The translations under genes and the position numbers were made by a program. The notes under the pieces were generated by a model. That model was not told the origin of the DNA, did not search any database, and worked only from the letters and a program-made list of their open reading frames with translations. 64,000 bases of DNA from Alphaproteobacteria bacterium. GTDB taxonomy: Bacteria > Pseudomonadota > Alphaproteobacteria > UBA9219. How positions within the stretch are numbered: the stretch's first letter is position 1; each line of letters opens with the position of its first letter. Location: NCBI GenBank assembly GCA_019233975.1, contig JAFALY010000008.1, positions 7,580 through 71,579 of the forward strand. The letters run 5' to 3'. Shown one piece after another: positions 1 to 64,000 of the stretch.

Positions 1-71
1 TGCACACCAATCCGGCGATCGGGCAGATGGTGATGATCGTACAAACGCGCGGCAATACCGATAGCGATTAA
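1..71 (+). CDS. 3' end of an upstream gene, possibly a TcpQ/PilL-type pilus component (partial)
   Basis: Open frame ...HTNPAIGQMVMIVQTRGNTDSD* ends in TAA at 69-71, 6 nt before the secretin ORF. Identity is inferred only from position. Confidence 0.35.
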   Translation, partial: HTNPAIGQMVMIVQTRGNTDSD

Positions 72-77
72 GAAATA

Positions 78-1805
78 ATGGTCTGGAAGGAAGCGTCGAT
101 GATGATTGTTGAATGCGGTCAGGGTAAGGTGCAGAAGGCGCTTCGCCGCTTTGCCGCCCTGTCATTCGTTTCTGTGCTCGCCCTTTCGGGTTGTGTCGGC
201 GAGGCGATGGAAAAGAAAATCGACCAGCATGCCACCCAGGCGGAGGCTGGTCTGGATGCAGTCACGCATCCTGATGTTCCGTCCAAGCATTACAACCCAT
301 TGACTGTTTCCGACAAGGTTTGGACCGGCAGCACGGCCTTGCGCATGCATCGCGGCATGCCGCTGCCTGCGCGTTTTGAAACAGCGCATGGTGTCGCGCT
401 GGTGTCATCCGAACCCATGGCATTGGCTGATATTGTCGGCGCTCTGTCGCGCCAGACTGGCATTCCTATCCATGTAACAGATGCAGGCGTCAAGCCCAAC
501 AACAACCAGCCCAATGGTGGGCAGATCCCCATGTCGGTTGCTTATGAGGGCTCGCTTTCCGGATTGCTGGAACGCGTGGCGGGGCATTTTGGTGTCAACT
601 GGCATTTCGACGGATCGACTATTACGATCAACAAATTTGAAACGCGCGTCTTTACGGTCGAGGCCCTGCCGGGCACGCAGGCTGTGCAGGAAGGCATGCA
701 GGATGATAGCAGTGGTAGCGGCGGCTCTTCTTCTTCCGGTAGCAGCGGTGGCGGTGGTTCGCAAAACACTATCACGCAGAACTCCAAGTTCAGCATCGAT
801 ATTAAATATTGGGATGAACTGGGGCAGGTCCTGAACTCCATGCTGGGTGGCACGGGCTCGGTTGTCGTGTCGCCGTCACTCGGTACCGTGGCCGTGACAA
901 CATCGCCTGAAATCATGCACACGATCGCTGATTATCTGGCGCAGGAAAACCAACGTATCTCACGCCAGATCGCGATCAATGTCGAAATTTATACCGTCAG
1001 CCTGTCGAAGGGCATGAACTTCAGCACTGCGTTTAACACCGCGTTGCATGGCCTTATCACGATGAACGGCAACATATCCGGCATATCGGCCCCGGCCACG
1101 GCGAATACAGGCTTTACGGGCGGCGGCAATCTGTCGCTGGCCATTATCGATCCGCGTCGCTTTGGTTCGGTGACGGATGTCTTGTCGGCGCTTTCTGCAG
1201 TTGGCAACGCGGCCAAGGTTGCCAAGTTCCCGCTGATTACGCTGAACAACCGCCCCGTCTCGCGCCGCATTGGCACAGACACCAACTATGTCGCTTCCGC
1301 GACCAGCAATACGTCGGGTTCCGGCACCACCAGCACCTTCTCAGGCACCAGCCTGACGCCGGGCACTGTGCACGAAGGTTTCTCGGTGCAATTGACGCCG
1401 CGCCTTCTGGATGATGGTCGTATCTTGCTGCAATACTCACTTAGCATCGTTGATCTGCTGAAGCTGGATTCATTCAACAGTGTTTGCGGTAATACCGGCG
1501 ACTCGCTGACCTCCAGCTCATCATCCAACAGTTGCTCGACCGCGACATCCTCGCAGGGCAGTAGCACGGTGCAGTTGCCGAAGACATCGAACCGCATCTT
1601 TGTGCAACAGTCCGTGCTGAAGAGCGGGTCAACCCTGTTCATCGGCGGTATTGAAGAAGAAGATTTGGCGCAAAACTCACAGGGTGTCGGCAGTGCGGAT
1701 AACTTCCTGCTGGGCGGTGGTACGTCGACCAATGATGATCATGAGATGGTTTTCTTTGCGCTGACCCCTCAAGTTCTTGATGTGCCGCATTCGGAGAAGG
1801 AATAA
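78..1805 (+). CDS. pilN: Type IVb pilus outer-membrane secretin, PilN/BfpB/TcpC family lipoprotein
   Basis: Lipobox LSGC; Ser/Gly-rich linker; secretin motifs (VSPSLGTVAVT, QIAINVEIY, ITLNNRP, GFSVQLTPRL, LKSGSTLFIGG). The exact start is uncertain. Confidence 0.85.
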   Translation: MVWKEASMMIVECGQGKVQKALRRFAALSFVSVLALSGCVGEAMEKKIDQHATQAEAGLDAVTHPDVPSKHYNPLTVSDKVWTGSTALRMHRGMPLPARFETAHGVALVSSEPMALADIVGALSRQTGIPIHVTDAGVKPNNNQPNGGQIPMSVAYEGSLSGLLERVAGHFGVNWHFDGSTITINKFETRVFTVEALPGTQAVQEGMQDDSSGSGGSSSSGSSGGGGSQNTITQNSKFSIDIKYWDELGQVLNSMLGGTGSVVVSPSLGTVAVTTSPEIMHTIADYLAQENQRISRQIAINVEIYTVSLSKGMNFSTAFNTALHGLITMNGNISGISAPATANTGFTGGGNLSLAIIDPRRFGSVTDVLSALSAVGNAAKVAKFPLITLNNRPVSRRIGTDTNYVASATSNTSGSGTTSTFSGTSLTPGTVHEGFSVQLTPRLLDDGRILLQYSLSIVDLLKLDSFNSVCGNTGDSLTSSSSSNSCSTATSSQGSSTVQLPKTSNRIFVQQSVLKSGSTLFIGGIEEEDLAQNSQGVGSADNFLLGGGTSTNDDHEMVFFALTPQVLDVPHSEKE

Positions 1806-3067
1806 TGGCTGGTAGCGGCGTCGTTACCGTCGGCCGCCGCGCCTACGCCGTCGGCCTGTATTGGGAAAACAGCCCGGCCGGGCGTGTCAGTCTTGCCGCG
1901 AAAGAGGCCGCGCGCCAGCCGGGACAACAAGCCGAGTTTTTTGCCGTGCGTCCCGGTAATAAAGAAGGGCGCTTGCCGCAATTCGGTCTGGGGCAGGCCA
2001 GCGCAGGGCAAAAGGCCGGCATGCCGGCCTTTGCCGGATGTTTGGCGCAGCAACAGCAAGGCTCATGGGCTGGCGCATTCCGCCTGAAAGAAGGCGTTGT
2101 CGTTACAGTTGTGCGTGATGAGCTGATCGTCCCGGATGGCGACCAGATTTTCACGAGTGAAAACGAAGCGCGTGACCGCTTGCTGCAAGAAATCAGCTTT
2201 GGTGGACTGCAGCGCGTCTATGCACCTGAGTCATGGGGCATCCCCGGTGTTGATACAATGCCGGTTTCGTTGCTGCTGGATGAACGGCGTGATGTTCGTC
2301 TGCAATATGTCACGGTACCGCGTTCGACCTATATCATCGGCGGCATTGTTGCCACGTTGATTATCGGCGGCCTCGGCGTGAACTGGTACATACAGGCCGA
2401 AGAAGAAAAGAAGGCGGCCATGTTGGCGGCACAGGCTGAGGCTCGCCGCCGTGCTGCTGCCATGTTGCCCGGCGTTTTACAGCAACAGCCGGAATATCCG
2501 CCACCTGAGCGTAAGTGGGAAAAGCTGCCACCTGCGCTGAGCGTTGTTAATGCTTGTCATGACGCTCTGGCGCAAATCCCGGCTATTGTTGCGGGTTGGC
2601 GCATGACGTTGCTGAAATGTGACGGTAACTCCATCAATATTTCATGGGCACGTGAAAAAGGTCCGTCGCGTCCGCCGGAAGGCTCAACGGTCAATGAAGG
2701 GGCCACACAGGCATCTTTGTCTATACCACTCAATGCCTTAGAGCCCCGCGGCCCCGAACAGCTCATTGCTGCGGCGGAAGTGACCAAACGTTATTTATTG
2801 CAGGATTGGCAGACAAATCTTGTGCATGCGCAAGACGATCCGCTTCCGAAACCACCGCCGGGCTTTACGGGCGCATGGAATCCGCCGCCCGCCCCATGGG
2901 TTAAGCGTTCCTTTACGTTTTCTATCACACAATTGCCCGCAAGTCTTCCCTACTACTTCGATGGGCTGCCTGGGGTTATTGTTGAGACATTGACCTTTTC
3001 CCCGTCGAACAATGGTGTCAGCGGAAGCTGGTCGGTTCAAGGGGTTATCTATGAAAATCGTAACTAA
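1805..3067 (+). CDS. pilO: Type IVb pilus accessory protein PilO2
   Basis: N-terminus YAVGLYW...AKEAAR, VVRDELIVPDGDQIF, one central TM helix and a C-terminal GW..C motif. Overlaps the pilN stop (TAATG). Confidence 0.75.
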   Translation: MAGSGVVTVGRRAYAVGLYWENSPAGRVSLAAKEAARQPGQQAEFFAVRPGNKEGRLPQFGLGQASAGQKAGMPAFAGCLAQQQQGSWAGAFRLKEGVVVTVVRDELIVPDGDQIFTSENEARDRLLQEISFGGLQRVYAPESWGIPGVDTMPVSLLLDERRDVRLQYVTVPRSTYIIGGIVATLIIGGLGVNWYIQAEEEKKAAMLAAQAEARRRAAAMLPGVLQQQPEYPPPERKWEKLPPALSVVNACHDALAQIPAIVAGWRMTLLKCDGNSINISWAREKGPSRPPEGSTVNEGATQASLSIPLNALEPRGPEQLIAAAEVTKRYLLQDWQTNLVHAQDDPLPKPPPGFTGAWNPPPAPWVKRSFTFSITQLPASLPYYFDGLPGVIVETLTFSPSNNGVSGSWSVQGVIYENRN

Positions 3068-3776
3068 GCTGCGGCTACAAAAAATCGGGACTATGGTCAT
3101 GGCCGCGTGCGTCATGGGTCTGGCCTCTGGGTCTGTTGCCCGCGCTGCGGATAATGTCCCGCAATTACCGCCGCCGACAAACATCAATTTGCCCGAGCCA
3201 ACGCCAACTTTCACGCCGCCGGTGGTGGAAAATGGTGCGGGCGATAATAGATCAGTCGCCGCGCTTGAATCAAAAGTGACGGACTCGGTGAAGGGTGCCA
3301 TCAAGGGGCTGAGCAACCCGAATGCCCCGCTTAACCTGGATGATTTGAATGCTGCACGTCAGGCTGTAGCCAAACTGGATGCGTTGATTGATATTCAGAA
3401 GCGTTTGGCGGAACTGAACAAGCTGAAGGAAGATCAGGACCGGCACTCAACTTTGGCCGCCGCTATTCCCGCGAGCGCACTGACCCTGCCGCCGCCCAGC
3501 ATGCACGGTGCCGGACAGGATATTCCGGTTGTCCACCCCGTCATCCATTCCGTGCATGTTGACATTGTGCGTATTGTCGGCGCTTCAGGCCATTACGAAG
3601 CCGTTTTGCGCACGCCTGATGATAACAACAAGACGGTTCGCGTCGGCGACCGTCTGAGTGATGGTACGGAAGTGACGGCGATTGCTGCTGATTACGTTGA
3701 CCTGAAGTCGTCGACGGGTCAAAAGCATTTAAAGGTTCAAGGTGTCAGCAACGTCTACGGACATTCATCTTTATAA
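3051..3776 (+). CDS. pilP: Type IVb pilus biogenesis protein PilP-like
   Basis: Signal peptide, coiled coil, and a C-terminal domain VRIVGASGHYEAVL...TVRVGDRLSDGTEVTAI. Lies between pilO and the ATPase. Confidence 0.7.
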   Translation: MKIVTKLRLQKIGTMVMAACVMGLASGSVARAADNVPQLPPPTNINLPEPTPTFTPPVVENGAGDNRSVAALESKVTDSVKGAIKGLSNPNAPLNLDDLNAARQAVAKLDALIDIQKRLAELNKLKEDQDRHSTLAAAIPASALTLPPPSMHGAGQDIPVVHPVIHSVHVDIVRIVGASGHYEAVLRTPDDNNKTVRVGDRLSDGTEVTAIAADYVDLKSSTGQKHLKVQGVSNVYGHSSL

Positions 3777-3870
3777 TTCTTGTTACCGGCATTGGGGCCG
3801 GGGCTGTGACGATTATGCCAACCGCATGGTCAGACATTCTGACTGACCGATCCTTGCGCAGGAGAAAGTA

Positions 3871-5772
3871 GTGTTCGGTCTTTTTAAATCTGATGACAAG
3901 AAAAAGGATAAAGCCAAGCCTGCGCCACAAAATGTAAAAAAGCAGCCGGCCGCCGCCGTGCCTGCCGAGGCCAAGCCTGTTCCGCCGCCCGTCGTTGAAG
4001 AGAAGAAGGCTATGACGCAGGCGACACAGGCTGCCGCCAGCCAGACCGCGCAGGCGAGGCCGGAAAATATCATCAAGATCGAAGACGAACGCAGCCTGGC
4101 GATGGCCGGCGCTTCGCTGAACTTCTCGGGCGAAGTGCTGACGGCCATCAGCGGTAAACTGAAAATTCCCGATGAATCGCGCAATCTTTGCGCCTTGTTC
4201 GACAATGGCCTGTGGCTGGTCAGCGCGTCGCATCGTCGCTCGCCACTCGTGACATCTGTCGCGCTGATGGCAAAGCGTCAGGGGTATCAGGTTGATGAAC
4301 CGCGCTATGTTACGCCGAATATCATCAATCAGGCCTATATCTACGCCTCACGCAACACGGCAGCCGGGCAATTCGATGAAAACGCCATCCGCCGCAAGAT
4401 CGTACACCTGCTGGAAAGCGCGGTGGCGGCAGGGGCTAACGATATTCACATCGAAGCCGTCAACAACCAGACGCGCATAGAATTCCGCGTGGACGGCGCG
4501 TTGCGCGTTTGGGAAACATGGACCCAGCGTGAGGGTGAACAGGTTCTGTCCTCCATCTTCTCGCACTCCATTGGCCAATCGGGTTCAACCGCCAACTGGC
4601 AGGAACCGCAGGCGGCGATGTTGACATCGGACGCGCGGGGCCGCGATACGATCTCGTTGCCGAACGGCGTCATCAGCGTCCGCTGTCAGTGGGTGCCGTT
4701 GTCGAATGACGGGCGTTATCTCGATATGCGCCTGCAGTATGACTCCGCCTACCTGTTCGGCGAAAATTTTGTGATGGCCGACGTTGACTCGCTCGGCTTC
4801 TCTCAGGAACAGTTGCGCGTCATTCAAACGCTCCGTGCCCTGCCGGGCGGCATGCGTATTTTTACGGGTCCGGTTAACCAGGGTAAGACGACCACGCTGC
4901 GCGTGACGCTGAACCGCCGTATGGCGGAAACCATGATGCAGTTGAACTGTCTTTTGATCGAAGACCCGCCCGAAGGCGGCGTCATCGGCGCGCGCCAGAT
5001 CGGTGTGTCCGCGTCGGTCAAGGATGATCAGCGTGAAAAAACATTCGTTGAAATCATGCGCTGCGCCTTGCGCCTTGACCCGGATATCGTGATGCTGGGT
5101 GAAATCCGCGACTTGCAGACGGCAAAATTCGCTTTCCGCCTTGCGCTCACAGGGCGTCAGGTTTATACGACGGCGCACGTTTACTCGGCATTGGCGACAC
5201 CCAAGCGTCTCCGTGACATCGGTATTGAGCCTTATATGGTGTATGACCACCATCTGGTTCGCGGCATGATCTGTCAACGCCTGCTGCGTTGCGTTTGTCC
5301 GGATTGCCGTATCCCCATTGCCGACGCGGTGCGCGAACTCGGCCCGACTTATAACGAACTCGCGCGACGCGTGCGCACGGGGTTGGCCTTGATGGATGCG
5401 CGACGTAACAAGGCGTTTGCAAACATGTCGCCCTATGATCATTTGTCTGAACCGAACATGCAGTCGATCTATGTCGCTAATCCGCAAGGTTGCCCCAAAT
5501 GCTATAAGGGCCGCGTAGGCCGCACCATATGCGCCGAGGTTATCGAAACAGACGCGCAGTTGATGGGATTGCTGCAGGACAACCGGATGCAGGAAGCCGA
5601 AGATTACTGGCTGTCGCCGGTCGGCCTGAACGGCATTACCATGCTGTGGCACGGGTTGGAAAAAGTGCGTCGCGGCGATGTTTCGCCCAACGATGCCGAG
5701 TTTGAATTGGGCCTTTTCGCACGTGACCGTGAACTGATTGAAGTTGAAGAAAGATTGGGGGCTATGCTGTGA
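3871..5772 (+). CDS. pilQ: Pilus assembly ATPase, PilQ/GspE/PulE family
   Basis: ANDIHIE, FRVDG, Walker A GPVNQGKTT, IEDPPE, LRLDPDIVMLGEIRD, and zinc motifs CPDC/CPKC. Confidence 0.9.
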   Translation: MFGLFKSDDKKKDKAKPAPQNVKKQPAAAVPAEAKPVPPPVVEEKKAMTQATQAAASQTAQARPENIIKIEDERSLAMAGASLNFSGEVLTAISGKLKIPDESRNLCALFDNGLWLVSASHRRSPLVTSVALMAKRQGYQVDEPRYVTPNIINQAYIYASRNTAAGQFDENAIRRKIVHLLESAVAAGANDIHIEAVNNQTRIEFRVDGALRVWETWTQREGEQVLSSIFSHSIGQSGSTANWQEPQAAMLTSDARGRDTISLPNGVISVRCQWVPLSNDGRYLDMRLQYDSAYLFGENFVMADVDSLGFSQEQLRVIQTLRALPGGMRIFTGPVNQGKTTTLRVTLNRRMAETMMQLNCLLIEDPPEGGVIGARQIGVSASVKDDQREKTFVEIMRCALRLDPDIVMLGEIRDLQTAKFAFRLALTGRQVYTTAHVYSALATPKRLRDIGIEPYMVYDHHLVRGMICQRLLRCVCPDCRIPIADAVRELGPTYNELARRVRTGLALMDARRNKAFANMSPYDHLSEPNMQSIYVANPQGCPKCYKGRVGRTICAEVIETDAQLMGLLQDNRMQEAEDYWLSPVGLNGITMLWHGLEKVRRGDVSPNDAEFELGLFARDRELIEVEERLGAML

Positions 5773-6872
5773 GCGATAGCTTTAACCTTGACGAACTGGA
5801 ACGCAAATTTACGAAGTATCAGTTCAGTTCGAATCCCAAACACCGTTTTCGCGTGTACCGTAAGCTGGAAGGTATGTTGCGTATGAACGAAGCGTTGTCG
5901 CGCGCGCTTGACCGTCTGTATCAGAACGCATCGGAAATGGGCAAGCATCCGCGCCGGCCGCAGGCGGTGGCACTTAGGGATTGGTTTCTGAAAGACCGTT
6001 CGGGTATCAGCCTCTCCGAGGCGATGGAGGGGTGGATACCGACCGGCGAATTATACATGATCCGCGCGGGTGAAGAGTCGGGTACACTTGCAAAGGCGCT
6101 GCGCTCCATTCAAACGGTCGGCGACAAGGCGCGCGCCATGCGCAACGCGATTATGCATGCGGTGGGCTACCCTGCCTTTATGCTCGTGCTCGTGTCCTTC
6201 GTGCTTTATATGTTCGGCGTGCAGTTGATCGACAACATGCGCAAAGCGGCGCCAAAGAATGTCGTCGCAGCCATGGGCGATGTCGTCACCATGTCGGATT
6301 TTATCCGTAATTACGGGCTGTATGTCGTTGTCTTCGTTCTGGCGTCCATTTTTGTGATTTCAGCCAGCCTGCCTGTCTGGCGCGGCCCTTTGCGCTCTAA
6401 ATTCGATATGTTCCCGCCCTGGTCATGGTATCGCATTCTGCAAGGCAGCGGCTTTTTGCTGGGCCTGTCCGCGCTGTTGGGCGCACAAGTCCCCTTGAAA
6501 CGCTCGCTTGAGATTTTAGAAGAGCAAGGCAATCCGTGGATACGCGAACGCATCGCCAGTGCGCGTCAGGAAGTTCTGCGCGGCAAGAATTTGGGCGAAG
6601 CGCTGCGTACGGGCCGCTATAATTTTCCGGACCCCACGGTTGCCATCGATCTGGAGATTTTGTCGGAACGCGCGGACGTTGGTTCGGTGATTGAACAGGT
6701 CACCGAAGAATGGATGCGTGAACAGATTGACACGCTGAACGCGCAGGCGGTGGTGGCGCGCAATATAGGCCTTGCTGTTGTCGCTGGCGTTATCACATGG
6801 ACCATGATGTCAATTTTCAATGTCGTGACAGAACTGACAAAGACCGGGTCCAATAACCTGCATAATTTCTAA
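5769..6872 (+). CDS. pilR: Inner-membrane platform protein, PilR/GspF family
   Basis: LSEAMEGW, IRAGEESGTL, YP followed by TM helices, and PPWSWYR. Overlaps the ATPase stop. Confidence 0.85.
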   Translation: MSDSFNLDELERKFTKYQFSSNPKHRFRVYRKLEGMLRMNEALSRALDRLYQNASEMGKHPRRPQAVALRDWFLKDRSGISLSEAMEGWIPTGELYMIRAGEESGTLAKALRSIQTVGDKARAMRNAIMHAVGYPAFMLVLVSFVLYMFGVQLIDNMRKAAPKNVVAAMGDVVTMSDFIRNYGLYVVVFVLASIFVISASLPVWRGPLRSKFDMFPPWSWYRILQGSGFLLGLSALLGAQVPLKRSLEILEEQGNPWIRERIASARQEVLRGKNLGEALRTGRYNFPDPTVAIDLEILSERADVGSVIEQVTEEWMREQIDTLNAQAVVARNIGLAVVAGVITWTMMSIFNVVTELTKTGSNNLHNF

Positions 6873-6894
6873 CAAACTTTGTGGTGGACGTATC

Positions 6895-7572
6895 GTGGTT
6901 CGTATGGCCTTGCATCACCTAACGTTACGCCGGGCGCGGCGCGGGTTCACACTGACGGAAATCGCCATCGTTCTTTTGGCGGTCGGCGGCATCTTGTCAG
7001 CCATCTGGGTGGTGGGTGGTCGCGTGTGGGAAAACTACCGCGTCAATCGTACCCTGCAGGAAACAGTTTCCGTTATCGGTAACATACGCGATGCGAATAC
7101 CGGCCGTTATTCATGGGCGGCGGCAACGGATATGACGCAGACACTGGACGGGCAAAGCATATTCCCAACGGAAATGGAGCGCACGCCCACGAATGTTGGC
7201 AACACGGCCATTGACCATGCTCTGAACGGCAGTTTTGGCGGCGGCGTGTCGCCCAACTGGGGCTCATTCCATGTGTTGTCTATCGCTAACCCGTTACTGG
7301 GTGGCAATGTGTACAATGTGTTTCGCATATCCCTGCGCGGTCTTGCGGCTTCGGCCTGCGCAAAAATCCTGATGCAATTGCCACTTTCCGATGCACAAAT
7401 GGGTATTGTACAGATTGGCGTAACGGCAACGGGCACGAATTCGTCGATCATCAAAAACGGTGTGGCGACGGCGGGCGGTGTTACGCCTATGTTGCCGACC
7501 ACGGCGGAATCATGGTGCGCCTCCACAACCAGTACGAATGAGGTCGATCTTGACGTTAAGCTGCACAACTAA
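6895..7572 (+). CDS. Prepilin 1 (PilS-like minor pilin)
   Basis: RRARRG|FTLTEIAIVLL prepilin cleavage motif with E5; C-terminal Cys pair. Confidence 0.8.
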   Translation: MVRMALHHLTLRRARRGFTLTEIAIVLLAVGGILSAIWVVGGRVWENYRVNRTLQETVSVIGNIRDANTGRYSWAAATDMTQTLDGQSIFPTEMERTPTNVGNTAIDHALNGSFGGGVSPNWGSFHVLSIANPLLGGNVYNVFRISLRGLAASACAKILMQLPLSDAQMGIVQIGVTATGTNSSIIKNGVATAGGVTPMLPTTAESWCASTTSTNEVDLDVKLHN

Positions 7573-8251
7573 GCGAGCGCGCCGGGTAGGGGCGGGATTT
7601 AGCGTCACAGAGCTGGCCGTTGTGCTGGCCGTCAGTGGTATTTTGATGGGTGGCATCTGGGTTATGGTGCGTTCGGTCTGGGAATATTACGAGCGCCAGC
7701 ACGCAGTCGAAGAAGTCGCCAATATCGTCGCGAATGTGCGAAGCTATTACACGGGGCAGATCGGCATCCCTCATTCCGGCGACGCAACGACCACATCAAA
7801 CCTTATTAAAATGGGAATCATTCCGGGATCGGTACAACGATCCAATACTGGCACCTGTACAAATCCCAGTAACCTTTGTGCGGATACGCCGTGGGGTGAA
7901 GTTCACAATGGCGCCATTGACGCAGGCGGAACCTTGCGCGTTTGTGACTGGGTCATGGGCACATCAACCGCTTGCCCAACGGCGGCCAGTGGTGGCACTG
8001 CGGGGCCGTTTTTTGCCGTTGCCTTACGCGGGTTAACAACTGGCGCCTGCATTTCGGTGGCGCAGAAAATCGCCACGACGGCGGGGGCAACTGGCCTTGT
8101 TGAGGTTAACATTAACGGTACCAATCTTGTCCAGTCCGGCAAAGGCATTAACCCGATGGCCGCAGCAGACGCGAACACAAACTGTATCGCCACTGCATCT
8201 GGCGCGGCCATCGTCACATTTGTTTTTCGCCTGACGCAGGCATCCTATTAA
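7550..8251 (+). CDS. Prepilin 2 (PilS-like minor pilin, Cys-rich)
   Basis: GAG|FSVTELAVVL motif, TPWG, and several Cys pairs. TTG start at 7550 follows GAGGT; ATG at 7538 is an alternative. Confidence 0.8.
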   Translation: MTLSCTTKRARRVGAGFSVTELAVVLAVSGILMGGIWVMVRSVWEYYERQHAVEEVANIVANVRSYYTGQIGIPHSGDATTTSNLIKMGIIPGSVQRSNTGTCTNPSNLCADTPWGEVHNGAIDAGGTLRVCDWVMGTSTACPTAASGGTAGPFFAVALRGLTTGACISVAQKIATTAGATGLVEVNINGTNLVQSGKGINPMAAADANTNCIATASGAAIVTFVFRLTQASY

Positions 8252-8286
8252 AAATCACTAGAGTGTGACTTAAAATCCCGAATATG

Positions 8287-8301
8287 TTTACGTGGTATTA
8301 A
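8287..8301 (+). promoter_or_regulatory. CtrA-like box TTTA-N7-TTAA upstream of pilin 3
   Basis: TTTA-cgtggta-TTAA has one mismatch to the TTAA-N7-TTAA consensus and lies in the intergenic gap before pilin 3. Confidence 0.55.
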
Positions 8302-8359
8302 GGATTGGGCTGCCAATCTACGCTTACTGATCCCACCTCCCGCCGTCATGGAGTATGAC

Positions 8360-9025
8360 ATGATTCATTTTTCAAAGAACCGCCTTGTTCGTTCGTCGGA
8401 ACAAGCCAAACGCGGCTTTACACTGACAGAAATTGCGATCGTCCTGGGCGTTATCGGCCTTATCCTTGGATCGATCTGGGTTGCCGCCGCGGCCGTTTAT
8501 AACAACATGCGCGTTTCAACTGCGACACGTGGTTTGCTGGCCATTACACAGGCGGTTCGCTCGCTCTATGCAACATCGTCGACGGTCAGCACGAACGCCG
8601 ACATGACAACCATTCCGTTTACAACGGTTGCTGCCGGTGCGCAGACAACCTACCCGCAGTCGGGTGTGTTTGATGCGGACATGGTCATTGCTGCTGGCGG
8701 TAATTACAGCGTTCAAGGTCCGTGGACCAATGGTTCGGTGAATATCGTTGCTGCCAAGTCCCTGGCTACTGCCGACTCATTCGCCATTGAATTCGACAAC
8801 GTGCCACAAGCCGCCTGTATCCAGATGCTGATTAGCGTTACCGGTACGGCGCGTGACCCGGGCCTTTATGCGGTTCAAGCCGGTGCGGCTGGCGCTTTGG
8901 TCATCGCTGCCGGTGGTAACGCCACAGGTACGCAGACGGCCTTCCCGCTGGACGCGGCAACGGCGCGTGGTCAATGCGCCAACGCTCTGAACAACGTTGC
9001 CTTCCAGTTCAAGCTGAAGGGCTAA
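8360..9025 (+). CDS. pilS: Prepilin 3, probable major pilin (PilS-like)
   Basis: AKRG|FTLTEIAIVLGVIG; GPWTNGSV and FDNVPQAACIQM (PilS-like); GGAG RBS; own upstream gap and a downstream terminator. Confidence 0.75.
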   Translation: MIHFSKNRLVRSSEQAKRGFTLTEIAIVLGVIGLILGSIWVAAAAVYNNMRVSTATRGLLAITQAVRSLYATSSTVSTNADMTTIPFTTVAAGAQTTYPQSGVFDADMVIAAGGNYSVQGPWTNGSVNIVAAKSLATADSFAIEFDNVPQAACIQMLISVTGTARDPGLYAVQAGAAGALVIAAGGNATGTQTAFPLDAATARGQCANALNNVAFQFKLKG

Positions 9026-9068
9026 GGGACAGCAGATCAGTTGACGTCCTCGTGACGTCACAAAGAAT

Positions 9069-9100
9069 AAAGGCGGGAAACATTGTTTCCTGCCTTTTTT
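9069..9100. terminator. Intrinsic terminator, probably bidirectional (pilin/lysS)
   Basis: Stem AAAGGCGGGAAAC-att-GTTTCCTGCCTTT followed by a T run, between convergent genes. Confidence 0.8.
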
Positions 9101-9120
9101 ATTGGGTATTTGGGGGCCGC

Positions 9121-10620
9121 TTAGTCAACCGGCCGCATGGTCGGGAAGGCGATAACTTCGCGAATGGTCTGGCTGTCGGTCATCAGCATGGCCAGACGGT
9201 CGATACCCATACCCATACCGCCCATTGGGGGCATGCCGAAAGCCATGGCTTTCAGGAAGTCTTCGTCAATCGGGTGCGGCGGATCATCCGGCCCGCGCTT
9301 TTGTTCAGCCTGTTCTTCAAAGCGCGCGCGCTGCTCGCGCGGGTCGTTCAGTTCACTGAACGCATTCGCGATTTCCCAGCCATTGACATAGGTCTCAAAA
9401 CGCTGTGCCACATGCGGGCGGTCCGGCCATGCCTTGGCGAGTGGTGAGATTTCCTTGGGCAGGTCGATGACATGAGTGGGCTGCACCAGATTATGTTCAA
9501 CCTTGTCACCAAACGCAGCTTCGACCACCTGACCCCAGCTGACGCCGGATTCGGTTTGTACGCCGATTTTCAGTGCGGCTGCGCGCGCTGCGGCGGCATC
9601 CGGAATAGCGTAAAGATCAAGGCCCGTGTGTTCCTTGATCAAATCGACCATGCCGCGGCGCGGCCAAGGTGGCGTAAAGTCAATTTCATGTTCGGCGAAC
9701 TTGATCTTTGACGTTCCGTGCAGCGATAACACGACGTGATGCACGATGGCTTCGGTAATCGCGATCATTTCCCTGAAATCGACAAAAGCCTGATAAAGCT
9801 CGATTGACGTAAATTCAGGGTTATGGCGCGGGCTGGTGCCCTCGTTGCGAAAGCAGCGGCCGATTTCATAAACCTTTTCCGAAATACCGCCGATGACCAG
9901 ACGCTTCAGATGCAGTTCTGTTGCCACACGCATATAAAGCGGCATGTCCAGCGCATTGTGGTGTGTCGTAAACGGCTTGGCCGTGGCGCCGCCTGCCAGC
10001 ACATGCAGCATCGGCGTTTCAACTTCCAGAAAACCTTTGTCGTTCAGGAACTGGCGGATCAGCGTGATCATCTTAAACCGGGCGCGCAGTGTGTCGCGCG
10101 TGCGTTGGCTTGCGACCAGATCCTGCTCGCGGTGGCGGAAGCGGAAATCGACATCCTTCAGACCGTGGAATTTCTCGGGCGGTGGCTCCAGCGCTTTGGA
10201 AAGCAGCGACAGTTCAACCGCATCAACAGTGATTTCGCCGCGCGGCGTACGGCGCACAATACCGGTCACGCCGATAATGTCGCCCAGGTCAATCAGGTCC
10301 AGCTTTTCCGCATGTTCGGGCGACAGGGTTTTCAGGTCGTGGAAAATCTGCAACCGGTCGCTGTCATCCAGAATGACGATGAACATACCATTATTGCGGA
10401 TTGCCATTACGCGCCCGGCGACCGATATGTGATCGGTTGTTTTTTCACCGGGGGCCAGTGCTTCGTATTTCGCCTTAACGACGGAGGCTTCGTGGGTCTT
10501 GCCAAAGGTCGTAATGTTAAACGGGCTGCCGAAACGCTCGGTATAGGCGGCCAAACGCCCATTGCGGCGTGAAACTTCGTCAATCGCGGGGGCGGCGGTT
10601 TCTGTCTGCTGCTGGCTCAT
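9121..10620 (-). CDS. lysS: Lysine--tRNA ligase, class II
   Basis: OB fold VAGRVMAIR; motif 1 FLEVETPML; motif 2 FRNEG..RHNPEFT; motif 3 GMGIDRL. Confidence 0.95.
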   Translation of the reverse strand: MSQQQTETAAPAIDEVSRRNGRLAAYTERFGSPFNITTFGKTHEASVVKAKYEALAPGEKTTDHISVAGRVMAIRNNGMFIVILDDSDRLQIFHDLKTLSPEHAEKLDLIDLGDIIGVTGIVRRTPRGEITVDAVELSLLSKALEPPPEKFHGLKDVDFRFRHREQDLVASQRTRDTLRARFKMITLIRQFLNDKGFLEVETPMLHVLAGGATAKPFTTHHNALDMPLYMRVATELHLKRLVIGGISEKVYEIGRCFRNEGTSPRHNPEFTSIELYQAFVDFREMIAITEAIVHHVVLSLHGTSKIKFAEHEIDFTPPWPRRGMVDLIKEHTGLDLYAIPDAAAARAAALKIGVQTESGVSWGQVVEAAFGDKVEHNLVQPTHVIDLPKEISPLAKAWPDRPHVAQRFETYVNGWEIANAFSELNDPREQRARFEEQAEQKRGPDDPPHPIDEDFLKAMAFGMPPMGGMGMGIDRLAMLMTDSQTIREVIAFPTMRPVD

Positions 10621-10656
10621 GCTTTTACTTTCTATGCCTTACTGAATGACCTGACC

Positions 10657-11379
10657 CTAACGCCGACGCGGGTTGCGCTCGAACAAAAGAGCATATGTGC
10701 TGCGTGGATATTCCACACCATGCATAACGGATGGCCGGTCATTATGCAATTCACGAAAAACCGTTAATTCAGGGCCGAAAAACTCGGCAACCCGCTGTTT
10801 GGAATAAAGGACGGATTCAATGCCGACGGCGGGGTCTACCACGACATATTCGCCGTCTGCCTCGCACGGGTTAGGCACGGTGATATAGCGCCCGTAATAA
10901 CCGTCGCCAATGCTGGCGAATGAAATCATATAATGCCCGCGCGGTCCCAGAACGCGCAGCAGGTTTTCCTTATAAGTAACGCGGCTGCCATGCGGCGCGA
11001 TATGTTTAAAGCAGAACGCATCTACGGCCAGATCGATGCTGTTGGCCTGTACGGGCCAATTTTCAGTGACATCATGCACCAGCGCGCGCACCGGGTGGGG
11101 CGGCGGGTCTTTGTCAACCATCCTTTGCAAATGCTGTACCGCGTCGGGGGTGAAGTCCATGGCGGTGACATCCATGCCTTCCTGCGACAGATAAAGGCTG
11201 TTACGCCCCTTGCCACAGCCGATATCGATACTCTTATGTAGGGGCAGGCCATAGCGTTTCAGTTCCTGCACCGCCCAGACAACCGAACCCGATGGGCTTT
11301 GCCGTACGGATGACGGGATGCCGCCTTTGGCATATTCATTTTTCCATTTCTGTTTCAGATCATTCATGCAGCGCATCAA
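10657..11379 (-). CDS. Class I SAM-dependent methyltransferase (TehB-like)
   Basis: IDIGCGKGRNSLYL and VTAMDFT motifs. The real start may be 11367. Confidence 0.8.
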   Translation of the reverse strand: MMRCMNDLKQKWKNEYAKGGIPSSVRQSPSGSVVWAVQELKRYGLPLHKSIDIGCGKGRNSLYLSQEGMDVTAMDFTPDAVQHLQRMVDKDPPPHPVRALVHDVTENWPVQANSIDLAVDAFCFKHIAPHGSRVTYKENLLRVLGPRGHYMISFASIGDGYYGRYITVPNPCEADGEYVVVDPAVGIESVLYSKQRVAEFFGPELTVFRELHNDRPSVMHGVEYPRSTYALLFERNPRRR

Positions 11380-11515
11380 ATCTTTATGAGGGCGTTTTTA
11401 CCTTTTGTTCACATACGTTAATTCATAATTGATCGTACGAACAGAGGCAAAGTCGCGTCTGTTTTCAAATGATCGCCTTCCTCCTTCCGCCGCATCTCTT
11501 GTTACGGAGAAGCCT

Positions 11516-12649
11516 ATGAAATCAGTCGTTATCGCCGGTTACGCGCGTTCCCCTTTCTGCTTTGGCATGAAAGGCGAGCTGGCCAAGGTGCGGCCCGATG
11601 ATCTGGCCGCGACCGTGGTGAAGGGGTTGATTGACCGCACCAAGGTTGACCCGGCGCAGATTGAAGATCTGCTGTTGGGTTGCGCTTTTCCCGAAGGCGA
11701 ACAGGGTATGAATTTGGCCCGCATCATTGTTTTGCTGGCCGGATTGCCGCAGTCGATCGCGGGCGCCACCATCAACCGTTTCTGCGGTTCTTCGATGCAG
11801 TCCATTCATGTTGCGGCAGGCGCCATTCAAATGGATGCCGGCGATGCATTTTTGTGCGCGGGCGTCGAGTCGATGACGCGCGTGCCCATGACGGGGTTCA
11901 ACCCCATGCCGCATCCGACTCTGGCCGCAAACAGCGCCGCTTATATGTCCATGGGCGTAACGGCTGAAAATGTCGCGCGCAAATACGGCATTTCCCGCAA
12001 GGATCAGGAAAACTTTGCCATTCAGTCGCAGCTAAAGGCCGCGCAGGCCGAAGCTGCCGGACGTCTGGCGGATGAAATCGTGCCCGTCACCGCGCCGCAG
12101 GGTGTCGTGACCAAGGACGGCTGTATTCGCGGCAATACAACGGCTGAAAAACTGGCTGAACTTAAGCCCGCCTTTGAAGAAAAAGGGTCGGTAACGGCGG
12201 GCACGGCTTCGCCTTTGACAGATGGTGCTGCGGCCACATTGGTGACGAGCGAAGAGTTTGCGCGCGCCCATAACCTGCCCATTCTTGCCCGCGTTAAATC
12301 CATTGCCGTGGCGGGCTGCGCGCCGGAAATCATGGGCATCGGCCCCGTTGCCGCGACGCGCAAGGCGTTGCAACGCGCGGGCCTGACCATCAAGGATATT
12401 GATGTCGTCGAACTGAACGAAGCCTTCGCCAGCCAGTCGCTCGCCTGCATTCGGGATCTGGAAATCGACCCGGCGCGCGTGAACCTGGACGGCGGCGCCA
12501 TTGCGCTCGGCCATCCGCTCGGCGCCACCGGGGCGCGCATTACCGGCAAGGCAGCGTCTATCCTGAAACGTGAAGGCAAGAAATTCGCGCTCGCTACACA
12601 ATGCATCGGCGGCGGGCAGGGCATCGCGACCATTCTTGAAGCTGTTTAA
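11516..12649 (+). CDS. fadA: Acetyl-CoA C-acyltransferase (thiolase)
   Basis: NRFCGSS, NEAFA, GGAIALGHPLGATG and CIGGGQG motifs; GGAG RBS. Confidence 0.92.
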   Translation: MKSVVIAGYARSPFCFGMKGELAKVRPDDLAATVVKGLIDRTKVDPAQIEDLLLGCAFPEGEQGMNLARIIVLLAGLPQSIAGATINRFCGSSMQSIHVAAGAIQMDAGDAFLCAGVESMTRVPMTGFNPMPHPTLAANSAAYMSMGVTAENVARKYGISRKDQENFAIQSQLKAAQAEAAGRLADEIVPVTAPQGVVTKDGCIRGNTTAEKLAELKPAFEEKGSVTAGTASPLTDGAAATLVTSEEFARAHNLPILARVKSIAVAGCAPEIMGIGPVAATRKALQRAGLTIKDIDVVELNEAFASQSLACIRDLEIDPARVNLDGGAIALGHPLGATGARITGKAASILKREGKKFALATQCIGGGQGIATILEAV

Positions 12650-12664
12650 CGAAGGAACACAGCC

Positions 12665-14995
12665 ATGATCAAAAAAGTTGCTGTTATCGGCTCTGGCGTG
12701 ATGGGCAGCCAGATCGCCGCGCACATAACGAATGCGGGCGTGCCGGTCGTGTTGCTGGATATCGTGTTAAAGGATAACCCGGATAAAAATTTCCTGACGA
12801 AATCAGCCCTGGAAAAATTGCAGAAGGCTGACCCCTCACCCTTTATGTTGCCGCAGAATGCGAAGCTGATCACGCCCGGTAATCTGGAAGATGATCTGGG
12901 TAAACTGGCGGATGTGGATTGGGTCATCGAAGCGGTTCTGGAAAACCCGCAGGTCAAAAGCGACCTTTACAAGAAAATTGATGGCGTGCGTAAACCGGGG
13001 TCTATCGTCTCGTCGAACACATCGACTATACCGCTTGGCGCACTGGTCAGCGGGCAGTCCGAACAATTCGCGCGCGACTTTCTGATCACGCACTTTTTCA
13101 ATCCACCCCGTTATATGCGCCTGCTTGAACTTGTGACCGGCGTCAAAACGCGCCCGGAAGCGGGGGAACTGATCCGCGACTTTTGTGACCGCAATTTGGG
13201 CAAGGGTGTGGTGGATTGCAAAGACACGCCGGGTTTTATTGCCAACCGTCTGGGCGTCTTTTTCCTGCAAACGGCGGTAAACGAAGCCATCGCCATGGAC
13301 CTGACAGTCGAGGAGGTGGACGCGATTTTCAGCAAGCCCGTTGGCATGCCAAAGACGGCTGTGTTCGGCTTGCTGGACCTGATCGGCATCGACCTGATGC
13401 CCCTCATTGCCAAAAGCTTTATGGCCACGTTGCCTGCCGATGATATTTACCGTAAGGCGAATATCGAACACGCGCTGATCACCAAAATGATCGCGGACGG
13501 TTATACGGGGCGCAAGGGTAAGGGCGGTTTCTACCGCATGAACAAGACCGAAACCGGCAAGGTCAAGGAATCCATCAATCTGAAAACCGGCGTTTACGGG
13601 GTGTCGGAGAAAACGCGCCTGCAAACCGTCGAAAATGCAGGCAAGAATTTGCGCGTGTTGTGCGAAGCGAATGACAAGATCGGCCAATATACATGGCGCG
13701 TTCTGTCGGCGGCCCTTGGCTATGCCGCGGCGCTGGTCCCGCAGATTGCCGACACGGTTGTGGGTGTTGATACCGGCATGCATCTGGGTTTTAACTGGAA
13801 ATACGGCCCGTTTGAGTTGATTGACCGTCTGGGCGCCGCATGGTTTGCGGAACGCTTGAAAAAAGAAGGCCGTCCTGTCCCCGTTCTGCTGGAACAAGCC
13901 GCCGCAAAAGGTGGCTTCTATCGCGTTGAAAACGGGCGTCTCGATTTTCTGGCGACCGATGGCGCGTATCGTACCGTGCCGCGTTCGGCGGGCGTGCTGC
14001 TGCTGGAAGATGTAAAGCGCGCGACAAAGCCGATCACCAAAAATGGTTCGGCCAGCCTGTGGGATATCGGCGATGGCGTAGCCTGCCTGGAATTCCACAC
14101 GAAGATGAACACCATCGACCCCGATACGCTGGCGATGGTCAAAAAGTCGGTGGATGTCGTGGCGGCCAGCGCCGGCAAATACAAAGGCCTGGTTGTCTAT
14201 AACGAAGCGGATAATTTCTCAGCCGGGGCCAATCTGGGGCTGGCGCTGTTTGCGCTGAATATCGCCATGTATGGCGCGATTGATGACCTGATTAAAAAAG
14301 GTCAGGAAGCCTATCAGGCGTTGCGTTTTGCGCCGTTCCCGACAGTTGCCGCGCCGTTCGGTTTGGCACTGGGCGGCGGGTGTGAGATTACGCTGCACAC
14401 TTCTGCGGTACAGGCTTATGCCGAGACCTATATTGGGCTGGTCGAAGTTGGTGTGGGCGTCATCCCCGGTTGGGGTGGCTGCGCGCAGATGCTGGGGCGC
14501 GCTTTTGCCAATAAAAAACGTTTTGGCGGACCCATTCCGCCCGTCAGCAAAGTGTTCGAAGTTGTCGGTATGGCGCGGGTCGCAAAGTCGGCGTTCGATG
14601 CGCAGGAAGTCGGCTATCTGCGCCCGACGGACGGTATCACCATGAACCGCGACCGGTTGTTGTATGACGCCAAGCAACGCGTACTGGAACTTGCCAAGGA
14701 TTATAAACCGCCCGAGCCATGGACCTATAACCTGCCGGGGCCGACGGGGCGTGCCGCGCTTAATCTGGCGTTGGAAGGCTTCCGTCTTTTGGGCAAGGCG
14801 ACGCCGCATGATGTGACGGTTTCCAAATCTCTCGCCTCCGTTCTGTGTGGTGGTGATCATGACCTGACCACGCCCGTGACCGAACAGGAAGTACTGGCGA
14901 TGGAACACCGCGAATTTCTGGCGTTGGTCCGCACGCCGGAGACGGTCGCGCGCATCGACTATATGCTGAAGAACGGAAAGCCGCTCAGGAACTAA
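12665..14995 (+). CDS. 3-hydroxyacyl-CoA dehydrogenase / enoyl-CoA hydratase (FadN type)
   Basis: GSGVMG, SSNTSTIP and HFFNPPRY; C-terminal FSAGANL and ALGGGCE. Confidence 0.92.
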   Translation: MIKKVAVIGSGVMGSQIAAHITNAGVPVVLLDIVLKDNPDKNFLTKSALEKLQKADPSPFMLPQNAKLITPGNLEDDLGKLADVDWVIEAVLENPQVKSDLYKKIDGVRKPGSIVSSNTSTIPLGALVSGQSEQFARDFLITHFFNPPRYMRLLELVTGVKTRPEAGELIRDFCDRNLGKGVVDCKDTPGFIANRLGVFFLQTAVNEAIAMDLTVEEVDAIFSKPVGMPKTAVFGLLDLIGIDLMPLIAKSFMATLPADDIYRKANIEHALITKMIADGYTGRKGKGGFYRMNKTETGKVKESINLKTGVYGVSEKTRLQTVENAGKNLRVLCEANDKIGQYTWRVLSAALGYAAALVPQIADTVVGVDTGMHLGFNWKYGPFELIDRLGAAWFAERLKKEGRPVPVLLEQAAAKGGFYRVENGRLDFLATDGAYRTVPRSAGVLLLEDVKRATKPITKNGSASLWDIGDGVACLEFHTKMNTIDPDTLAMVKKSVDVVAASAGKYKGLVVYNEADNFSAGANLGLALFALNIAMYGAIDDLIKKGQEAYQALRFAPFPTVAAPFGLALGGGCEITLHTSAVQAYAETYIGLVEVGVGVIPGWGGCAQMLGRAFANKKRFGGPIPPVSKVFEVVGMARVAKSAFDAQEVGYLRPTDGITMNRDRLLYDAKQRVLELAKDYKPPEPWTYNLPGPTGRAALNLALEGFRLLGKATPHDVTVSKSLASVLCGGDHDLTTPVTEQEVLAMEHREFLALVRTPETVARIDYMLKNGKPLRN

Positions 14996-15005
14996 GGAGT
15001 CTGCC

Positions 15006-16805
15006 ATGCCCATTTACAAAGCGCCTTTGGAAGATATCAAGTTTGTCCTGAACGAGGTTGTCGGTGCAGCCGATCTGGCTGGTTTGCCGGGCTATGGCGA
15101 AGCGACGCCGGAGCTTGTGGATACCATCTTGGAAGAAGCGGCCAAAATCTGTGAAGAGGTTTTGTTTCCTCTCAATCAATCTGGCGATGCCGAAGGTTGT
15201 ACCTTCGACAATGGTGCCGTCAAAACGCCTTCCGGGTTCAAGGATGCCTATCAGGTGTTCCGCGAAGGCGGATGGACCGGCTTGTCCTGCGACCCGGCCT
15301 ATGGTGGGCAGGGCTTGCCGATGCTGGTGAATTTTGTGGTCAATGAACTGGTGTGTTCGGCCAACATGTCGTTTGGCATGTATCCCGGCCTGTCACATGG
15401 CGCCTATAATGCCGTTGCAAAACATGCCGATGACGCACTGAAAAACATCTATCTGCCGAAACTGGCGGATGGCACATGGACGGGAACCATGTGTCTGACA
15501 GAACCGCACTGTGGCACCGATCTGGGGCTCGTCCGCACGAAGGCGGAGCCGCTCGGCAACGGCGCATTCAAAATAACGGGCACGAAAATCTTTATCTCGG
15601 CGGGGGAACATGACCTGGCCGATAATATCATCCATCTGGTGCTGGCGCGCTTGCCGGATGCGCCGCAGGGCATACGCGGCATCAGCCTGTTTCTGGTGCC
15701 AAAGTTTATCGTCAATCCGGATGGCTCGCTCGGCCAACGCAACGCTGCCGTGTGCGGCAGCATCGAACATAAAATGGGCATCAAGGCTTCGGCCACATGC
15801 ACCATGAATTTCGACGGCGCCGTCGGCTGGCTGGTCGGCAAGCCGAACAAGGGCATGAGCGCGATGTTCACCATGATGAACGAAGCGCGTCTGGCGGTCG
15901 GTATGCAGGGGCTGGGACTGGCCGAAGTTGCCTATCAGAACGCGGTTCAATACGCGCGTGAACGTTTGCAGGGCCGCGCCCTGACGGGTGTGAAGGCGGC
16001 CGATAAACCCGCAGACCCGTTGATTGTGCATCCGGATATTCGCCGCAACCTGCTGACGATGAAGGCGCTGGTCGAAGGGTGCCGTGCGCTGGCGCTCTGG
16101 GTCGGGCATGCGCTGGATATTGAGGCGAGGCATACGGATGAGAAAATGCGGGCCGAGGCCGCTGATTTCGTCGCACTGATGATCCCCATCATCAAGGCCT
16201 TCCTGACCGATACGGGTTTTGATGTCGCTAATCTGGGCGTGCAGATCTATGGCGGTCACGGCTATATCCGCGACCACGGCATGGAACAGTTTGTGCGCGA
16301 TGCGCGCATTACGCAGATTTACGAAGGCACAAACGGCATTCAGGCGTTGGACCTTGTCGGGCGTAAAATGCCCGAAGATTTCGGTCGCCTGATGCGGCAG
16401 TTCTTCCATCCGGTTGCCGATTTTATGGCGGCGGAGAAAGATAATGCCGCGCTGTCTGAAATGCTGATGCCGTTCATGAGCGCATTTGGAAAATTACAAC
16501 TGTCAACCGTTACCGTCGCCACGCGCGGTTTTGGCAATCCGGATGAAGCGGCGGCTGCGGCCACCGATTACCTGCGCCTGTTCGCGCTGGTTGCGGTCGG
16601 GTTTATGTGGTTGAAGATGGCGAAGATCGCCGCCGCGCGTCTGGTGGATGCGGGCGGGGCGGGGGCGAATGCCGCGTTCTATGAAACCAAGCTGAAGACC
16701 GCGCGATATTATTTCACCAAGATCTTGCCGCAGGTGAACGCGCTGAACATTGCCATCCTCGCAGGCGCCAAGCCGGTGATGGATATGCCCGCCGAAGCGT
16801 TTTAA
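15006..16805 (+). CDS. Acyl-CoA dehydrogenase
   Basis: GTMCLTEPHCGTDL, GTKIFIS, EHKMGI and IYEGTNGIQALDL. Confidence 0.93.
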   Translation: MPIYKAPLEDIKFVLNEVVGAADLAGLPGYGEATPELVDTILEEAAKICEEVLFPLNQSGDAEGCTFDNGAVKTPSGFKDAYQVFREGGWTGLSCDPAYGGQGLPMLVNFVVNELVCSANMSFGMYPGLSHGAYNAVAKHADDALKNIYLPKLADGTWTGTMCLTEPHCGTDLGLVRTKAEPLGNGAFKITGTKIFISAGEHDLADNIIHLVLARLPDAPQGIRGISLFLVPKFIVNPDGSLGQRNAAVCGSIEHKMGIKASATCTMNFDGAVGWLVGKPNKGMSAMFTMMNEARLAVGMQGLGLAEVAYQNAVQYARERLQGRALTGVKAADKPADPLIVHPDIRRNLLTMKALVEGCRALALWVGHALDIEARHTDEKMRAEAADFVALMIPIIKAFLTDTGFDVANLGVQIYGGHGYIRDHGMEQFVRDARITQIYEGTNGIQALDLVGRKMPEDFGRLMRQFFHPVADFMAAEKDNAALSEMLMPFMSAFGKLQLSTVTVATRGFGNPDEAAAAATDYLRLFALVAVGFMWLKMAKIAAARLVDAGGAGANAAFYETKLKTARYYFTKILPQVNALNIAILAGAKPVMDMPAEAF

Positions 16806-16807
16806 TC

Positions 16808-17464
16808 CTACTGCGCTTTACCGCTTCTGCCAAAGCTCGGGGGGGTGAAGGCAAAGATGTGCTGGTCAAAGCTGACATCCGTGCGTTCGTTTTCCAGATT
16901 GACGCCGGTTGTATGACCCTGTGGGTCGCGCACGCGCCATTGGCGCAGCAATAACGGCTTGTCCTCGAAGACCAATGTCAATTCACCTGCGGCTGGGTCG
17001 TCGGTCTGTACAAGCGCCATCTCCAGCTTGGCCGGGAAGCGTTTAAAGGATGTGATGGTCACGCCGCCATCCAGTTTGACCGGGTCGCGCAGGACGAATT
17101 CCGCCAGGCTCGACTGCTGGTCCACATTGGTTTGCGACTTCAGGTCATCATTCCAGATATGCACGTTGCTGCCGTCCGCGATGATGAAGTCATGGCTCGG
17201 CGGGTCATAGGTGACACGCATTTTGCCCGGACGCTGGATGGCGATCTGGCCGCGCATCATGCCGCCCTGATCGTCAACCTGCAGAAAATCGGCCGAGATG
17301 TTTTTAAGCTGGTTCAGATACGCCTCAATTCGCGCGATATCGGTTTTGTCCTGCGCGCTGAAATGCGGGGCTTTCGGCGCCGCATCAGTGTCGGCGGCGC
17401 GGGCGGGCAGAACCGTCATCAGGCCCGTTATCACTAAAACAGTCGCAATAATACGCATCATCAT
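16808..17464 (-). CDS. lolA: Outer-membrane lipoprotein carrier LolA
   Basis: Signal peptide; SADFLQ, QRPGKMRVTY, IIADG and LRQWRVRDPQG. Confidence 0.85.
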   Translation of the reverse strand: MMMRIIATVLVITGLMTVLPARAADTDAAPKAPHFSAQDKTDIARIEAYLNQLKNISADFLQVDDQGGMMRGQIAIQRPGKMRVTYDPPSHDFIIADGSNVHIWNDDLKSQTNVDQQSSLAEFVLRDPVKLDGGVTITSFKRFPAKLEMALVQTDDPAAGELTLVFEDKPLLLRQWRVRDPQGHTTGVNLENERTDVSFDQHIFAFTPPSFGRSGKAQ

Positions 17465-17467
17465 CCC

Positions 17468-17923
17468 TTACTCATCGTTTGGTGTATCAAGAATATCCTG
17501 TATCAGGCTGCGCAACTCATCATCAATCGGCACGGGGCGGCGTTTCTTTTTGTCGATCAACACCGACACGCTCTGGCCATAAGCGATGCCGACGCGGTCG
17601 CTGTACAGCACGTTGGTCAGCGTCAACGACGTGGTGCCGATTTTGCGTACGCCCGTACCGATTTTCAGATGCGCGGGCATATGCAATTCATGGCGGTAAT
17701 TCACTTCCACCCGCGCCAGGACGAACAGTTTGTCACCGCGCGGCCACAAGGGGGTCAGGCGCATATAAAACAGGGCGCGCGCATTTTCGAAATATTGGCT
17801 GATGGCGTTGTTGTTAACGTGGCCCAGTGGGTCCAGGTCGCTGAACCGTACCCGGTCTTCAATCCAGTGGTGGTAATGTTTGCGGTCGAACGGGTCGGTT
17901 ATGGTAGTCATGTCTTCGGTCAT
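17468..17923 (-). CDS. Acyl-CoA thioesterase (4HBT/hotdog family)
   Basis: VRFSDLDPLGHVNN motif. Confidence 0.88.
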   Translation of the reverse strand: MTEDMTTITDPFDRKHYHHWIEDRVRFSDLDPLGHVNNNAISQYFENARALFYMRLTPLWPRGDKLFVLARVEVNYRHELHMPAHLKIGTGVRKIGTTSLTLTNVLYSDRVGIAYGQSVSVLIDKKKRRPVPIDDELRSLIQDILDTPNDE

Positions 17924-18001
17924 GGGGCACCTGATGAAGATTGTCTTGGCCTCGTTTATTGCCTATTAAGGCCTAGAAGGCAAATAAGACAAGGATAAGG
18001 C

Positions 18002-18562
18002 ATGGCTAGGCAATTTACCGAAAGCAAGGACGGCTCTAATATTAATAAAACCCATAAACAGGCGCAGTCCACGCGCCCGCCACGGGGTTATTTCGGCGTC
18101 GGGGTTCAGGGGATCAGCAAGGGCTTTAACCTGGGCAATCTGGTGCGCACGTCGCATGCTTTCGGTGCCAGTTTCTTCTTCACAGTCGGCGCGTCCGTCA
18201 GTTATGCGGATGTTAAATCGACCGACACGTCGCACGCCGATATTCATTTGCCGTTTTATGCCTATGATAATCTGGCCGACATGGCGCTGCCCAAAGACTG
18301 TGCGCTGGTCGGTGTTGAATTGCTGGATGAGGCGGTGGATTTGCCCAGTTTCCGCCACCCGTTGCGTGCCGCGTATGTCCTTGGCCCTGAAAAGGGCAAT
18401 CTGTCCCCCGATCTTGTGAAGCGTTGCGACCATATCGTGAAAATTCCTGCCAAATTCTGCGTCAATGTGGGTATTGCCGGGGCGTTGGTGATTTATGACC
18501 GGATGATCAGCCTCGGCTCCTTTGCCGAAAGGCCCGTCAGGGTCGGTCGCCAGAAGGCGTGA
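18002..18562 (+). CDS. SpoU/TrmH-family RNA methyltransferase
   Basis: NLGNLVRTSHAFGA, LGPEKGNL and CVNVGIAG. Confidence 0.88.
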   Translation: MARQFTESKDGSNINKTHKQAQSTRPPRGYFGVGVQGISKGFNLGNLVRTSHAFGASFFFTVGASVSYADVKSTDTSHADIHLPFYAYDNLADMALPKDCALVGVELLDEAVDLPSFRHPLRAAYVLGPEKGNLSPDLVKRCDHIVKIPAKFCVNVGIAGALVIYDRMISLGSFAERPVRVGRQKA

Positions 18563-18667
18563 TAAAGCCTGTCGTAGCCCTAGCAGTCTTGGTTAACTTG
18601 TTATAGTGTTAACAAACGGCAGAAGTGATTCTGTCGGACAGTCTTTCGTTTGCTCTATCGGCTTTGC

Positions 18668-21600
18668 ATGCGCGGTAAAAAGAGTCTCTATCTTGGGCCA
18701 GTCCTGTTCGCGACCCTGGGGGTTTGCGGGGCCATGTCTGGCGTGGTGCTGGCCGAAGATGTCCCTGCTTTAACAATCGCGGCACGCGCGGGCGAACACC
18801 CCGATTTTGACCGTGTGGTGTTCGATTGGCCGCGGGATGTGCCCTATAAGGTCAAACGCGACGGCACACGCGTCACCATTCATTTCGATGCGGCTGCCAA
18901 AGTTAAATTTAACGGGTTCAACGACCTGACCCGCGCGCTGGGTTTCCGCACTACGCAAGACGATAAAGGCAATTTGGAAGTCAGTTTTACCGTCAACGGC
19001 AAAGCCGGGTTGCATGATTTCACCAGCGGCCATTCCATCGCCGTGGACATACAAGGCGGCGCAGCGTCATCAGCGGATGTTCCGGCGGCACCCCAAGAGG
19101 TCAAAAAGCCGCCAGCGACAGTTGCCGACAAGATACCAGCGCTGACGCCTGCAACACCGCCTGCCTCCGTGTCTGCGCCTGCTGCGGCCAAACCTGTAGC
19201 TGCTACCCCCACACCGGCCCAATCATCGGCTACGCCTTCAGCGCCAGCCGCGCCCCCCCCTGCCGCTACACAAACCCCTGCGGTGGTCGTGTCATCATCG
19301 GTGCCGGTTGCAACAGTAGCGCCTTTGCCGACATCACTGGTGCCGGAGCCCATCAAGCCGACTGTGTCTTCGAACATGCCGGTTATTCAGCCGCCCTTGT
19401 TGGCCAAAACAGGCACACAGACCGCGCCAAAGCCACCCGTGCAGGCACCTGCACCTGCGGCTCCTCCGGCTGCCGCACCAACAGATACCTCCAGTGTCAA
19501 CAAAACCGGGCTTATTACACTACAAGACATCACCCAGACACCCGCCTTGGTGGTGACGTTCGACCCGCACGTCGCGGCGCGTGTCGCCGTATGGCAACGT
19601 GGCGGCTATGGCTATCTGATGTTCGATCGCAAGCTGACGGTGCCGTTGGATTCTCTAATTGCGGGCCAGCCTGCGCCGCGTGTAGCACTGGAAAATGTCG
19701 ATATGCCGGACGCAAACGGCTACCGTTTTCCGGTACCGCCGGATGTGGATGTGCGCGCGACACAGTCCGGCACGTCATGGAAAATTTTTATGGCGCGGCA
19801 AATGACCGACATGCCGGTTGCCACGACTTTGGTGGCGCAACCCGACTTTGCGTTGGGCGCACGTTTCCTGTTGCCCTTGCCAGATGCGCCAAAGCCGATA
19901 CCGATGACCGACCCGGTGGTGGGCGATACGCTGATTATTGTGCCGCTCAGCAAAAGCGAGGCTTTTACCATGCCGCGGCGCATGGCGGATTTTGAAATCT
20001 GGCCTGCGGCACAGGGGCTGGTTATACGTCCCCTGACGGACAAGATCCTGGTGCGCAACCTGTCGGATGGAATCGAAATTACGGCGGATGGCGGCCTGCA
20101 TATGTCCAGCACCTTTGATACGGGCGCCAGCCAGCAATCAAATGAAAAGGCGCGTGCGAGCGCTGTGGGCAAGTCCATATTTGATTTTGCCACATGGGCG
20201 GGCAAGCCGGATGAAAGCTTCACGCAAACACGCCAGCGTTTGCAGCAGACGATCGTGGACGTGCCGGAACGCGAACGTAACCGCGCGCGTCTGGAACTGG
20301 CGCGGTTTTATTTCGCGCATGGCTATGGCGAAGAAGCCTTGTCCATGCTGACTGACCTGATCAAACAGTTGCCAGACCTTGCCGTACATACCGATTTTAT
20401 GGCGTTGTATAGTGCTGCCAAAATTCTGGCCTACCGTCCCGAAGAGGGCATTAAGGACCTTAACAACGACGTTTTCGCCAACCAGCCGGAAATCGATTTG
20501 TGGCTTGGCGTCGGTTATGCCGAAATGCGTGACTGGAAATCGGCGGAAGAAAAATTCTCGGTCAACGAAGCTATCTTGTCCGGTTATCCGGAACCTTTCT
20601 ACTCGCGTTTCTCTGTACTGGCGATTGAATCGGCACTGGCAGCGGGGCGCGACCGCGAAGCGGCGGACTGGCTTGATCGGCTGGAAACAGACAACCACAC
20701 ACAGGAAATTCAGCCCGCGATTGAATATTTGCACGGTGTTTTGCATGCCCGTTCTGGCCGCGCGCGCGCGGCAGAGCAAAGCTGGAAAGACGTCATGCAA
20801 AGCAATGACAGGCTTTACAAGGTGCGCGCTGAGTTGGCCTTGATCGACCTTGGCGTGGCCGATAATTCGCTGACCCCGGCGCAGGCCGCCGAACGGCTGG
20901 AGGCGCTGCGCTTCGGTTGGCGCGGCGACACGCTGGAACTGGATATCCTGCATCGTCTGGGCCAATTTTACATTCAGGCAAAGAATGTGAAGCAGGGCAT
21001 GAATGTCCTTAATCAGGCCATTCATTTGTATCCTGACGTCTATATGGCTGGCAAAATCAAACAGGAAATGTCGCAGACTTTCCATGACGTCTTCCTGACG
21101 GATCTGGGACAGAGTCTGTCGCCGTTAGAAGCATTGACGCTGTATCAGCAATATCATGACCTGATGCCGACGGGTGATGACGGCATTGCCGTGATGCGTA
21201 ATCTGGCCGAGCGTCTGATTGCGATTGACCTCCTGGATCAGGCCGCCGGTCTTCTGGATGATCTGGCCCGCAATAAACTGACGGGTAAAGAAAAGGCGAA
21301 AGCCAGTTCACGTCTGGCGGCGGTACGGTTGCTTGACCACCATCCTGAGCAGGCGCTCGAAGCGCTCGATATCGGCAATGGTGAATTTCTGCCCGCCGAC
21401 ATGCAGCATGAACGCTTGTTGCTGCGCGCCAAGGCGCTGTCTGACCTGCATCGCGATGACGAAGCGTTGGGCCTGCTGCGTGACAACAACCGCGAATCCG
21501 CAAAATTGCTGCGCGCCGATATCAGCGCGCACGCCCGTGACTGGCCCGCGACGGCCGCCGCTTTGCTGGAACTTATCGGTCCGCCGCCGAAGCCGGGTGA

Positions 21601-21898
21601 GGTTCTGTCGCATGATCAGGCTGACTGGCTCGTACGTGCCGCCACGGCCTATGCCCTTGCCGGTAACCAGACCGCGCTGGATAAGCTGGTGATCGACTAT
21701 GGCGCGGCCATGGCCGGAACACAGCAATATGATACGTTCCGTGTCCTGAGCCAGCCGGAAATTAACGGCCAGTTGAAAAACATAACGGCGGCACAGTCTA
21801 ATTTGTCGCAGGTTGATTTGTTCCAGGGCTTCCTGAACAGTTACCGCACGCCGTCCGGCACCACGCCACCAGCGGGAGCTGGAGTGAAGGTGAAGTAG
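18668..21898 (+). CDS. Large exported TPR-repeat protein with Pro/Ala-rich linker
   Basis: Signal peptide; GEHPDFDRVVFDW domain; long PAPA linker; helical repeats (ARLELARFYFAHGYGEEA, LEALRFGWRGD, LAERLIAIDLLDQAA). Confidence 0.75.
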   Translation: MRGKKSLYLGPVLFATLGVCGAMSGVVLAEDVPALTIAARAGEHPDFDRVVFDWPRDVPYKVKRDGTRVTIHFDAAAKVKFNGFNDLTRALGFRTTQDDKGNLEVSFTVNGKAGLHDFTSGHSIAVDIQGGAASSADVPAAPQEVKKPPATVADKIPALTPATPPASVSAPAAAKPVAATPTPAQSSATPSAPAAPPPAATQTPAVVVSSSVPVATVAPLPTSLVPEPIKPTVSSNMPVIQPPLLAKTGTQTAPKPPVQAPAPAAPPAAAPTDTSSVNKTGLITLQDITQTPALVVTFDPHVAARVAVWQRGGYGYLMFDRKLTVPLDSLIAGQPAPRVALENVDMPDANGYRFPVPPDVDVRATQSGTSWKIFMARQMTDMPVATTLVAQPDFALGARFLLPLPDAPKPIPMTDPVVGDTLIIVPLSKSEAFTMPRRMADFEIWPAAQGLVIRPLTDKILVRNLSDGIEITADGGLHMSSTFDTGASQQSNEKARASAVGKSIFDFATWAGKPDESFTQTRQRLQQTIVDVPERERNRARLELARFYFAHGYGEEALSMLTDLIKQLPDLAVHTDFMALYSAAKILAYRPEEGIKDLNNDVFANQPEIDLWLGVGYAEMRDWKSAEEKFSVNEAILSGYPEPFYSRFSVLAIESALAAGRDREAADWLDRLETDNHTQEIQPAIEYLHGVLHARSGRARAAEQSWKDVMQSNDRLYKVRAELALIDLGVADNSLTPAQAAERLEALRFGWRGDTLELDILHRLGQFYIQAKNVKQGMNVLNQAIHLYPDVYMAGKIKQEMSQTFHDVFLTDLGQSLSPLEALTLYQQYHDLMPTGDDGIAVMRNLAERLIAIDLLDQAAGLLDDLARNKLTGKEKAKASSRLAAVRLLDHHPEQALEALDIGNGEFLPADMQHERLLLRAKALSDLHRDDEALGLLRDNNRESAKLLRADISAHARDWPATAAALLELIGPPPKPGEVLSHDQADWLVRAATAYALAGNQTALDKLVIDYGAAMAGTQQYDTFRVLSQPEINGQLKNITAAQSNLSQVDLFQGFLNSYRTPSGTTPPAGAGVKVK

Positions 21899-21910
21899 AA
21901 TAGCTGTCAG

Positions 21911-22933
21911 CTAGCCAATCACATTGTCTGTTGTGGGGGTAGAACGAGCCAAAACTGGAGCAGCATAGGGGCTGCGCACCAGATATAGTGCCATCCCTGT
22001 TGTATCGAATGATTTGTATTCAAGAGCGCAGCCAACCTCAGCCAATGCGGCTTCAAAAATTTTAGGGGTAATTTTATATGAATTGGTGATGTGAAGCTCT
22101 TGCCCTTTTTTGATAACCAGCTTTTGGCCGTTTATCTTAATATGTTGCTCGGCGGTCGCGACCAGTAAATGTGCCAGCTGATGGCTTTCTGGTACCCATT
22201 TCGAAACATGCTTAAATAGATTTGGATCAAAGCCTTCAATTGGTAGTTCGCACGCTGCACGATAGAGTACATTACAAGCAAAATCTTCTGAGGCTTTATT
22301 GTCATAGCGCTTATGTAATTCGGCATTGTTGCTGGTCGTATCAAAGGACAGCAGCAGCCAGCCTTTACGCGCATAACTCAGCAGATAGCCCAATGTATCA
22401 ACTAGGCGGTCAAACGGAAAGTCTTGGCTGACGGGATTTGGGATATTGCCAATAGTACTGCCACCAAAATAAGCTAGCGTCGGCTCCGTTACTTTTTCTT
22501 TGTCTGTATAGATATCTCCCACACATAGAGCGGTAGCAATTTGTGGAAATGCGTCTTTAACCGCCTGTGCTGCTGCTTCTGCATATGCTTCCGACGCGTC
22601 AACGGCCACATAGCGCGATGATTCGACCTTTTCTAATAATTTCAAACTTTTGGACTCAATGGCGCTTTTGTTGCCCGGTCCCAAGTCATAGAGTGGAATA
22701 TGCGGAGGTATGTAGGGCAGTATATCTGATAGAGAGTCGTTTAATAACCACACATCAGCCCTTGCTATTGGATAATCTGGCTCATCATTAGCAAGTGTCG
22801 CCCACAGCTTTGCGCCTGACATGGATTGGCCACTCCGCTCGCCCTTATGATCGGCGTACATGTGCCGGCTCATATGAGCGGATTTACTCCCTGTCAGTAA
22901 ATCTATGAAGTCATTGAGGAAGTCAGTGTCCAT
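21911..22933 (-). CDS. EgtD-like (histidine/aromatic amino acid) N-methyltransferase
   Basis: YDLGPG, YVAVDAS, YFGGSTIGN, LLLSFD, RYDN and ITNSYK match the Methyltransf_33 layout. The DNA is AT-rich. Confidence 0.75.
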   Translation of the reverse strand: MDTDFLNDFIDLLTGSKSAHMSRHMYADHKGERSGQSMSGAKLWATLANDEPDYPIARADVWLLNDSLSDILPYIPPHIPLYDLGPGNKSAIESKSLKLLEKVESSRYVAVDASEAYAEAAAQAVKDAFPQIATALCVGDIYTDKEKVTEPTLAYFGGSTIGNIPNPVSQDFPFDRLVDTLGYLLSYARKGWLLLSFDTTSNNAELHKRYDNKASEDFACNVLYRAACELPIEGFDPNLFKHVSKWVPESHQLAHLLVATAEQHIKINGQKLVIKKGQELHITNSYKITPKIFEAALAEVGCALEYKSFDTTGMALYLVRSPYAAPVLARSTPTTDNVIG

Positions 22934-22945
22934 AGACCGGTTTAA

Positions 22946-23614
22946 TTATTTGTCAATTGAAGGAATGATGCCAGCATTTTTCCAAATGCTGTCAAACTGT
23001 ACGGCATAGGCGTCTGCGATTTGCCTAGATCTGATAAAAAGTATTTTCGGTGTAGGGTCTGCCTCAAAAACAATAATACCCAATCTATCGCCATATAAAT
23101 AGAAAGGAACTGCAGATGATTGCTGAGATTCTGCCCACCGATATTCAGTGTAACTTGATGTGTGCTCAGTATTGTGTCCGACACTTGTGAGGCTTTTAAA
23201 TTTTACATCATTTCGTCTCTTGATCAACGCTTGCATTCTTGTGAAGTGCTTTTGTGCATTTTCTTCGCCGTATGCTTTACTCCAGCGTTGCTCATCAATA
23301 TTTGTCGTACAAACAACCCCGCCATTCGCTGAGAGATAGCTGTAGACATCGTCAAGAAATGCCACCAAGCCTTCCCGTCCGCTTAGGACATCAACGCCTT
23401 CTGGGCGGAAGCGAACGCCTTGGCCATCAATAAATTCCAGGTTTTCTGCCTCAAAAGCCTTGCGAATCTTGCTCAGGCTTTCGTCGCGGCCGTGGGTAAC
23501 GCCGTTCTCAATGTTAAAGATTGTGGCGCGGGCAATACCGGAGCGTTTGCTGAGCTCGGCGGCGTCCCAAGAGAGTAAAGCGCGCGCAGCGCGTATTTGC
23601 GAGGGGGTGATCAT
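22946..23614 (-). CDS. XRE-family HTH regulator with a C-terminal sensor-like domain
   Basis: MITPSQIRAARALLSW...SGIARATIFNIE HTH; C-terminus YGDRLGII...IADAYAVQFDSIW. Confidence 0.8.
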   Translation of the reverse strand: MITPSQIRAARALLSWDAAELSKRSGIARATIFNIENGVTHGRDESLSKIRKAFEAENLEFIDGQGVRFRPEGVDVLSGREGLVAFLDDVYSYLSANGGVVCTTNIDEQRWSKAYGEENAQKHFTRMQALIKRRNDVKFKSLTSVGHNTEHTSSYTEYRWAESQQSSAVPFYLYGDRLGIIVFEADPTPKILFIRSRQIADAYAVQFDSIWKNAGIIPSIDK

Positions 23615-23770
23615 GTATTAGTCATTATGCTGAAAATAATGTGCACTCAATATAAATATTTATTTCAAAAATTATAATTTTCTTGACATAAAATAACAAT
23701 TAAAATTCTATTATGTATAAAATTGTCTTTTAAGACCAAATAATCTAGTCATGAAAACAAATATGAATTG
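23615..23770. promoter_or_regulatory. AT-rich divergent promoter/operator region
   Basis: TTGACA at 23683; palindromes ATAAATATTTAT (23652-23663) and AAAATTATAATTTT (23668-23681). Confidence 0.5.
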
Positions 23771-23854
23771 CTTTCATGCCCAGCCGCCCCTTATGTTGGG
23801 TTCATTCAAGGGAAGTCATAGCAGGGAAGATATAAAGGGGTAGGGGAGCCGGAA

Positions 23855-24043
23855 ATGGTGTCATACGAGACCTTTGTTGACCGTCATGGGGAAGACATGA
23901 CGCAGGCGATGCTCGAAGACCTTGAGCGATTTCTCAAGGTCGACACTTGCGGGATTGTATTGCCTTTAAAGGAACGTTGGATGCGTTTGATTGAGGGTAA
24001 GAATGCCGCCCCGGCGACCCGTCATGAGTTATGGGAGTTCTAA
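23855..24043 (+). CDS. Small hypothetical protein (62 aa)
   Basis: GGGGAG RBS before the ATG; divergent from the XRE gene. Confidence 0.55.
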   Translation: MVSYETFVDRHGEDMTQAMLEDLERFLKVDTCGIVLPLKERWMRLIEGKNAAPATRHELWEF

Positions 24044-24127
24044 GGGACGGCAGCATTTATATCAGGTGCGTTTATTTCAGGGGCAGTGATTTTTTATCAG
24101 GGGCAGTGGTACAGGGAGCAGAGGGTT

Positions 24128-24472
24128 ATGTCGATTAAAACAACACGCAAGGGGGCAAAAATGTCGGATGATAATGTTGCGATGCCTGTGGATGCCAACG
24201 CCTCCTTGCGTGATTATAAAGTTGAATTGCCCCGCACGCGTTTCAAGGCGCGTCTGGTGAATACAAAAGGACTGATGAACAAGCGTGAACTGATATCGGT
24301 GAAGGCGCTGACGGCTTATGTCGCGCATAACCAGAATGTATGCGAAGAAACCGTGCGTGCCATGCTGGCCGCCCAGTTTGAAGTGGATACCATCGACGAA
24401 TTGCGCCGCGATGATTACGAAAGCGTCGTTCGCTTTCTGGTTGATGTGCAGGTTGAGCTGCTGACCAACTAA
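24128..24472 (+). CDS. Hypothetical protein with ORF6C-like C-terminal helical motif
   Basis: ...AQFEVDTIDELRRDDYESVVRFL; RBS-like GAGGG. An alternative start is 24161. Confidence 0.55.
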   Translation: MSIKTTRKGAKMSDDNVAMPVDANASLRDYKVELPRTRFKARLVNTKGLMNKRELISVKALTAYVAHNQNVCEETVRAMLAAQFEVDTIDELRRDDYESVVRFLVDVQVELLTN

Positions 24473-24479
24473 GTGCTGC

Positions 24480-25772
24480 TTAGTCGATAAACGGATCTTT
24501 CATCAAAATCGTATCGTCCCGTTCGGGGCTGGTGGACAGCAATGTCACCGGCGCGCCGATCATTTCTTCCAGGCGGCGGATATATTTGATGGCATTGGAC
24601 GGCAATTCGGCCCAGCTGCGCGCGCCGCGCGTGCTTTCGCTCCAGCCCTCGCATACATCGTAAACCGGTTCCACGGCGGCCTGCGCCGCCTGTCCCGCCG
24701 GCAGATAGTCGATTTCCTTGCCGTTCAGCTTATAGGCGCGGCAGATTTTCAGCTCTTTCATGCCGTCCAGAATGTCCAGTTTGGTCAGCGCCAGACCGTC
24801 AATACCGCCAATCTTGACCGCCTGCCGCACCAGAACGGCGTCCAGCCAGCCGCAACGGCGCTTGCGCCCCGTCACGACGCCGAATTCACGCCCGCGCGTG
24901 CCCAGCAATTCGCCGACTTCACCATGATCTTCGGTCGGGAAGGGACCAGAGCCGACGCGTGTCGTATAGGCTTTGCAGATGCCCAGAACGCGGCCGATCT
25001 TGCCCGTGCCCATGCCGCTGCCCGACGCGGCGCAGGCGGCAACCGTGTTGCTGGACGTCACGAACGGATAGGTGCCGTGGTCGACATCCAGCATCGACCC
25101 CTGCGCGCCTTCGAACAGGATCAGTTTGCCCTGGCTGCTTTCTTCGTCTAGGCGCTGCCAGACAACATCGCCATAGGGCAGAACCTGCGGCGCGATTTGC
25201 ATCAGATCCTGATGAAGCTGCTTGCCGTCAATTTCCGGTGCGCCGAAACCGCGCAGCAAGGCGTTGTGATGCAGCAGCATCTGTTCAATCTTGTCGCGCA
25301 GAATGTCGGGCTCGCCCAGATCGCATAAACGAATGGCTCGGCGCGCAACCTTGTCTTCATAGGCCGGTCCGATGCCGCGACCGGTGGTGCCGATTTTGTT
25401 GCTGCCACGGGCTTCTTCGCGCGCGCGGTCGACGGCGGCATGTACGGGTAGGATAAGCGGGCAATTTTCGGCGATGATCAGCCTGTCCGGCGTGATGCTG
25501 ACGCCCTTGGAACGAACCGTGTCGATTTCTTTCAATAGGGCCCACGGGTCTACCACGACGCCATTGCCGATGACCGACAATTTGCCGCGACGAACGATGC
25601 CGGAGGGCAGAAGGCTCAGCTTATACTCAACCCCGTCGATGACCAGTGTGTGGCCAGCATTATGGCCGCCCTGAAAACGTACGATCACATCCGCGCGTGA
25701 CGACAGCCAGTCGACAATCTTGCCTTTGCCTTCATCGCCCCATTGGGCGCCTACGACAGCCACATTTTTCAT
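24480..25772 (-). CDS. purA: Adenylosuccinate synthetase
   Basis: [26 protein letters not shown] and EGAQG. Confidence 0.97.
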
Positions 25773-25935
25773 GAAAAACGGTCCCTTCCTGCCTCGATCA
25801 CATCTAACGTGCAAGGGTCAAGGGACGCCTTGCAAGGCCTTCTAGCGGATTTTTCAGGGAAGTGGAAGGGGCTTTTGACCCCCCGGTTTGCCTATGGTAT
25901 CAGGGGGCATTGCCACATTCCCTGTGATTCCAGCC

Positions 25936-26124
25936 ATGACACAACCTGAAACCTTTACCGTCGATACGCCCAGTTTCTATTGCGATGGGGGCGGTGCCAT
26001 TGCGCCGGAGCTCGGCCATCCGCGCGTTTTCCTGACGGTTGCCGCTTCGGGCACAATCGACTGCCCCTATTGTGGCCGTCACTATATACTGAACCAAAGC
26101 GCCGCGCGCGCCGCGGGGCACTGA
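25936..26124 (+). CDS. zf-CHCC zinc-finger protein (NDUFS6-like)
   Basis: CDGG...GHPRVF...CPYC. Confidence 0.85.
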   Translation: MTQPETFTVDTPSFYCDGGGAIAPELGHPRVFLTVAASGTIDCPYCGRHYILNQSAARAAGH

Positions 26125-26889
26125 ATGACCACCTATCTGCCCAAAACCGTCATGATCACCGCCGCGAATAGCGGCTTTGGCGTGGCCTTTGCCAAGCGTT
26201 TTGCCGCTGCCGGTTGCCGCCTGATTTTGACGGCGCGCAGTCAGGACAAACTGAACAAGGTTGTGCAGGGTCTGGGCGTGCCGGTGCATGGCGTGGTGGT
26301 TGACTTGTCTGACCGCGCGGCAGTCGAAGCCATGTTTGCCGGATTGCCTGCCGATTTTCGCGCGATTGATCTGCTGATTAACAATGCAGGCGGCGCGCTG
26401 GGGCTGGAGCCCGGCTATGCGGCGCAGATCGACGATTGGCAGAAAATGGTCGATGTGAACATTCTGGGCCTGCTATACTGCACGCGTCTGGCTATTGCCG
26501 GCATGGTGGAACGCAAATGCGGGCACATTGTGAATATCGGCTCCGTTTCCGGCTCATACGCCTATCCTGGCGGCAGCGTATATTGCGCGTCCAAGGCGTT
26601 CGTTGAGCAGTTCAGCCGCACGATGCGTTGTGACCTGATCGCGACACAGGTGCGCGTGACAAACATCGAACCCGGCATGGTGGAAACGGACTTTTCGCTG
26701 AACCGCTTTAAGGGTGACGCCGAACGCGCCGCCAAGATATATGCAGGCGCTAATCCATTGGTTGCCGATGATGTGGCAGAGACGGTGTTTTGGGCGGCCA
26801 CGTTACCGCCGCGCGTCAATATCAACAGCATTGAATTGATGCCGGTGACGCAGGCGGCAGGCCCGCTGGCCGTGCACCGGACTGCATAA
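26125..26889 (+). CDS. SDR oxidoreductase (YdfG-like)
   Basis: TAANSGFG, NNAG, YCASK and IEPGMVET. Confidence 0.88.
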   Translation: MTTYLPKTVMITAANSGFGVAFAKRFAAAGCRLILTARSQDKLNKVVQGLGVPVHGVVVDLSDRAAVEAMFAGLPADFRAIDLLINNAGGALGLEPGYAAQIDDWQKMVDVNILGLLYCTRLAIAGMVERKCGHIVNIGSVSGSYAYPGGSVYCASKAFVEQFSRTMRCDLIATQVRVTNIEPGMVETDFSLNRFKGDAERAAKIYAGANPLVADDVAETVFWAATLPPRVNINSIELMPVTQAAGPLAVHRTA

Positions 26890-29696
26890 TGACCACGCTT
26901 TATCTGGTTGACGGTTCCGGTTTCATCTTTCGCGCCTTTCATGCTTTGCCCGATCTGACACGCGCGGACGGTACGCATGTCGGCGCCGTGATGGGTTTTT
27001 GCAATATGCTGCAAAAACTTTTGGCGGATGCTGGCGGCGACCATGTCGCGGTTATTTTTGATGCCGCGCGTCAGACATTCCGCAATGATATTTATCCGGA
27101 ATACAAGGCGCATCGCCCACCACCGCCGCCCGAACTTATCCCGCAATTCGCCCTGATCCGTGAAGCAACCCGCGCGTTTGGCTTGCCCGCCATCGACGCC
27201 CCGAACTACGAAGCGGACGATTTGATCGCCAGCTATGCGCGCGAAGCGGTCGCCGCCGGATGGGACGTGCGTATTGTGTCGTCGGATAAAGATTTGATGC
27301 AATTGATCCGCGACCACGTGGCATTGTACGACCCGTTGAAATCCATCCCCATAGGGACGGACGAAGTGCTGAAGAAATTCGGCGTCACACCGGATAAGGT
27401 TGTGGATGTGCAGGCGCTGGCCGGGGACAGCACGGACAATGTGCCGGGCGTACCGGGCATCGGCGTTAAAACGGCGGCGGAACTCATCAACACTTATGGT
27501 TCGCTGGAGGCATTGCTGGAACGCGCAACGGAAATCAAACAGCCCAAGCGTCGTGAGGCCCTGATTGAAAATGCCGAGCTGGCGCGCATCTCACAAAGAC
27601 TTGTGCGGTTGGACGATCAGGCGCCGCTGCCCATGCCTTTGGCGGATCTGAAGCGTCTGGATAATCACCGCGAAACATTGGTTGAGTTCTTGCGTACGCA
27701 GGGATTCCGCTCCATTCTGGCACGACTGGGCGAAACGGCCCCAGCACCAACGCCTGTGACGGCGGTTCAAACAGCACCTGCTGCTGGGGTTGACGGCGCA
27801 GGGGAAGTCGCTGCAGATGACGGGCTGCAAAATGTCGCAAGCGATTACGAACTGGTGCAGGATCTGCAACGCTTGAAGGACTGGGTTGCCGCTGCGCGCG
27901 ATACCGGTCGCGTGGCCATCGATACGGAAACGGATTCACTACGCGCCTGTACCGCGAAACTGGTTGGCATTTCCCTCGCCGTTGCGGCGGGTCGCGCCTG
28001 CTATATACCCGTTGGACATATTGATCCAAAAAGCGTTGGTGCAGAGGGCGGTTTCGTTTTTGATGCTGTCGCGGCGCCCAAGCAAATCCCGTTGTCGCAG
28101 GTCGCGGATGCGCTGCGTGATTTGCTGGCGGACGATGCGGTTCTGAAAATCGGCCACAACCTGAAATATGATATGCAGGTTCTGGCGCAACATAACCTGA
28201 TCATCCGTAATTATGATGATACTATGCTGCTGTCCTATGTGCAGGCGGCGGGCGCACATGGTCACGGGCTGGATGAACTGGCCAAGCTGCATTTCAATCA
28301 TGCGATGATCGCCTATGATGACGTCACGGGAACCGGCAAGCAAAAGGTAACGTTCGACCGCGTACCGTTGGATCAGGCAACCGCCTATGCCGCCGAAGAC
28401 GCCGATTATGCTTTCCGTCTGTGGTTGCGCCTGAAGCCGAAACTGGCGCAGGAACATCTGGTTACCGTTTACGAACGCATTGAACGCCCGCTGGTGCCTG
28501 TTGTGGCGGCGATGGAACAAACCGGTATTTGCATTGATCCGGATGAATTGAAGCGTCAAAGCCAGGCACTTGCCGTCCGGTTGCAGAAACTTGAAGAAGA
28601 AATTCACGGCATGGCCGGGCATGCGTTCAATGTCGGATCACCCAAGCAACTGGGGGATGTGCTGTTTGCCGAGATGGGCCTGCCCGGCGGTGTGAAGGGT
28701 AAGACGGGTGCTTATTCCACCAGCTCTGACGTGTTGGAGCCATTAGCCGAGCAAGGGCATGACATTGTCGCACGCGTGTTGGAATGGCGTGGTGCGGCTA
28801 AATTGAAATCCACCTATACCGATGCCTTGCCCGAGCAGATCGCGCCGCAGACGGGGCGCGTGCATACATCGTTCAATCTGGTTGGTGCCGCGACGGGGCG
28901 TCTGTCATCGAATGATCCCAATTTGCAGAATATTCCTATCCGTACCGAAGATGGCCGCGCCATCCGCCGCGCCTTCGTTGCAGCGCCGGGGCATGAATTG
29001 CTGTCGGTCGATTATTCGCAGATCGAGTTGCGACTGGCCGCAGAGGCGGCAGGGATCAAGGCGCTTATTCAAGCCTTCCATGACGGCGTTGATATTCACG
29101 CGCTGACCGCCAGCCAGGTGTTCGGCATTCCGCTGGCCGACCTGCCACCCGACAGACGCCGCGCGGCCAAGGCCATCAATTTCGGCATCATCTACGGCAT
29201 CAGCGGTTTCGGTCTGGCAAAGCAGATCGGCATCACGCAGGGCGAAGCCAACCAGTTTATCCGGCAATATCTGGATCGTTTCCATGAATTGCGTGACTGG
29301 ATGGAGGCGACAAAAAGCTTTGCACGCGACCATGGTTATGTGCAGACGCTTTTTGGTCGTCGCATTTATATCAACGCTATCCGCGATAAAATGCCGGCTC
29401 GCCGCGCGGGGGCCGAACGTGCCGCTATTAATGCGCCGTTACAGGGAACCGCGGCTGATATCATGAAACGCGCGATGATACGCGTCGGCCCGGCGCTGGC
29501 TGAGGCCAGATTGTCGGCAAGGCTGTTGCTGCAGGTGCATGACGAACTGGTTTTCGAAGTGCCTGTCGCTGAACTGGAACGCACATCCGCGCTTGTGAAG
29601 CAGGTGATGCAGGAAGCGCCCTTACCAGCCCTGACGCTGCGGGTACCTATTACGGCAGAAGCGGGTCACGCCAAAAACTGGGCGGAGGCGCATTAA
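26889..29696 (+). CDS. polA: DNA polymerase I
   Basis: 5'-3' exonuclease (YEADD), 3'-5' exonuclease (IDTET), and polymerase motifs DYSQIELR, AKAINFG and QVHDEL. Confidence 0.97.
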   Translation: MTTLYLVDGSGFIFRAFHALPDLTRADGTHVGAVMGFCNMLQKLLADAGGDHVAVIFDAARQTFRNDIYPEYKAHRPPPPPELIPQFALIREATRAFGLPAIDAPNYEADDLIASYAREAVAAGWDVRIVSSDKDLMQLIRDHVALYDPLKSIPIGTDEVLKKFGVTPDKVVDVQALAGDSTDNVPGVPGIGVKTAAELINTYGSLEALLERATEIKQPKRREALIENAELARISQRLVRLDDQAPLPMPLADLKRLDNHRETLVEFLRTQGFRSILARLGETAPAPTPVTAVQTAPAAGVDGAGEVAADDGLQNVASDYELVQDLQRLKDWVAAARDTGRVAIDTETDSLRACTAKLVGISLAVAAGRACYIPVGHIDPKSVGAEGGFVFDAVAAPKQIPLSQVADALRDLLADDAVLKIGHNLKYDMQVLAQHNLIIRNYDDTMLLSYVQAAGAHGHGLDELAKLHFNHAMIAYDDVTGTGKQKVTFDRVPLDQATAYAAEDADYAFRLWLRLKPKLAQEHLVTVYERIERPLVPVVAAMEQTGICIDPDELKRQSQALAVRLQKLEEEIHGMAGHAFNVGSPKQLGDVLFAEMGLPGGVKGKTGAYSTSSDVLEPLAEQGHDIVARVLEWRGAAKLKSTYTDALPEQIAPQTGRVHTSFNLVGAATGRLSSNDPNLQNIPIRTEDGRAIRRAFVAAPGHELLSVDYSQIELRLAAEAAGIKALIQAFHDGVDIHALTASQVFGIPLADLPPDRRRAAKAINFGIIYGISGFGLAKQIGITQGEANQFIRQYLDRFHELRDWMEATKSFARDHGYVQTLFGRRIYINAIRDKMPARRAGAERAAINAPLQGTAADIMKRAMIRVGPALAEARLSARLLLQVHDELVFEVPVAELERTSALVKQVMQEAPLPALTLRVPITAEAGHAKNWAEAH

Positions 29697-30349
29697 TGGC
29701 GTTGCTCTTCGACATGGATGGCGTGGTCGTTGACTCCATGTTGCTGCACACCGAGATCGAAGCCGCCATGTTTTCGGCGGCGGGCATCGAACGCACGCCG
29801 CAGATGCTGACGCAGCAATTCGCGGGCATTGGGTTAAAGGGCATGATCGCCACATTGCAGGCTGAAAACGGCATTACCTTGCCGCCCGACTTTGCCGAAC
29901 AGGTTGCCCGCAAGAAAGAAGAGCATTTTCAAGGACGGCTGCAGCCAACGCCGCATCTGGTCGAAGCGCTCAGTCAACTGGCCGACACGCCGCGCTGTAT
30001 CGCGTCGGGTGCGGCGCTGCGTCGTGTTGAGTTTTGCCTGCGCTTAACAGACATCACGGATTTCTTTGCGCCGCATCTATATTCGTCAGACATGGTGGCG
30101 CGCGGTAAACCCGCGCCTGATCTGTTTTTGTATGCGGCACAGAAACTGGGGGCTGATCCGCATGATTGTATCGTCATCGAGGATGCCGTGGCGGGCGTCA
30201 AGGCGGGCAAGGCGGCGGGGATGCGGGTGCTTGGTTACGATGGGGGTGTTCATTGCTGGCCGGGCTATGGCGATGATCTGCGCGCCGCCGGAGCTGACGT
30301 TGTGTTCAACGACATGCGCCGTTTACCGGAGCTTGTTGCACTGCGTTAA
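29696..30349 (+). CDS. HAD-family phosphatase
   Basis: FDMDGVVVD, GKPAPDLF and IEDA. Confidence 0.9.
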   Translation: MALLFDMDGVVVDSMLLHTEIEAAMFSAAGIERTPQMLTQQFAGIGLKGMIATLQAENGITLPPDFAEQVARKKEEHFQGRLQPTPHLVEALSQLADTPRCIASGAALRRVEFCLRLTDITDFFAPHLYSSDMVARGKPAPDLFLYAAQKLGADPHDCIVIEDAVAGVKAGKAAGMRVLGYDGGVHCWPGYGDDLRAAGADVVFNDMRRLPELVALR

Positions 30350-30432
30350 AGATTGCCCACGCCGCTTTTGCCAATCCACGCAAATCATAGTAGTTTCTGC
30401 CGCTACGGATTCTTTGTGTTTCAGGACAAACC

Positions 30433-31254
30433 ATGATTTTTACACGCCAGACCCTTATGATGTGCGCCGCGGATTATTTTGACGTGACCTACGTCATCAA
30501 TCACTGGATGCGCGGCCAGGTTGGCAATGTGGATGTGCAGCTCGCGCAAAAGCAATGGCGCGATTATCACGCGATTGTGTCCAAACTTGTTGACGTTCAA
30601 CTGGTAGATCCGCAACCAAACCAGCCCGACTATGTCTTTACGGCGAATGCAGGCTTTGTCATCGGTAACCGCATGGTGAACAGTCATTTCCGTACGGCGG
30701 AACGCCAACGCGAAGAACCATTCAATCAGGCCAGTTTTATGAGTTGGGGGTATGAGCTGGTCCATTGGCCGCAGGAAGTGTGTTTCGAAGGCGCGGGCGA
30801 TGCCCTGCTGGACCGTGGCAACAAAAACCTGTGGTGCGGCTATGGTTTCCGTTCGGATATGAGCGCGTCGCGCATTCTGGGTCAGATTTACGACCGCCCA
30901 ACCATTGCGCTGCATCTCATCAATCCGCGCTTCTATCATCTGGACACATGCTTCTGCCCGTTGGAGGGCGGCTATGCCATGTATTATCCGGGCGCGTTTG
31001 ATGCCGAAGCTTTGGAAAAGATCGAAGCCAATCTGCCCGCCGACAAACGCATTGTCGTGGGCGATGAAGACGCGGCGCAGTTCGCGTGCAATACGGTCAA
31101 TATCGGCAACACGGTTATCATGAACCATGCGGGCGATGCCCTGCGTGCCAAGCTGGCTGTCGCCGGGTTTGAGGTTATTACGACACCGCTGACCGAATTC
31201 CTGAAGGCGGGCGGGGCGGCCAAATGCCTGACGCTCAAACTGCTTGAGGTATAA
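30433..31254 (+). CDS. Amidinotransferase/pentein-family hydrolase (ArgZ N-domain/DDAH-like)
   Basis: MCAADYFDVTYVINHWM, FTANAG, FEGAGD, YHLDTC and GAAKCL. Confidence 0.85.
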   Translation: MIFTRQTLMMCAADYFDVTYVINHWMRGQVGNVDVQLAQKQWRDYHAIVSKLVDVQLVDPQPNQPDYVFTANAGFVIGNRMVNSHFRTAERQREEPFNQASFMSWGYELVHWPQEVCFEGAGDALLDRGNKNLWCGYGFRSDMSASRILGQIYDRPTIALHLINPRFYHLDTCFCPLEGGYAMYYPGAFDAEALEKIEANLPADKRIVVGDEDAAQFACNTVNIGNTVIMNHAGDALRAKLAVAGFEVITTPLTEFLKAGGAAKCLTLKLLEV

Positions 31255-31980
31255 GTGGCCCGTTGCCTCACCCTCCTTGTCTGGACGGTTTTTGCCGCGC
31301 TCCTGATGGCGGTTTGCCTTTATCCGCCGCTTGATCTGATCGTCTCCGGCTGGTTTTACCAACCGGGCGCGGGTTTTGTCTGGGCCGATCATCCCTTGCT
31401 GCAGGCGATTCACTTTACGGCGGTGCGCGGCGGCTGGGTTCTGTCGACGATGCTGATCGCCGGACTGACGGCCAGTCTGATTTTGCGCAAGGCGTTTTGT
31501 GGTGTGTCGGTGCGGGGGTGGCTGTTTCTGCTGCTGACGCTGGCACTCGGCCTTGGGGTTGTGGTCAATCTGGGGCTAAAAGATCATTGGGGCCGTGCCC
31601 GCCCACGGGCTGTGGTCGAATTCGGCGGTGACCGCCCGTTCACCCCCGCCTGGCAGCCGCAGGCCAGGACGCATAAGAACGATTCCTTTGTCGCGGGCGA
31701 TGGCGCGTTTGGTTTTGCGCTGCCTGCACTTGCTTTTCTGCTGCCGGTGGCGGGGTCGGCACAACAACACCGCTCACGACAGGTTTTTTACGGCCTTTGT
31801 GGCGTAGGCAGTCTGTTCGGTATCGCGCGTATTATCATGGGTGCGCATTTTCTGAGCGATGTTTTGTTCGCCGCGCTCGTGATGGCGTTGGTGATGTCCA
31901 GCCTGCACACGCTTTTGCTCGGCTGGCCCGCGACCCGTCAGCGCCTCAATCTGTGGTTCATTTTAAAAAACCCATCATAA
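31255..31980 (+). CDS. PAP2-family membrane phosphatase
   Basis: KDHWGRARP, SFVAGD and RIIMGAHFLSDV. Confidence 0.85.
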   Translation: MARCLTLLVWTVFAALLMAVCLYPPLDLIVSGWFYQPGAGFVWADHPLLQAIHFTAVRGGWVLSTMLIAGLTASLILRKAFCGVSVRGWLFLLLTLALGLGVVVNLGLKDHWGRARPRAVVEFGGDRPFTPAWQPQARTHKNDSFVAGDGAFGFALPALAFLLPVAGSAQQHRSRQVFYGLCGVGSLFGIARIIMGAHFLSDVLFAALVMALVMSSLHTLLLGWPATRQRLNLWFILKNPS

Positions 31981-32049
31981 AAATTATGGTTAATGCCGCA
32001 TTCCCGCCTTATTTGACGGGGGTTTTGTGGCCCGTCAGGTGTTTTTGAG

Positions 32050-32079
32050 TTGACTTGGCAAGGTGGGTTCCTTTAAATA
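32050..32079 (+). promoter_or_regulatory. Putative sigma70 promoter of rho
   Basis: TTGACT, then 17-18 nt, then TTAAAT/TAAATA, about 130 nt upstream of rho. Confidence 0.45.
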
Positions 32080-32205
32080 CTCCTTAACCCCAAAGCGCTA
32101 AATTGACGACATTCCATCTGCGCTGCGGTTTCCCTCAAGCGACAAAATGATGGGCAGGTTGTGAACCGCCCCGTTTGATTTTCCCAACAGTAATGAGTCT
32201 GATCC

Positions 32206-33558
32206 ATGAATTTACGTGAATTAAAACGCAAAACACCCGCCGAACTTCTGACCATGGCCGAAGAACTGCAGATTGAAAACGCAGGGGCTATGCGCAAACA
32301 GGATATGATGTTCGCCATCCTCAAGAAAATGGGTGAACAACAGGACAACGCCATTTTCGGCGACGGCGTTCTGGAAGTTCTGCCGGATGGTTTCGGCTTT
32401 CTGCGCTCCCCTGAATCCAACTATCTGCCCGGTCCGGATGACATCTATGTATCGCCCAGTCAGGTGCGCAAATTTAACCTGCGTACCGGCGATACGATCG
32501 AAGGTGAAATTCGCTCGCCCAAGGAAGGCGAACGCTATTTCGCGCTTCTGAAGGTCAACAACATCAATTTTGAAGATCCGGAAAAGGCCCGCCATCGCAT
32601 CACTTTCGACAATCTGACGCCACTTTATCCCGATGAACGCCTATCGATGGAAATTCAGGATCCGACGGTCAAGGACCGCTCGGGCCGCGTGATCGACATT
32701 GTGGCGCCGCTCGGTAAGGGCCAGCGCTGCCTCATCGTGGCGCCACCCCGTGTCGGTAAAACCATTATGATGCAGAATATCGCCAAGGCGGTTGCGACCA
32801 ACCATCCGGAATGCCATCTCATCGTCCTGCTGGTTGACGAACGCCCCGAAGAAGTCACCGACATGCAACGCACGGTCAAGGGCGAAGTTGTCAGTTCCAC
32901 CTTCGATGAACCGGCCACGCGCCACGTTCAGGTCGCCGAAATGGTGATTGAGAAAGCCAAGCGTCTGGTCGAACATAAGCGCGACGTCGTTATCCTTCTG
33001 GACAACATTACACGTCTGGGCCGCGCCTATAACACTGTTGTGCCATCATCCGGCAAGGTGTTGACGGGTGGTGTGGACGCCAATGCTTTGCAGCGCCCCA
33101 AGCGTTTCTTTGGTGCGGCACGTAATGTTGAAGAAGGTGGTTCGCTGACCATCATCTCGACCGCGCTTATCGATACCGGCAGCCGTATGGACGAAGTCAT
33201 TTTTGAAGAGTTCAAGGGTACCGGTAACTCGGAAATCGTGTTGGACCGCAAGGTTGCCGACAAACGTATTTACCCCGCTATCGACATTCTGAAATCCGGT
33301 ACGCGTAAGGATGATCTGATCACGCCAAAGGATCAGCTTGCCAAAACGCACGTGCTGCGCCGTATTCTGGCGCCGATGGGTACTCAGGATGCGATCGAAT
33401 TCCTGCTGGAAAAGCTGCGTTTGACCAAGAATAACGCCGAATTCTTTGAAAGCATGGCGTCACAGGGCGGTAGCAATAGCGGTGGTGGCGATGGTCCGGC
33501 CAAGCCTGCGGTCACGCGCCGCACTTCGTCAGGCACTGTAGGTAGCCGCGACGACTAA
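32206..33558 (+). CDS. rho: Transcription termination factor Rho
   Basis: [27 protein letters not shown] and EEFKGTGN. Confidence 0.97.
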
Positions 33559-33575
33559 GCCTGGATGGTGGATCC

Positions 33576-34235
33576 ATGACTGAACGCCTGAAATTGCCGG
33601 TACCGGGTGGGGTGGATAAAGTTCTGCTCCATTCGTGCTGCGCGCCTTGTTCAGGCGAGGTGATAGAGGCCATGCAGGCCAGCGGGCTGGCGATCACGGT
33701 CTATTTCTACAATCCCAATATTCATCCACGCGAAGAATATGAACTTCGTAAGGAAGAAAATATCCGTTTTGCCGAGAAAATGGGCATCCCCTTCGTCGAT
33801 GCCGACTATGATACTGATAATTGGTTTGCGCGTGTCAGGGGCCTGGAATGGGAACCGGAACGCGGCAAACGCTGTACAGAATGTTTTGATATGCGGTTTG
33901 AACGCACCGCCCTGTATGGCCACGAAAACGGGTTTAATCTGTTCACTTCGTGCCTTGGCATCTCTCGCTGGAAAAACATGGATCAGATCAATGGCTGTGG
34001 CCATCGTGCAGCGCGTCGTTATGAGGGTATGCAGTATTGGGATTACAATTGGCGCAAGGGTGGCGGTGCCAATCGCATGATTGAAATTTCCAAGCGTGAA
34101 GAATTTTACCAGCAGGAATATTGCGGCTGCATTTATTCCCTGCGCGATACCAACAAACACCGCCGTGAACAGGGGCGCGAGAACATCGCGCTCGGCGAAA
34201 ATTTCTACAAAAACGATCCGGCGCGGTCGGCATAA
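33576..34235 (+). CDS. queH: Epoxyqueuosine reductase QueH
   Basis: [25 protein letters not shown] and QEYCGCIYS. Confidence 0.92.
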
Positions 34236-34327
34236 AATACCAGAATGGCCTGTTAAAACAGGGCCATGGGTAAAAACGTCCTGCCAAAATTACATATATT
34301 ATCTATATATATCAAACAGATAGAATT

Positions 34328-34343
34328 TGGCACAGCCCTTGCT
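34328..34343 (+). promoter_or_regulatory. Sigma54 (-24/-12) promoter of flgE-flgK-flgL
   Basis: TGGCAC-agccc-TTGCT with exact GG-N10-GC spacing; an AT-rich tract (possible IHF site) lies at about 34290-34316. Confidence 0.85.
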
Positions 34344-34398
34344 TCCTCTCCTTTGAGTTTTTTCGTGCCGAGGGGCACATTTTTCGAAGGAGCGTCAC

Positions 34399-35712
34399 AT
34401 GGGTTCACTCTTTTCCGCCTTGACCACAGCCGTTGCCGGCCTCGGTGCGCAGTCAAGTGCCATTGGCAACATATCCGACAATCTGTCGAATGCTCAGACG
34501 ACGGGTTACAAGGCCGTGAGCACCGACTTTCAGGAACTGGTCAACGCGTCGAACGCGAGCGTCAACAACCCGGGCGGCGTGAAAGCAACCCCGGCTTACC
34601 AGAACGACGTTCAGGGTAGTATTACCTCTGCCGACACGGCGACCTACATGGCCATTTCAGGTCAAGGTTACTTCGCGGTTGAATCGGCCAGTACGGACGC
34701 AACTGGCGCAACAATCTTTAACTCGACAATCAATTATACGCGTCAGGGTGACTTTACGCTGAATAAGGATGGCTATCTTGTCAATGGGTCGGGTTACTAC
34801 CTGATGGGCTATAATGTCAGCAGCGGCATTGCCAACACGGCATCCACCACGCCGATCCAGATCTCGTCCTTGTTGAACGACCCGGTTCCGACGGCTAACA
34901 TCAGCTATGTTGCAAACCTGCCGTCTAATGCAGCTACCACTTACACATCATCTTCATCGACGGTGCAAATCTATGACTCTCTGGGTAACACCCATGACGT
35001 TAATTATGTTTGGAACAAAACGGCCACCAATACATGGGATCTCAACATAACCATTCCGGATGCGGCTTACACGCAGACCGTCGCCTTTACGTTCAATGAC
35101 GGTACGGGCTCGGCTGCTGCGGGTACTTTAAAGTCGATCGCCAGCTACTCTGGCACCGCCTCGACGGCGCCTTACACCGTGCCATCAGGCACAGCCGATA
35201 TCGACTTGACGGCTGACTTTACGGGATTGGGTGCGGGTAAACAAAACCTGGTGCTGAATTTTGGTGCTTTGAATGGCTCAACAGGTGTGACGCAGTTCTC
35301 TGACACCAACGGCACGGCATCCGTCACAAACTTCAGTCAGGATGGTCTGCCCAAGGGTTCGTTTAGCAGCTTGGCCATCAGTAAGGCTGGTCTTGTGTCT
35401 ATTAACTACAGTAACGGTACGAACCTGACGATCGCGCAGATACCCATCGTGCAGTTCTATGCGCAGGATCAGTTGCAACGTGTATCAGGTGGTGCTTACG
35501 CCTCGACGATTGACTCGGGCACGCCGCGTTACAGCACGGCGGGATTGAACGGCGCAGGTACGATCAGCAGTAATTCGCTGGAGCAGTCGAACGTCGATAT
35601 CGCCAGCGAGTTTACGCAGCTTATTCAGGCGCAGCAGGTGTACTCAGCGAATGCCAAGGTTGTGACAACGGATAATACCTTGCTGCAAACCACCATCAAC
35701 ATGGTGCAGTAA
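34399..35712 (+). CDS. flgE: Flagellar hook protein FlgE
   Basis: ISDNLSNAQTTGYK, YTRQGDF and LEQSNVDIASEFTQLIQAQ. Confidence 0.9.
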   Translation: MGSLFSALTTAVAGLGAQSSAIGNISDNLSNAQTTGYKAVSTDFQELVNASNASVNNPGGVKATPAYQNDVQGSITSADTATYMAISGQGYFAVESASTDATGATIFNSTINYTRQGDFTLNKDGYLVNGSGYYLMGYNVSSGIANTASTTPIQISSLLNDPVPTANISYVANLPSNAATTYTSSSSTVQIYDSLGNTHDVNYVWNKTATNTWDLNITIPDAAYTQTVAFTFNDGTGSAAAGTLKSIASYSGTASTAPYTVPSGTADIDLTADFTGLGAGKQNLVLNFGALNGSTGVTQFSDTNGTASVTNFSQDGLPKGSFSSLAISKAGLVSINYSNGTNLTIAQIPIVQFYAQDQLQRVSGGAYASTIDSGTPRYSTAGLNGAGTISSNSLEQSNVDIASEFTQLIQAQQVYSANAKVVTTDNTLLQTTINMVQ

Positions 35713-35764
35713 GCCGTGATGTTCTGACGATAACCTCGTCATTACGCATTGGGAGTTAGGACGA

Positions 35765-37183
35765 ATGACCAGTTTGACGTCAGCCTTGTCGATTGCCCTG
35801 TCGGGCCTGCGCACCAGCACCAGCCTGCTGTCGATGACGTCGAACAACATTTCCAATGCGAATACAGCCGGTTATACCGACAAACAGGCGGTCGTAACAT
35901 CGGTTGATTACGGGTATAATTTCGGCGGGTCAAATCTTACGAATTATACGCGTTCGACGAATGAGGCGCTAAGCAACAACTACAATGCCGCCACAACGTC
36001 CAGCGGGTATTACAGCACGTTGAACACCTATCTGAGCCAGGTGCAGGCGATGCTGGACTCAACGGCGCAGCCACCACAGTTGCAAGGCGATATTGCGCAG
36101 TTTGCCTCGGCATGGAGCCAGTATTCGTCTTCGACCGATAATGTGACGGCTATGGAAAGCGTCATCAGTGCCGGTCAGACATTGTCTGCTGACATTAACA
36201 CCGTGTCATCATCCGTGACCAAGATGCAGGCGCAGTTGACGACCGATATTACAACGGACGTCACCGATCTGAATAATGATCTGCAGCAGGTTGCAACCCT
36301 GAATGATAATATCCGTAATGCCACAACACTGGGTCAGCCCACAGTGGATATGCAGGATCAGCGTGACACGCTGGTTAACAAAATTGCCAGCCTTACCAAT
36401 GTGACGGTGCAGCAAAGGCCGAATAATGAGATCGCCCTTTATACGTCATCAGGGCAGTTGCTGGTTGATGCTGGGCAGCAGCAGACATTCAGTTATAATG
36501 GCACGACCGTTGTTGACTCTACCGGAGCGGATGTGAGCACCGGCCTGACAGGGGGAAGCATTCAGGCGCGCCTGCAATTTGCGGCCAGCGATGCGACCTC
36601 TACCGCTTCGACAACGCCGGGCGTTGGCACGCTGTCCAAAATGTCAAACCAGATTAGCGCGCTGGTTTCAGCCTTAACATCGACCACTGGCGTCTTTGGT
36701 ACAGCCTATAACAATGCCGTTACCACATCCACCACCGGAACTGCCGCGACACAGTCTGCGGGCAATGTTGCCAGCACCTTTTTCTCGTCAACCGGCGGCA
36801 CGCTTGCCGTCAACACCAGTCTGGTCAATGGTACGCAAGTTTTGCCCCAGTCGGGTACAATCGCCGTTGCCGACTCGTTTAACACGGTGGCTAACTATTC
36901 CAATTCAGCCATTGGCTTAACGGCGCCTTCTGTCACTTATTCAGGCCTTGTGACGTCCATTTTGTCGGGCTTTCAGGAAAACGCCAATACCATTAGTGGT
37001 GAAAACACAACCGCGAGCAATCAGCAGACCTATTACAACACGGCGCTGACAAGTGCCACCGGTGTGAATATGGATAGTGAGCTGGCAAACCTGGTCGTTT
37101 ACCAAAACAGCTATGCCGCCTGCGCCCACATTATTACGACTGTCAACCAGATGCTGCAGTCACTGATGTCAACGATCGGATAA
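35765..37183 (+). CDS. flgK: Flagellar hook-associated protein FlgK
   Basis: SNNISNANTAGY, DQRDTLV and GVNMDSELANLVVYQNSY. Confidence 0.9.
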   Translation: MTSLTSALSIALSGLRTSTSLLSMTSNNISNANTAGYTDKQAVVTSVDYGYNFGGSNLTNYTRSTNEALSNNYNAATTSSGYYSTLNTYLSQVQAMLDSTAQPPQLQGDIAQFASAWSQYSSSTDNVTAMESVISAGQTLSADINTVSSSVTKMQAQLTTDITTDVTDLNNDLQQVATLNDNIRNATTLGQPTVDMQDQRDTLVNKIASLTNVTVQQRPNNEIALYTSSGQLLVDAGQQQTFSYNGTTVVDSTGADVSTGLTGGSIQARLQFAASDATSTASTTPGVGTLSKMSNQISALVSALTSTTGVFGTAYNNAVTTSTTGTAATQSAGNVASTFFSSTGGTLAVNTSLVNGTQVLPQSGTIAVADSFNTVANYSNSAIGLTAPSVTYSGLVTSILSGFQENANTISGENTTASNQQTYYNTALTSATGVNMDSELANLVVYQNSYAACAHIITTVNQMLQSLMSTIG

Positions 37184-37186
37184 ACC

Positions 37187-38167
37187 ATGACAAATGTTAG
37201 TACCGTCGGTTTACAAATGCTGCTGATCAATAATATGTCGTCTGAAAAGACGACCCTTGAGCAGTTGAATACACAGCTCGGCACGGGCCAGGAACACGAC
37301 AACCTGACTGATTATACGGCTTCGCAGGCACGGCAGATTCTTGACCTCAACAGTCAGGTGACGCAAAGACAATCCTATATCTCTTCCATTAAAAATGTGC
37401 AGTCGAGGCTGGGCGTCTATGACCTTTCCATGTCAGATATGGAAAGTGTTGCCGCGCAGGCATCCACACTGGCGTCGCAGAACCAGAACTATGACGGGGC
37501 TAAGGCATCCTCTATTCTGTCGCAATTGACGACAATGCTAAAACAGGTCACGGACGATTTGAACCAAAAGGTCGGCGACCGCTATATTTACGCAGGTACG
37601 CGCTACTCAACCGCGCCGGTCACTGATCTGACAAAGTTGACGGATACTCCATCATCGACAACCACAGACACGTCTAACTATTACCTGCCGGATTACGACA
37701 CCCAGTATGTCAACAGCACCAGTACCAGCGGTGCCGCCTATGCGCAGGATCAGGTTTTGGTTGATCAAGGCTATACCGTTACCTATGGCATCAGCAGCAA
37801 CAACACCAGCTTTCAACAGCTGGTTGCCGGGTTGCGTTTTATTCAGTCGGCGGTCACGGCAGGACAGTCAGGTGACACAGCGACCTATTCGTCAGACATG
37901 ACGACTGCCAACAATTTGCTAACGGCAGGGTTGTCGGGCATTCAGGCAATCCATGCCGGGTTGGCGAGTAACCAGAACATTCTGAGCAACGAAATATCGA
38001 CCCAAAACACGGATATTTCGAACCTGCAGGACCAGATTACGGGCATTACAGGCATTGATCAGGCATCCGTTGCGGCTTCGTTAACCGCGATGCAGACACA
38101 GATTGAAGCCTCATATTCCGCGACTGCCAGTACGGAAAAATTAAGTTTAACGCAGTACCTTGGATAA
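37187..38167 (+). CDS. flgL: Flagellar hook-associated protein FlgL
   Basis: QLGTG, LNQKVGDRYIYAG, and C-terminal QIEASY...LSLTQYL. Confidence 0.85.
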   Translation: MTNVSTVGLQMLLINNMSSEKTTLEQLNTQLGTGQEHDNLTDYTASQARQILDLNSQVTQRQSYISSIKNVQSRLGVYDLSMSDMESVAAQASTLASQNQNYDGAKASSILSQLTTMLKQVTDDLNQKVGDRYIYAGTRYSTAPVTDLTKLTDTPSSTTTDTSNYYLPDYDTQYVNSTSTSGAAYAQDQVLVDQGYTVTYGISSNNTSFQQLVAGLRFIQSAVTAGQSGDTATYSSDMTTANNLLTAGLSGIQAIHAGLASNQNILSNEISTQNTDISNLQDQITGITGIDQASVAASLTAMQTQIEASYSATASTEKLSLTQYLG

Positions 38168-38190
38168 ACAACAAAGGAAGGAGTCCTGAT

Positions 38191-39684
38191 ATGCAAGTCC
38201 ACATGAACCTTAGCCCGATCTCGCTCAGCTATGCCGCCGCTCTTCGCGGTGTTAAGCCTCGCCGTCCGGGTGAGGCGTTTAATTATGCTGCCTGCAATGT
38301 GCAGCAGCCTGAGGCGATCATCGGCCTTGCCGCCAGTAACCCGGAAGGCACATTCTATGTTCTGACTGCAGATGAAAAAGCCGCCACTGCCATGCGCCAG
38401 GTTGTTGCTGAACGTGGCGTTCAGAACGTAAATGTTCTGACAACAACGTTGCAGAATGCTTTGAATCGCCTGAATGCTGGTGAGGCTGTGCTGCCTCAAC
38501 TGCACTATCTCTGTTGCGATGAAAGCGTTCAGCCTCTGTCCGATACTGAACGTCAGGCTCTGTTCGGTTTGACGACCAAGGCCCTGATGCCGAGCGGCTT
38601 GTTGGGCTATGGTTACCAGGTCGCGCCGACCCTGAAAGACGTCATGAAATTTCTGGTGCGTGAATTCGCGCCGGAAATGAATGCGGCGCAGGCGCTTGAA
38701 ATGCTGGTTGAGCTGAGAAAGCTCGGCACCACGCTGTTTAAGACGGATACTGCGCTGGCGGCAAAGCTGGATGAAGCGATCGCCAAGAAAATGCCGGACG
38801 CTTTCTTTGCGCTGTTTGATACCGGTGCGGCGACGTCCAAAACGCTCGACACGATGGTGGCGCTACGTCCTCTGGCGTTGGCCTATGCTGGCGACAGCCA
38901 CATTCCGTCGAATTATGTCGAGCTGTCGGTTCCTGCCGAAGCACAGGAAGTGGTTGTCAAATGCCGTGATAACCAGCTGTATGAATGCATCAAGGATCTG
39001 GCGATCGGTCGCCATGTCCGCACAGATATCTGGTGCAAGCAACCGGCTGTTTTCAGCCAGTCACCGGCTGAACTGTTCGGTGGTTTCGCCTATGGTATTT
39101 TGCCGCACATGGACGTGCCCACGACGTTCGAAGCGAACGGCAAGAAGATCGACTTCACGACACCGCTTTATACCAAACTCATCAACCTGATGAAGACAAC
39201 ACCGATGGGTATCGGTGACTTCCTGGCACATGCCGACGGTGCAGGCGTTGAACCGACGCAGATCGTTGAGGCGCTCAGCGTCCTCGTTGCCTGTGGCATT
39301 GTGCATCCGATGCGTGGCGTTCACGAAGCTTTGCGCGTCAGTAGCGTGGCGCAGCCGCGCCTCTTGGGTAAGTTCAACCAGCATCTAAGCCAGGTGCGTG
39401 TTGACGGCGACCGTCAGGTTCTGGCCTCGGCCGTTTTGGGCGATGTCATCAGCATCTCGCCGCGCGATGCTTTGGTCATGCAGGCGCTGGACCGCGCCGG
39501 CCTTGCCAACTCCATCAGCGCCTTGTTGCCTGAACTGCAACGTCTGGCCGCCAATCCGGCGGAAGCGGCGCAAGTCACCGACCTGGTCACCCCCAGCGAA
39601 GAATCGGCACGCCGTATGATTGAGACGGTTGTGACTGAATCCATCGCGACCTGGTACGCTTTCGGCTTGTTAGAGGCAGCCTAA
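38191..39684 (+). CDS. Methyltransferase-regulatory-domain protein with a degenerate SAM site
   Basis: Family-like segments LAASNPEG.F, LMPSGLLGYGY and IKDLAIGRHVRTDIW, but no ELGCG motif; strong RBS AAGGAAGGAG. Confidence 0.6.
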   Translation: MQVHMNLSPISLSYAAALRGVKPRRPGEAFNYAACNVQQPEAIIGLAASNPEGTFYVLTADEKAATAMRQVVAERGVQNVNVLTTTLQNALNRLNAGEAVLPQLHYLCCDESVQPLSDTERQALFGLTTKALMPSGLLGYGYQVAPTLKDVMKFLVREFAPEMNAAQALEMLVELRKLGTTLFKTDTALAAKLDEAIAKKMPDAFFALFDTGAATSKTLDTMVALRPLALAYAGDSHIPSNYVELSVPAEAQEVVVKCRDNQLYECIKDLAIGRHVRTDIWCKQPAVFSQSPAELFGGFAYGILPHMDVPTTFEANGKKIDFTTPLYTKLINLMKTTPMGIGDFLAHADGAGVEPTQIVEALSVLVACGIVHPMRGVHEALRVSSVAQPRLLGKFNQHLSQVRVDGDRQVLASAVLGDVISISPRDALVMQALDRAGLANSISALLPELQRLAANPAEAAQVTDLVTPSEESARRMIETVVTESIATWYAFGLLEAA

Positions 39685-39719
39685 ACTGCCATTTTACGGT
39701 CATCGACAAAGGGGGGCGC

Positions 39720-40481
39720 ATGACCAAGCCGTTTATCCTGATCGCCACGCCTTGTTATGGGGGGGTGGTGCATCAGGGGTACATGGAATCTGTCGTTCAA
39801 TTGATGGGCTACGCGTCGGCGCATAATTTTGCCGTGACGCTGGCCCTGAACGGCAGCGATTCACTGATCACCCGCAGCCGCAACAAGCTGGTGTCCGCGT
39901 TTTTGGACACGACCGCCATGACGCATCTGATGTTTATCGATGCGGATATTTCTTTCCGTCCGGAAGACCTGCACCGTCTGTTGCAATTTGACGAAGATGT
40001 CGTGGCCGGCATGTATCCCGTCAAGAATATCGACTGGGCTCGCTTGCAGCAGCACCAACAACCCGGCATGCCGGAACAGCATCTGAAGGAAGGCGGCCTG
40101 AATTATGTCGGCTTCGCCTGTCAGGGGGCCGAGCGTGAAGAGCGCGATGGTTTCGTCACGGGCATTTATGCCGGAACAGGTTTTAAGCTTATTAAACGCA
40201 GCGTTCTGGAACGTATGATCGCCGCCTATCCGGAAACAAGGTTTAAGGCGTCGCAGACTTTCCCGATTCCAAAGACGCAAAGCCAGAACCAGTACGCGCT
40301 TTTTGACTGCATTATCGACCCCGATACCGGTCTGTATCTGAGTGAAGATTTTGCCTTCTGCCAGCGGTGGCGCAAGATCGGCGGCAGAATATGGCTGGAT
40401 ACACGAACCCGGCTGGGCCATATCGGCTCCTACCGGTTCGAAGGTACGCCTGCGCTGCAGGTTATGGGGCCATTGGGCTAA
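39720..40481 (+). CDS. GT-A fold glycosyltransferase-like protein
   Basis: IATPCYGG, SLITRSRN, FIDADI (DxD), GTGFKLI, SEDFAFC and GHIG. Confidence 0.7.
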   Translation: MTKPFILIATPCYGGVVHQGYMESVVQLMGYASAHNFAVTLALNGSDSLITRSRNKLVSAFLDTTAMTHLMFIDADISFRPEDLHRLLQFDEDVVAGMYPVKNIDWARLQQHQQPGMPEQHLKEGGLNYVGFACQGAEREERDGFVTGIYAGTGFKLIKRSVLERMIAAYPETRFKASQTFPIPKTQSQNQYALFDCIIDPDTGLYLSEDFAFCQRWRKIGGRIWLDTRTRLGHIGSYRFEGTPALQVMGPLG

Positions 40482-40524
40482 TTCTCACCGAAAGTAAATT
40501 TGGTATGGCGGGTGGTATAGCTGC

Positions 40525-42078
40525 GTGCTATGCCGCACTCATATTGGTGATTTTATTGTATATGAGCCAACAATGGCGGGTGCAGGCCAAAGTCGTTTTT
40601 TTAAGGACGCGGTGACAGGCGACCCGCGTGGTATTGCCTTTGACACTGCCGATCCCCACGAACAGTTGCTTATCTCCCTCATCGACACACCCGCCATGGC
40701 CCGTATGGGGCGCATCTTACAACTGGGCGCCAAGTCAACCCTGATCGGTGCTGAACATACGCGTCGTGAACACATGATCCATGCCGCCGCCTTGGCGCGT
40801 TATGCAACGGCACATTTGCGCCGCGCCATGGACCGTGCGCAGCCGGGTTTATATGACCCGCGCCTGGGTCTCGCCTGTATGGTGGCGTGCTGTCTGCATG
40901 ATATCGGGCATCCCCCTTTGGGGCATGAATTTGAAACGGTCGCGCAACGTGTCAGCGGCAGAAAATTCCATCATGAGGATTGGAGCGCCCGTTTAATCAG
41001 GGAAGATGTTCATATCCAGTCGTGCCTGCAAGGTTTTGTGACTGCGCACACGGGTTATGCCGAAACCTTTGTTGCTGATTACGGCATGACGTTTGATGAA
41101 ATGGTGGTCGCCCTTATCGAGGGTAAGGCCCCGTGTGAACTGGCGGCGTATCAATCACTGGTATCCGGTAAAATAGATTGTGACCGCGGGTCGTTTTTGC
41201 CCATTGACCGTGCACAGGCGCAGGGCGTCAATCTGGAAACAGAATTACCCGATGATCTATGGGCGGATATTGAATTGGCGCAAGTGGATGGCGTGACCGT
41301 CATTGTGCATGACCGTGTAAAGGCCGAGCAGTTTCTGATGGTCTGGCGCGAACAATACGAAAAAATTTATTACGTGGCGGGCAGCGACAGCAAAGAAAGC
41401 ATGCTGGCCCCCATCCTGCATGACTTTTTGCAATCCGCACATACCACGCTAGAGCATTTAAGCCTTGAGGAAATGGCCCTGTACCGCGTTCTGTCAAACG
41501 ATGGCACGGCAAGCATCAGGGATTATTTGATGTTGGATGATCGCGTCATCGAACGTGTTATCGAGCGCGCGGCCGAATCCAACCCCGATCCATGGGTTCG
41601 CCGTCTTGCGCAAGGTATTATGCAGGATGATATCCTGCCTTCACTGGATTTCAGTCATTTAGACAAAAAACACCGCGATGGTTTGATCCGTTATTTGCAG
41701 ACACGGCTACCGGAAGGGGTCGTCGACGGCACGCATATTTTTGTGACAAATGAAAAAAGCCGCGATGTCGCAAAGCTGCACAAAGCTTATGGCACACCGG
41801 CCTTTGATGATCATCACAATGTTGCGTATGTGCGCAACGCCACTGGGAATGTCGTACCTGTTCAACATGCTTCGACCGTCATACAGGGCACGCCGCCGTT
41901 GAATGCCATGTACCTTCATGCAGAAGCGGATGTTCTGTATACCCTTGTTCCGGTGATTAATGACTATCTGGCGGCTGCCGGATATGACGACAGCATCGAT
42001 GCAGGTTCTATCCTTTATCATACGGGTGTCAGGCATTGGGGCGCAGCGGGCAGTGCACCTGCTGGCGTTCAGCCATAA
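40525..42078 (+). CDS. HD-domain phosphohydrolase, SAMHD1/dNTPase-like
   Basis: ILQLG, HTRREH, LHDIGHPPLGH, HHE and IDCDR. The start may be 40573. Confidence 0.7.
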   Translation: MLCRTHIGDFIVYEPTMAGAGQSRFFKDAVTGDPRGIAFDTADPHEQLLISLIDTPAMARMGRILQLGAKSTLIGAEHTRREHMIHAAALARYATAHLRRAMDRAQPGLYDPRLGLACMVACCLHDIGHPPLGHEFETVAQRVSGRKFHHEDWSARLIREDVHIQSCLQGFVTAHTGYAETFVADYGMTFDEMVVALIEGKAPCELAAYQSLVSGKIDCDRGSFLPIDRAQAQGVNLETELPDDLWADIELAQVDGVTVIVHDRVKAEQFLMVWREQYEKIYYVAGSDSKESMLAPILHDFLQSAHTTLEHLSLEEMALYRVLSNDGTASIRDYLMLDDRVIERVIERAAESNPDPWVRRLAQGIMQDDILPSLDFSHLDKKHRDGLIRYLQTRLPEGVVDGTHIFVTNEKSRDVAKLHKAYGTPAFDDHHNVAYVRNATGNVVPVQHASTVIQGTPPLNAMYLHAEADVLYTLVPVINDYLAAAGYDDSIDAGSILYHTGVRHWGAAGSAPAGVQP

Positions 42079-42105
42079 AAAAGGCCGGTCGGAACCGGCC
42101 TTTTT
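42078..42105. terminator. Bidirectional intrinsic terminator
   Basis: AAAAAGGCCGGT-cgga-ACCGGCCTTTTT. Confidence 0.88.
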
Positions 42106-42125
42106 CTTTTCTGTAACTATAAAGC

Positions 42126-42737
42126 TTACGAAGCCTTCTTCGCGCGGGGCTTTTTGGCCTTGGGCGCTTCTTCGCCTTCTGCGGCTGTTTCGGCAGCGGG
42201 TGCGGCTTCGGCAGTCGGGGCTGCGGCGGTTTCTTCAGCCGGCTCTGCCGTCACGACGGTACCCTTTTGCGCCTGAACCAGGGCTTCTTCCTGTGTGCGG
42301 GCGACATTGACCGTTACCTTGATGATAACTTCGGGGTGCAGCTTAACCTTCACCTGGAACAGGCCGAGCGTCTTGATGGGCGCGTCGATCTGAACCTGCG
42401 TGCGATCCAGCTTGTGACCGGCGGCGACGGCGGCATCCGACACGTCGCGGGCCGACACTGAACCGAACAGGTGGCCGCTTTCGGACGCCTGACGGATAAT
42501 GACCAGCTTAAGGCTGTCCAGCTTGCCGGCCAACGCTTCGGCCTTGCTGCGTTCGGCGGCGTTACGCGCTTCCAGTTCGGCGCGTTGCTTTTCGAACAGT
42601 TCCAGATTCGCCTTGGTAGCGCGCAGCGCCTTGTTCTGCGGCAGCAGGAAATTACGGGCAAAGCCGGGGCGGACTTTGACCACCTGGCCCATGTGACCCA
42701 GGCGCTCGATGCGCTCCAACAAAATAACTTCGATCAT
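42126..42737 (-). CDS. rplI: 50S ribosomal protein L9
   Basis: MIEVILLERIERLG..GQVVKVRPGFARNFLLP and LFGSV. Confidence 0.96.
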   Translation of the reverse strand: MIEVILLERIERLGHMGQVVKVRPGFARNFLLPQNKALRATKANLELFEKQRAELEARNAAERSKAEALAGKLDSLKLVIIRQASESGHLFGSVSARDVSDAAVAAGHKLDRTQVQIDAPIKTLGLFQVKVKLHPEVIIKVTVNVARTQEEALVQAQKGTVVTAEPAEETAAAPTAEAAPAAETAAEGEEAPKAKKPRAKKAS

Positions 42738-42757
42738 GATCTTCTCCTTTGGTTCAA

Positions 42758-43756
42758 TTAAAGCGTCGGTGTCGTCGGTTTGGTCGGCGTGAAACGTTGG
42801 CGGAAATGCGCCCACTGGTCGATAACGCCCAAAAGCGCGACCAGAAGGACAAGCCAGACGAACAGGCTGATCAAGGCGTAAAAGGCAATCAGGAAAAACA
42901 CGCCGCGCGGCTTGGTGGCGGCCCAGGCGTGAACGACGGCAAAGCCCACGAACATAAAGGGCAGGCCGAGGATCAGCGACAGGTTGCTGTCGATATAATC
43001 AAACGGTGCGGGCGCAAAGCTGCCGATCACGCCGGTCAGGGCAACCGCGTAAATCAACGGCACGGGAACTTGCAGTTCCTGCAGACGGAACGGTGCGCGC
43101 TTGTTCCACTTGAAGTTCATCAGGGCATGCTGCGCCAGACCAACCGCCATAATATTGACGATGATCCAGGCATAGGCCGCCAGCGCCGGTGTTACCAGAG
43201 CCAGGCGGTCGAGTATGGATTTTAAAAGAGTAACCTGATCGGCGCTGAAATGGCTGCCCAGCTGGTCGGTGATGGCGTGGAAAGCCTCGGTCGTCAGGGC
43301 CAGAAGGCCGCCTGGATGTGACATGGTCAGGCCGACAACCGTCACGAAAACCAGACACGGGTAAACTGTAATGGCGGTCAATAAATGGCCTTCGGACAAT
43401 CCGACGACAGGGATGGTTTCACCTCTGGGTTTGCGGGTAAACATGACCAACGCACCGACGATGGTTGCCGGAACGGCATAGGAAAATGCGTAAATGAATG
43501 GAATGTTCAGGGGTTGCGTCGCCAGAAGGCTCGCCATACCGCTGAAAGAAGCGATCAGGCCGCCCAAGGCGCCGATGCCCATGGCCGCCATATAAAGCGG
43601 GATGGAAACGATATAGGCTACGAAAAAGATCGCCGTTTCTGCATGCGACAACGCAACCACCAGCAGCGATGCGCTGACGGCCCCGGCCAGAATGGCGGCG
43701 ACCAGGTGTTTAACCCGGGTCAGCCATCTGGCTTGTGTTGCAGAAACGGCGTTCAT
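42758..43756 (-). CDS. DUF2232/YybS-family membrane protein
   Basis: Multi-TM protein between rpsR and rplI; C-terminal LGVIDQW..FR. Confidence 0.75.
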   Translation of the reverse strand: MNAVSATQARWLTRVKHLVAAILAGAVSASLLVVALSHAETAIFFVAYIVSIPLYMAAMGIGALGGLIASFSGMASLLATQPLNIPFIYAFSYAVPATIVGALVMFTRKPRGETIPVVGLSEGHLLTAITVYPCLVFVTVVGLTMSHPGGLLALTTEAFHAITDQLGSHFSADQVTLLKSILDRLALVTPALAAYAWIIVNIMAVGLAQHALMNFKWNKRAPFRLQELQVPVPLIYAVALTGVIGSFAPAPFDYIDSNLSLILGLPFMFVGFAVVHAWAATKPRGVFFLIAFYALISLFVWLVLLVALLGVIDQWAHFRQRFTPTKPTTPTL

Positions 43757-43779
43757 GATCGTTCGTACTCAGCCTTGGC

Positions 43780-44058
43780 TTAGTTAGCCCCGCCGCGCTT
43801 GTCGGCGTAGGGCAACAGAGCCAGATAGCGCGCGCGCTTGATGGCCTGGGCCAGTTCGCGTTGCTTTTTAGCGGACACGGCCGTGATACGGCTCGGCATA
43901 ATCTTGCCGCGTTCCGAGATATAGCGGCGCAGCAAGTTGATGTCCTTATAGTCGATCTTCGGCGCGTGCTTGCCGGTGAAGGGGCAGCTCTTCGGACGAC
44001 CGCGGAAACCGCCAAAGCTACGGCGTTGGCCGCCTGTGTTGCTCATTTCGGTGCTCAT
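43780..44058 (-). CDS. rpsR: 30S ribosomal protein S18
   Basis: IDYKD...[13 protein letters not shown] and [13 protein letters not shown]. Confidence 0.97.
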
Positions 44059-44480
44059 GCTGCGTCTCCTTCAAAAGATTCCTTGGTTTCCTTGTTGTCG
44101 CGCGGGCCACGGCGGGGACGGTCGAATGAACCACCCGTGCTGCTGCGTTCGGCGCGTTCTTCCTTGCGCATGATGGCCGAAGGACCGGTTTCCAGTTCTT
44201 CGACGCGGATGGTGGAAAAGCGCAACACATCTTCATTGATGCGCAGCGTGCGTTCCATTTCCGCGACGGCGGCCGGCGGGCAGTCCAGATTCATCAGGAC
44301 ATAGTGACCCTTGCGGTTCTTGTTGATGCGATAGGCGAGGGTACGCAGACCCCATTGTTCGGTCTTGGTGACCTTGCCGCCCTTGGCTTGGATGATGTCG
44401 TTGCAGCTGGTTGTCAGTGCCTCGACTTGTGACGCGGCGATATCCTGACGCGCAATAAAGATAGACTCGTAGAATGGCAT
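44055..44480 (-). CDS. rpsF: 30S ribosomal protein S6
   Basis: [13 protein letters not shown] and [12 protein letters not shown]. Confidence 0.96.
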
Positions 44481-44590
44481 AACGCACACTCCCCCTGGGT
44501 TTAAACGGTTGGCTGCCGGATGGAGATCATCCCCATGCATCGGCGGGACCAACCAAGCCGACCCCAAATGGGCCGACAAGGAGCTATAAA
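44481..44590 (-). promoter_or_regulatory. Possible S6:S18 autoregulatory rpsF leader
   Basis: On the minus strand a 5' CTCCTT can pair with the GGGGAG SD, and a CCC lies just before the SD. Confidence 0.4.
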
Positions 44591-44663
44591 GATCGCGCTT
44601 TTAGCGTTCCGGGCAGGGGATTGCAAGTAGAATTAGCCTTATAACGTGCGGCAGGGCGTCAGG

Positions 44664-45818
44664 CTAACGCGGGGTGGCGGCGATATTAATCGTGACTTTC
44701 ACAGCCTTTTTAACCATTTCGTCGTCATCCCATTGATTTATACCAATGTTATAGTCGCTACGGCTCAGGTCAACCTGCCCCTTGGCATAGGTTATACCAT
44801 CCACAACCCGCAGGCAGAACGGCAGATCAACCGCATGGCTGATTCCTTTGATGGACAGCGTACCCGGCGCCAGAAAACAGTCATTGCCTGTTGACTTGAT
44901 GTTGGCCGCTGTAAATTTGGCTTGCGGGAATTCGGCTGCATTGAACCATTCAAATTGCGGCAGGTAGGTATCGCGTTCCTTACTGCCCGCAGTGGCGCTG
45001 GTGATGTCCACCAGGGTGGTGATGTACCCGTTTTCGGGATGGTTCGGGTCAAAGTCGATATTCGCCGTAAATTTTTTGAAATCGCCGTCGAACTTCTCAC
45101 CGCTTTGTGTGCCGGTGAAGGTGATGCCGCTATGTTTGTAATCAACAGCCCAGGGATGGCTGGCTGCGTGTGCCGGGCCGGGTAATAGCAAGCCGATGCT
45201 CAGCAGCAGGGCTATGGCCGTGCCGTTCAAACGCTTCAGCAAACCGTGCAGGAAACGTGGCGCCATACGCAGCAGGATATCATCGCGGTTGATGAAGTGG
45301 TGTTTCAGAGCTGCTGCGGCGTGCAGCGCTACAAATGCTGCGATCACATAGGCGATTATGCCATGCGCATCACCAAACAGGTCATGAATTTCTTTTTTGT
45401 TCTCCAGGTCTCCCAGGTAGGGAATGGCCGGCCATGGCACGATGTTGAACAACAAGGTGCGTAATTTGAAAGTGGATGTCGAAATCACCACCCACCCTGT
45501 GATCGGCATAATAATCATCAGGGCGTACAGAAGGTAGTGTGTGCCGTGGGCCAGTTTGATCTCCCACGGTTTGGCGGTGGCGGGCAAGGCGGGCGCGGCG
45601 TGAGTCAGGCGCCAGCCGATGCGGACAAGCGCCAGCAACAGAATCGATACGCCGATGGATTTGTGTAACTGGAACAGACTGAATTTTGCGGGGTCTGTGT
45701 TGGGCATGTCCGTCATGATCCAGCCCAGCGCCAGCATGCCGAGGATGGCGAGGCCGATCAGCCAGTGAAGCGTTTTTGCGACAACGTTATAGGCGGTAAC
45801 AGTGGATACTGAAGACAT
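44664..45818 (-). CDS. Cytochrome b561 - YceI fusion protein
   Basis: LHW, LHKSIG, heme His residues and ALKHH; YceI-like WAVD..HSGITF, FPQAKF and GTLSIKG. Confidence 0.85.
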   Translation of the reverse strand: MSSVSTVTAYNVVAKTLHWLIGLAILGMLALGWIMTDMPNTDPAKFSLFQLHKSIGVSILLLALVRIGWRLTHAAPALPATAKPWEIKLAHGTHYLLYALMIIMPITGWVVISTSTFKLRTLLFNIVPWPAIPYLGDLENKKEIHDLFGDAHGIIAYVIAAFVALHAAAALKHHFINRDDILLRMAPRFLHGLLKRLNGTAIALLLSIGLLLPGPAHAASHPWAVDYKHSGITFTGTQSGEKFDGDFKKFTANIDFDPNHPENGYITTLVDITSATAGSKERDTYLPQFEWFNAAEFPQAKFTAANIKSTGNDCFLAPGTLSIKGISHAVDLPFCLRVVDGITYAKGQVDLSRSDYNIGINQWDDDEMVKKAVKVTINIAATPR

Positions 45819-45973
45819 TGAATCCTCCACCTTATCAATCGGATGTGGAGGGAGTTTGCCCGACATGCAGCAAAATTCAAGCCAATTTTAATATTTCTTA
45901 AGCATAGTGCGTCGATAAGGTTTTAGGGATATACCTACCCGGGTTCGTTGCTTTTCCTGTTCCAGGATTTTTC

Positions 45974-47152
45974 ATGACTTCCTTCCGCCCCATGCTGGAT
46001 CGTTATGTCGTGCCAGACATGCCATCGACAAGCGACATCCTGCCGTTTCTGCGGCAGATAGAAAGCAACAGGTGGTATTCGAATTTTGGCCCGTTGGTGC
46101 GTGAGTTCGAAAAACAGATGACGCAGTTCCTGCAATCGACCGCGAACCCGGTCGCAGATAAGCCATTGCACCTTGTGACCCTGTCCACCTGCTATGACGC
46201 GTTACGGGTCGGGCTGCAGACGTTTCATTTGCCAAGGGACGCGCAGGTTCTAGTGCCTGCGGTGACTTTTCCGGCCTGTGCGCTCGCCGTACAGCATGCG
46301 GGACTGACGCCTGTGCTGGCGGATGTGGATGTCACACAGTGGCAACTGACGCCGCACATAGCCCGTCAGATTGTCGCGCGTAACCCTGTGCGTGCCGTGA
46401 TGCCTGTGGCCGTTTATGGCGTACCGGTGCCGTGGCAGGAATGGGATGCCTTTGTCGCCGATACAGGTGTGCCGGTTATTATCGACGCCGCCGCCGCGCT
46501 GGAGGTACAAAAAATACCGACGCGTTGTCTGGTGGCGCACAGCCTGCATGCGACTAAGCCTTTTGGTATCGGCGAAGGCGGCGTTCTGGTCGCGCGTGAT
46601 CCCGCCGTCGTGCATGAAGCGCGTCGCCTGACCAATTTCGGAACGGAACAACGCATTACGCTCGCTAGCGGCACCAATTCGAAGATGAGCGAATATCACG
46701 CTGCCGTTGGCCTCGCACAAATGGCGCGTTGGCCGCAGGTGAAAAAACGCCGCACCGATATTCTTCAGCGGTTGAAGACGGCCATGAACAGGACGGGTCT
46801 TGGTTTTTCGTTCCAGCCAAATCTGGAACAGGCCGTACCCAGTATCATTATGCTGCGGACGCCGGATGGACAGGCCGCGCGCCTGATTGACGGGCTACAG
46901 GCGGCAGGCATTTTTGCGCATCAAATGTATCTGCCACCGCTTTACAGGCACCCGCATTTCGCCAGAACGGCAATCGTTAACGCCGAAGGCGTTGTTCTGA
47001 AAGACGAGGCGGACGAAATCAGCCGTAGCGCCCATATGCCCAACAGTGAATGGATGGCGCAAAATCTGCTGGGCCTTCCGTTCCATCCCTTTCTGGATCA
47101 AGAAGATATCGACGATATGGTCAAAACATTGGTGACATTGGCGTCCGCCTAG
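45974..47152 (+). CDS. DegT/DnrJ/EryC1/StrS nucleotide-sugar aminotransferase
   Basis: YSNFGP, IDAAA, SLHATKPFGIGEGG and NSKMSEYHAA. Confidence 0.88.
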   Translation: MTSFRPMLDRYVVPDMPSTSDILPFLRQIESNRWYSNFGPLVREFEKQMTQFLQSTANPVADKPLHLVTLSTCYDALRVGLQTFHLPRDAQVLVPAVTFPACALAVQHAGLTPVLADVDVTQWQLTPHIARQIVARNPVRAVMPVAVYGVPVPWQEWDAFVADTGVPVIIDAAAALEVQKIPTRCLVAHSLHATKPFGIGEGGVLVARDPAVVHEARRLTNFGTEQRITLASGTNSKMSEYHAAVGLAQMARWPQVKKRRTDILQRLKTAMNRTGLGFSFQPNLEQAVPSIIMLRTPDGQAARLIDGLQAAGIFAHQMYLPPLYRHPHFARTAIVNAEGVVLKDEADEISRSAHMPNSEWMAQNLLGLPFHPFLDQEDIDDMVKTLVTLASA

Positions 47153-47237
47153 GGCTTTCGAAACCCTAATCCCGTCACCCCTTTGCCCCAATCCCGCCAC
47201 AGCTTGAAACTATAAAAAAGGCTGGAAACAGGGTATA

Positions 47238-47801
47238 ATGAACCTCATGAAACATGGTTCTCTGCTCATCATCGCGCTTGGCGCGTTTTTGCTTTCGCCC
47301 GCTTTGGCGCAGGCCAGTGATGTTGGCGTGCTGTCGACCTTGATGGGTGCCGGGTTCGGCGGCCTAGTCGGTAGTCAGTTCGGCAAGGGGCCGGGCAATG
47401 TTGCAGCGACGGCAACCGGCGTGATGGTTGGCGGTCTGATCGGCAGCGAAGTCGGCAACAACATCGACCGCCCGCATTACACAACGGCCTACCCGGCTTA
47501 CACAACTGTTTATACGCCTGCCTATTATGCAGCACCCGTTTATGTGCCGAATTATGTGGCGCCACCTGCGCCCACACCGGTTGTTGTCACGCCGGTTTAT
47601 ACCCAACCCGTTTACGCTCAGCCGGTTTATACGCAGCCTGTCTATGCCGTGCCTGAACCGCAACCCACCACTTATGTGGATCAGGAGTCGGGCCGTTATT
47701 GCAGGGAATATTCCGAGCGCGTGCAAATCGGCGGACAGTTGCGCGAAAGCTATGGCACGGCCTGCATGCAGCCCGACGGCACATGGCGCATTATCGAGTA
47801 A
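47238..47801 (+). CDS. Glycine-zipper 17-kDa-antigen-like surface protein
   Basis: GAGFGGLVGSQFGKG..AATATG..GG; C-terminal CREY...YGTACMQPDGTWRI. Confidence 0.82.
   Translation: MNLMKHGSLLIIALGAFLLSPALAQASDVGVLSTLMGAGFGGLVGSQFGKGPGNVAATATGVMVGGLIGSEVGNNIDRPHYTTAYPAYTTVYTPAYYAAPVYVPNYVAPPAPTPVVVTPVYTQPVYAQPVYTQPVYAVPEPQPTTYVDQESGRYCREYSERVQIGGQLRESYGTACMQPDGTWRIIE
47592..47648 (+). repeat. Degenerate 15-bp tandem repeat encoding PVY(T/A)Q
   Basis: ccggtttatacccaa cccgtttacgctcag ccggtttatacgcag cctgtctatgcc. Confidence 0.7.
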
Positions 47802-47885
47802 TTTAGTAAGCGCCGATATTCCACATCTCTCTGTCTTTTTAGAAAATCCTATTCGTGATGAAAAGCCATATGTTATGAAGCCCGC

Positions 47886-48938
47886 ATGACCGAGCTTTTG
47901 ACCGCCGATTTTGACTTTGACCTGCCGCCCGAGCGTATTGCGCAAGCAGCCGTGGAACCGCGCGACCATGCACGCCTTTTGCATGTGCGGGCCGATGGGC
48001 TGTACGACCACCATGTGTATGACCTGCCGGATCTGCTACAGGCGGGCGATGTTCTGGTCGTCAACGACACCAAAGTTATTCCCGCCCGTATCTATGGACG
48101 GCGCGGCGATGTGGCCGTTGAGGTTTTGCTGCACAAAAAGCATGTTGCCAATGCCGATGGCCAGATCTGGCGCGCTTTTGCACGTCCGGGTAAAAGGCTG
48201 AAGGCGGGCGACACCATTTGTTTTGCCGATGATTTTACAGCCACGATTGTCGAGAAACTGGAGGGTGGGGAGATTTTACTACACCTCGCCTATGACGATG
48301 TTGCGCTGATGCAGGCGTTGGAGAAATATGGTGAACCGCCCCTGCCGCCCTATATACATCGTGAACAAGGGGCTGCGTTGGCTGACCGTGACCGGTATCA
48401 GACGGTCTATGCCCGGCATGAAGGGTCGGTTGCCGCGCCGACGGCGGGTTTGCATTTCACACCGGAGTTGCTGGAACGTTTGCGGGGCAAGGGTATCGAG
48501 ATTGCGCGCGTCACGTTGCATGTCGGGGCGGGAACATTTTTGCCTGTAAAGGCTGAACGTTTGTCCGAGCACAAAATGCACGCGGAATACGGCGTGGTGA
48601 CACCGGACGTTGCGGATCAGGTCAACGCTGCGCGCAAGGCCGGTCGGCGCATTGTGGCGGTGGGAACGACGGCGCTACGCCTTCTGGAGTCCGCTGCGGG
48701 TGATAACGGCGATTTACGGCCTTTTGCGGCAGAAACTTCGATCTTCATTTATCCCGGCTATCGCTTTAAGATCGTGGACGCGCTGATGACGAATTTCCAC
48801 TTGCCGCAATCGACCCTGTTTATGCTGGTGTCCGCTTTTGCCGGTATGGACCGGATGCGTCAGGCTTATGCGCACGCGATTAGCAGTGAATACCGTTTTT
48901 ATTCTTATGGTGACGCAAGTTTATTGGAAAAGGCATGA
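47886..48938 (+). CDS. queA: SAM:tRNA ribosyltransferase-isomerase
   Basis: [29 protein letters not shown] and TNFHLP. Confidence 0.96.
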
Positions 48939-50077
48939 CAGGCAGTAATCCCGTTTTTTCATTCACCCGTTTGGCAACCGATGGCGCGGCGCGTCGTGGC
49001 CGTGTAACCACCGCGCATGGCACGTTTGAAACGCCCTGCTTTATGGCGACGGCGACAGGCGCCACGGTCAAGGGATTGACGGTTGACACTGTGCGTGCGG
49101 TTGGTGCCGAACTTGCCATCTGCAACACCTATCATTTGATGCTGCGCCCCTCGGCTGAACGCGTGGCGGCGCTGGGTGGCTTGCATAAGTTCATGAACTG
49201 GAGCGGGCCCATCCTGACCGACTCTGGCGGGTTTCAGGTGATGTCATTGTCCAAACTGCGCGATATGACGGAAAAGGGCGTCGTGTTCCGCTCGCACATA
49301 GACGGCAGCAAGCACGAGTTGTCGCCTGAGCGGTCGATGGAGATTCAGCACCTGCTCGACTCTAACATCACCATGTGCCTTGACGAATGCACGCCGCATC
49401 CGGCCACGCATGACGAAGCCGCACGTTCTATGCGGATGTCCATGCGCTGGGCCGAACGTTGCAAGAAAGCGTTTGTGCAGCGTCCGGGTTATGCCCTGTT
49501 CGGCATTAATCAGGGCAGCACCTATGGTGATCTGCGCGAAGAATCCGCGCGCCATCTGCGCGATATCGACTTTGACGGCTATGGCATCGGCGGCCTGGCG
49601 GTTGGCGAAGGGCAGGCGGAAATGTTCCGCATTCTGGATATCAATGTCCCTGCTTTGCCGGATGACAAACCGCGCTACCTGATGGGCGTTGGCCGTCCGG
49701 ATGATCTGGTCGGGGCCGTCATGCGTGGCGTTGATATGTTCGATTGTGTGATGCCCACACGTTCGGGCCGCACGGGGCAGGCCTTTACGCGCCGTGGCAC
49801 GGTCAATATGCGCAATGCGCGCCATCTCGATGATAACAGGCCACTTGATGCCACCTGCGCCTGCACGACCTGCACGGGCTATTCGCGCGCCTATCTGCAT
49901 CACCTGTTCCGGGCCGAAGAAATGCTGGGTCCCATTTTGTTGACGACGCACAATTTGTATTACTATCAGGGGTTGATGCGCGACATGCGGCAAGCGATCG
50001 AGGCCGGCAGTCTGCAGGACTACGCCGCCGCGTTTCATGCTGATCAAGCCCTGGGCGATGTGGAGCCGTTATCATGA
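48935..50077 (+). CDS. tgt: tRNA guanine transglycosylase
   Basis: [25 protein letters not shown] and zinc motif CAC..C. Confidence 0.96.
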
Positions 50078-50580
50078 CCGTAACCCTGCGGCCTATTCTT
50101 CTGGCGGGATTGATCGCCTTGCTTGTGGCGCCCGTTTTCGCAGCGGACAGGGACGAAGAAAAACCGACCGGCCTGCCGGTGCCGCGCTTTGCCTCGTTGC
50201 GTAGTGAAGAGGTCAATATGCGCGCGGGGCCGGGCACGCGTTACCCGATCGAATGGGTTTATAACCGCAAGGGTTTGCCGGTCGAAATTGTGGCTGAGTT
50301 TGACATCTGGCGTCGTGTGCGCGACCCGGAAGGAACCGAAGGCTGGGTTCACAAAACAGAAATTACCGGCAAACGTATGGCCATTGTCACTGGCGGCCCG
50401 CGTGAATTACGCGAAGAACCGCAGGATACAGCCGCCATCAAGGCGCATCTGGAGGCTGGCGCCATCGGCCAGATATCCAGTTGCCAGCGAGACTGGTGCA
50501 AGCTGAAGTTTGATGGCGTTAAGGGGTATTTACGCAAAAACCAGCTATGGGGTGCCTACCCGGCCGAGGTTTTTGAATAA
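50074..50580 (+). CDS. Exported SH3-domain protein
   Basis: [23 protein letters not shown] and WRRVRD. Confidence 0.85.
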
Positions 50581-50665
50581 GGTTAAATGCATCGGTACAG
50601 CATCGCGACTGGGGGCTGGACATTCACGCCCTTCTTGCCTATAAGCACCCTTCCGTATTTCCGGC

Positions 50666-50741
50666 GCCCAGGTAGCTCAGTTGGTAGAGCAGGGGATTGA
50701 AAATCCCCGTGTCGGCGGTTCAATTCCGTCCCTGGGCACCA
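50666..50741 (+). tRNA. tRNA-Phe (GAA)
   Basis: 76 nt: GCCCAGG acceptor pairs with CCTGGGC; D arm AGCTCAGTTGGTAGAGC; anticodon loop TTGAAAA; T loop GGTTCAATTCC; encoded CCA. Confidence 0.97.
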
Positions 50742-52463
50742 TTAACCGTTCGTCCCTGAACCGTTCACGGCGCAATTCTTCCTTAATGCTTCCTCTGCGG
50801 CCTCAAAGCTTGGCGCGAAGCGTATTTTGTCCAGCAGGCCATGGTCGATGATCTGCTGCAGGTTGTTGCGAACCCTGTCGCGGGCACCGCAGACCGTTAC
50901 CGTTGCGTCGTCGGCAACCGCGCGACGCAGAAAATCGCCAAAAGCAAGTGCGCCGCTGGTGTCGATCAACGGCACTTCTTCAAATCGTAAAATATAATGC
51001 TGGCTTTGCGGCCCGATCTGGTCGAGCGCGTCTTTCAGCGCGCTCGTGCTGCCGAAAAACAGGGGGCCGCGGAATGTCAGCACGGTTGTGTCTTTGGGCA
51101 GGTCGGGCAGGGGGACATAGGGCGGCCTGTTATCCGCAAAGTCATCGTGATCTTCTTCAATCAATCGCGCACCTGCTGTACCTGTGCCGTTGCCTTCGAT
51201 GGTTGAAAGCTGCGCCATGCGATGCATGAAGATAAAGGCCGCCAGTACCATGCCGACCTCAATCGCGACTGTCAGATCAACAACAACCGTCAGGCCAAAG
51301 GTGAGGAGAAGGACGGCCCTGTCGCCGCCGGATGTTTTCAGCAAAAGCCTGAATCGATGTAGTTCCGCCATATTAAGAGCAACGACCATGAGAATGGCAG
51401 CAAGCGCCGATAGCGGCACATAGTACGCCAACGGTGCCAGTGCCAGCATAAAGGCTAGTAAAAACGCTGCATGCATCATACCTGCCACTGGCGAGTGCGC
51501 GCCGGAACGAATATTGGTGGCGGTTCGCGCGATAGCGCCCGTCGCCGGCATGCCCGCCATGGCTGCGGATGCAATATTCGCGATGCCCTGCGCCACCAGT
51601 TCCATGTTCGAACGGTGACGACGGCCTGTCATCTGGTCTGCCACCACGGCGGATAGCAATGACTCCACACCCGCCAGCAGCGCGATGGTAAAGGCGCTTG
51701 GTAAAATATCGTGCACCTTGTCCCATGACCAGAACGTGAGACTGGGCGCAGGCAGGGTCGACGGCACGCCACCGAATTTGGAGCCGATGGTTTCAATTGG
51801 CAGATGCAGCAGATATGTTGCCAGCGACGCGACGACAGTGACAATAAGAAATCCCGGGATTTTGGGCGCCACACGCCGTAGCAGTAAAATGGTCAGCAGC
51901 GAGATAATCGCCACCGCCGATGCCGTCGGGTTCAATGTGTCATGCACATCCCAAAGGGCCTGTATCTTCGGCAAAAAATCCGCAGGCACATGCGCCGCTG
52001 TCAGGCCAAAGAAATCCTTGATCTGACTGACGGTAATCACGGTGGCGATGCCCGTGGTGAAGCCTGTGGTGACAGGATCCGGGATATATTTGATCCATGT
52101 GCCGACGCGCAACAATCCGGCAGCCACCAGCATGACGCCCGCGATCATCGTCGCCATCAGCAACCCGTCATAACCGTGGCGCGCAATGACGCCGTAAACG
52201 ATGACAACAAACGCGCCCGTTGGTCCGCCAATCTGGAACCGGCTGCCGCCAAGGAATGAAATGAAGAAACCCGCGACGATTGCGGTAATCAGGCCGCGTT
52301 CCGGTGTGGTGCCGGAGGCAATCGCCAACGCCATGGCCAGCGGCAGGGCCACAATGGCAACGGTCAACCCGGCGATCATGTCGCCGCGAAAGGCCCTCAG
52401 GTCATAACCCTGTCGCAGAACCGTTACTGTCTTGGGAACAAATAATCGCCAGTCCTGCAACAT
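50742..52463 (-). CDS. SulP-family anion transporter with STAS domain
   Basis: AGLTVAIVALPLAMALA, IGGPTG, ESLLSA and RGPLFFG. Confidence 0.92.
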   Translation of the reverse strand: MLQDWRLFVPKTVTVLRQGYDLRAFRGDMIAGLTVAIVALPLAMALAIASGTTPERGLITAIVAGFFISFLGGSRFQIGGPTGAFVVIVYGVIARHGYDGLLMATMIAGVMLVAAGLLRVGTWIKYIPDPVTTGFTTGIATVITVSQIKDFFGLTAAHVPADFLPKIQALWDVHDTLNPTASAVAIISLLTILLLRRVAPKIPGFLIVTVVASLATYLLHLPIETIGSKFGGVPSTLPAPSLTFWSWDKVHDILPSAFTIALLAGVESLLSAVVADQMTGRRHRSNMELVAQGIANIASAAMAGMPATGAIARTATNIRSGAHSPVAGMMHAAFLLAFMLALAPLAYYVPLSALAAILMVVALNMAELHRFRLLLKTSGGDRAVLLLTFGLTVVVDLTVAIEVGMVLAAFIFMHRMAQLSTIEGNGTGTAGARLIEEDHDDFADNRPPYVPLPDLPKDTTVLTFRGPLFFGSTSALKDALDQIGPQSQHYILRFEEVPLIDTSGALAFGDFLRRAVADDATVTVCGARDRVRNNLQQIIDHGLLDKIRFAPSFEAAEEALRKNCAVNGSGTNG

Positions 52464-52482
52464 CGTCCATGCCCCTTATCGT

Positions 52483-53238
52483 TTATGCAAGCGTATCATG
52501 CGCCACTGCCCGCGCATAGGCTTTGACTGTTTCAGCAAAGCCAATCCTTAGGGCATCCACTGTCAGCTCATGCCCGATAGAAGCTTCGGCCAGAAAGGGA
52601 ATGCCGGCTACCAACGGCGGCAGATTCTGCAGGTTCAAATCATGCCCGGCATTGACAATCAGGCCGCGTGCGCGTGCCGCTTTGGCCGTACGTATGCAGT
52701 CAGCCAGTGCGGCCCGATGATCACCCTTACGAAAGGCTTCGGCATAAGCGCCGGTATAAATTTCAACGCCCTGTACGCCAATGTGCGCGATGCGATCCAG
52801 AACATCCGGCTTGGCATCGGGATCGACAAAAAAGATGGCGCGCGTCTTGATTTTTTTCAAATGTTCCATCACTGGCGCTAGCATCTGCATTTGCGCAGGT
52901 GTCAGATCCCACCCCTTGTCTGATGTGAAGGCATCGCGCGCATCAGGCACCAAAGTGCATTGTTCGGGGCGTACACGATCGACAATCTCCAGATAACGCG
53001 CATCGGGATACCCTTCGACATTATATTCCATTGCGGGTCGCAGGGGACGCAGGAAAGCGGCAATGGCATCAACGTCTGTGCGGCGTATGTGGCGTTCATC
53101 CGGACGCGGGTGGACGGTCAGGCCATGCGCGCCGCCCTCTAATGCCAACGCGGCAAAGGTCAGCAAATCCGGTACGCCAGTGTAGCGTGAATTGCGAAGC
53201 AGGGCGACTTTGTTAAGATTGACGCTAAGTTTTGCCAT
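52483..53238 (-). CDS. pdxJ: Pyridoxine 5'-phosphate synthase
   Basis: LSVNLNKVALLRN, TVHPRPDERHI, CTLVP, NAGHDL and SIGH. Confidence 0.93.
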   Translation of the reverse strand: MAKLSVNLNKVALLRNSRYTGVPDLLTFAALALEGGAHGLTVHPRPDERHIRRTDVDAIAAFLRPLRPAMEYNVEGYPDARYLEIVDRVRPEQCTLVPDARDAFTSDKGWDLTPAQMQMLAPVMEHLKKIKTRAIFFVDPDAKPDVLDRIAHIGVQGVEIYTGAYAEAFRKGDHRAALADCIRTAKAARARGLIVNAGHDLNLQNLPPLVAGIPFLAEASIGHELTVDALRIGFAETVKAYARAVAHDTLA

Positions 53239-53469
53239 GGAGAAAAACGATGTAACGAAGCGGATTATAGGGCGGCCTGACGGAATTTCCTACCTGCAAA
53301 AAACCGGACGATCATGCAGATTTTATCCATAACATTATATGAATCATTGGTTTAGGCTTTGATGGCCAGCCATTCCTGCATTGCAATGAATCAGCCTGCT
53401 TGCTATACCCTTTGAAACCCGCGCTTTTGCTGCGCTGCAAGGATAAACAACCATTCCATGAACATACGC

Positions 53470-54255
53470 ATGAACCGCCGTCGCCGCCTGTACGAAGGAA
53501 AAGCCAAAGTCTTGTTCGAGGGGCCGGAGCCAGGCACCCTGGTACAATACTTCAAGGATGACGCGACCGCCTTTAATAACCAGAAAAAAGGCACCATCAC
53601 CGGCAAGGGTGTTCTGAATAACCGTATTTCGGAATATCTGATGACCAAGCTGAACGAGATTGGCGTGCCGACCCATTTCATGCGTCGCCTGAATATGCGT
53701 GAGCAGTTGATCCGTAAGGTCGAAATTATTCCAATTGAAGTCGTCGTGCGCAATGTCGTCGCCGGTTCGTTGGCCAAGCGCTTGGGTATTCCCGAGGGCA
53801 CCGTACTGCCGCGTTCGATCGTTGAATTTTATTACAAGAATGACCAGTTGGGCGACCCCATGGTGTCGGACGAACATATCACGGCCTTTGGCTGGGCCTG
53901 CGCGCCGGAACTGGAAGAGATTATGAGCCTCGCGCTGCGTGTGAACGACTATCTATCCGGCCTGTTCCTTGGCATCGGGCTGAAGCTGGTGGATTTCAAA
54001 CTGGAATTCGGCCGCGTGTGGGAAGAAGACGGCATGATGCGTATCATCTTGGCCGACGAAATCAGTCCCGACAATTGCCGCCTGTGGGACGTGCGTTCCA
54101 ACGAAAAGATGGACAAGGATCGTTTCCGTCAGGACCTGGGCAAGGTTGAAGAAGCGTATCAGGAAGTCGCGCGTCGTCTCGGCATCATGCCGGAAATGGT
54201 GACGGGCGCGGATGTGCCGCTCGACGGTTCGATCGAAACAATTGGTAAAGCTTGA
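53470..54255 (+). CDS. purC: SAICAR synthetase
   Basis: [23 protein letters not shown] and LADEISPD. Confidence 0.96.
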
Positions 54256-54267
54256 TTGGAGCTTGTG

Positions 54268-54507
54268 ATGAAAGCACGCATTGATGTGACCTTGAAAGAA
54301 GGCGTTTTGGATCCGCAGGGCAAGGCGATAGGCCACGCGTTGCAAAATCTTGGCTTTGCCGGTGTGAAGGATGTGCGTGTGGGTAAGGTGATCGAGCTTG
54401 ATCTGGCCGAAGCCGATGCGTCGCGTGCGACCGAGGTGGCCCGTCAGATGGCCGAGAAAATGCTCGCCAACCAAGTCATCGAAGATTTCCGCGTTACTAT
54501 TCTCTAA
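54268..54507 (+). CDS. purS: Phosphoribosylformylglycinamidine synthase subunit PurS
   Basis: LKEGVLDPQG, VRVGK and LANQVIE. Confidence 0.93.
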   Translation: MKARIDVTLKEGVLDPQGKAIGHALQNLGFAGVKDVRVGKVIELDLAEADASRATEVARQMAEKMLANQVIEDFRVTIL

Positions 54508-54547
54508 TTTCCTTCCTTTCTACTCCCTTTCTCCCATGGGGTTTATT

Positions 54548-54883
54548 ATGGCACGTTTGCGCAGCATTTTTTCCGTTTTGGGTTTTCTGGCCGTGATGAC
54601 CGGCGCGGGTATGGCCCTGACCGGCTGTGCCGACACCAATCAGGTCAGCTTTGTTCGCCTGTCTATGGACGCACCACCGCCTGCACAGATCGAAGATGTG
54701 CCTGAGCTGAACAACCCGCCTACCGAAACATGGCGCCCCGGCTATTGGGCCTATACCGGCGCTGATTTCTATTGGGTGCCGGGCGAGGTGATCCCGCGCC
54801 CTTCAGAAACGGCCATATGGATCGCCGACCATTGGGAACAACGCGGCTACGGCTGGGCCTTTGTGCCCGGCGTGTGGCGCTGA
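54548..54883 (+). CDS. YXWGXW-repeat lipoprotein
   Basis: Lipobox LTGC; WRPGYW, YWVPG, WIADHW and FVPGVW. Confidence 0.75.
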   Translation: MARLRSIFSVLGFLAVMTGAGMALTGCADTNQVSFVRLSMDAPPPAQIEDVPELNNPPTETWRPGYWAYTGADFYWVPGEVIPRPSETAIWIADHWEQRGYGWAFVPGVWR

Positions 54884-54937
54884 TTTAATCCTGACGGTTT
54901 ATAACGGTGTGTAGGACTTAGGCGTGTCGCTTGGGCC

Positions 54938-55735
54938 TTACAGCAGCGTGTGTTCCAGAATATTCAGGCAAAACTCGGCAGCGGGCGCCACGGCCTCGAT
55001 CACCGGCTGGACGCCGTCCAGCATTGACCCCGCCGCGTGGCCAAAGGCCGACAGCATATCGCTGCAGATATGGCTGATGCCGTTCGGGACATCGCGCACA
55101 AGCCAGTCACCGCAGGCTTCAAAGCGGCCAAGGATACCCTCTTCAACAAGCTCCGGCACATGTGCCACGGCATCCAGATGCAGCATCTGTGTAAGATGGT
55201 CGTCGATAAAGGATGGGATGTAGTCGAACGGCGCGTCGATGGATGTGCCGATATGACCGATGCGAGCCAGTGCGGACTCAACCTGCTCTAAATGCTCCGG
55301 GAGTTCTTCCCAAAAATAGGGGTTGTTCCATAACTGGATGACATAGGGGCCGGATGACCCTGTGATCACAATCTTGCCCCAGGCGGCGTAACCATGGTCG
55401 TCAGGATCCCATGGGTGCTGGTGACCTTTTTCCTGGTTGATGCTGTGGAACAATAACTGCCTGTTTTGCGGATCTTTTTTCGAGCCGCCAAACTTTTTGG
55501 GTTTTATATGATCGTCGGTCAGCAGTTCCTTGACGATGGGCACAAGAAAACCGCCTGCAAGAAAACCTGCCGTGCCGGTTGCGACATGTTCGGCGACATG
55601 CAAGGCGTGAAATGTTACCTGACCAGCCCGGATAAGGGCGTTCAACATGCGTTTCAGGCGTTTGTAATCGCCAATTGCGGTCGTGTTATCACCGCGTGCG
55701 CCTATCTTGGGGGTCTTGTTGCCGCGCCTAGACAT
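54938..55735 (-). CDS. Orphan protein with an HNH endonuclease motif
   Basis: DHIKPKKFGGS...NRQLLFHSINQEKG at aa 75-104 (55424-55513); AAGGAG RBS. Confidence 0.6.
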   Translation of the reverse strand: MSRRGNKTPKIGARGDNTTAIGDYKRLKRMLNALIRAGQVTFHALHVAEHVATGTAGFLAGGFLVPIVKELLTDDHIKPKKFGGSKKDPQNRQLLFHSINQEKGHQHPWDPDDHGYAAWGKIVITGSSGPYVIQLWNNPYFWEELPEHLEQVESALARIGHIGTSIDAPFDYIPSFIDDHLTQMLHLDAVAHVPELVEEGILGRFEACGDWLVRDVPNGISHICSDMLSAFGHAAGSMLDGVQPVIEAVAPAAEFCLNILEHTLL

Positions 55736-55741
55736 CGCAAC

Positions 55742-55770
55742 GCTCCTTTCCGCAAACGGCGGAAAGGGGC
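55742..55770 (-). promoter_or_regulatory. RBS-sequestering hairpin
   Basis: Minus strand GCCCCTTTCCGC-CGTTT-GCGGAAAGGAGC forms 11 of 12 pairs and contains the AAGGAG SD 7 nt before the ATG. Confidence 0.7.
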
Positions 55771-55966
55771 AAACCGGGTGTCATGGAGCCTGCGAACGGA
55801 TCAACCCAGAAACAACCAACCCAACAATAAAAATGCCCTAACAAAACCATCGCCCTAACACTGTCGAAATACACAGGTGTGTGGGTTAGATAGCAAACCG
55901 CATCTGAAACTAAAACGGGAAATTAGGTTTAAAAAAACGACTGTTTTGGGCGGAGGTTAACGGGGC

Positions 55967-57286
55967 TTAGTTAATTTCATCCTCACCCTGCCGGGCGGGC
56001 GGGATAATCAGGACTTTGTCCACGCGGCGGGCATCCATATCGACGACTTCAAACCTGAAATCCTGCCATGTCGCCTTGTCGCCTGTGGTCGGCAGGCGGC
56101 CCAATTGTTCAATCACAAAACCGGCCAGCGTGTGGAAATCGCCGCTGCCCTGCATGCCTTTGACGGACAGCAAACTTTCAACTTCGTCGATGGGGGTCAT
56201 GCCGTCCAGAAGCCAGCTGCCATCCTCGCGTAGATGCGGCGCATCGGTCGTATCCTGACCATGCGCCGGCAGTTCGCCGGTGATGGCCTGCGCGATATCG
56301 GTCAGGGTGACGATGCCTTCCACGCTGCCATATTCGTCGGCGATGATGGCGATATACTGGCCGGATTGTTTGAACTGTTCCACGAGGCGCAGCACATGCG
56401 TGGTGTCGGGTACAATCAACGCTTGCCGCATAATACCCTTAACAGTGACGGGCTGCCCGTCAAAGGCGCGGTCCAGAATATCCTTGGCGTAAATAATGCC
56501 CAGAATTTCTTCCAAATCCCCGCGCGCAACAGGGAAGCAGCTATAGGGATGGTGGCGTATGACGCGCACATGTTTGTCGGACGCGTCATCGATATCCAGC
56601 CAGACCATATCCACGCGCGGTGTCATAATCGACCGAACGGTGCGGTCCGCCAGACGCATGACACTTTCCAGCATGACTTTTTCCGCTTGTTTGAACACAC
56701 CGCTTTCGGCGCCTTCGGCGATCAAATCCTTGACTTCTTCTTCGGTAATCACATTGTCGGGCACCTTGGCGAGGCCAAACAGGTTCAGCACAATCTCGGT
56801 TGATTGCTTGAGCATCCAGACGATCGGTGCCGCGATGGTGGCGAACAGGCGCATAATGTAGGAAACGCGGATGGCGATGGGTTCCGCATAGGAAAGGCCG
56901 ATGCGTTTGGGCAGCAGCTCGCCCACTACCAGATTGACATAAGTGACAGCCATAATGGTCAGCGCCAACGCCGCCGCCTCGCCATGCGGCGCTATCCAGC
57001 TATAGCTATTCAGATAGTCGGTCAAATGTCCCGCCAATGTGGCGCCCGAATACGCGCCGGCGAACACGCTGTTCAGTGTCATGCCAATTTGCACAATGGA
57101 CAGAAAGGATGCGGGATCTTCAGCCAGTTCCAGGGCCAGTTTGGCCCCTTCGTGCCCGTCATCGGCCAGTTGGCGCAGGCGGGTTCGGCGCGCCGAGACG
57201 ATGGCCAGCTCCGACATGGCAAAAAAGCCGTTCAACAGAATAAGAAGAACGACAACAATGAGTTCGTAAGTCAGGGAATTCGACAT
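55967..57286 (-). CDS. HlyC/CorC hemolysin-family (CNNM-CBS) protein
   Basis: NGFFAMSELA, VGELLPK, IMTPR, DEYGSVEGIVT and TLAG. Confidence 0.92.
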   Translation of the reverse strand: MSNSLTYELIVVVLLILLNGFFAMSELAIVSARRTRLRQLADDGHEGAKLALELAEDPASFLSIVQIGMTLNSVFAGAYSGATLAGHLTDYLNSYSWIAPHGEAAALALTIMAVTYVNLVVGELLPKRIGLSYAEPIAIRVSYIMRLFATIAAPIVWMLKQSTEIVLNLFGLAKVPDNVITEEEVKDLIAEGAESGVFKQAEKVMLESVMRLADRTVRSIMTPRVDMVWLDIDDASDKHVRVIRHHPYSCFPVARGDLEEILGIIYAKDILDRAFDGQPVTVKGIMRQALIVPDTTHVLRLVEQFKQSGQYIAIIADEYGSVEGIVTLTDIAQAITGELPAHGQDTTDAPHLREDGSWLLDGMTPIDEVESLLSVKGMQGSGDFHTLAGFVIEQLGRLPTTGDKATWQDFRFEVVDMDARRVDKVLIIPPARQGEDEIN

Positions 57287-57366
57287 CGCGGGGCAGAGTA
57301 CCGATTTCGCGCGCCGGATGCAATGCCTCGTTGGCGTCGGCGCGGAAGGCGTGGTATAAACGATTC

Positions 57367-58569
57367 ATGGCGTCATCATTGGCACTTCTGTTCTTTTTTA
57401 TCTGCGGCTTTGCTGCGGGCGGGGCCGCCGTATGGGTAACGCTCCGCGCACGCCTGAAAGGCGAGGCAGATTGGGCTGACCGGTTCAAGGCCTTGGCTGC
57501 CGATACGCTGCGCGCCAACAATCAGGCCTTCCTCGACCTCGCTGAAACGCGCCTGAAGCAAAGTGAGCAGCAGGCCGCCGCGACGCTCGATAAAAAAAGC
57601 ACAGGGTTTGATGAGATGGTCAAGCCGGTCCGCGAAAGCCTGCAGAAACTCGACACGCAAATTCAGGCATTAGAAGTCAAACGCGAAGGCGCTTACCGCG
57701 AGCTGGCGGAAATGGTGCGCTTGTCGAATGAAGCACAACAGCAATTGCGCGGGGAAACCAGTCAGCTGTTGCAGGCTTTGCGTACGCCGACCACGCGCGG
57801 GCGGTGGGGTGAAATCCAGTTGCGCCGCATTCTGGAAATGACGGGCATGTCGGCGCATACGCGCGACTTTTCCCTGCAACAGAGTATCGCCGCTAATGAC
57901 GGCACGCTTCGCCCCGACGCCATCGTCAACCTGCCGGGTGAGCGTTGCATCGTGATCGACAGCAAGGTGCCGCTGGCGGATTATCTGAATGCGACGCAGG
58001 CGACCGAGGACACGGCGCGTCAAACCTTCTTGCGTCAACATGCGCGCCATGTCCGTGAGCATGTAAAGGATTTGTCATCCAAAGCGTACTGGTCACAGAT
58101 CGAAGGCACACCCGAATTCGTCGTCCTGTTTTTGCCGGGTGACCATTTTCTGGCGGCGGCGCTGGATCAGGATGCCGACCTGATGGATTTTTCCGTGACG
58201 CAGAAAATTATTCTGGCGACACCGATGACGTTGGTCGCCTTGCTACGTACCGTTGCCTATGGCTGGCGTCAGGAAGCATTGCGTGACAATGCGCGGCGCG
58301 TCGGCGCATTGGGTGGGGAGCTGTACGCCGCGCTTGTGACCCTTACGGACCATATCGGCGGGCTGGGCAACAAATTGGGTGGTGCGCTCGATAGTTACAA
58401 CAAGCTTATCGGCAGCTATGAACGTAACGTTTTATCCAAAGCGCGGAAACTCAAGGAATTTGGCGCGGCCAAAGATGGTAAAGAATTACCGAACGGTCTG
58501 GACGTCCTCGACACACAGCCGCGCAGCCTTAATATTGCCGACATTGGCGGGCAGGATGATGCGGCCTGA
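57367..58569 (+). CDS. rmuC: DNA recombination protein RmuC
   Basis: RGRWGEIQL, RPDAIVNLP, IDSKVP and KAYW..PEFVVLFLP. Confidence 0.92.
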   Translation: MASSLALLFFFICGFAAGGAAVWVTLRARLKGEADWADRFKALAADTLRANNQAFLDLAETRLKQSEQQAAATLDKKSTGFDEMVKPVRESLQKLDTQIQALEVKREGAYRELAEMVRLSNEAQQQLRGETSQLLQALRTPTTRGRWGEIQLRRILEMTGMSAHTRDFSLQQSIAANDGTLRPDAIVNLPGERCIVIDSKVPLADYLNATQATEDTARQTFLRQHARHVREHVKDLSSKAYWSQIEGTPEFVVLFLPGDHFLAAALDQDADLMDFSVTQKIILATPMTLVALLRTVAYGWRQEALRDNARRVGALGGELYAALVTLTDHIGGLGNKLGGALDSYNKLIGSYERNVLSKARKLKEFGAAKDGKELPNGLDVLDTQPRSLNIADIGGQDDAA

Positions 58570-58586
58570 TCAGGAAAGGACGCAGG

Positions 58587-59075
58587 ATGAACAGACGCAG
58601 TTTTCTAAGACAGACTTTCCTGTTTGGTGTTGCAACTGCCATGACGTTGCAGAGCGCAGTGGCATGGGCCGTTGAGGCGATCACAAAAATCACACATACG
58701 GAAGAGGAATGGGAGAAAATGCTCGACAAACCGGCTTTCGAAGTGTTGCGCCACGAGGCAACCGAACATCCCTTTACCAGCCCGCTATTGGGCGAACACC
58801 GCAAGGGAACATTCATCTGCGCCGGGTGTGACCTGCCGCTGTTCCAGTCAGACAAGAAGTTTGAAAGCGGGACCGGCTGGCCCAGTTTCTTTGATGCCAT
58901 CGCGGGCCATCTGGAAACCAAGGTGGATTACAAAATTGGTTTGCCGCGTACGGAATATCACTGCGCGCGCTGCGGCGGGCATCAGGGGCATGTGTTTAAT
59001 GATGGCCCCGCGCCAACCGGTTTGCGTTATTGCAACAACGGCGTTGCCCTGAAATTCGTGCCGCAGGAGGGCTAA
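58587..59075 (+). CDS. msrB: Peptide-methionine (R)-S-oxide reductase, Tat-exported
   Basis: Tat motif NRRSFL; KFESGTGWPSF, GHVFNDGP and RYCNN; two CxxC motifs. Confidence 0.92.
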   Translation: MNRRSFLRQTFLFGVATAMTLQSAVAWAVEAITKITHTEEEWEKMLDKPAFEVLRHEATEHPFTSPLLGEHRKGTFICAGCDLPLFQSDKKFESGTGWPSFFDAIAGHLETKVDYKIGLPRTEYHCARCGGHQGHVFNDGPAPTGLRYCNNGVALKFVPQEG

Positions 59076-59076
59076 A

Positions 59077-59745
59077 ATGAACGATATCAAAAAAACACTG
59101 ATGGCAGCGCTGTTTGGCAGTGTGGTTTGTTCATCCTCCGCTCATGCCGTAACATTACCGCCACCGGCTTATGACGAAACGCCCGCCAAGGCGGGGCAGC
59201 CCGTCGCGCCGCAAACCATCGTGGTGGCCGGTGGATGTTTCTGGGGCATTCAGGCGGTATTCCAGCATATGAAAGGCGTAACCAAAGCCATCTCTGGTTA
59301 TGCGGGCGGTAAGGCCGATGAGGCGCATTATAATATTGTTGGCAGCGGCGCAACCGGGCATGCGGAATCCGTACAGGTTACCTATGACCCCAGCCAGACA
59401 TCGTTGGGTAAAATACTGATGGTTTATTTTGCCGTTGCACATGACCCGACGGAATTGAACCGTCAGGGCCCCGACCATGGTACGCAGTATCGTTCGACGA
59501 TATTTTATGCGTCGCCGGAGCAAAAGAAGATCGCCGCCGACTATATCGCGCAACTGGATGAAGGTAAGCATTTCAGCGTGCCGATTGTGACGACGCTGGA
59601 GCCGCTCCAGACCTTTTATCCCGCCGAGGATTATCATCAGGATTACGCGCGTCTGCACCCGGATAGTCCCTATATCATTGTAAATGATGCGCCAAAGGTA
59701 AGGGCCTTTGCCTCAACCTATCCGGATCTATATACTCAACCCTAA
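59077..59745 (+). CDS. msrA: Peptide-methionine (S)-S-oxide reductase, exported
   Basis: Signal peptide; GGCFWG, GHAE and AEDYHQ. Confidence 0.93.
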   Translation: MNDIKKTLMAALFGSVVCSSSAHAVTLPPPAYDETPAKAGQPVAPQTIVVAGGCFWGIQAVFQHMKGVTKAISGYAGGKADEAHYNIVGSGATGHAESVQVTYDPSQTSLGKILMVYFAVAHDPTELNRQGPDHGTQYRSTIFYASPEQKKIAADYIAQLDEGKHFSVPIVTTLEPLQTFYPAEDYHQDYARLHPDSPYIIVNDAPKVRAFASTYPDLYTQP

Positions 59746-59773
59746 ATCCTGATCAGGTTCGCACGGGGGTCTT

Positions 59774-61480
59774 ATGAATTGGCTCGATATTGCCCAGTCC
59801 ATGCTCGAAGGGCTGGCGCTCATTCTCTCTCCCTGCATTCTGCCAGTGCTGCCACTGGTGCTGTCGGCCACGGTCGATGGCGGTAAAAGCCGTCCCTTCG
59901 GCATCATGGTCGGGTTCATTTTTGCCTTTAGCGCTTTTGTCCTTTTGTCACGGCAACTGGTTACCGCCCTGCATATCAGTCCGGATGTGATCCGCTACGC
60001 CTCGATGGTGTTGCTGGGCTTTATGGGGTTTGTGCTGCTCTCTCACAAACTATCGAACTGGTTCAGCACCGTTACGCAGGGGGCGGCTAATCTTGCCAAT
60101 CAAGTTGGCACTGGCGGCGGGCAACAAGGCTTTATCGGCGGGCTCGGCATCGGCGCGTTGATCGGCTTTGTCTGGACGCCCTGCGCGGGTCCGATATTGG
60201 CCGCCGTTCTGGTGCAGGTCATCCGCCAGCAAACCGACTTGCAGGGCGTGTTGGTCACTGTTGCCTTCGCGCTCGGTGCCAGCATACCGATGCTGGTCAT
60301 TACGCTGATGGGGCGCCGGGTGATGGGCAAGCTGTCTTTCTTCACCACACACGCAGAAACAGTGCGCAAACTATTTGGCGTGTTGATCTTGCTGTCGGTC
60401 GGTTATCTGGCGTTTGGCGAACAGGTGGTCGGTATCCTGCTGCGCAACGCCGTGCCTGTTTCGGTTGAACAGGGCAAACCTGCCGAGGATGCGGGCGCGC
60501 CAATCAGCACAGCGCAGGCCCCCACAAGTTTGCAGAACGCATTGGACAAACCCTATCCCGCCCCTGACTTTAAGGGGTTGGATGGCTGGCTGAACAGCGA
60601 TGCGCTGACCATGCAGGATTTGCGCGGCAAGGTCGTGCTGGTTGATTTTTGGACTTACTCCTGCATCAACTGCATCCGCACACTGCCCTATATCACCGCG
60701 TGGGACAGGCTGTACCGTGGCAAAGGGCTGGTCATCATCGGCGTGCATGCGCCGGAATTTGAATTTGAAAAGAACGTCGACAACATCAAGGAGGCGTTGA
60801 CAAAGTACGGCATTCGCTATCCGGTGGCACTGGATAACAATCTGGCGACATGGGGCGCTTATAATAACCGCTTCTGGCCCGCACATTATCTGATCGACCG
60901 CAACGGTCAGGTCGTTTACACGCATTTTGGCGAAGGCCATTATGATGTAACGGAACGGAATATACGCTATCTGCTGAATGTAGGCCAAAGCGAACCAACC
61001 AGTCTTGTGATGACCGAAGACTCGCCGCGTGGCGAGAACCAGACGCCTGAGACTTATTTTGGCAGTGCCCGCGCCGAACGGTTTGTCAGCACGCGACAGC
61101 TTGAGCAGGGCAGTATCATGCGCTTCAAGCCTGCTACCGACCTGCCGGTGCATCACTGGACATTAGGCGGCAAATGGAAGGTGGAGGCGCAGAACCTGAC
61201 CTCAGCAGCACCCCATGCGCTGCTCAAGCTGCATTTCCATGCCAAGAAGGTTTTCGCCGTCATGGGCAATCTGGGCAACAAGCCCGTCGAGGCGCAGATC
61301 AGCCTGAATGATTGGCCGCTCAGCAGTCTGGCCGGCAAAGATGTGAAAGATGACAAGGTAACGGTCGACAGCCACGCTTTGTATGAACTGGTTAATTCCC
61401 CGTCATCAACCGATGGTGTGGTGACGATAGACGCGGCAACGCCGGGGTTGCAGATTTACACCTTTACCTTTGGGAATTAA
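59774..61480 (+). CDS. dipZ: DipZ-like CcdA-thioredoxin fusion
   Basis: SPCILPVLP and WTPCAGP (CcdA); DFWTYSCINC and HAPEF (redoxin); C-terminal TPETY...FTFG. Confidence 0.88.
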   Translation: MNWLDIAQSMLEGLALILSPCILPVLPLVLSATVDGGKSRPFGIMVGFIFAFSAFVLLSRQLVTALHISPDVIRYASMVLLGFMGFVLLSHKLSNWFSTVTQGAANLANQVGTGGGQQGFIGGLGIGALIGFVWTPCAGPILAAVLVQVIRQQTDLQGVLVTVAFALGASIPMLVITLMGRRVMGKLSFFTTHAETVRKLFGVLILLSVGYLAFGEQVVGILLRNAVPVSVEQGKPAEDAGAPISTAQAPTSLQNALDKPYPAPDFKGLDGWLNSDALTMQDLRGKVVLVDFWTYSCINCIRTLPYITAWDRLYRGKGLVIIGVHAPEFEFEKNVDNIKEALTKYGIRYPVALDNNLATWGAYNNRFWPAHYLIDRNGQVVYTHFGEGHYDVTERNIRYLLNVGQSEPTSLVMTEDSPRGENQTPETYFGSARAERFVSTRQLEQGSIMRFKPATDLPVHHWTLGGKWKVEAQNLTSAAPHALLKLHFHAKKVFAVMGNLGNKPVEAQISLNDWPLSSLAGKDVKDDKVTVDSHALYELVNSPSSTDGVVTIDAATPGLQIYTFTFGN

Positions 61481-61622
61481 GGGGTTGTCACGGTTTTGCA
61501 AAGCAATATAAGATTTGCTTAACAAATTGGACGTAAAGCCTATGATCGCCAACCGGTGCGTATCAGGCTGTCTGAGTAGCACAATAAAGATAACTTGAGG
61601 GGCGGATGCAGGTGCGTCTGCA

Positions 61623-64000
61623 ATGAACATGGGTAGCGAACAATCATCATTCCTTTACAGCGCCAACGCCGATTTTATCGCCGAACTTTACAAGCGTTAC
61701 ACTGAAAGCCCTGCAGCGGTCGATGTCAGCTGGCGCAATTTCTTCCAGAGTTTGGGGGATGATGTGCGTGACATGCTGGCCGAAATGGGCGGCGCCAGCT
61801 GGGCGCCAGAACGGCAGGACCGCGTTATCTCTAACCAGAATGAACCGGCGAAGGCCGAAGCCAAGGGTAAGCTCGAAGTTCTGCCGACTGACCGCGCGGC
61901 GGTCGACAGCTATCGCATTCAGATGATGATTACCGCTTATCGTCGTCGCGGTCATTATCATGCGAAACTTGATCCGCTGGGGCTGGCTTCCTACGCGCCT
62001 GCCGCCAAGTTGGGCATTGAGGATTTCGGCTTTGCCGAGGCCGATCTCGACCGCCCGATTTTCGTTGACGGAGCCTTCGGTCTGCAAACTGCCACGCTGC
62101 GCGAAATTGTCGACCGTCTGCGCGCAACCTACTGCGGCTCAATCGGCATCGAGTACATGCACATTCTGGATATGGATCAGCATGCCTGGATCCGCGACCG
62201 GATGGAACAATGGGGCGGCCGCACGAATTACAGCACCGCCATGAAGCGCGAGATTCTGCAACGCCTGACCGCGGCGGATTCCTTCGAACGTTTTCTGGCA
62301 ACCAAGTTTGTCGGCGTGAAGCGTTTCGGTCTGGAAGGCGGCGAAGCCATGATCCCCGCGCTGGAAATGGCCATAACAACCGGTGCCAAACGTGGCCTGC
62401 GCGAAGTGGTCGTTGGCATGGCGCATCGCGGTCGTTTGAATATGCTGACCAACGTTCTGGGTAAATCCTTTACGGCGCTGTTTTCTGAATTTCAGGGCAT
62501 GGCCGCCTATCCGGATAGTGTGCAGGGTTCTGGCGACGTGAAATATCATCTTGGCACTTCGATCGACCGCGATTTTGACGGTCAGAATGTCCATTTGACC
62601 ATGAACCCGAACCCCTCGCATCTGGAGTGGGTCAACCCGGTGGTCACCGGGCGTGTGCGCGCGAAGCAGCAACAGCGTTCAGGCCATAACAAGCTGACCA
62701 ACGAAGCCGGTGCGCAGGTCATGGCGTTGTTGATCCATGGCGACGCGGCTTTTGCCGGTCAGGGCATTGTGGGTGAAACCATGCTGCTGTCCGAACTGAA
62801 AGGTTACCGCACGGCGGGCACGTTGCACTACATCATCAACAATCAGGTCGGCTTTACGACCAGTCCGCAATTCTCGCGCTCCGGTGTTTACAGCTGCGAT
62901 TCGGCCAAGGTTTTGCAGGCCCCTATTTTCCACGTAAACGGCGATGATGTGGAAGCGGTCGTTTTCGTCACACAGATGGCGATCGAATTCCGTCAGGCTT
63001 TCCAGAAGGACGCGTTTATCGACATGGTGTGCTATCGCCGCCATGGGCACAACGAAGGCGACGAACCTGCCTTCACGCAACCCATTATGTACCGCGTTAT
63101 CAAGGATCATCCGACCACGCGCGATATCTATGCGCGCAAGCTGGTGGCCGAGGGTTCCCTGCCGCAGGCGGAAGTCGATAAGATTGCAGCTGATTACTGG
63201 GCTGGCCTTGAAGGCAATTTCAAAGCCGCGACGGATTACAAGCCGCAAAAAGCTGATTGGCTGGAAGGTAAATGGCAAGGGCTCGAAGTCGCGCCGCATG
63301 AACTGCAGGATGTCGATACGGGCGTTGACCTTGCCAAGCTGCGTGGCATCGGCGAGGCGCTGTCGCGCGTGCCGGAAAGCTTTAACGTCAACCCGAAGAT
63401 CGCCAAGCAGATGGAAGCCAAGCGGGATATGATGACCAGTGGTCAGGGCATCGACTGGGCGACGGCGGAAGCGCTGGCGTTCGGCAGCTTGTTGACCGAA
63501 GGACACCCGGTGCGTTTGTCGGGGCAAGACTGCGGTCGTGGCACGTTCTCGCAACGCCACTCCGTCCTGCATGATCAACAGACGGACGCACGGTACGTGC
63601 CGTTGAATAACATCCCCGACACCAAAACCTATTATGACGTGCATGACAGCCCGTTGTCCGAAGCCGCCGTGATGGGCTTTGACTATGGGTTCTCTCTGGC
63701 GGAACCGAACGCGCTGGTCTGCTGGGAAGGCCAGTTTGGCGACTTCGCCAATACGGCACAGGTCATCATCGACCAGTTCATTACCTCGTCTGAATCTAAA
63801 TGGCTGCGCATGTCGGGCATCACGCTGTTGCTGCCGCATGGGTACGAAGGGCAGGGGCCGGAACATTCATCCGCCCGTCTTGAACGCTATCTGCAGATGT
63901 GCGCCGAAGACAATATTCAGGTGGCGAACTGCTCGACGCCTGCCAATTACTTCCACATTCTGCGTCGCCAGGTGCGCCGTAACTTCCGCAAGCCGCTGGT
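61623..64000 (+). CDS. sucA: 2-oxoglutarate dehydrogenase E1 (partial; runs off the window and is absent from the ORF track)
   Basis: Manual translation gives MNMGSEQSSFLYSANADFIAELY...; then KRFGLEG, GMAHRGRLN, GDVKYHLG, HGDAAFAGQG and GYEGQGPEHSS. Confidence 0.95.
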   Translation, partial: MNMGSEQSSFLYSANADFIAELYKRYTESPAAVDVSWRNFFQSLGDDVRDMLAEMGGASWAPERQDRVISNQNEPAKAEAKGKLEVLPTDRAAVDSYRIQMMITAYRRRGHYHAKLDPLGLASYAPAAKLGIEDFGFAEADLDRPIFVDGAFGLQTATLREIVDRLRATYCGSIGIEYMHILDMDQHAWIRDRMEQWGGRTNYSTAMKREILQRLTAADSFERFLATKFVGVKRFGLEGGEAMIPALEMAITTGAKRGLREVVVGMAHRGRLNMLTNVLGKSFTALFSEFQGMAAYPDSVQGSGDVKYHLGTSIDRDFDGQNVHLTMNPNPSHLEWVNPVVTGRVRAKQQQRSGHNKLTNEAGAQVMALLIHGDAAFAGQGIVGETMLLSELKGYRTAGTLHYIINNQVGFTTSPQFSRSGVYSCDSAKVLQAPIFHVNGDDVEAVVFVTQMAIEFRQAFQKDAFIDMVCYRRHGHNEGDEPAFTQPIMYRVIKDHPTTRDIYARKLVAEGSLPQAEVDKIAADYWAGLEGNFKAATDYKPQKADWLEGKWQGLEVAPHELQDVDTGVDLAKLRGIGEALSRVPESFNVNPKIAKQMEAKRDMMTSGQGIDWATAEALAFGSLLTEGHPVRLSGQDCGRGTFSQRHSVLHDQQTDARYVPLNNIPDTKTYYDVHDSPLSEAAVMGFDYGFSLAEPNALVCWEGQFGDFANTAQVIIDQFITSSESKWLRMSGITLLLPHGYEGQGPEHSSARLERYLQMCAEDNIQVANCSTPANYFHILRRQVRRNFRKPL

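Follow-up and report, generated by a model that had tools for sequence, protein, structure and literature searches.

Type IVb pili are known as free-standing structures, as exemplified by BFP and TCP, and as the thin pilus of R64, which holds recipients in liquid; in the plasmid relatives of the system described here, this pilus mediates contact of one bacterium with another. The Dot/Icm system of Legionella is not known to have a type IVb thin pilus.

According to the part of the review cited here, the characterised chromosomal type IVB secretion systems (T4BSS) all act on eukaryotic hosts (PMC11338181), and T4BSS conservation has been argued to be evidence of eukaryote-host adaptation (preprint 10.1101/852004). 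Cultured members of Micavibrio prey on bacteria, and the M. aeruginosavorus ARL-13 genome paper reported that signs of a type IV secretion system were lacking (PMC3189940, in the section cited here). In one survey sentence, Needham et al. 2022 noted a relaxase-less I-type T4SS (pT4SSi), detected with MacSyFinder, in seven marine Micavibrionales genomes (PMC9418006, in the part cited).

The pilus operon and its borders

The window, by which we mean the whole 64,000-nucleotide stretch of DNA analysed, starts with genes described in the initial annotation as pilN-pilO-pilP-pilQ-pilR followed by three pilins, tightly packed and similar in composition to the flanks (Table 1). This description was borne out: all eight genes are intact open reading frames on the + strand, which overlap or are separated by gaps of at most about 100 bp, and the GC content of the operon (0.54–0.59) is like that of its flanks (0.53–0.60). 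Most of the preceding gene, pilL (whole gene, G000:C4:6412-7650), lies upstream of the window; its product matched PF10671 (TcpQ) over the cut-off in a profile search (46.9 bits), and its orthologues are encountered directly 5′ of PilN in relatives.

Table 1. Features of the pilus operon and of its borders (window coordinates).
Feature	Position	Strand	Evidence and remarks
pilL 3′ end (TcpQ-domain protein)	1..71	+	TAA stop at window 69-71
pilN, type IVb pilus lipoprotein secretin	78..1805	+	TIGR02520, 267 bits (below cut-off)
pilO, PilO2/BfpC-type assembly protein	1805..3067	+	PF06864 PAP_PilO, 99 bits, full length, over cut-off
pilP	3012..3776	+	TIGR03021 pilP_fam, 28.4 bits, below 34.65 cut-off; overlaps pilO end; start codon uncertain
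pilQ, pilus extension ATPase	3871..5772	+	PF00437 T2SSE, 187 bits
pilR, inner-membrane platform protein	5769..6872	+	PF00482 T2SSF, two stretches
Prepilin 1, PilS-like	6895..7572	+	leader ...RRARRG/FTLTE; prepilin motif TIGR02532; PilS_N 16.8 bits, below cut-off
Prepilin 2, PilS/bundlin-like	7460..8251	+	PF08805 PilS_N 32.8 bits, over cut-off; Bundlin 20.6 bits; leader ...RRVGAG/FSVTE
Prepilin 3, PilS-like	8348..9025	+	PF08805 24.1 bits, over cut-off; N_methyl 20.6 bits; 23-residue leader ...EQAKRG/FTLTE
Intrinsic terminator	9069..9097	.	13-bp stem, 6 GC pairs, then T run TTTTTTATT
lysS, core gene, downstream border, outside the system	9121..10620	-	NF001756 lysine-tRNA ligase, 596 bits

The secretin model TIGR02520 scored far ahead of the other secretin models for PilN (267 bits versus 78 for MshL and 19 for PilQ(T4a)), yet below its own cut-off of 287.65. 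The lipobox of PilN reads LSGC, with Cys39 invariant across nine orthologues, and its best solved relative is BfpB (9u5s, 175 bits). For comparison with MPF_I plasmids (IncI1 R64-type and related), we made use of the Pseudomonas putida plasmid pND6-2 (NC_018746.1), whose PilO2, PilQ and PilR are 22% (over 447 aa), 30% and 33% identical to PilO, PilQ and PilR, respectively; PilQ is 63–84% identical to the PilQ of relatives, in which the position of pilP is also conserved. As read from the translations, the three prepilin leaders comprise ∼14–23 residues and end in G/F, with G at -1 and Glu at +5, the F at +1 being shared with type IVa pilins; on the same basis, the true start of prepilin 2 is likely the ATG at 7538. 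No prepilin peptidase was found in the cluster, and four A24 peptidase genes are located elsewhere in the genome (C29, C18, C16, C3).

Using a small reference set, without TCP, R64 itself and GspE, the ATPase tree placed PilQ in a clade with pND6-2 PilQ, BfpD and the pJKHS016 ATPase (SH-aLRT 98), apart from the MshE/PilB-like (MSH-like), C39, TadA and PilT-like ATPases of the same genome, and the secretin tree grouped PilN with BfpB and pND6-2 PilN (SH-aLRT 99). On sequence grounds, the window operon is that of an R64/BFP-type type IVb pilus, in agreement with the R64-like assignment made at the outset. The accompanying contrast to the Tad pili of model alphaproteobacteria is incomplete, because the same genome also carries a Tad locus.

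As initially described, the operon ends at a terminator facing lysS. It is the only strong + strand terminator within positions 1-9200, where it is also top-scoring, and it lies between the stop codons of the third pilin gene (9025) and of lysS (9121), which runs towards the operon; adjacency of lysS and operon was encountered in none of 55 related loci. The absence of tra, relaxase and integrase genes downstream, as initially noted, holds to 64 kb across the open reading frames checked, i.e. lysS, a methyltransferase, a thiolase, FadB and 44 further ones of at least 90 aa, 32 of which belong to housekeeping families and 12 to no family.

Dot/Icm-like genes upstream and elsewhere in the genome

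The initial reading of a free-standing pilus without tra genes does not hold upstream of the window, where genes for an SLT transglycosylase, a DsbG-like protein, dotD/traH, dotC/traI, dotB/traJ, icmT/traK and pilL abut the operon on the same strand. Profile matches were obtained for DotD (PF16816, 97 bits), TraI/DotC (PF16932, 246 bits), IcmT/TraK (90 bits) and the DotB-type ATPase, which scored 406 bits with TIGR02524 versus 243 with the TraJ model. The alignment of the latter protein to DotB in PDB 6geb, which we take to be that of Legionella, covers 368 residues, with about half of the positions identical (371 bits).

Other parts of the system were found at three further loci; in this genome it is spread over four loci, each flanked by core genes, compared to one ∼38 kb cluster in relatives. 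The C19 locus, flanked by tsaD and ogt, carries two DotI, DotH, DotG, a TraQ-like protein, IcmJ/DotN, DotO (1001 aa; 36% identity over 1009 aa with the pND6-2 homologue), DotM and a PilV-like adhesin; the scores of DotM (167 bits) and DotN (75 bits) fall short of the equivalog cut-offs. At C33, a DotL/TrbC-type coupling protein, whose top model is IncI TrbC (362 bits), is the sole component, flanked by genes for an MCP and a heptosyltransferase, and at C22 an N-terminal DotA fragment of 92 residues, cut by the contig end, lies beside radA. The TraY/DotA model TIGR04346 matched nothing in this genome and detected both control plasmids. The PilV-like protein (C19:47160-48551) shows 27% identity with pND6-2 PilV over 292 aa, combines N_methyl and Peptidase_S74 domains with weak tail-fibre matches, and is structurally matched to PilV clusters (TM 0.50).

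Altogether, the machine parts comprise PilL-N-O-P-Q-R, three PilS-like pilins, the PilV-like adhesin, DotB/C/D/G/H/I(x2)/M/N/O, IcmT, the TraQ-like protein, the coupling protein and DotA, and the MPF_I set was found, with the VirB4-family TraU/DotO, the coupling protein, TraH, I, J, K, M, N, O, Q and TrbA. The presence here of DotA only as a 92-residue fragment, together with a cluster devoid of a prepilin peptidase, counts against the explanation favoured below. None of the relaxase families PF03432, PF03389, PF08751 and PF07514 was matched in this genome (100% complete by marker genes), in line with the apparently non-conjugative nature suggested initially, and the loci examined, with their immediate surroundings, showed neither an integrase nor a relaxase nor a tRNA border. 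The initial view of a chromosomal, composition-matched operon outside any integrative and conjugative element (ICE) is supported: tra genes do occur upstream, an observation that the initial annotation had named as refuting, but they belong to a vertically inherited type IVB system and not to an ICE.

Distribution and descent in the order

Of the 71 genomes of the order, 68 carry DotC, including all 47 of high quality, with one copy in nearly all, and 62 carry DotA; DotO was found in 37 of 41 (29/29 high-quality) and the coupling protein in 39 of 41 (29/29 high-quality). The PilN orthologue is likewise not patchily distributed, a point raised in the initial annotation, being present in 35 of 40 relatives with misses mostly among incomplete genomes. 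The trees of DotO (33 rows) and PilN (86 rows) agree with taxonomy, each of the families f1, f2 and f3 requiring a single change, which is the minimum. Two loci labelled Micavibrio by their depositors (L038, L067) are nested in f1 and carry dotD-C-B-icmT-pilL-R, and in G028 a single contiguous cluster runs from DotH through to PilV.

In 28 of the 55 related loci, as in this genome, pilL directly follows icmT on the same strand; in 14 of the 55, a stretch of 8 kb or more upstream of pilL-R contains no dot genes, and the genomes of the clade concerned still carry DotC elsewhere. T4BSS, with or without pilus, were detected in 26 of 398 genomes outside the family (class sample), in small-genome alphaproteobacterial lineages, and several other alphaproteobacterial lineages keep the T4BSS with no pilN-R in the stretches fetched. 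MOBP relaxases occur in 35 of the 71 genomes of the order (0–12 copies), are missing from 22 of the 47 high-quality ones and, in the genomes compared, are positioned away from the cluster. Genome sizes are small (1.5–2.4 Mb).

Discussion

We consider it fairly likely, on balance, that the operon is the pilus module of a type IVB (Dot/Icm-/IncI-like) system that is chromosomal, is inherited vertically and has retained an R64-type thin pilus; such a system would catch a target, likely prey, and translocate proteins. This T4BSS is inherited vertically and probably non-conjugative, because DotC is near-universal, the trees match taxonomy, no relaxase was matched here and MOBP is patchy. Given such order-wide vertical inheritance of a Dot/Icm-type system, it is therefore probably the cell-contact and injection apparatus of an order related to the predator Micavibrio, and we infer contact-dependent attack or attachment as its most likely role. 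In this model, the pilus, which has at its tip an adhesin whose C-terminal module resembles a phage tail fibre, would catch and hold the target cell, and the T4BSS would next translocate proteins into the held cell; the target would most likely be bacterial prey, since some genomes of the family are labelled Micavibrio, a predator that feeds on bacteria epibiotically. The statement of the ARL-13 genome paper on type IV secretion (PMC3189940) counts against this model.

Alternatively, a conjugation apparatus that was domesticated and yet continues to transfer DNA, by mobilising scattered relaxase-bearing elements or chromosomal DNA while the thin pilus stabilises mating pairs as in R64, would account for the IncI/MPF_I plasmid counterpart of every part, the gene order shared with pND6-2, the best match of the coupling protein to IncI TrbC and the MOBP domains of the order, of which there are up to 12 per genome. 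With these relaxases in half of the order's genomes, a role in mobilising DNA is conceivable, and they count against the preferred explanation. Continued DNA transfer is nevertheless unlikely, as this genome is without the four relaxase families, almost half of the high-quality genomes lack MOBP although all of them have DotC, the relaxase is far from the cluster where positions were compared, and DotB scores higher with the DotB model than with that of TraJ.

Closer to the initial annotation, the pilus might be functionally independent of the T4BSS, serving adhesion, aggregation or motility and sharing with the dot genes only common ancestry and neighbourhood. The separability of pilus and T4BSS modules, as seen in the 14 dot-less loci with DotC elsewhere in that clade and in the other lineages that have dot genes and no pilN-R in the fetched stretches, speaks for such independence and counts against the preferred explanation, and BFP and TCP offer precedents. 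We regard it as improbable in view of the icmT-pilL link, which recurs in about half of the related loci and also on MPF_I plasmids, and of the PilV-like adhesin, which ends the joint cluster in G028 and has moved with the dot genes to C19 here.

A T4BSS aimed at eukaryotic cells (e.g. protists), as in Legionellales, instead of bacterial prey appears similarly improbable, given the retention of a thin pilus that serves contact between bacteria in the plasmid relatives. The small genomes and the extent of identity between DotB and the DotB of 6geb would be compatible with a eukaryotic target, as would the eukaryotic hosts of all characterised chromosomal T4BSS, in the part of the review cited (PMC11338181). 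Against this stand the Micavibrio-labelled genomes of the family, together with the bacterial prey of cultured Micavibrio given in the cited section of the genome paper (PMC3189940). Finally, an integrated conjugative element or a decaying plasmid insertion, to which the homology and synteny with conjugative plasmids might point, is very improbable for a near-universal, almost always single-copy system with trees matching taxonomy, GC equal to the flanks, genes all intact and no integrase, relaxase or tRNA border in or beside the examined loci.

Going beyond the favoured model of a vertically inherited T4BSS with its own thin pilus, we put forward, tentatively and with considerable doubt, that the joint cluster may encode the long-sought apparatus with which Micavibrio-type epibiotic predators make contact and feed. 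It might then represent the first type IVB system aimed at bacterial prey, domesticated from IncI-like conjugation by turning the mating pilus into a prey-catching harpoon, and old enough to be common to other small-genome alphaproteobacterial lineages, with or without pilus.

A Dot/Icm-like machine that is universally retained and comes with a pilus and an adhesin resembling tail fibres provides a concrete candidate for how Micavibrio-like predators attach to and drain prey from outside, and bears on the evolution of T4BSS from conjugation systems because the thin pilus is retained here. If the prey-directed reading is true, lineage-wide T4BSS conservation would cease to indicate adaptation to eukaryotic hosts. 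The present finding also bears on arguments that take such conservation as evidence of that adaptation (preprint 10.1101/852004).

Comparison with known systems

The pT4SSi of Needham et al. 2022 is probably the same system as the one described here; the survey sentence, in the part of the paper cited, makes no mention of a pilus link, order-wide vertical inheritance or a predation role (PMC9418006). With the BFP of enteropathogenic E. coli (pMAR2), the present pilus shares a lipoprotein secretin, a TcpQ-like partner, PilO/BfpC, the ATPase, the platform and long-leader pilins; BFP differs in that it stands alone, with its own peptidase, a retraction ATPase and several minor pilins, and has no linked T4SS.

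Among MPF_I plasmids, pND6-2 has the order DotD-TraI-ATPase-IcmT-...-TcpQ-PilN-PilO2-PilP-ATPase-PilR-pilin-PilV, such that the set and order of DotD/TraH, DotC/TraI, DotB/TraJ, IcmT/TraK, TcpQ/PilL, PilN-O-P-Q-R, pilin and PilV are the same, as is a second block of DotI, DotH and DotG through DotO, with identities of 22–41% between the proteins. In contrast to these plasmids, the present system lies on the chromosome in several pieces among core genes and descends vertically, without a relaxase (four families searched) or integrase found here, and its cluster includes neither a prepilin peptidase nor a PilT-like ATPase; it has three pilin genes, and its adhesin carries a Peptidase_S74 tail-fibre module.

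With Legionella Dot/Icm, the system has in common that it is a chromosomal, lineage-wide, relaxase-less I-type T4SS dispersed over several loci, and it shares DotB/C/D/G/H/I/O, IcmT and a DotL-type coupling protein, along with DotM and DotN, matched below the equivalog cut-offs, and DotA, seen here as a 92-residue fragment. It differs in being alphaproteobacterial, in having kept a type IVb thin pilus and in a target that is possibly bacterial.

A thin pilus operon joined to T4BSS genes

The eight intact ORFs on the + strand at the window start carry Pfam and NCBIfam names of PilN (the lipoprotein secretin of type IVb pili), PilO, PilP (a weak match), PilQ (an ATPase of the T2SSE family) and PilR (a T2SSF platform protein), followed by three prepilins with PilS/bundlin-like bodies, which bears out the pilN-O-P-Q-R and three-pilin operon proposed in the initial annotation. 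As read from the translations, the prepilin leaders span roughly 14-23 residues and end in Gly, followed by Phe at +1 and Glu at +5. The flank-like composition and the terminator shared with lysS were likewise recovered, the GC content of the operon being the same as that of its flanks, and the downstream part of the window (lysS, a methyltransferase, fatty-acid oxidation genes, then 44 further ORFs) holds no tra, relaxase or integrase gene, as had been stated.

The window corresponds to C4:7580-71579 of the source genome (G000). In contrast to a pilus lacking tra genes, however, the 7.6 kb located 5' of the window on contig C4 carry T4BSS genes, among them dotD/traH, dotC/traI, a DotB-type ATPase gene and icmT/traK, together with pilL. 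Using tblastn with queries from pND6-2 (an MPF_I reference plasmid of Pseudomonas putida) and a Roseomonas plasmid, we located the remaining machine genes on other contigs. About half the positions of DotB are identical to those of a solved DotB, for DotO no relative of solved structure was found at E <= 1e-5, and the ESM Atlas gave no usable result for the 291-aa protein.

The initial DotA search of G000 was negative, while the positive control with two plasmids worked. A first reading, in which DotA was missing, was dropped: the DotA of relatives matched the last 280 bases of C22, and the G000 gene is therefore cut by an assembly gap and not absent. DotA was found in 62 of 71 genomes of the order (Micavibrio-related small alphaproteobacteria). 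Many of its genomes have DotA/TraY in several copies (1-5 matches each), mostly away from the main cluster.

Features of the T4BSS, the thin pilus and associated loci
Feature	Location	Remarks
Terminator	window 9069-9097	Sole strong one in the first 9.2 kb; between last pilin gene and convergent lysS
1082-aa ORF	window 18650-21898	No Pfam family at E <= 1e-6
517-aa ORF	window 40525-42078	Likewise
395-aa ORF	window 62679-63866	Likewise
Conserved 291-aa protein, no assigned function	C4 upstream block, first gene	Same strand as pil operon
SLT/TrbN-like lytic transglycosylase; DsbG-like thioredoxin-fold protein; 109-aa ORF	C4 upstream block	Same strand as pil operon
DotD/TraH, DotC/TraI, DotB-type ATPase, IcmT/TraK	C4 upstream block	Same strand as pil operon
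PilL with TcpQ domain	C4 upstream block	Stop 7 bases 5' of pilN; same strand as pil operon
Two DotI paralogues, DotH, DotG, weak DotF-like, TraQ-like, IcmJ/DotN	C19	Between tsaD and ogt
1001-aa DotO, DotM, two unassigned ORFs	C19	Between tsaD and ogt
PilV-like prepilin	L006:1161-2552 (C19:47160-48551)	Between tsaD and ogt; C-terminal Peptidase_S74 (endosialidase-chaperone) module, weak phage tail fibre matches
186-aa free-standing ORF	L005:2668-3228 (C19:28667-29227)	PF14890 intein splicing domain at 36.7 bits; flanked by sodB and nitronate-monooxygenase-like gene
TrbC/DotL-type coupling protein	C33	Isolated, with chemotaxis and LPS genes on either side
DotA N-terminal 92 residues	L146:9222-9497 (C22 end)	Beside radA
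GT4 glycosyltransferase + Wzy_C/O-antigen-ligase-like gene	L145:3134-6075 (C41)	Adjoining PBP1A gene
Same pair in relative G028	L078:7578-9887	Within cluster
Tandem genes in relative G032	L081:1413-11298 (G032:C1:105412-115297)	510-624 aa proteins, no Pfam family; between coupling-protein and 291-aa genes

The pilus is of type IVb

In phylogenies of the ATPase and the secretin, PilQ groups with pND6-2 PilQ, BfpD and a BFP-like plasmid ATPase, and PilN with the secretins of pND6-2, BFP and the BFP-like plasmid. Within this small reference set, both are separate from the MSH-like, second T4P/T2SS-like, Tad and PilT-like genes of G000 itself, and the proposed type IVb assignment holds. G000 encodes three more type IV filament systems (L149, L150, L151 and L152; contigs C27, C39, C18 and C5), namely an MSH-like system whose ATPase is of MshE type, a divergent set of secretin, ATPase and platform genes, and a Tad locus; a PilT-like ATPase comes in addition.

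Conservation and vertical descent

In the relative G028, the whole machine forms one ~38-kb cluster, which lies between aconitase and lnt and runs from DotH to PilV. Compared with this single cluster, the several loci of G000 indicate that it has scattered an ancestral single locus; the PilV-like gene, which closes the dot-pil cluster in G028, has moved next to dotM in G000.

The system is near-universal in the order. DotC/TraI (PF16932), nearly always single-copy, is present in 68 of 71 genomes and in all 47 of high quality, the three lacking it being 54-74% complete. DotO was found in 37 and the coupling protein in 39 of 41 genomes (high-quality genomes, 29/29 for each), and a PilN orthologue in 35 of 40 relatives; completeness is 54, 62, 74, 89 and 93% in the five that lack a clear one. 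These tallies take in two unpublished genomes, G023 and G110, on which no claim rests. By maximum likelihood, the DotO tree (33 rows) and the PilN tree (86 rows) each needed only the minimum number of changes to recover the three taxonomic families. SH-aLRT values were 97, 100 and 100 in the PilN tree and 100 for two families in the DotO tree, where the third fits a single clade, unsupported (26).

A PilN alignment used as query retrieved 55 named loci; a single PilN protein retrieved no relative. DotC lies directly upstream at 28 of these loci; a further 3 break off inside DotB, 14 lack dot genes over at least 8 kb, and at 10 the upstream stretch is too short or rearranged. None of the 55 neighbours lysS.

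In a class-wide sample, the same cluster occurs in other small-genome alphaproteobacterial families (26/398 genomes outside the family of G000), some without pilN-R in the stretch fetched. Stretches L092-L110 from such families carry the same block with DotB 61-72% identical. G122, G294, G141, G158, G220, G323 and G384 have dotD-C-B but no pilN-R in the 20-kb stretches fetched, and most keep icmT and pilL. The large genomes G076, G224 and G260 gave only ordinary MPF_I-like matches (32-43% identity).

Mobility

An ICE or plasmid remnant was rejected because of the flanks, composition, universality and tree congruence, and no integrase or tRNA border was seen at the loci examined. Four relaxase families had no match in G000 (100% complete by markers, 41 contigs); as far as these four families tell, its T4BSS is apparently not conjugative. 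In the order, 35 of 71 genomes have MOBP relaxase domains (0-12 copies), which lie far from the cluster in the genomes compared. Short MOBP relaxase-domain ORFs (about 250-330 aa, up to 12 per genome) are patchy in the order (e.g. G051, G011 and G016) and could be part of small mobilisable elements.

Possible function and linked genes

By analogy to R64, the pilus would make and hold cell contact via a tip adhesin with the Peptidase_S74 tail-fibre module, and the T4BSS, by analogy to Dot/Icm systems, would then export proteins. A bacterial target is suggested because of kinship with Micavibrio and on no other ground. The 55 PilN-locus records are titled Alphaproteobacteria, Rhodospirillaceae, 'Bdellovibrionales' (under which NCBI places Micavibrio) and Micavibrio; two loci with the Micavibrio label, which is the depositors', carry the dot-pil block and fall inside the family of G000 in the PilN tree.

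Five of the G032 tandem proteins are paralogues (31-71% identical), and the tandem proteins are possible substrates or variable surface proteins. At the same position, G028 has one 526-aa ORF of no family that matches none of them, and G000 is without a homologue. The GT4 and Wzy_C genes, which also lie within the cluster in G032, are possibly a pilin glycosylation pair.

Comparison with known systems

Overall, the system is a vertically inherited, apparently relaxase-less T4BSS with a retained thin pilus. The genome paper of the cultured Micavibrio aeruginosavorus strain ARL-13 reports evidence of neither type III nor type IV secretion (PMC3189940). In the literature found on T4BSS in Micavibrio and alphaproteobacterial predators, the only mention is one sentence of Needham et al. 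2022, listing pT4SSi in seven Micavibrionales (PMC9418006). According to a 2024 review, deep-branching intracellular Gammaproteobacteria have the chromosomal T4BSS as a hallmark (PMC11338181). The gene order of the upstream block and operon of G000 recurs on pND6-2, typed MPF_I, where it runs from DotD to PilV.

Follow-up and report, generated by a model that had tools for sequence, protein, structure and literature searches.

The ORF studied here lies within a 64,000-nt window (the whole stretch of DNA that was analysed) and encodes a 265-residue protein with a putative HNH nuclease core (Table 1). It sits downstream of corC (CNNM/CBS/CorC_HlyC) in the same direction, separated from it by a 231-bp spacer, and is convergent with an ORF encoding a WXXGXW-repeat protein. 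On one side the neighbourhood comprises rplI, rpsF, queA, tgt, sulP, pdxJ, purC, purS and a tRNA-Phe, and on the other side rmuC, msrB, msrA and a DsbD-like gene, the gene names being readings from Pfam families; rmuC lies two genes away from the HNH gene.

Table 1. Coordinates of the HNH gene, the parts of its product and its leader hairpin, numbered from the first nucleotide of the window
Feature	Position	Strand	Remark
HNH ORF, 265 aa plus stop codon	54938..55735	-	ATG-to-stop, genuine protein-coding gene
Basic N-terminal segment, aa 1–40	55616..55735	-	pI 11.7; 10 K/R, 2 D/E (composition)
Gly-rich hydrophobic stretch, aa 50–68	55532..55588	-	Roughly where canonical HNH has its first CxxC
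Putative HNH / His-Me finger core, aa 70–110	55406..55528	-	D75-H76, N91, N100, K103; cysteine-free
Predicted beta-hairpin after the core, aa 118–136	55328..55384	-	Strands 119–126 and 129–134, pLDDT 56–61
Acidic, His-rich C-terminal domain, aa 136–265	54941..55330	-	pI 4.3; 21 D/E, 3 K/R, 8 His
Best-conserved part, aa 201–265	54941..55135	-	By identity to P0002
12-nt inverted repeat (I10)	55742..55770	-	Arms 55742–55753 and 55759–55770, 92% complementary, 5-nt loop

A host-adapted gene among housekeeping neighbours

This ORF is a true gene, adapted to its host. An AGGAG Shine-Dalgarno sequence at 55743–55747 lies 7 nt ahead of its ATG, and its CAI of 0.734 ranks at the 54th percentile among 826 long ORFs from the same genome, while the five alternative frames over 54938–55735 have CAI values of 0.46–0.67, all below that of the coding frame. 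The GC1/2/3 values of the ORF are 0.62/0.39/0.65 versus genome means of 0.61/0.43/0.62. Such native codon usage argues against a recent acquisition of the HNH gene. The frame is unbroken in three near-identical strain variants, and it is likewise undisrupted in a homologue of the same architecture, P0002 (266 aa, ~38% identity, phmmer E 1.4e-20).

DNA of this locus is present in rhizosphere and soil metagenome runs. A search of metagenome contigs returned only L002, which derives from the same species, with 99.8% identity over 6067 nt and one difference within the gene, and the contigs from three soil/rhizosphere runs are near-identical, low-depth pieces only. These three runs carry three leader variants, all outside the hairpin described below, and none is reported within the ORF bar one single-base gap, located at 54938 in one 59-nt contig.

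The Shine-Dalgarno sequence is located inside the 3' arm of a 12-nt inverted repeat, paired in a stem of 9 bp plus, and in the minimum-energy fold of the leader the start codon is paired as well. The folding energy of the 85-nt leader is -34.2 kcal/mol, with a modest z of -2.18, a stability reached by 7 of 200 shuffled sequences. Two other soil runs contain no variants within the hairpin. The predicted fold is suggestive of an element that may limit translation. Rfam gave nothing credible over 54400–56300, a sigma-70 promoter scan found 0 sites, and the one terminator-like site, which falls within the ORF, is no more than expected by chance.

The original prediction described the gene as a lone insertion between core-type genes with no methylase, immunity or cas gene nearby. 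Across 39.7–63.9 kb, no methylase, cas, integrase, immunity-like or phage gene was found, and within that interval the gene is indeed alone among housekeeping neighbours, but its description as an insertion is not supported: codon usage is native, and synteny around corC is not conserved in the nearest available genomes, whose CorC proteins are only 54–67% identical. In the five relatives examined, corC adjoins rmuC once and the HNH gene never. No mobile-element marks, flanking repeats or tRNA occur at the site, and all seven integrase-family matches of the genome lie on other contigs. Inverted repeats I1–I9 in the flanks are imperfect, lie inside neighbouring genes and are taken as chance. 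PADLOC-DB 2.0 (2023) returned 0 defence families for the query at E<=1. Delivery through a T6SS or T4SS was also rejected, with no match to the Hcp and VirB4 families in a genome rated 100% complete.

The cysteine-free core

Residues 75–104 contain D75-H76-I-K-P, G83-G84, N91, F-H-S-I (96–99), N100 and K103. The letters quoted in the original prediction are therefore accurate, with H76, N91 and N100 intact and FHSI in place of a CxxC; the string GFLAGG, assigned there to the upstream cysteine pair, is present at aa 57–62, in a part that is unalignable and has pLDDT <50. All of D75, H76, N91, N100 and K103 are kept in P0002, the sole distant homologue, and none of the 31 alignment rows departs from D75, H76, G84, N91, N100 or K103.

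The Pfam HNH family (PF01844) matches the query at 16.7 bits (E 0.0083), or at 19.5 bits when the genome is scanned, both below its 21.4-bit gathering cut-off; HNH_4 and HNH_5 match more weakly, and NCBIfam has no match to the protein. The same residues are matched by four PHROG families that carry an HNH endonuclease annotation (E 0.015–0.5). A phmmer search of 1.84 billion cluster representatives links aa 70–110 to P0004 (E 2.9e-4, 58% identity), a 74-aa unambiguous HNH protein that has both CxxC pairs and scores 51.7 bits against PF01844. The P0004 match is confined to the HNH core, in which D-H, P79, G84, N91, Q93, N100, E102-K103-G104 and P-W-D are common to both proteins. For profile comparison we used 27 HNH segments, 26 from alphaproteobacterial genomes plus P0004, of which 26 match PF01844 at E<=0.001; hhalign gave 96.0% (E 4.1e-9) for the query and 90.2% (E 1.5e-6) for P0002, figures that are somewhat favoured since the segments are themselves matches of a query-containing profile. 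P0002 alone matches no Pfam family, and its HNH core is acidic (pI 4.5, 2 K/R versus 8 D/E) and without the GG, features that may fit a nuclease whose function is relaxed or whose substrate differs. These alignments support the reading of aa 70–110 as an HNH core with catalytic-type positions intact, and they indicate descent from the canonical zinc-knuckle type with loss of all four cysteines. The query shares with canonical HNH proteins (PF01844/HNH_5; P0004) the identity over the core and the beta-beta-alpha order of its model, yet differs in lacking both CxxC pairs, in scoring below the Pfam cut-off, and in having ~70 unrelated residues before the core and 155 residues after it.

No cysteine occurs before residue 208, and the two CxxC or CxxH pairs of a treble clef or zinc knuckle are absent from the core. 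Both CxxC pairs are missing from P0002 as well, and the second CxxC is also absent in several Cas9-type segments that align to the query core and in a small HNH subfamily of ~98 aa from three alphaproteobacterial genomes. According to the available part of the text of PMC5714182, many His-Me fingers are without a zinc knuckle and gain stability from other elements, and the knuckle is not a defining feature of the superfamily. Cysteine loss is thus ordinary, as judged from these segments, the subfamily, P0002 and the available portion of that source (PMC5714182). A cysteine-less HNH core, which the original prediction had put in the foreground, is not remarkable by itself.

The fold was modelled with AlphaFold2. 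The single-sequence model has a mean pLDDT of 38.6; the model guided by the 31-row alignment has a mean pLDDT of only 51.2, yet aa 70–105 reach 74–81. In this core, strand 72–76, which H76 ends, strand 92–96 and helix 97–103, which contains N100, follow one another in beta-beta-alpha order. The original prediction had called for a confirmation of this fold, and the outcome is divided: the order appears in the alignment-guided model, but Foldseek with that model against the PDB returned nothing at E<=0.001. The two observations on which its HNH assignment was to stand or fall, a beta-beta-alpha order in the model and conservation of H76, N91 and N100 in a homologue, were both made. Elsewhere in the guided model a helix is predicted at aa 17–36, with block pLDDT values of 82 (aa 21–30) and 70 (aa 31–40), whereas aa 44–68 have pLDDT <50 and are without reliable alignment to other HNH proteins. 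The hairpin region after the core is poorly kept in P0002 (16% identity over aa 111–135).

Cas9 and IscB supply the best PDB sequence matches and the sole recurrent structural matches, with weak scores throughout. In the PDB sequence profile search, 13 of 15 matches are Cas9 or IscB HNH regions (best E 0.012), and 6 of 21 VIA-align rows are Cas9 HNH domains, with Z of 2.2–3.7 over model residues 18–143 and all Z scores for the core region <4. The matches of the VIA wide search were discarded, being coiled coils on the low-confidence long helix only (Z <= 5.4). The structural likeness to Cas9 is partly built in, since the alignment behind the model includes Cas9-type segments; more generally, because HNH segments guided it, the model and its Cas9 matches are not fully independent of the HNH hypothesis. 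The structural data are compatible with an HNH fold and are not independent proof of it. Unlike Cas9 and IscB, the query has only 265 aa, lacks a RuvC domain, a bridge helix and a guide-RNA-binding part, and has no cas genes nearby.

Two groups of toxins were also compared. In colicins E7 and E9, an acidic helical immunity protein (Im7/Im9) neutralises the nuclease. The colicin E7/E9 DNases share with the query a cysteine-free HNH core, and Foldseek aligned the core with the E9 DNase over 26 columns at an rmsd of 0.9 Å, at rank 46 with E 1.5 and probability 0.57. In contrast to the colicins, the acidic part of the query is fused in cis, translocation and receptor domains are absent, and there is no separate immunity gene; no colicin DNase or immunity family gave a significant sequence or fold match. 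In an ESM Atlas feature search, two Tox-GHH clusters ranked first with scores of 0.79 and 0.76, values that shuffled proteins reach alike, and none of the Tox-* Pfam families matched even at E<=10. Tox-GHH and its relatives are described as cysteine-poor His-Me fingers in the available part of PMC5714182. The query differs from polymorphic toxins in that its core lies in the N-terminal half rather than at the far C-terminal end, and in having neither pre-toxin or trafficking domains nor an immunity-like neighbour.

A conserved alphaproteobacterial HNH protein of ~186 aa, with a copy in the source genome itself (G000:C29:41048-41680), has the HNH core in common with the query. An aromatic motif ~30 aa past the core of the query resembles that of the ~186-aa protein (BLASTP E 0.037, a single pair), but it is not kept in P0002, and the two proteins show no relationship in their N- and C-terminal regions. 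Descent from this family was rejected, as hhalign against 15 members aligned the core only, at 15% for the query and 3% for P0002.

Extent of the family and its acidic domain

The family is very small and lineage-restricted. Among the 1.84 billion representatives phmmer found four matches in all, and the family consists of two divergent members. One of the matches, P0003, was rejected as a homologue; it is a 1628-aa low-complexity repeat protein and its match is spurious. A word-indexed protein search retrieved only P0001, a 99% identical protein, from 1441 candidates, and the same search with the family alignment retrieved only P0001 and P0002 from 5188; with aa 56–115 as the query among shorter proteins there was no candidate. 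The gene was found in none of the 70 further species genomes of the order (0/70), and a search of 40 relatives yielded no full-length counterpart. None of the 400 genomes sampled across the class has a full-length match. Partial matches occur in 61 of the 400, all within profile positions 16–135 of 246 and mostly over the core at 55–95, and many of them sit in frames of 400–500 aa, which we take to be group II intron proteins. GTDB species contigs, searched with the family alignment and then with P0002, and viral contigs, searched with the family alignment, P0002 and P0004, yielded no relative, and tblastn against phage and plasmid records gave no match at E<=1. The source genus is represented by one species genome only among those searched.

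Composition bears out the two ends of the protein as originally described, a basic N-terminus (aa 1–40) and an acidic, His-rich C-terminus (aa 136–265; Table 1). The latter was also said to belong to no recognisable family, which holds in our searches: aa 136–265 have no relative in Pfam, NCBIfam, PADLOC or the PDB, the ESM Atlas gave no usable match for aa 111–265, and phmmer placed the domain in no known family. Among about 15 billion proteins this 130-aa domain occurs in two divergent proteins only, P0002 being its only relative. Conservation between the two is highest at the end of the protein, with 52% identity over aa 201–265 versus 38% for the HNH core and 64% over the final 25 aa, and a ten-residue string with two conserved prolines within aa 201–265 is exact in both. 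These last 65 residues also have no confidently predicted fold. The acidic domain is the novel and truly unexplained part of the protein. A complex prediction of the tail with the HNH half scored 0.00 with an uncertain partner fold, which counts neither way, and in the literature we found nothing pertinent on autoinhibited HNH nucleases with acidic tails.

Candidate functions

We tentatively favour, with a probability of roughly 0.4, an HNH nuclease that is active and under tight control, its family-specific acidic domain possibly serving to regulate, target or oligomerise it. The gene product would be a cytoplasmic, divalent-metal-dependent HNH (His-Me finger) nuclease, in which the basic N-terminal helix and the basic core (aa 73–110, pI 9.3) bind nucleic acid. 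Cleavage would follow the usual one-metal mechanism, with H76 as the general base and N100 at the metal-ligand position, and the flanking helix and hairpin could give the structural support that the zinc knuckle no longer provides. The acidic C-terminal domain would then be a strongly conserved, family-specific functional module that either restrains the nuclease by masking it through charge complementarity, links it to a partner or signal, or drives its oligomerisation, and the leader hairpin, by sequestering the Shine-Dalgarno sequence, may hold expression low. Overall, such features would suit a potentially self-harmful nuclease with a role in conflict, as in abortive defence or toxin-like action, better than core housekeeping. 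In favour of this proposal are the charge asymmetry, with pI values of 11.7 for the N-terminus and 9.3 for the core versus 4.3 for the tail, and, as a sign of non-core status, the absence of the gene from all 70 order genomes and of full-length matches from the 400 class genomes. Against it, nothing ties the gene to defence or toxicity, no PADLOC family, partner gene or mobile mark having been found, and the native codon usage, the sub-cut-off Pfam score and the acidic core of P0002 also weigh on that side.

In an alternative reading, the HNH core would be a catalytically relaxed or inactive relic, serving as a structural or a nucleic-acid- or protein-binding module, and the selected function would reside in the C-terminal domain. 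The last 65 residues are better conserved than the core, the core of P0002 is acidic, GG-less and without a Pfam match, and the query itself stays below the Pfam cut-off. However, D75, H76, N91, N100 and K103 are all kept at ~38% identity, where drift should have erased at least one of them, and we regard a relic as unlikely.

A housekeeping role in DNA repair or recombination, for a nuclease inherited vertically within the genus and unsampled elsewhere, would agree with the native codon usage and GC pattern, the housekeeping neighbours with rmuC two genes off, the lack of mobile-element or defence marks, and the single species genome by which the genus is represented. The distribution speaks against such a role: the gene is missing from 70 order genomes and has no full-length match in 400 class genomes, one distant relative among 1.84 billion representatives is a patchiness unlike that of a repair enzyme, and even the corC–rmuC adjacency, seen in one of five relatives, does not include the HNH gene. 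A lineage-specific repair enzyme is therefore unlikely in our view.

Within the favoured reading of a controlled nuclease, a more specific version would combine nuclease and inhibitor in one protein, the acidic domain acting as a covalent, immunity-like mask over the basic HNH face until a trigger, for example phage infection, proteolysis or a metabolite, releases or remodels it. We consider this version unlikely. If true, it would represent an undescribed one-gene module for abortive defence or suicide, whose regulatory fold would be new. Should the protein be an active nuclease that its own acidic domain restrains, the HNH repertoire would gain a regulatory domain, and the protein would be a compact case of cis-inhibition. 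Its wider importance is limited by a narrow distribution and by missing context.

The strongly basic N-terminus followed by a hydrophobic, Gly-rich stretch raises the question of a membrane-anchored or exported nuclease, with a cytoplasmic N-terminus, aa 50–68 spanning the membrane, and the HNH and acidic domains in the periplasm. P0002 is also hydrophobic after a basic start, and the loss of all knuckle cysteines would be in keeping with a compartment that disfavours zinc–cysteine knuckles. The 19-residue Kyte-Doolittle mean of aa 50–68 is 1.47, which is borderline for a membrane helix and under the usual threshold of 1.6; moreover, the hydrophobic stretches of the query and P0002 do not align and the start is not signal-peptide-like, making a membrane location quite improbable.

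Distinctly improbable, too, is a free-standing, selfish HNH endonuclease of the homing type that invaded the space between a lipoprotein gene and corC. The gene is single, partnerless and absent from relatives, and its HNH core resembles those of mobile-element enzymes, but its codon usage is native, neither flanking repeats nor a tRNA mark the site, the tail is an acidic segment and not a basic DNA-binding domain, and searches of phage, plasmid and viral collections gave no relatives. Finally, a non-functional sequence, be it a chance open frame or a decaying pseudogene, has the tiny family in its favour and is very unlikely in view of P0002, of equal length and undisrupted at 38% identity, the good Shine-Dalgarno sequence, the frame intact across three near-identical strains, and a coding frame that is the best in codon usage (0.734 versus 0.46–0.67 elsewhere).

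Other HNH proteins

The sole canonical HNH gene of the query's own genome, at locus L020, belongs to a family of about 186 aa that is strongly conserved across alphaproteobacteria, its relatives lying at loci L051, L053-L063 and L065-L067. Proteins of this family share a distinctive N-terminal region and an aromatic motif at the C-terminal side, and identity to the first aligned sequence (L067) is 49-80% among 15 members. Outside the query's own genome, the profile of the query family aligns over its greatest length (profile positions 37-110) with a small HNH subfamily found in three alphaproteobacterial genomes (loci L024, L035 and L052), in which frames of about 98-174 aa lack the second CxxC and close with a K-G-D-x-Y-P-W-like tail. 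In the class-level search, many HNH-core matches lie within frames whose length is near 1040-1070 aa or 400-500 aa (for example, on contigs G211:C6, G093:C2, G140:C3 and G202:C105); these frames probably encode Cas9 of type II-C and proteins of group II introns.

Coordinates of HNH genes, the leader repeat and other window ORFs
Feature	Location	Strand	Description
Canonical HNH gene (L020)	G000:C29:41048-41680		query's own genome
Small HNH subfamily	L024:1390-1686
Small HNH subfamily	L035:1120-1644
Small HNH subfamily	L052:1297-1707
Inverted repeat	window 55742-55770	-	12 nt; 5' leader of query ORF
purS and WXXGXW-repeat ORF	window 54256-54883		the repeat ORF is a putative lipoprotein
ORFs without Pfam match	window 61647-63866 and 39720-40481		four ORFs
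400-aa ORF	window 44664-45866	-	cytochrome b561 (Ni_hydr_CYTB) and YceI-like domains

Leader of the query ORF

The Shine-Dalgarno sequence of the query ORF sits within the 3' arm of the inverted repeat, and an 85-nt fold of the leader reaches -34.2 kcal/mol (z -2.18). The repeat may form a predicted hairpin that occludes translation.

Other ORFs in the window

A Pfam search at E<=1e-5 returned no match for four ORFs of 146, 177, 395 and 253 aa. The gene that usually follows purS is purQ; here, the WXXGXW-repeat ORF comes after purS instead.
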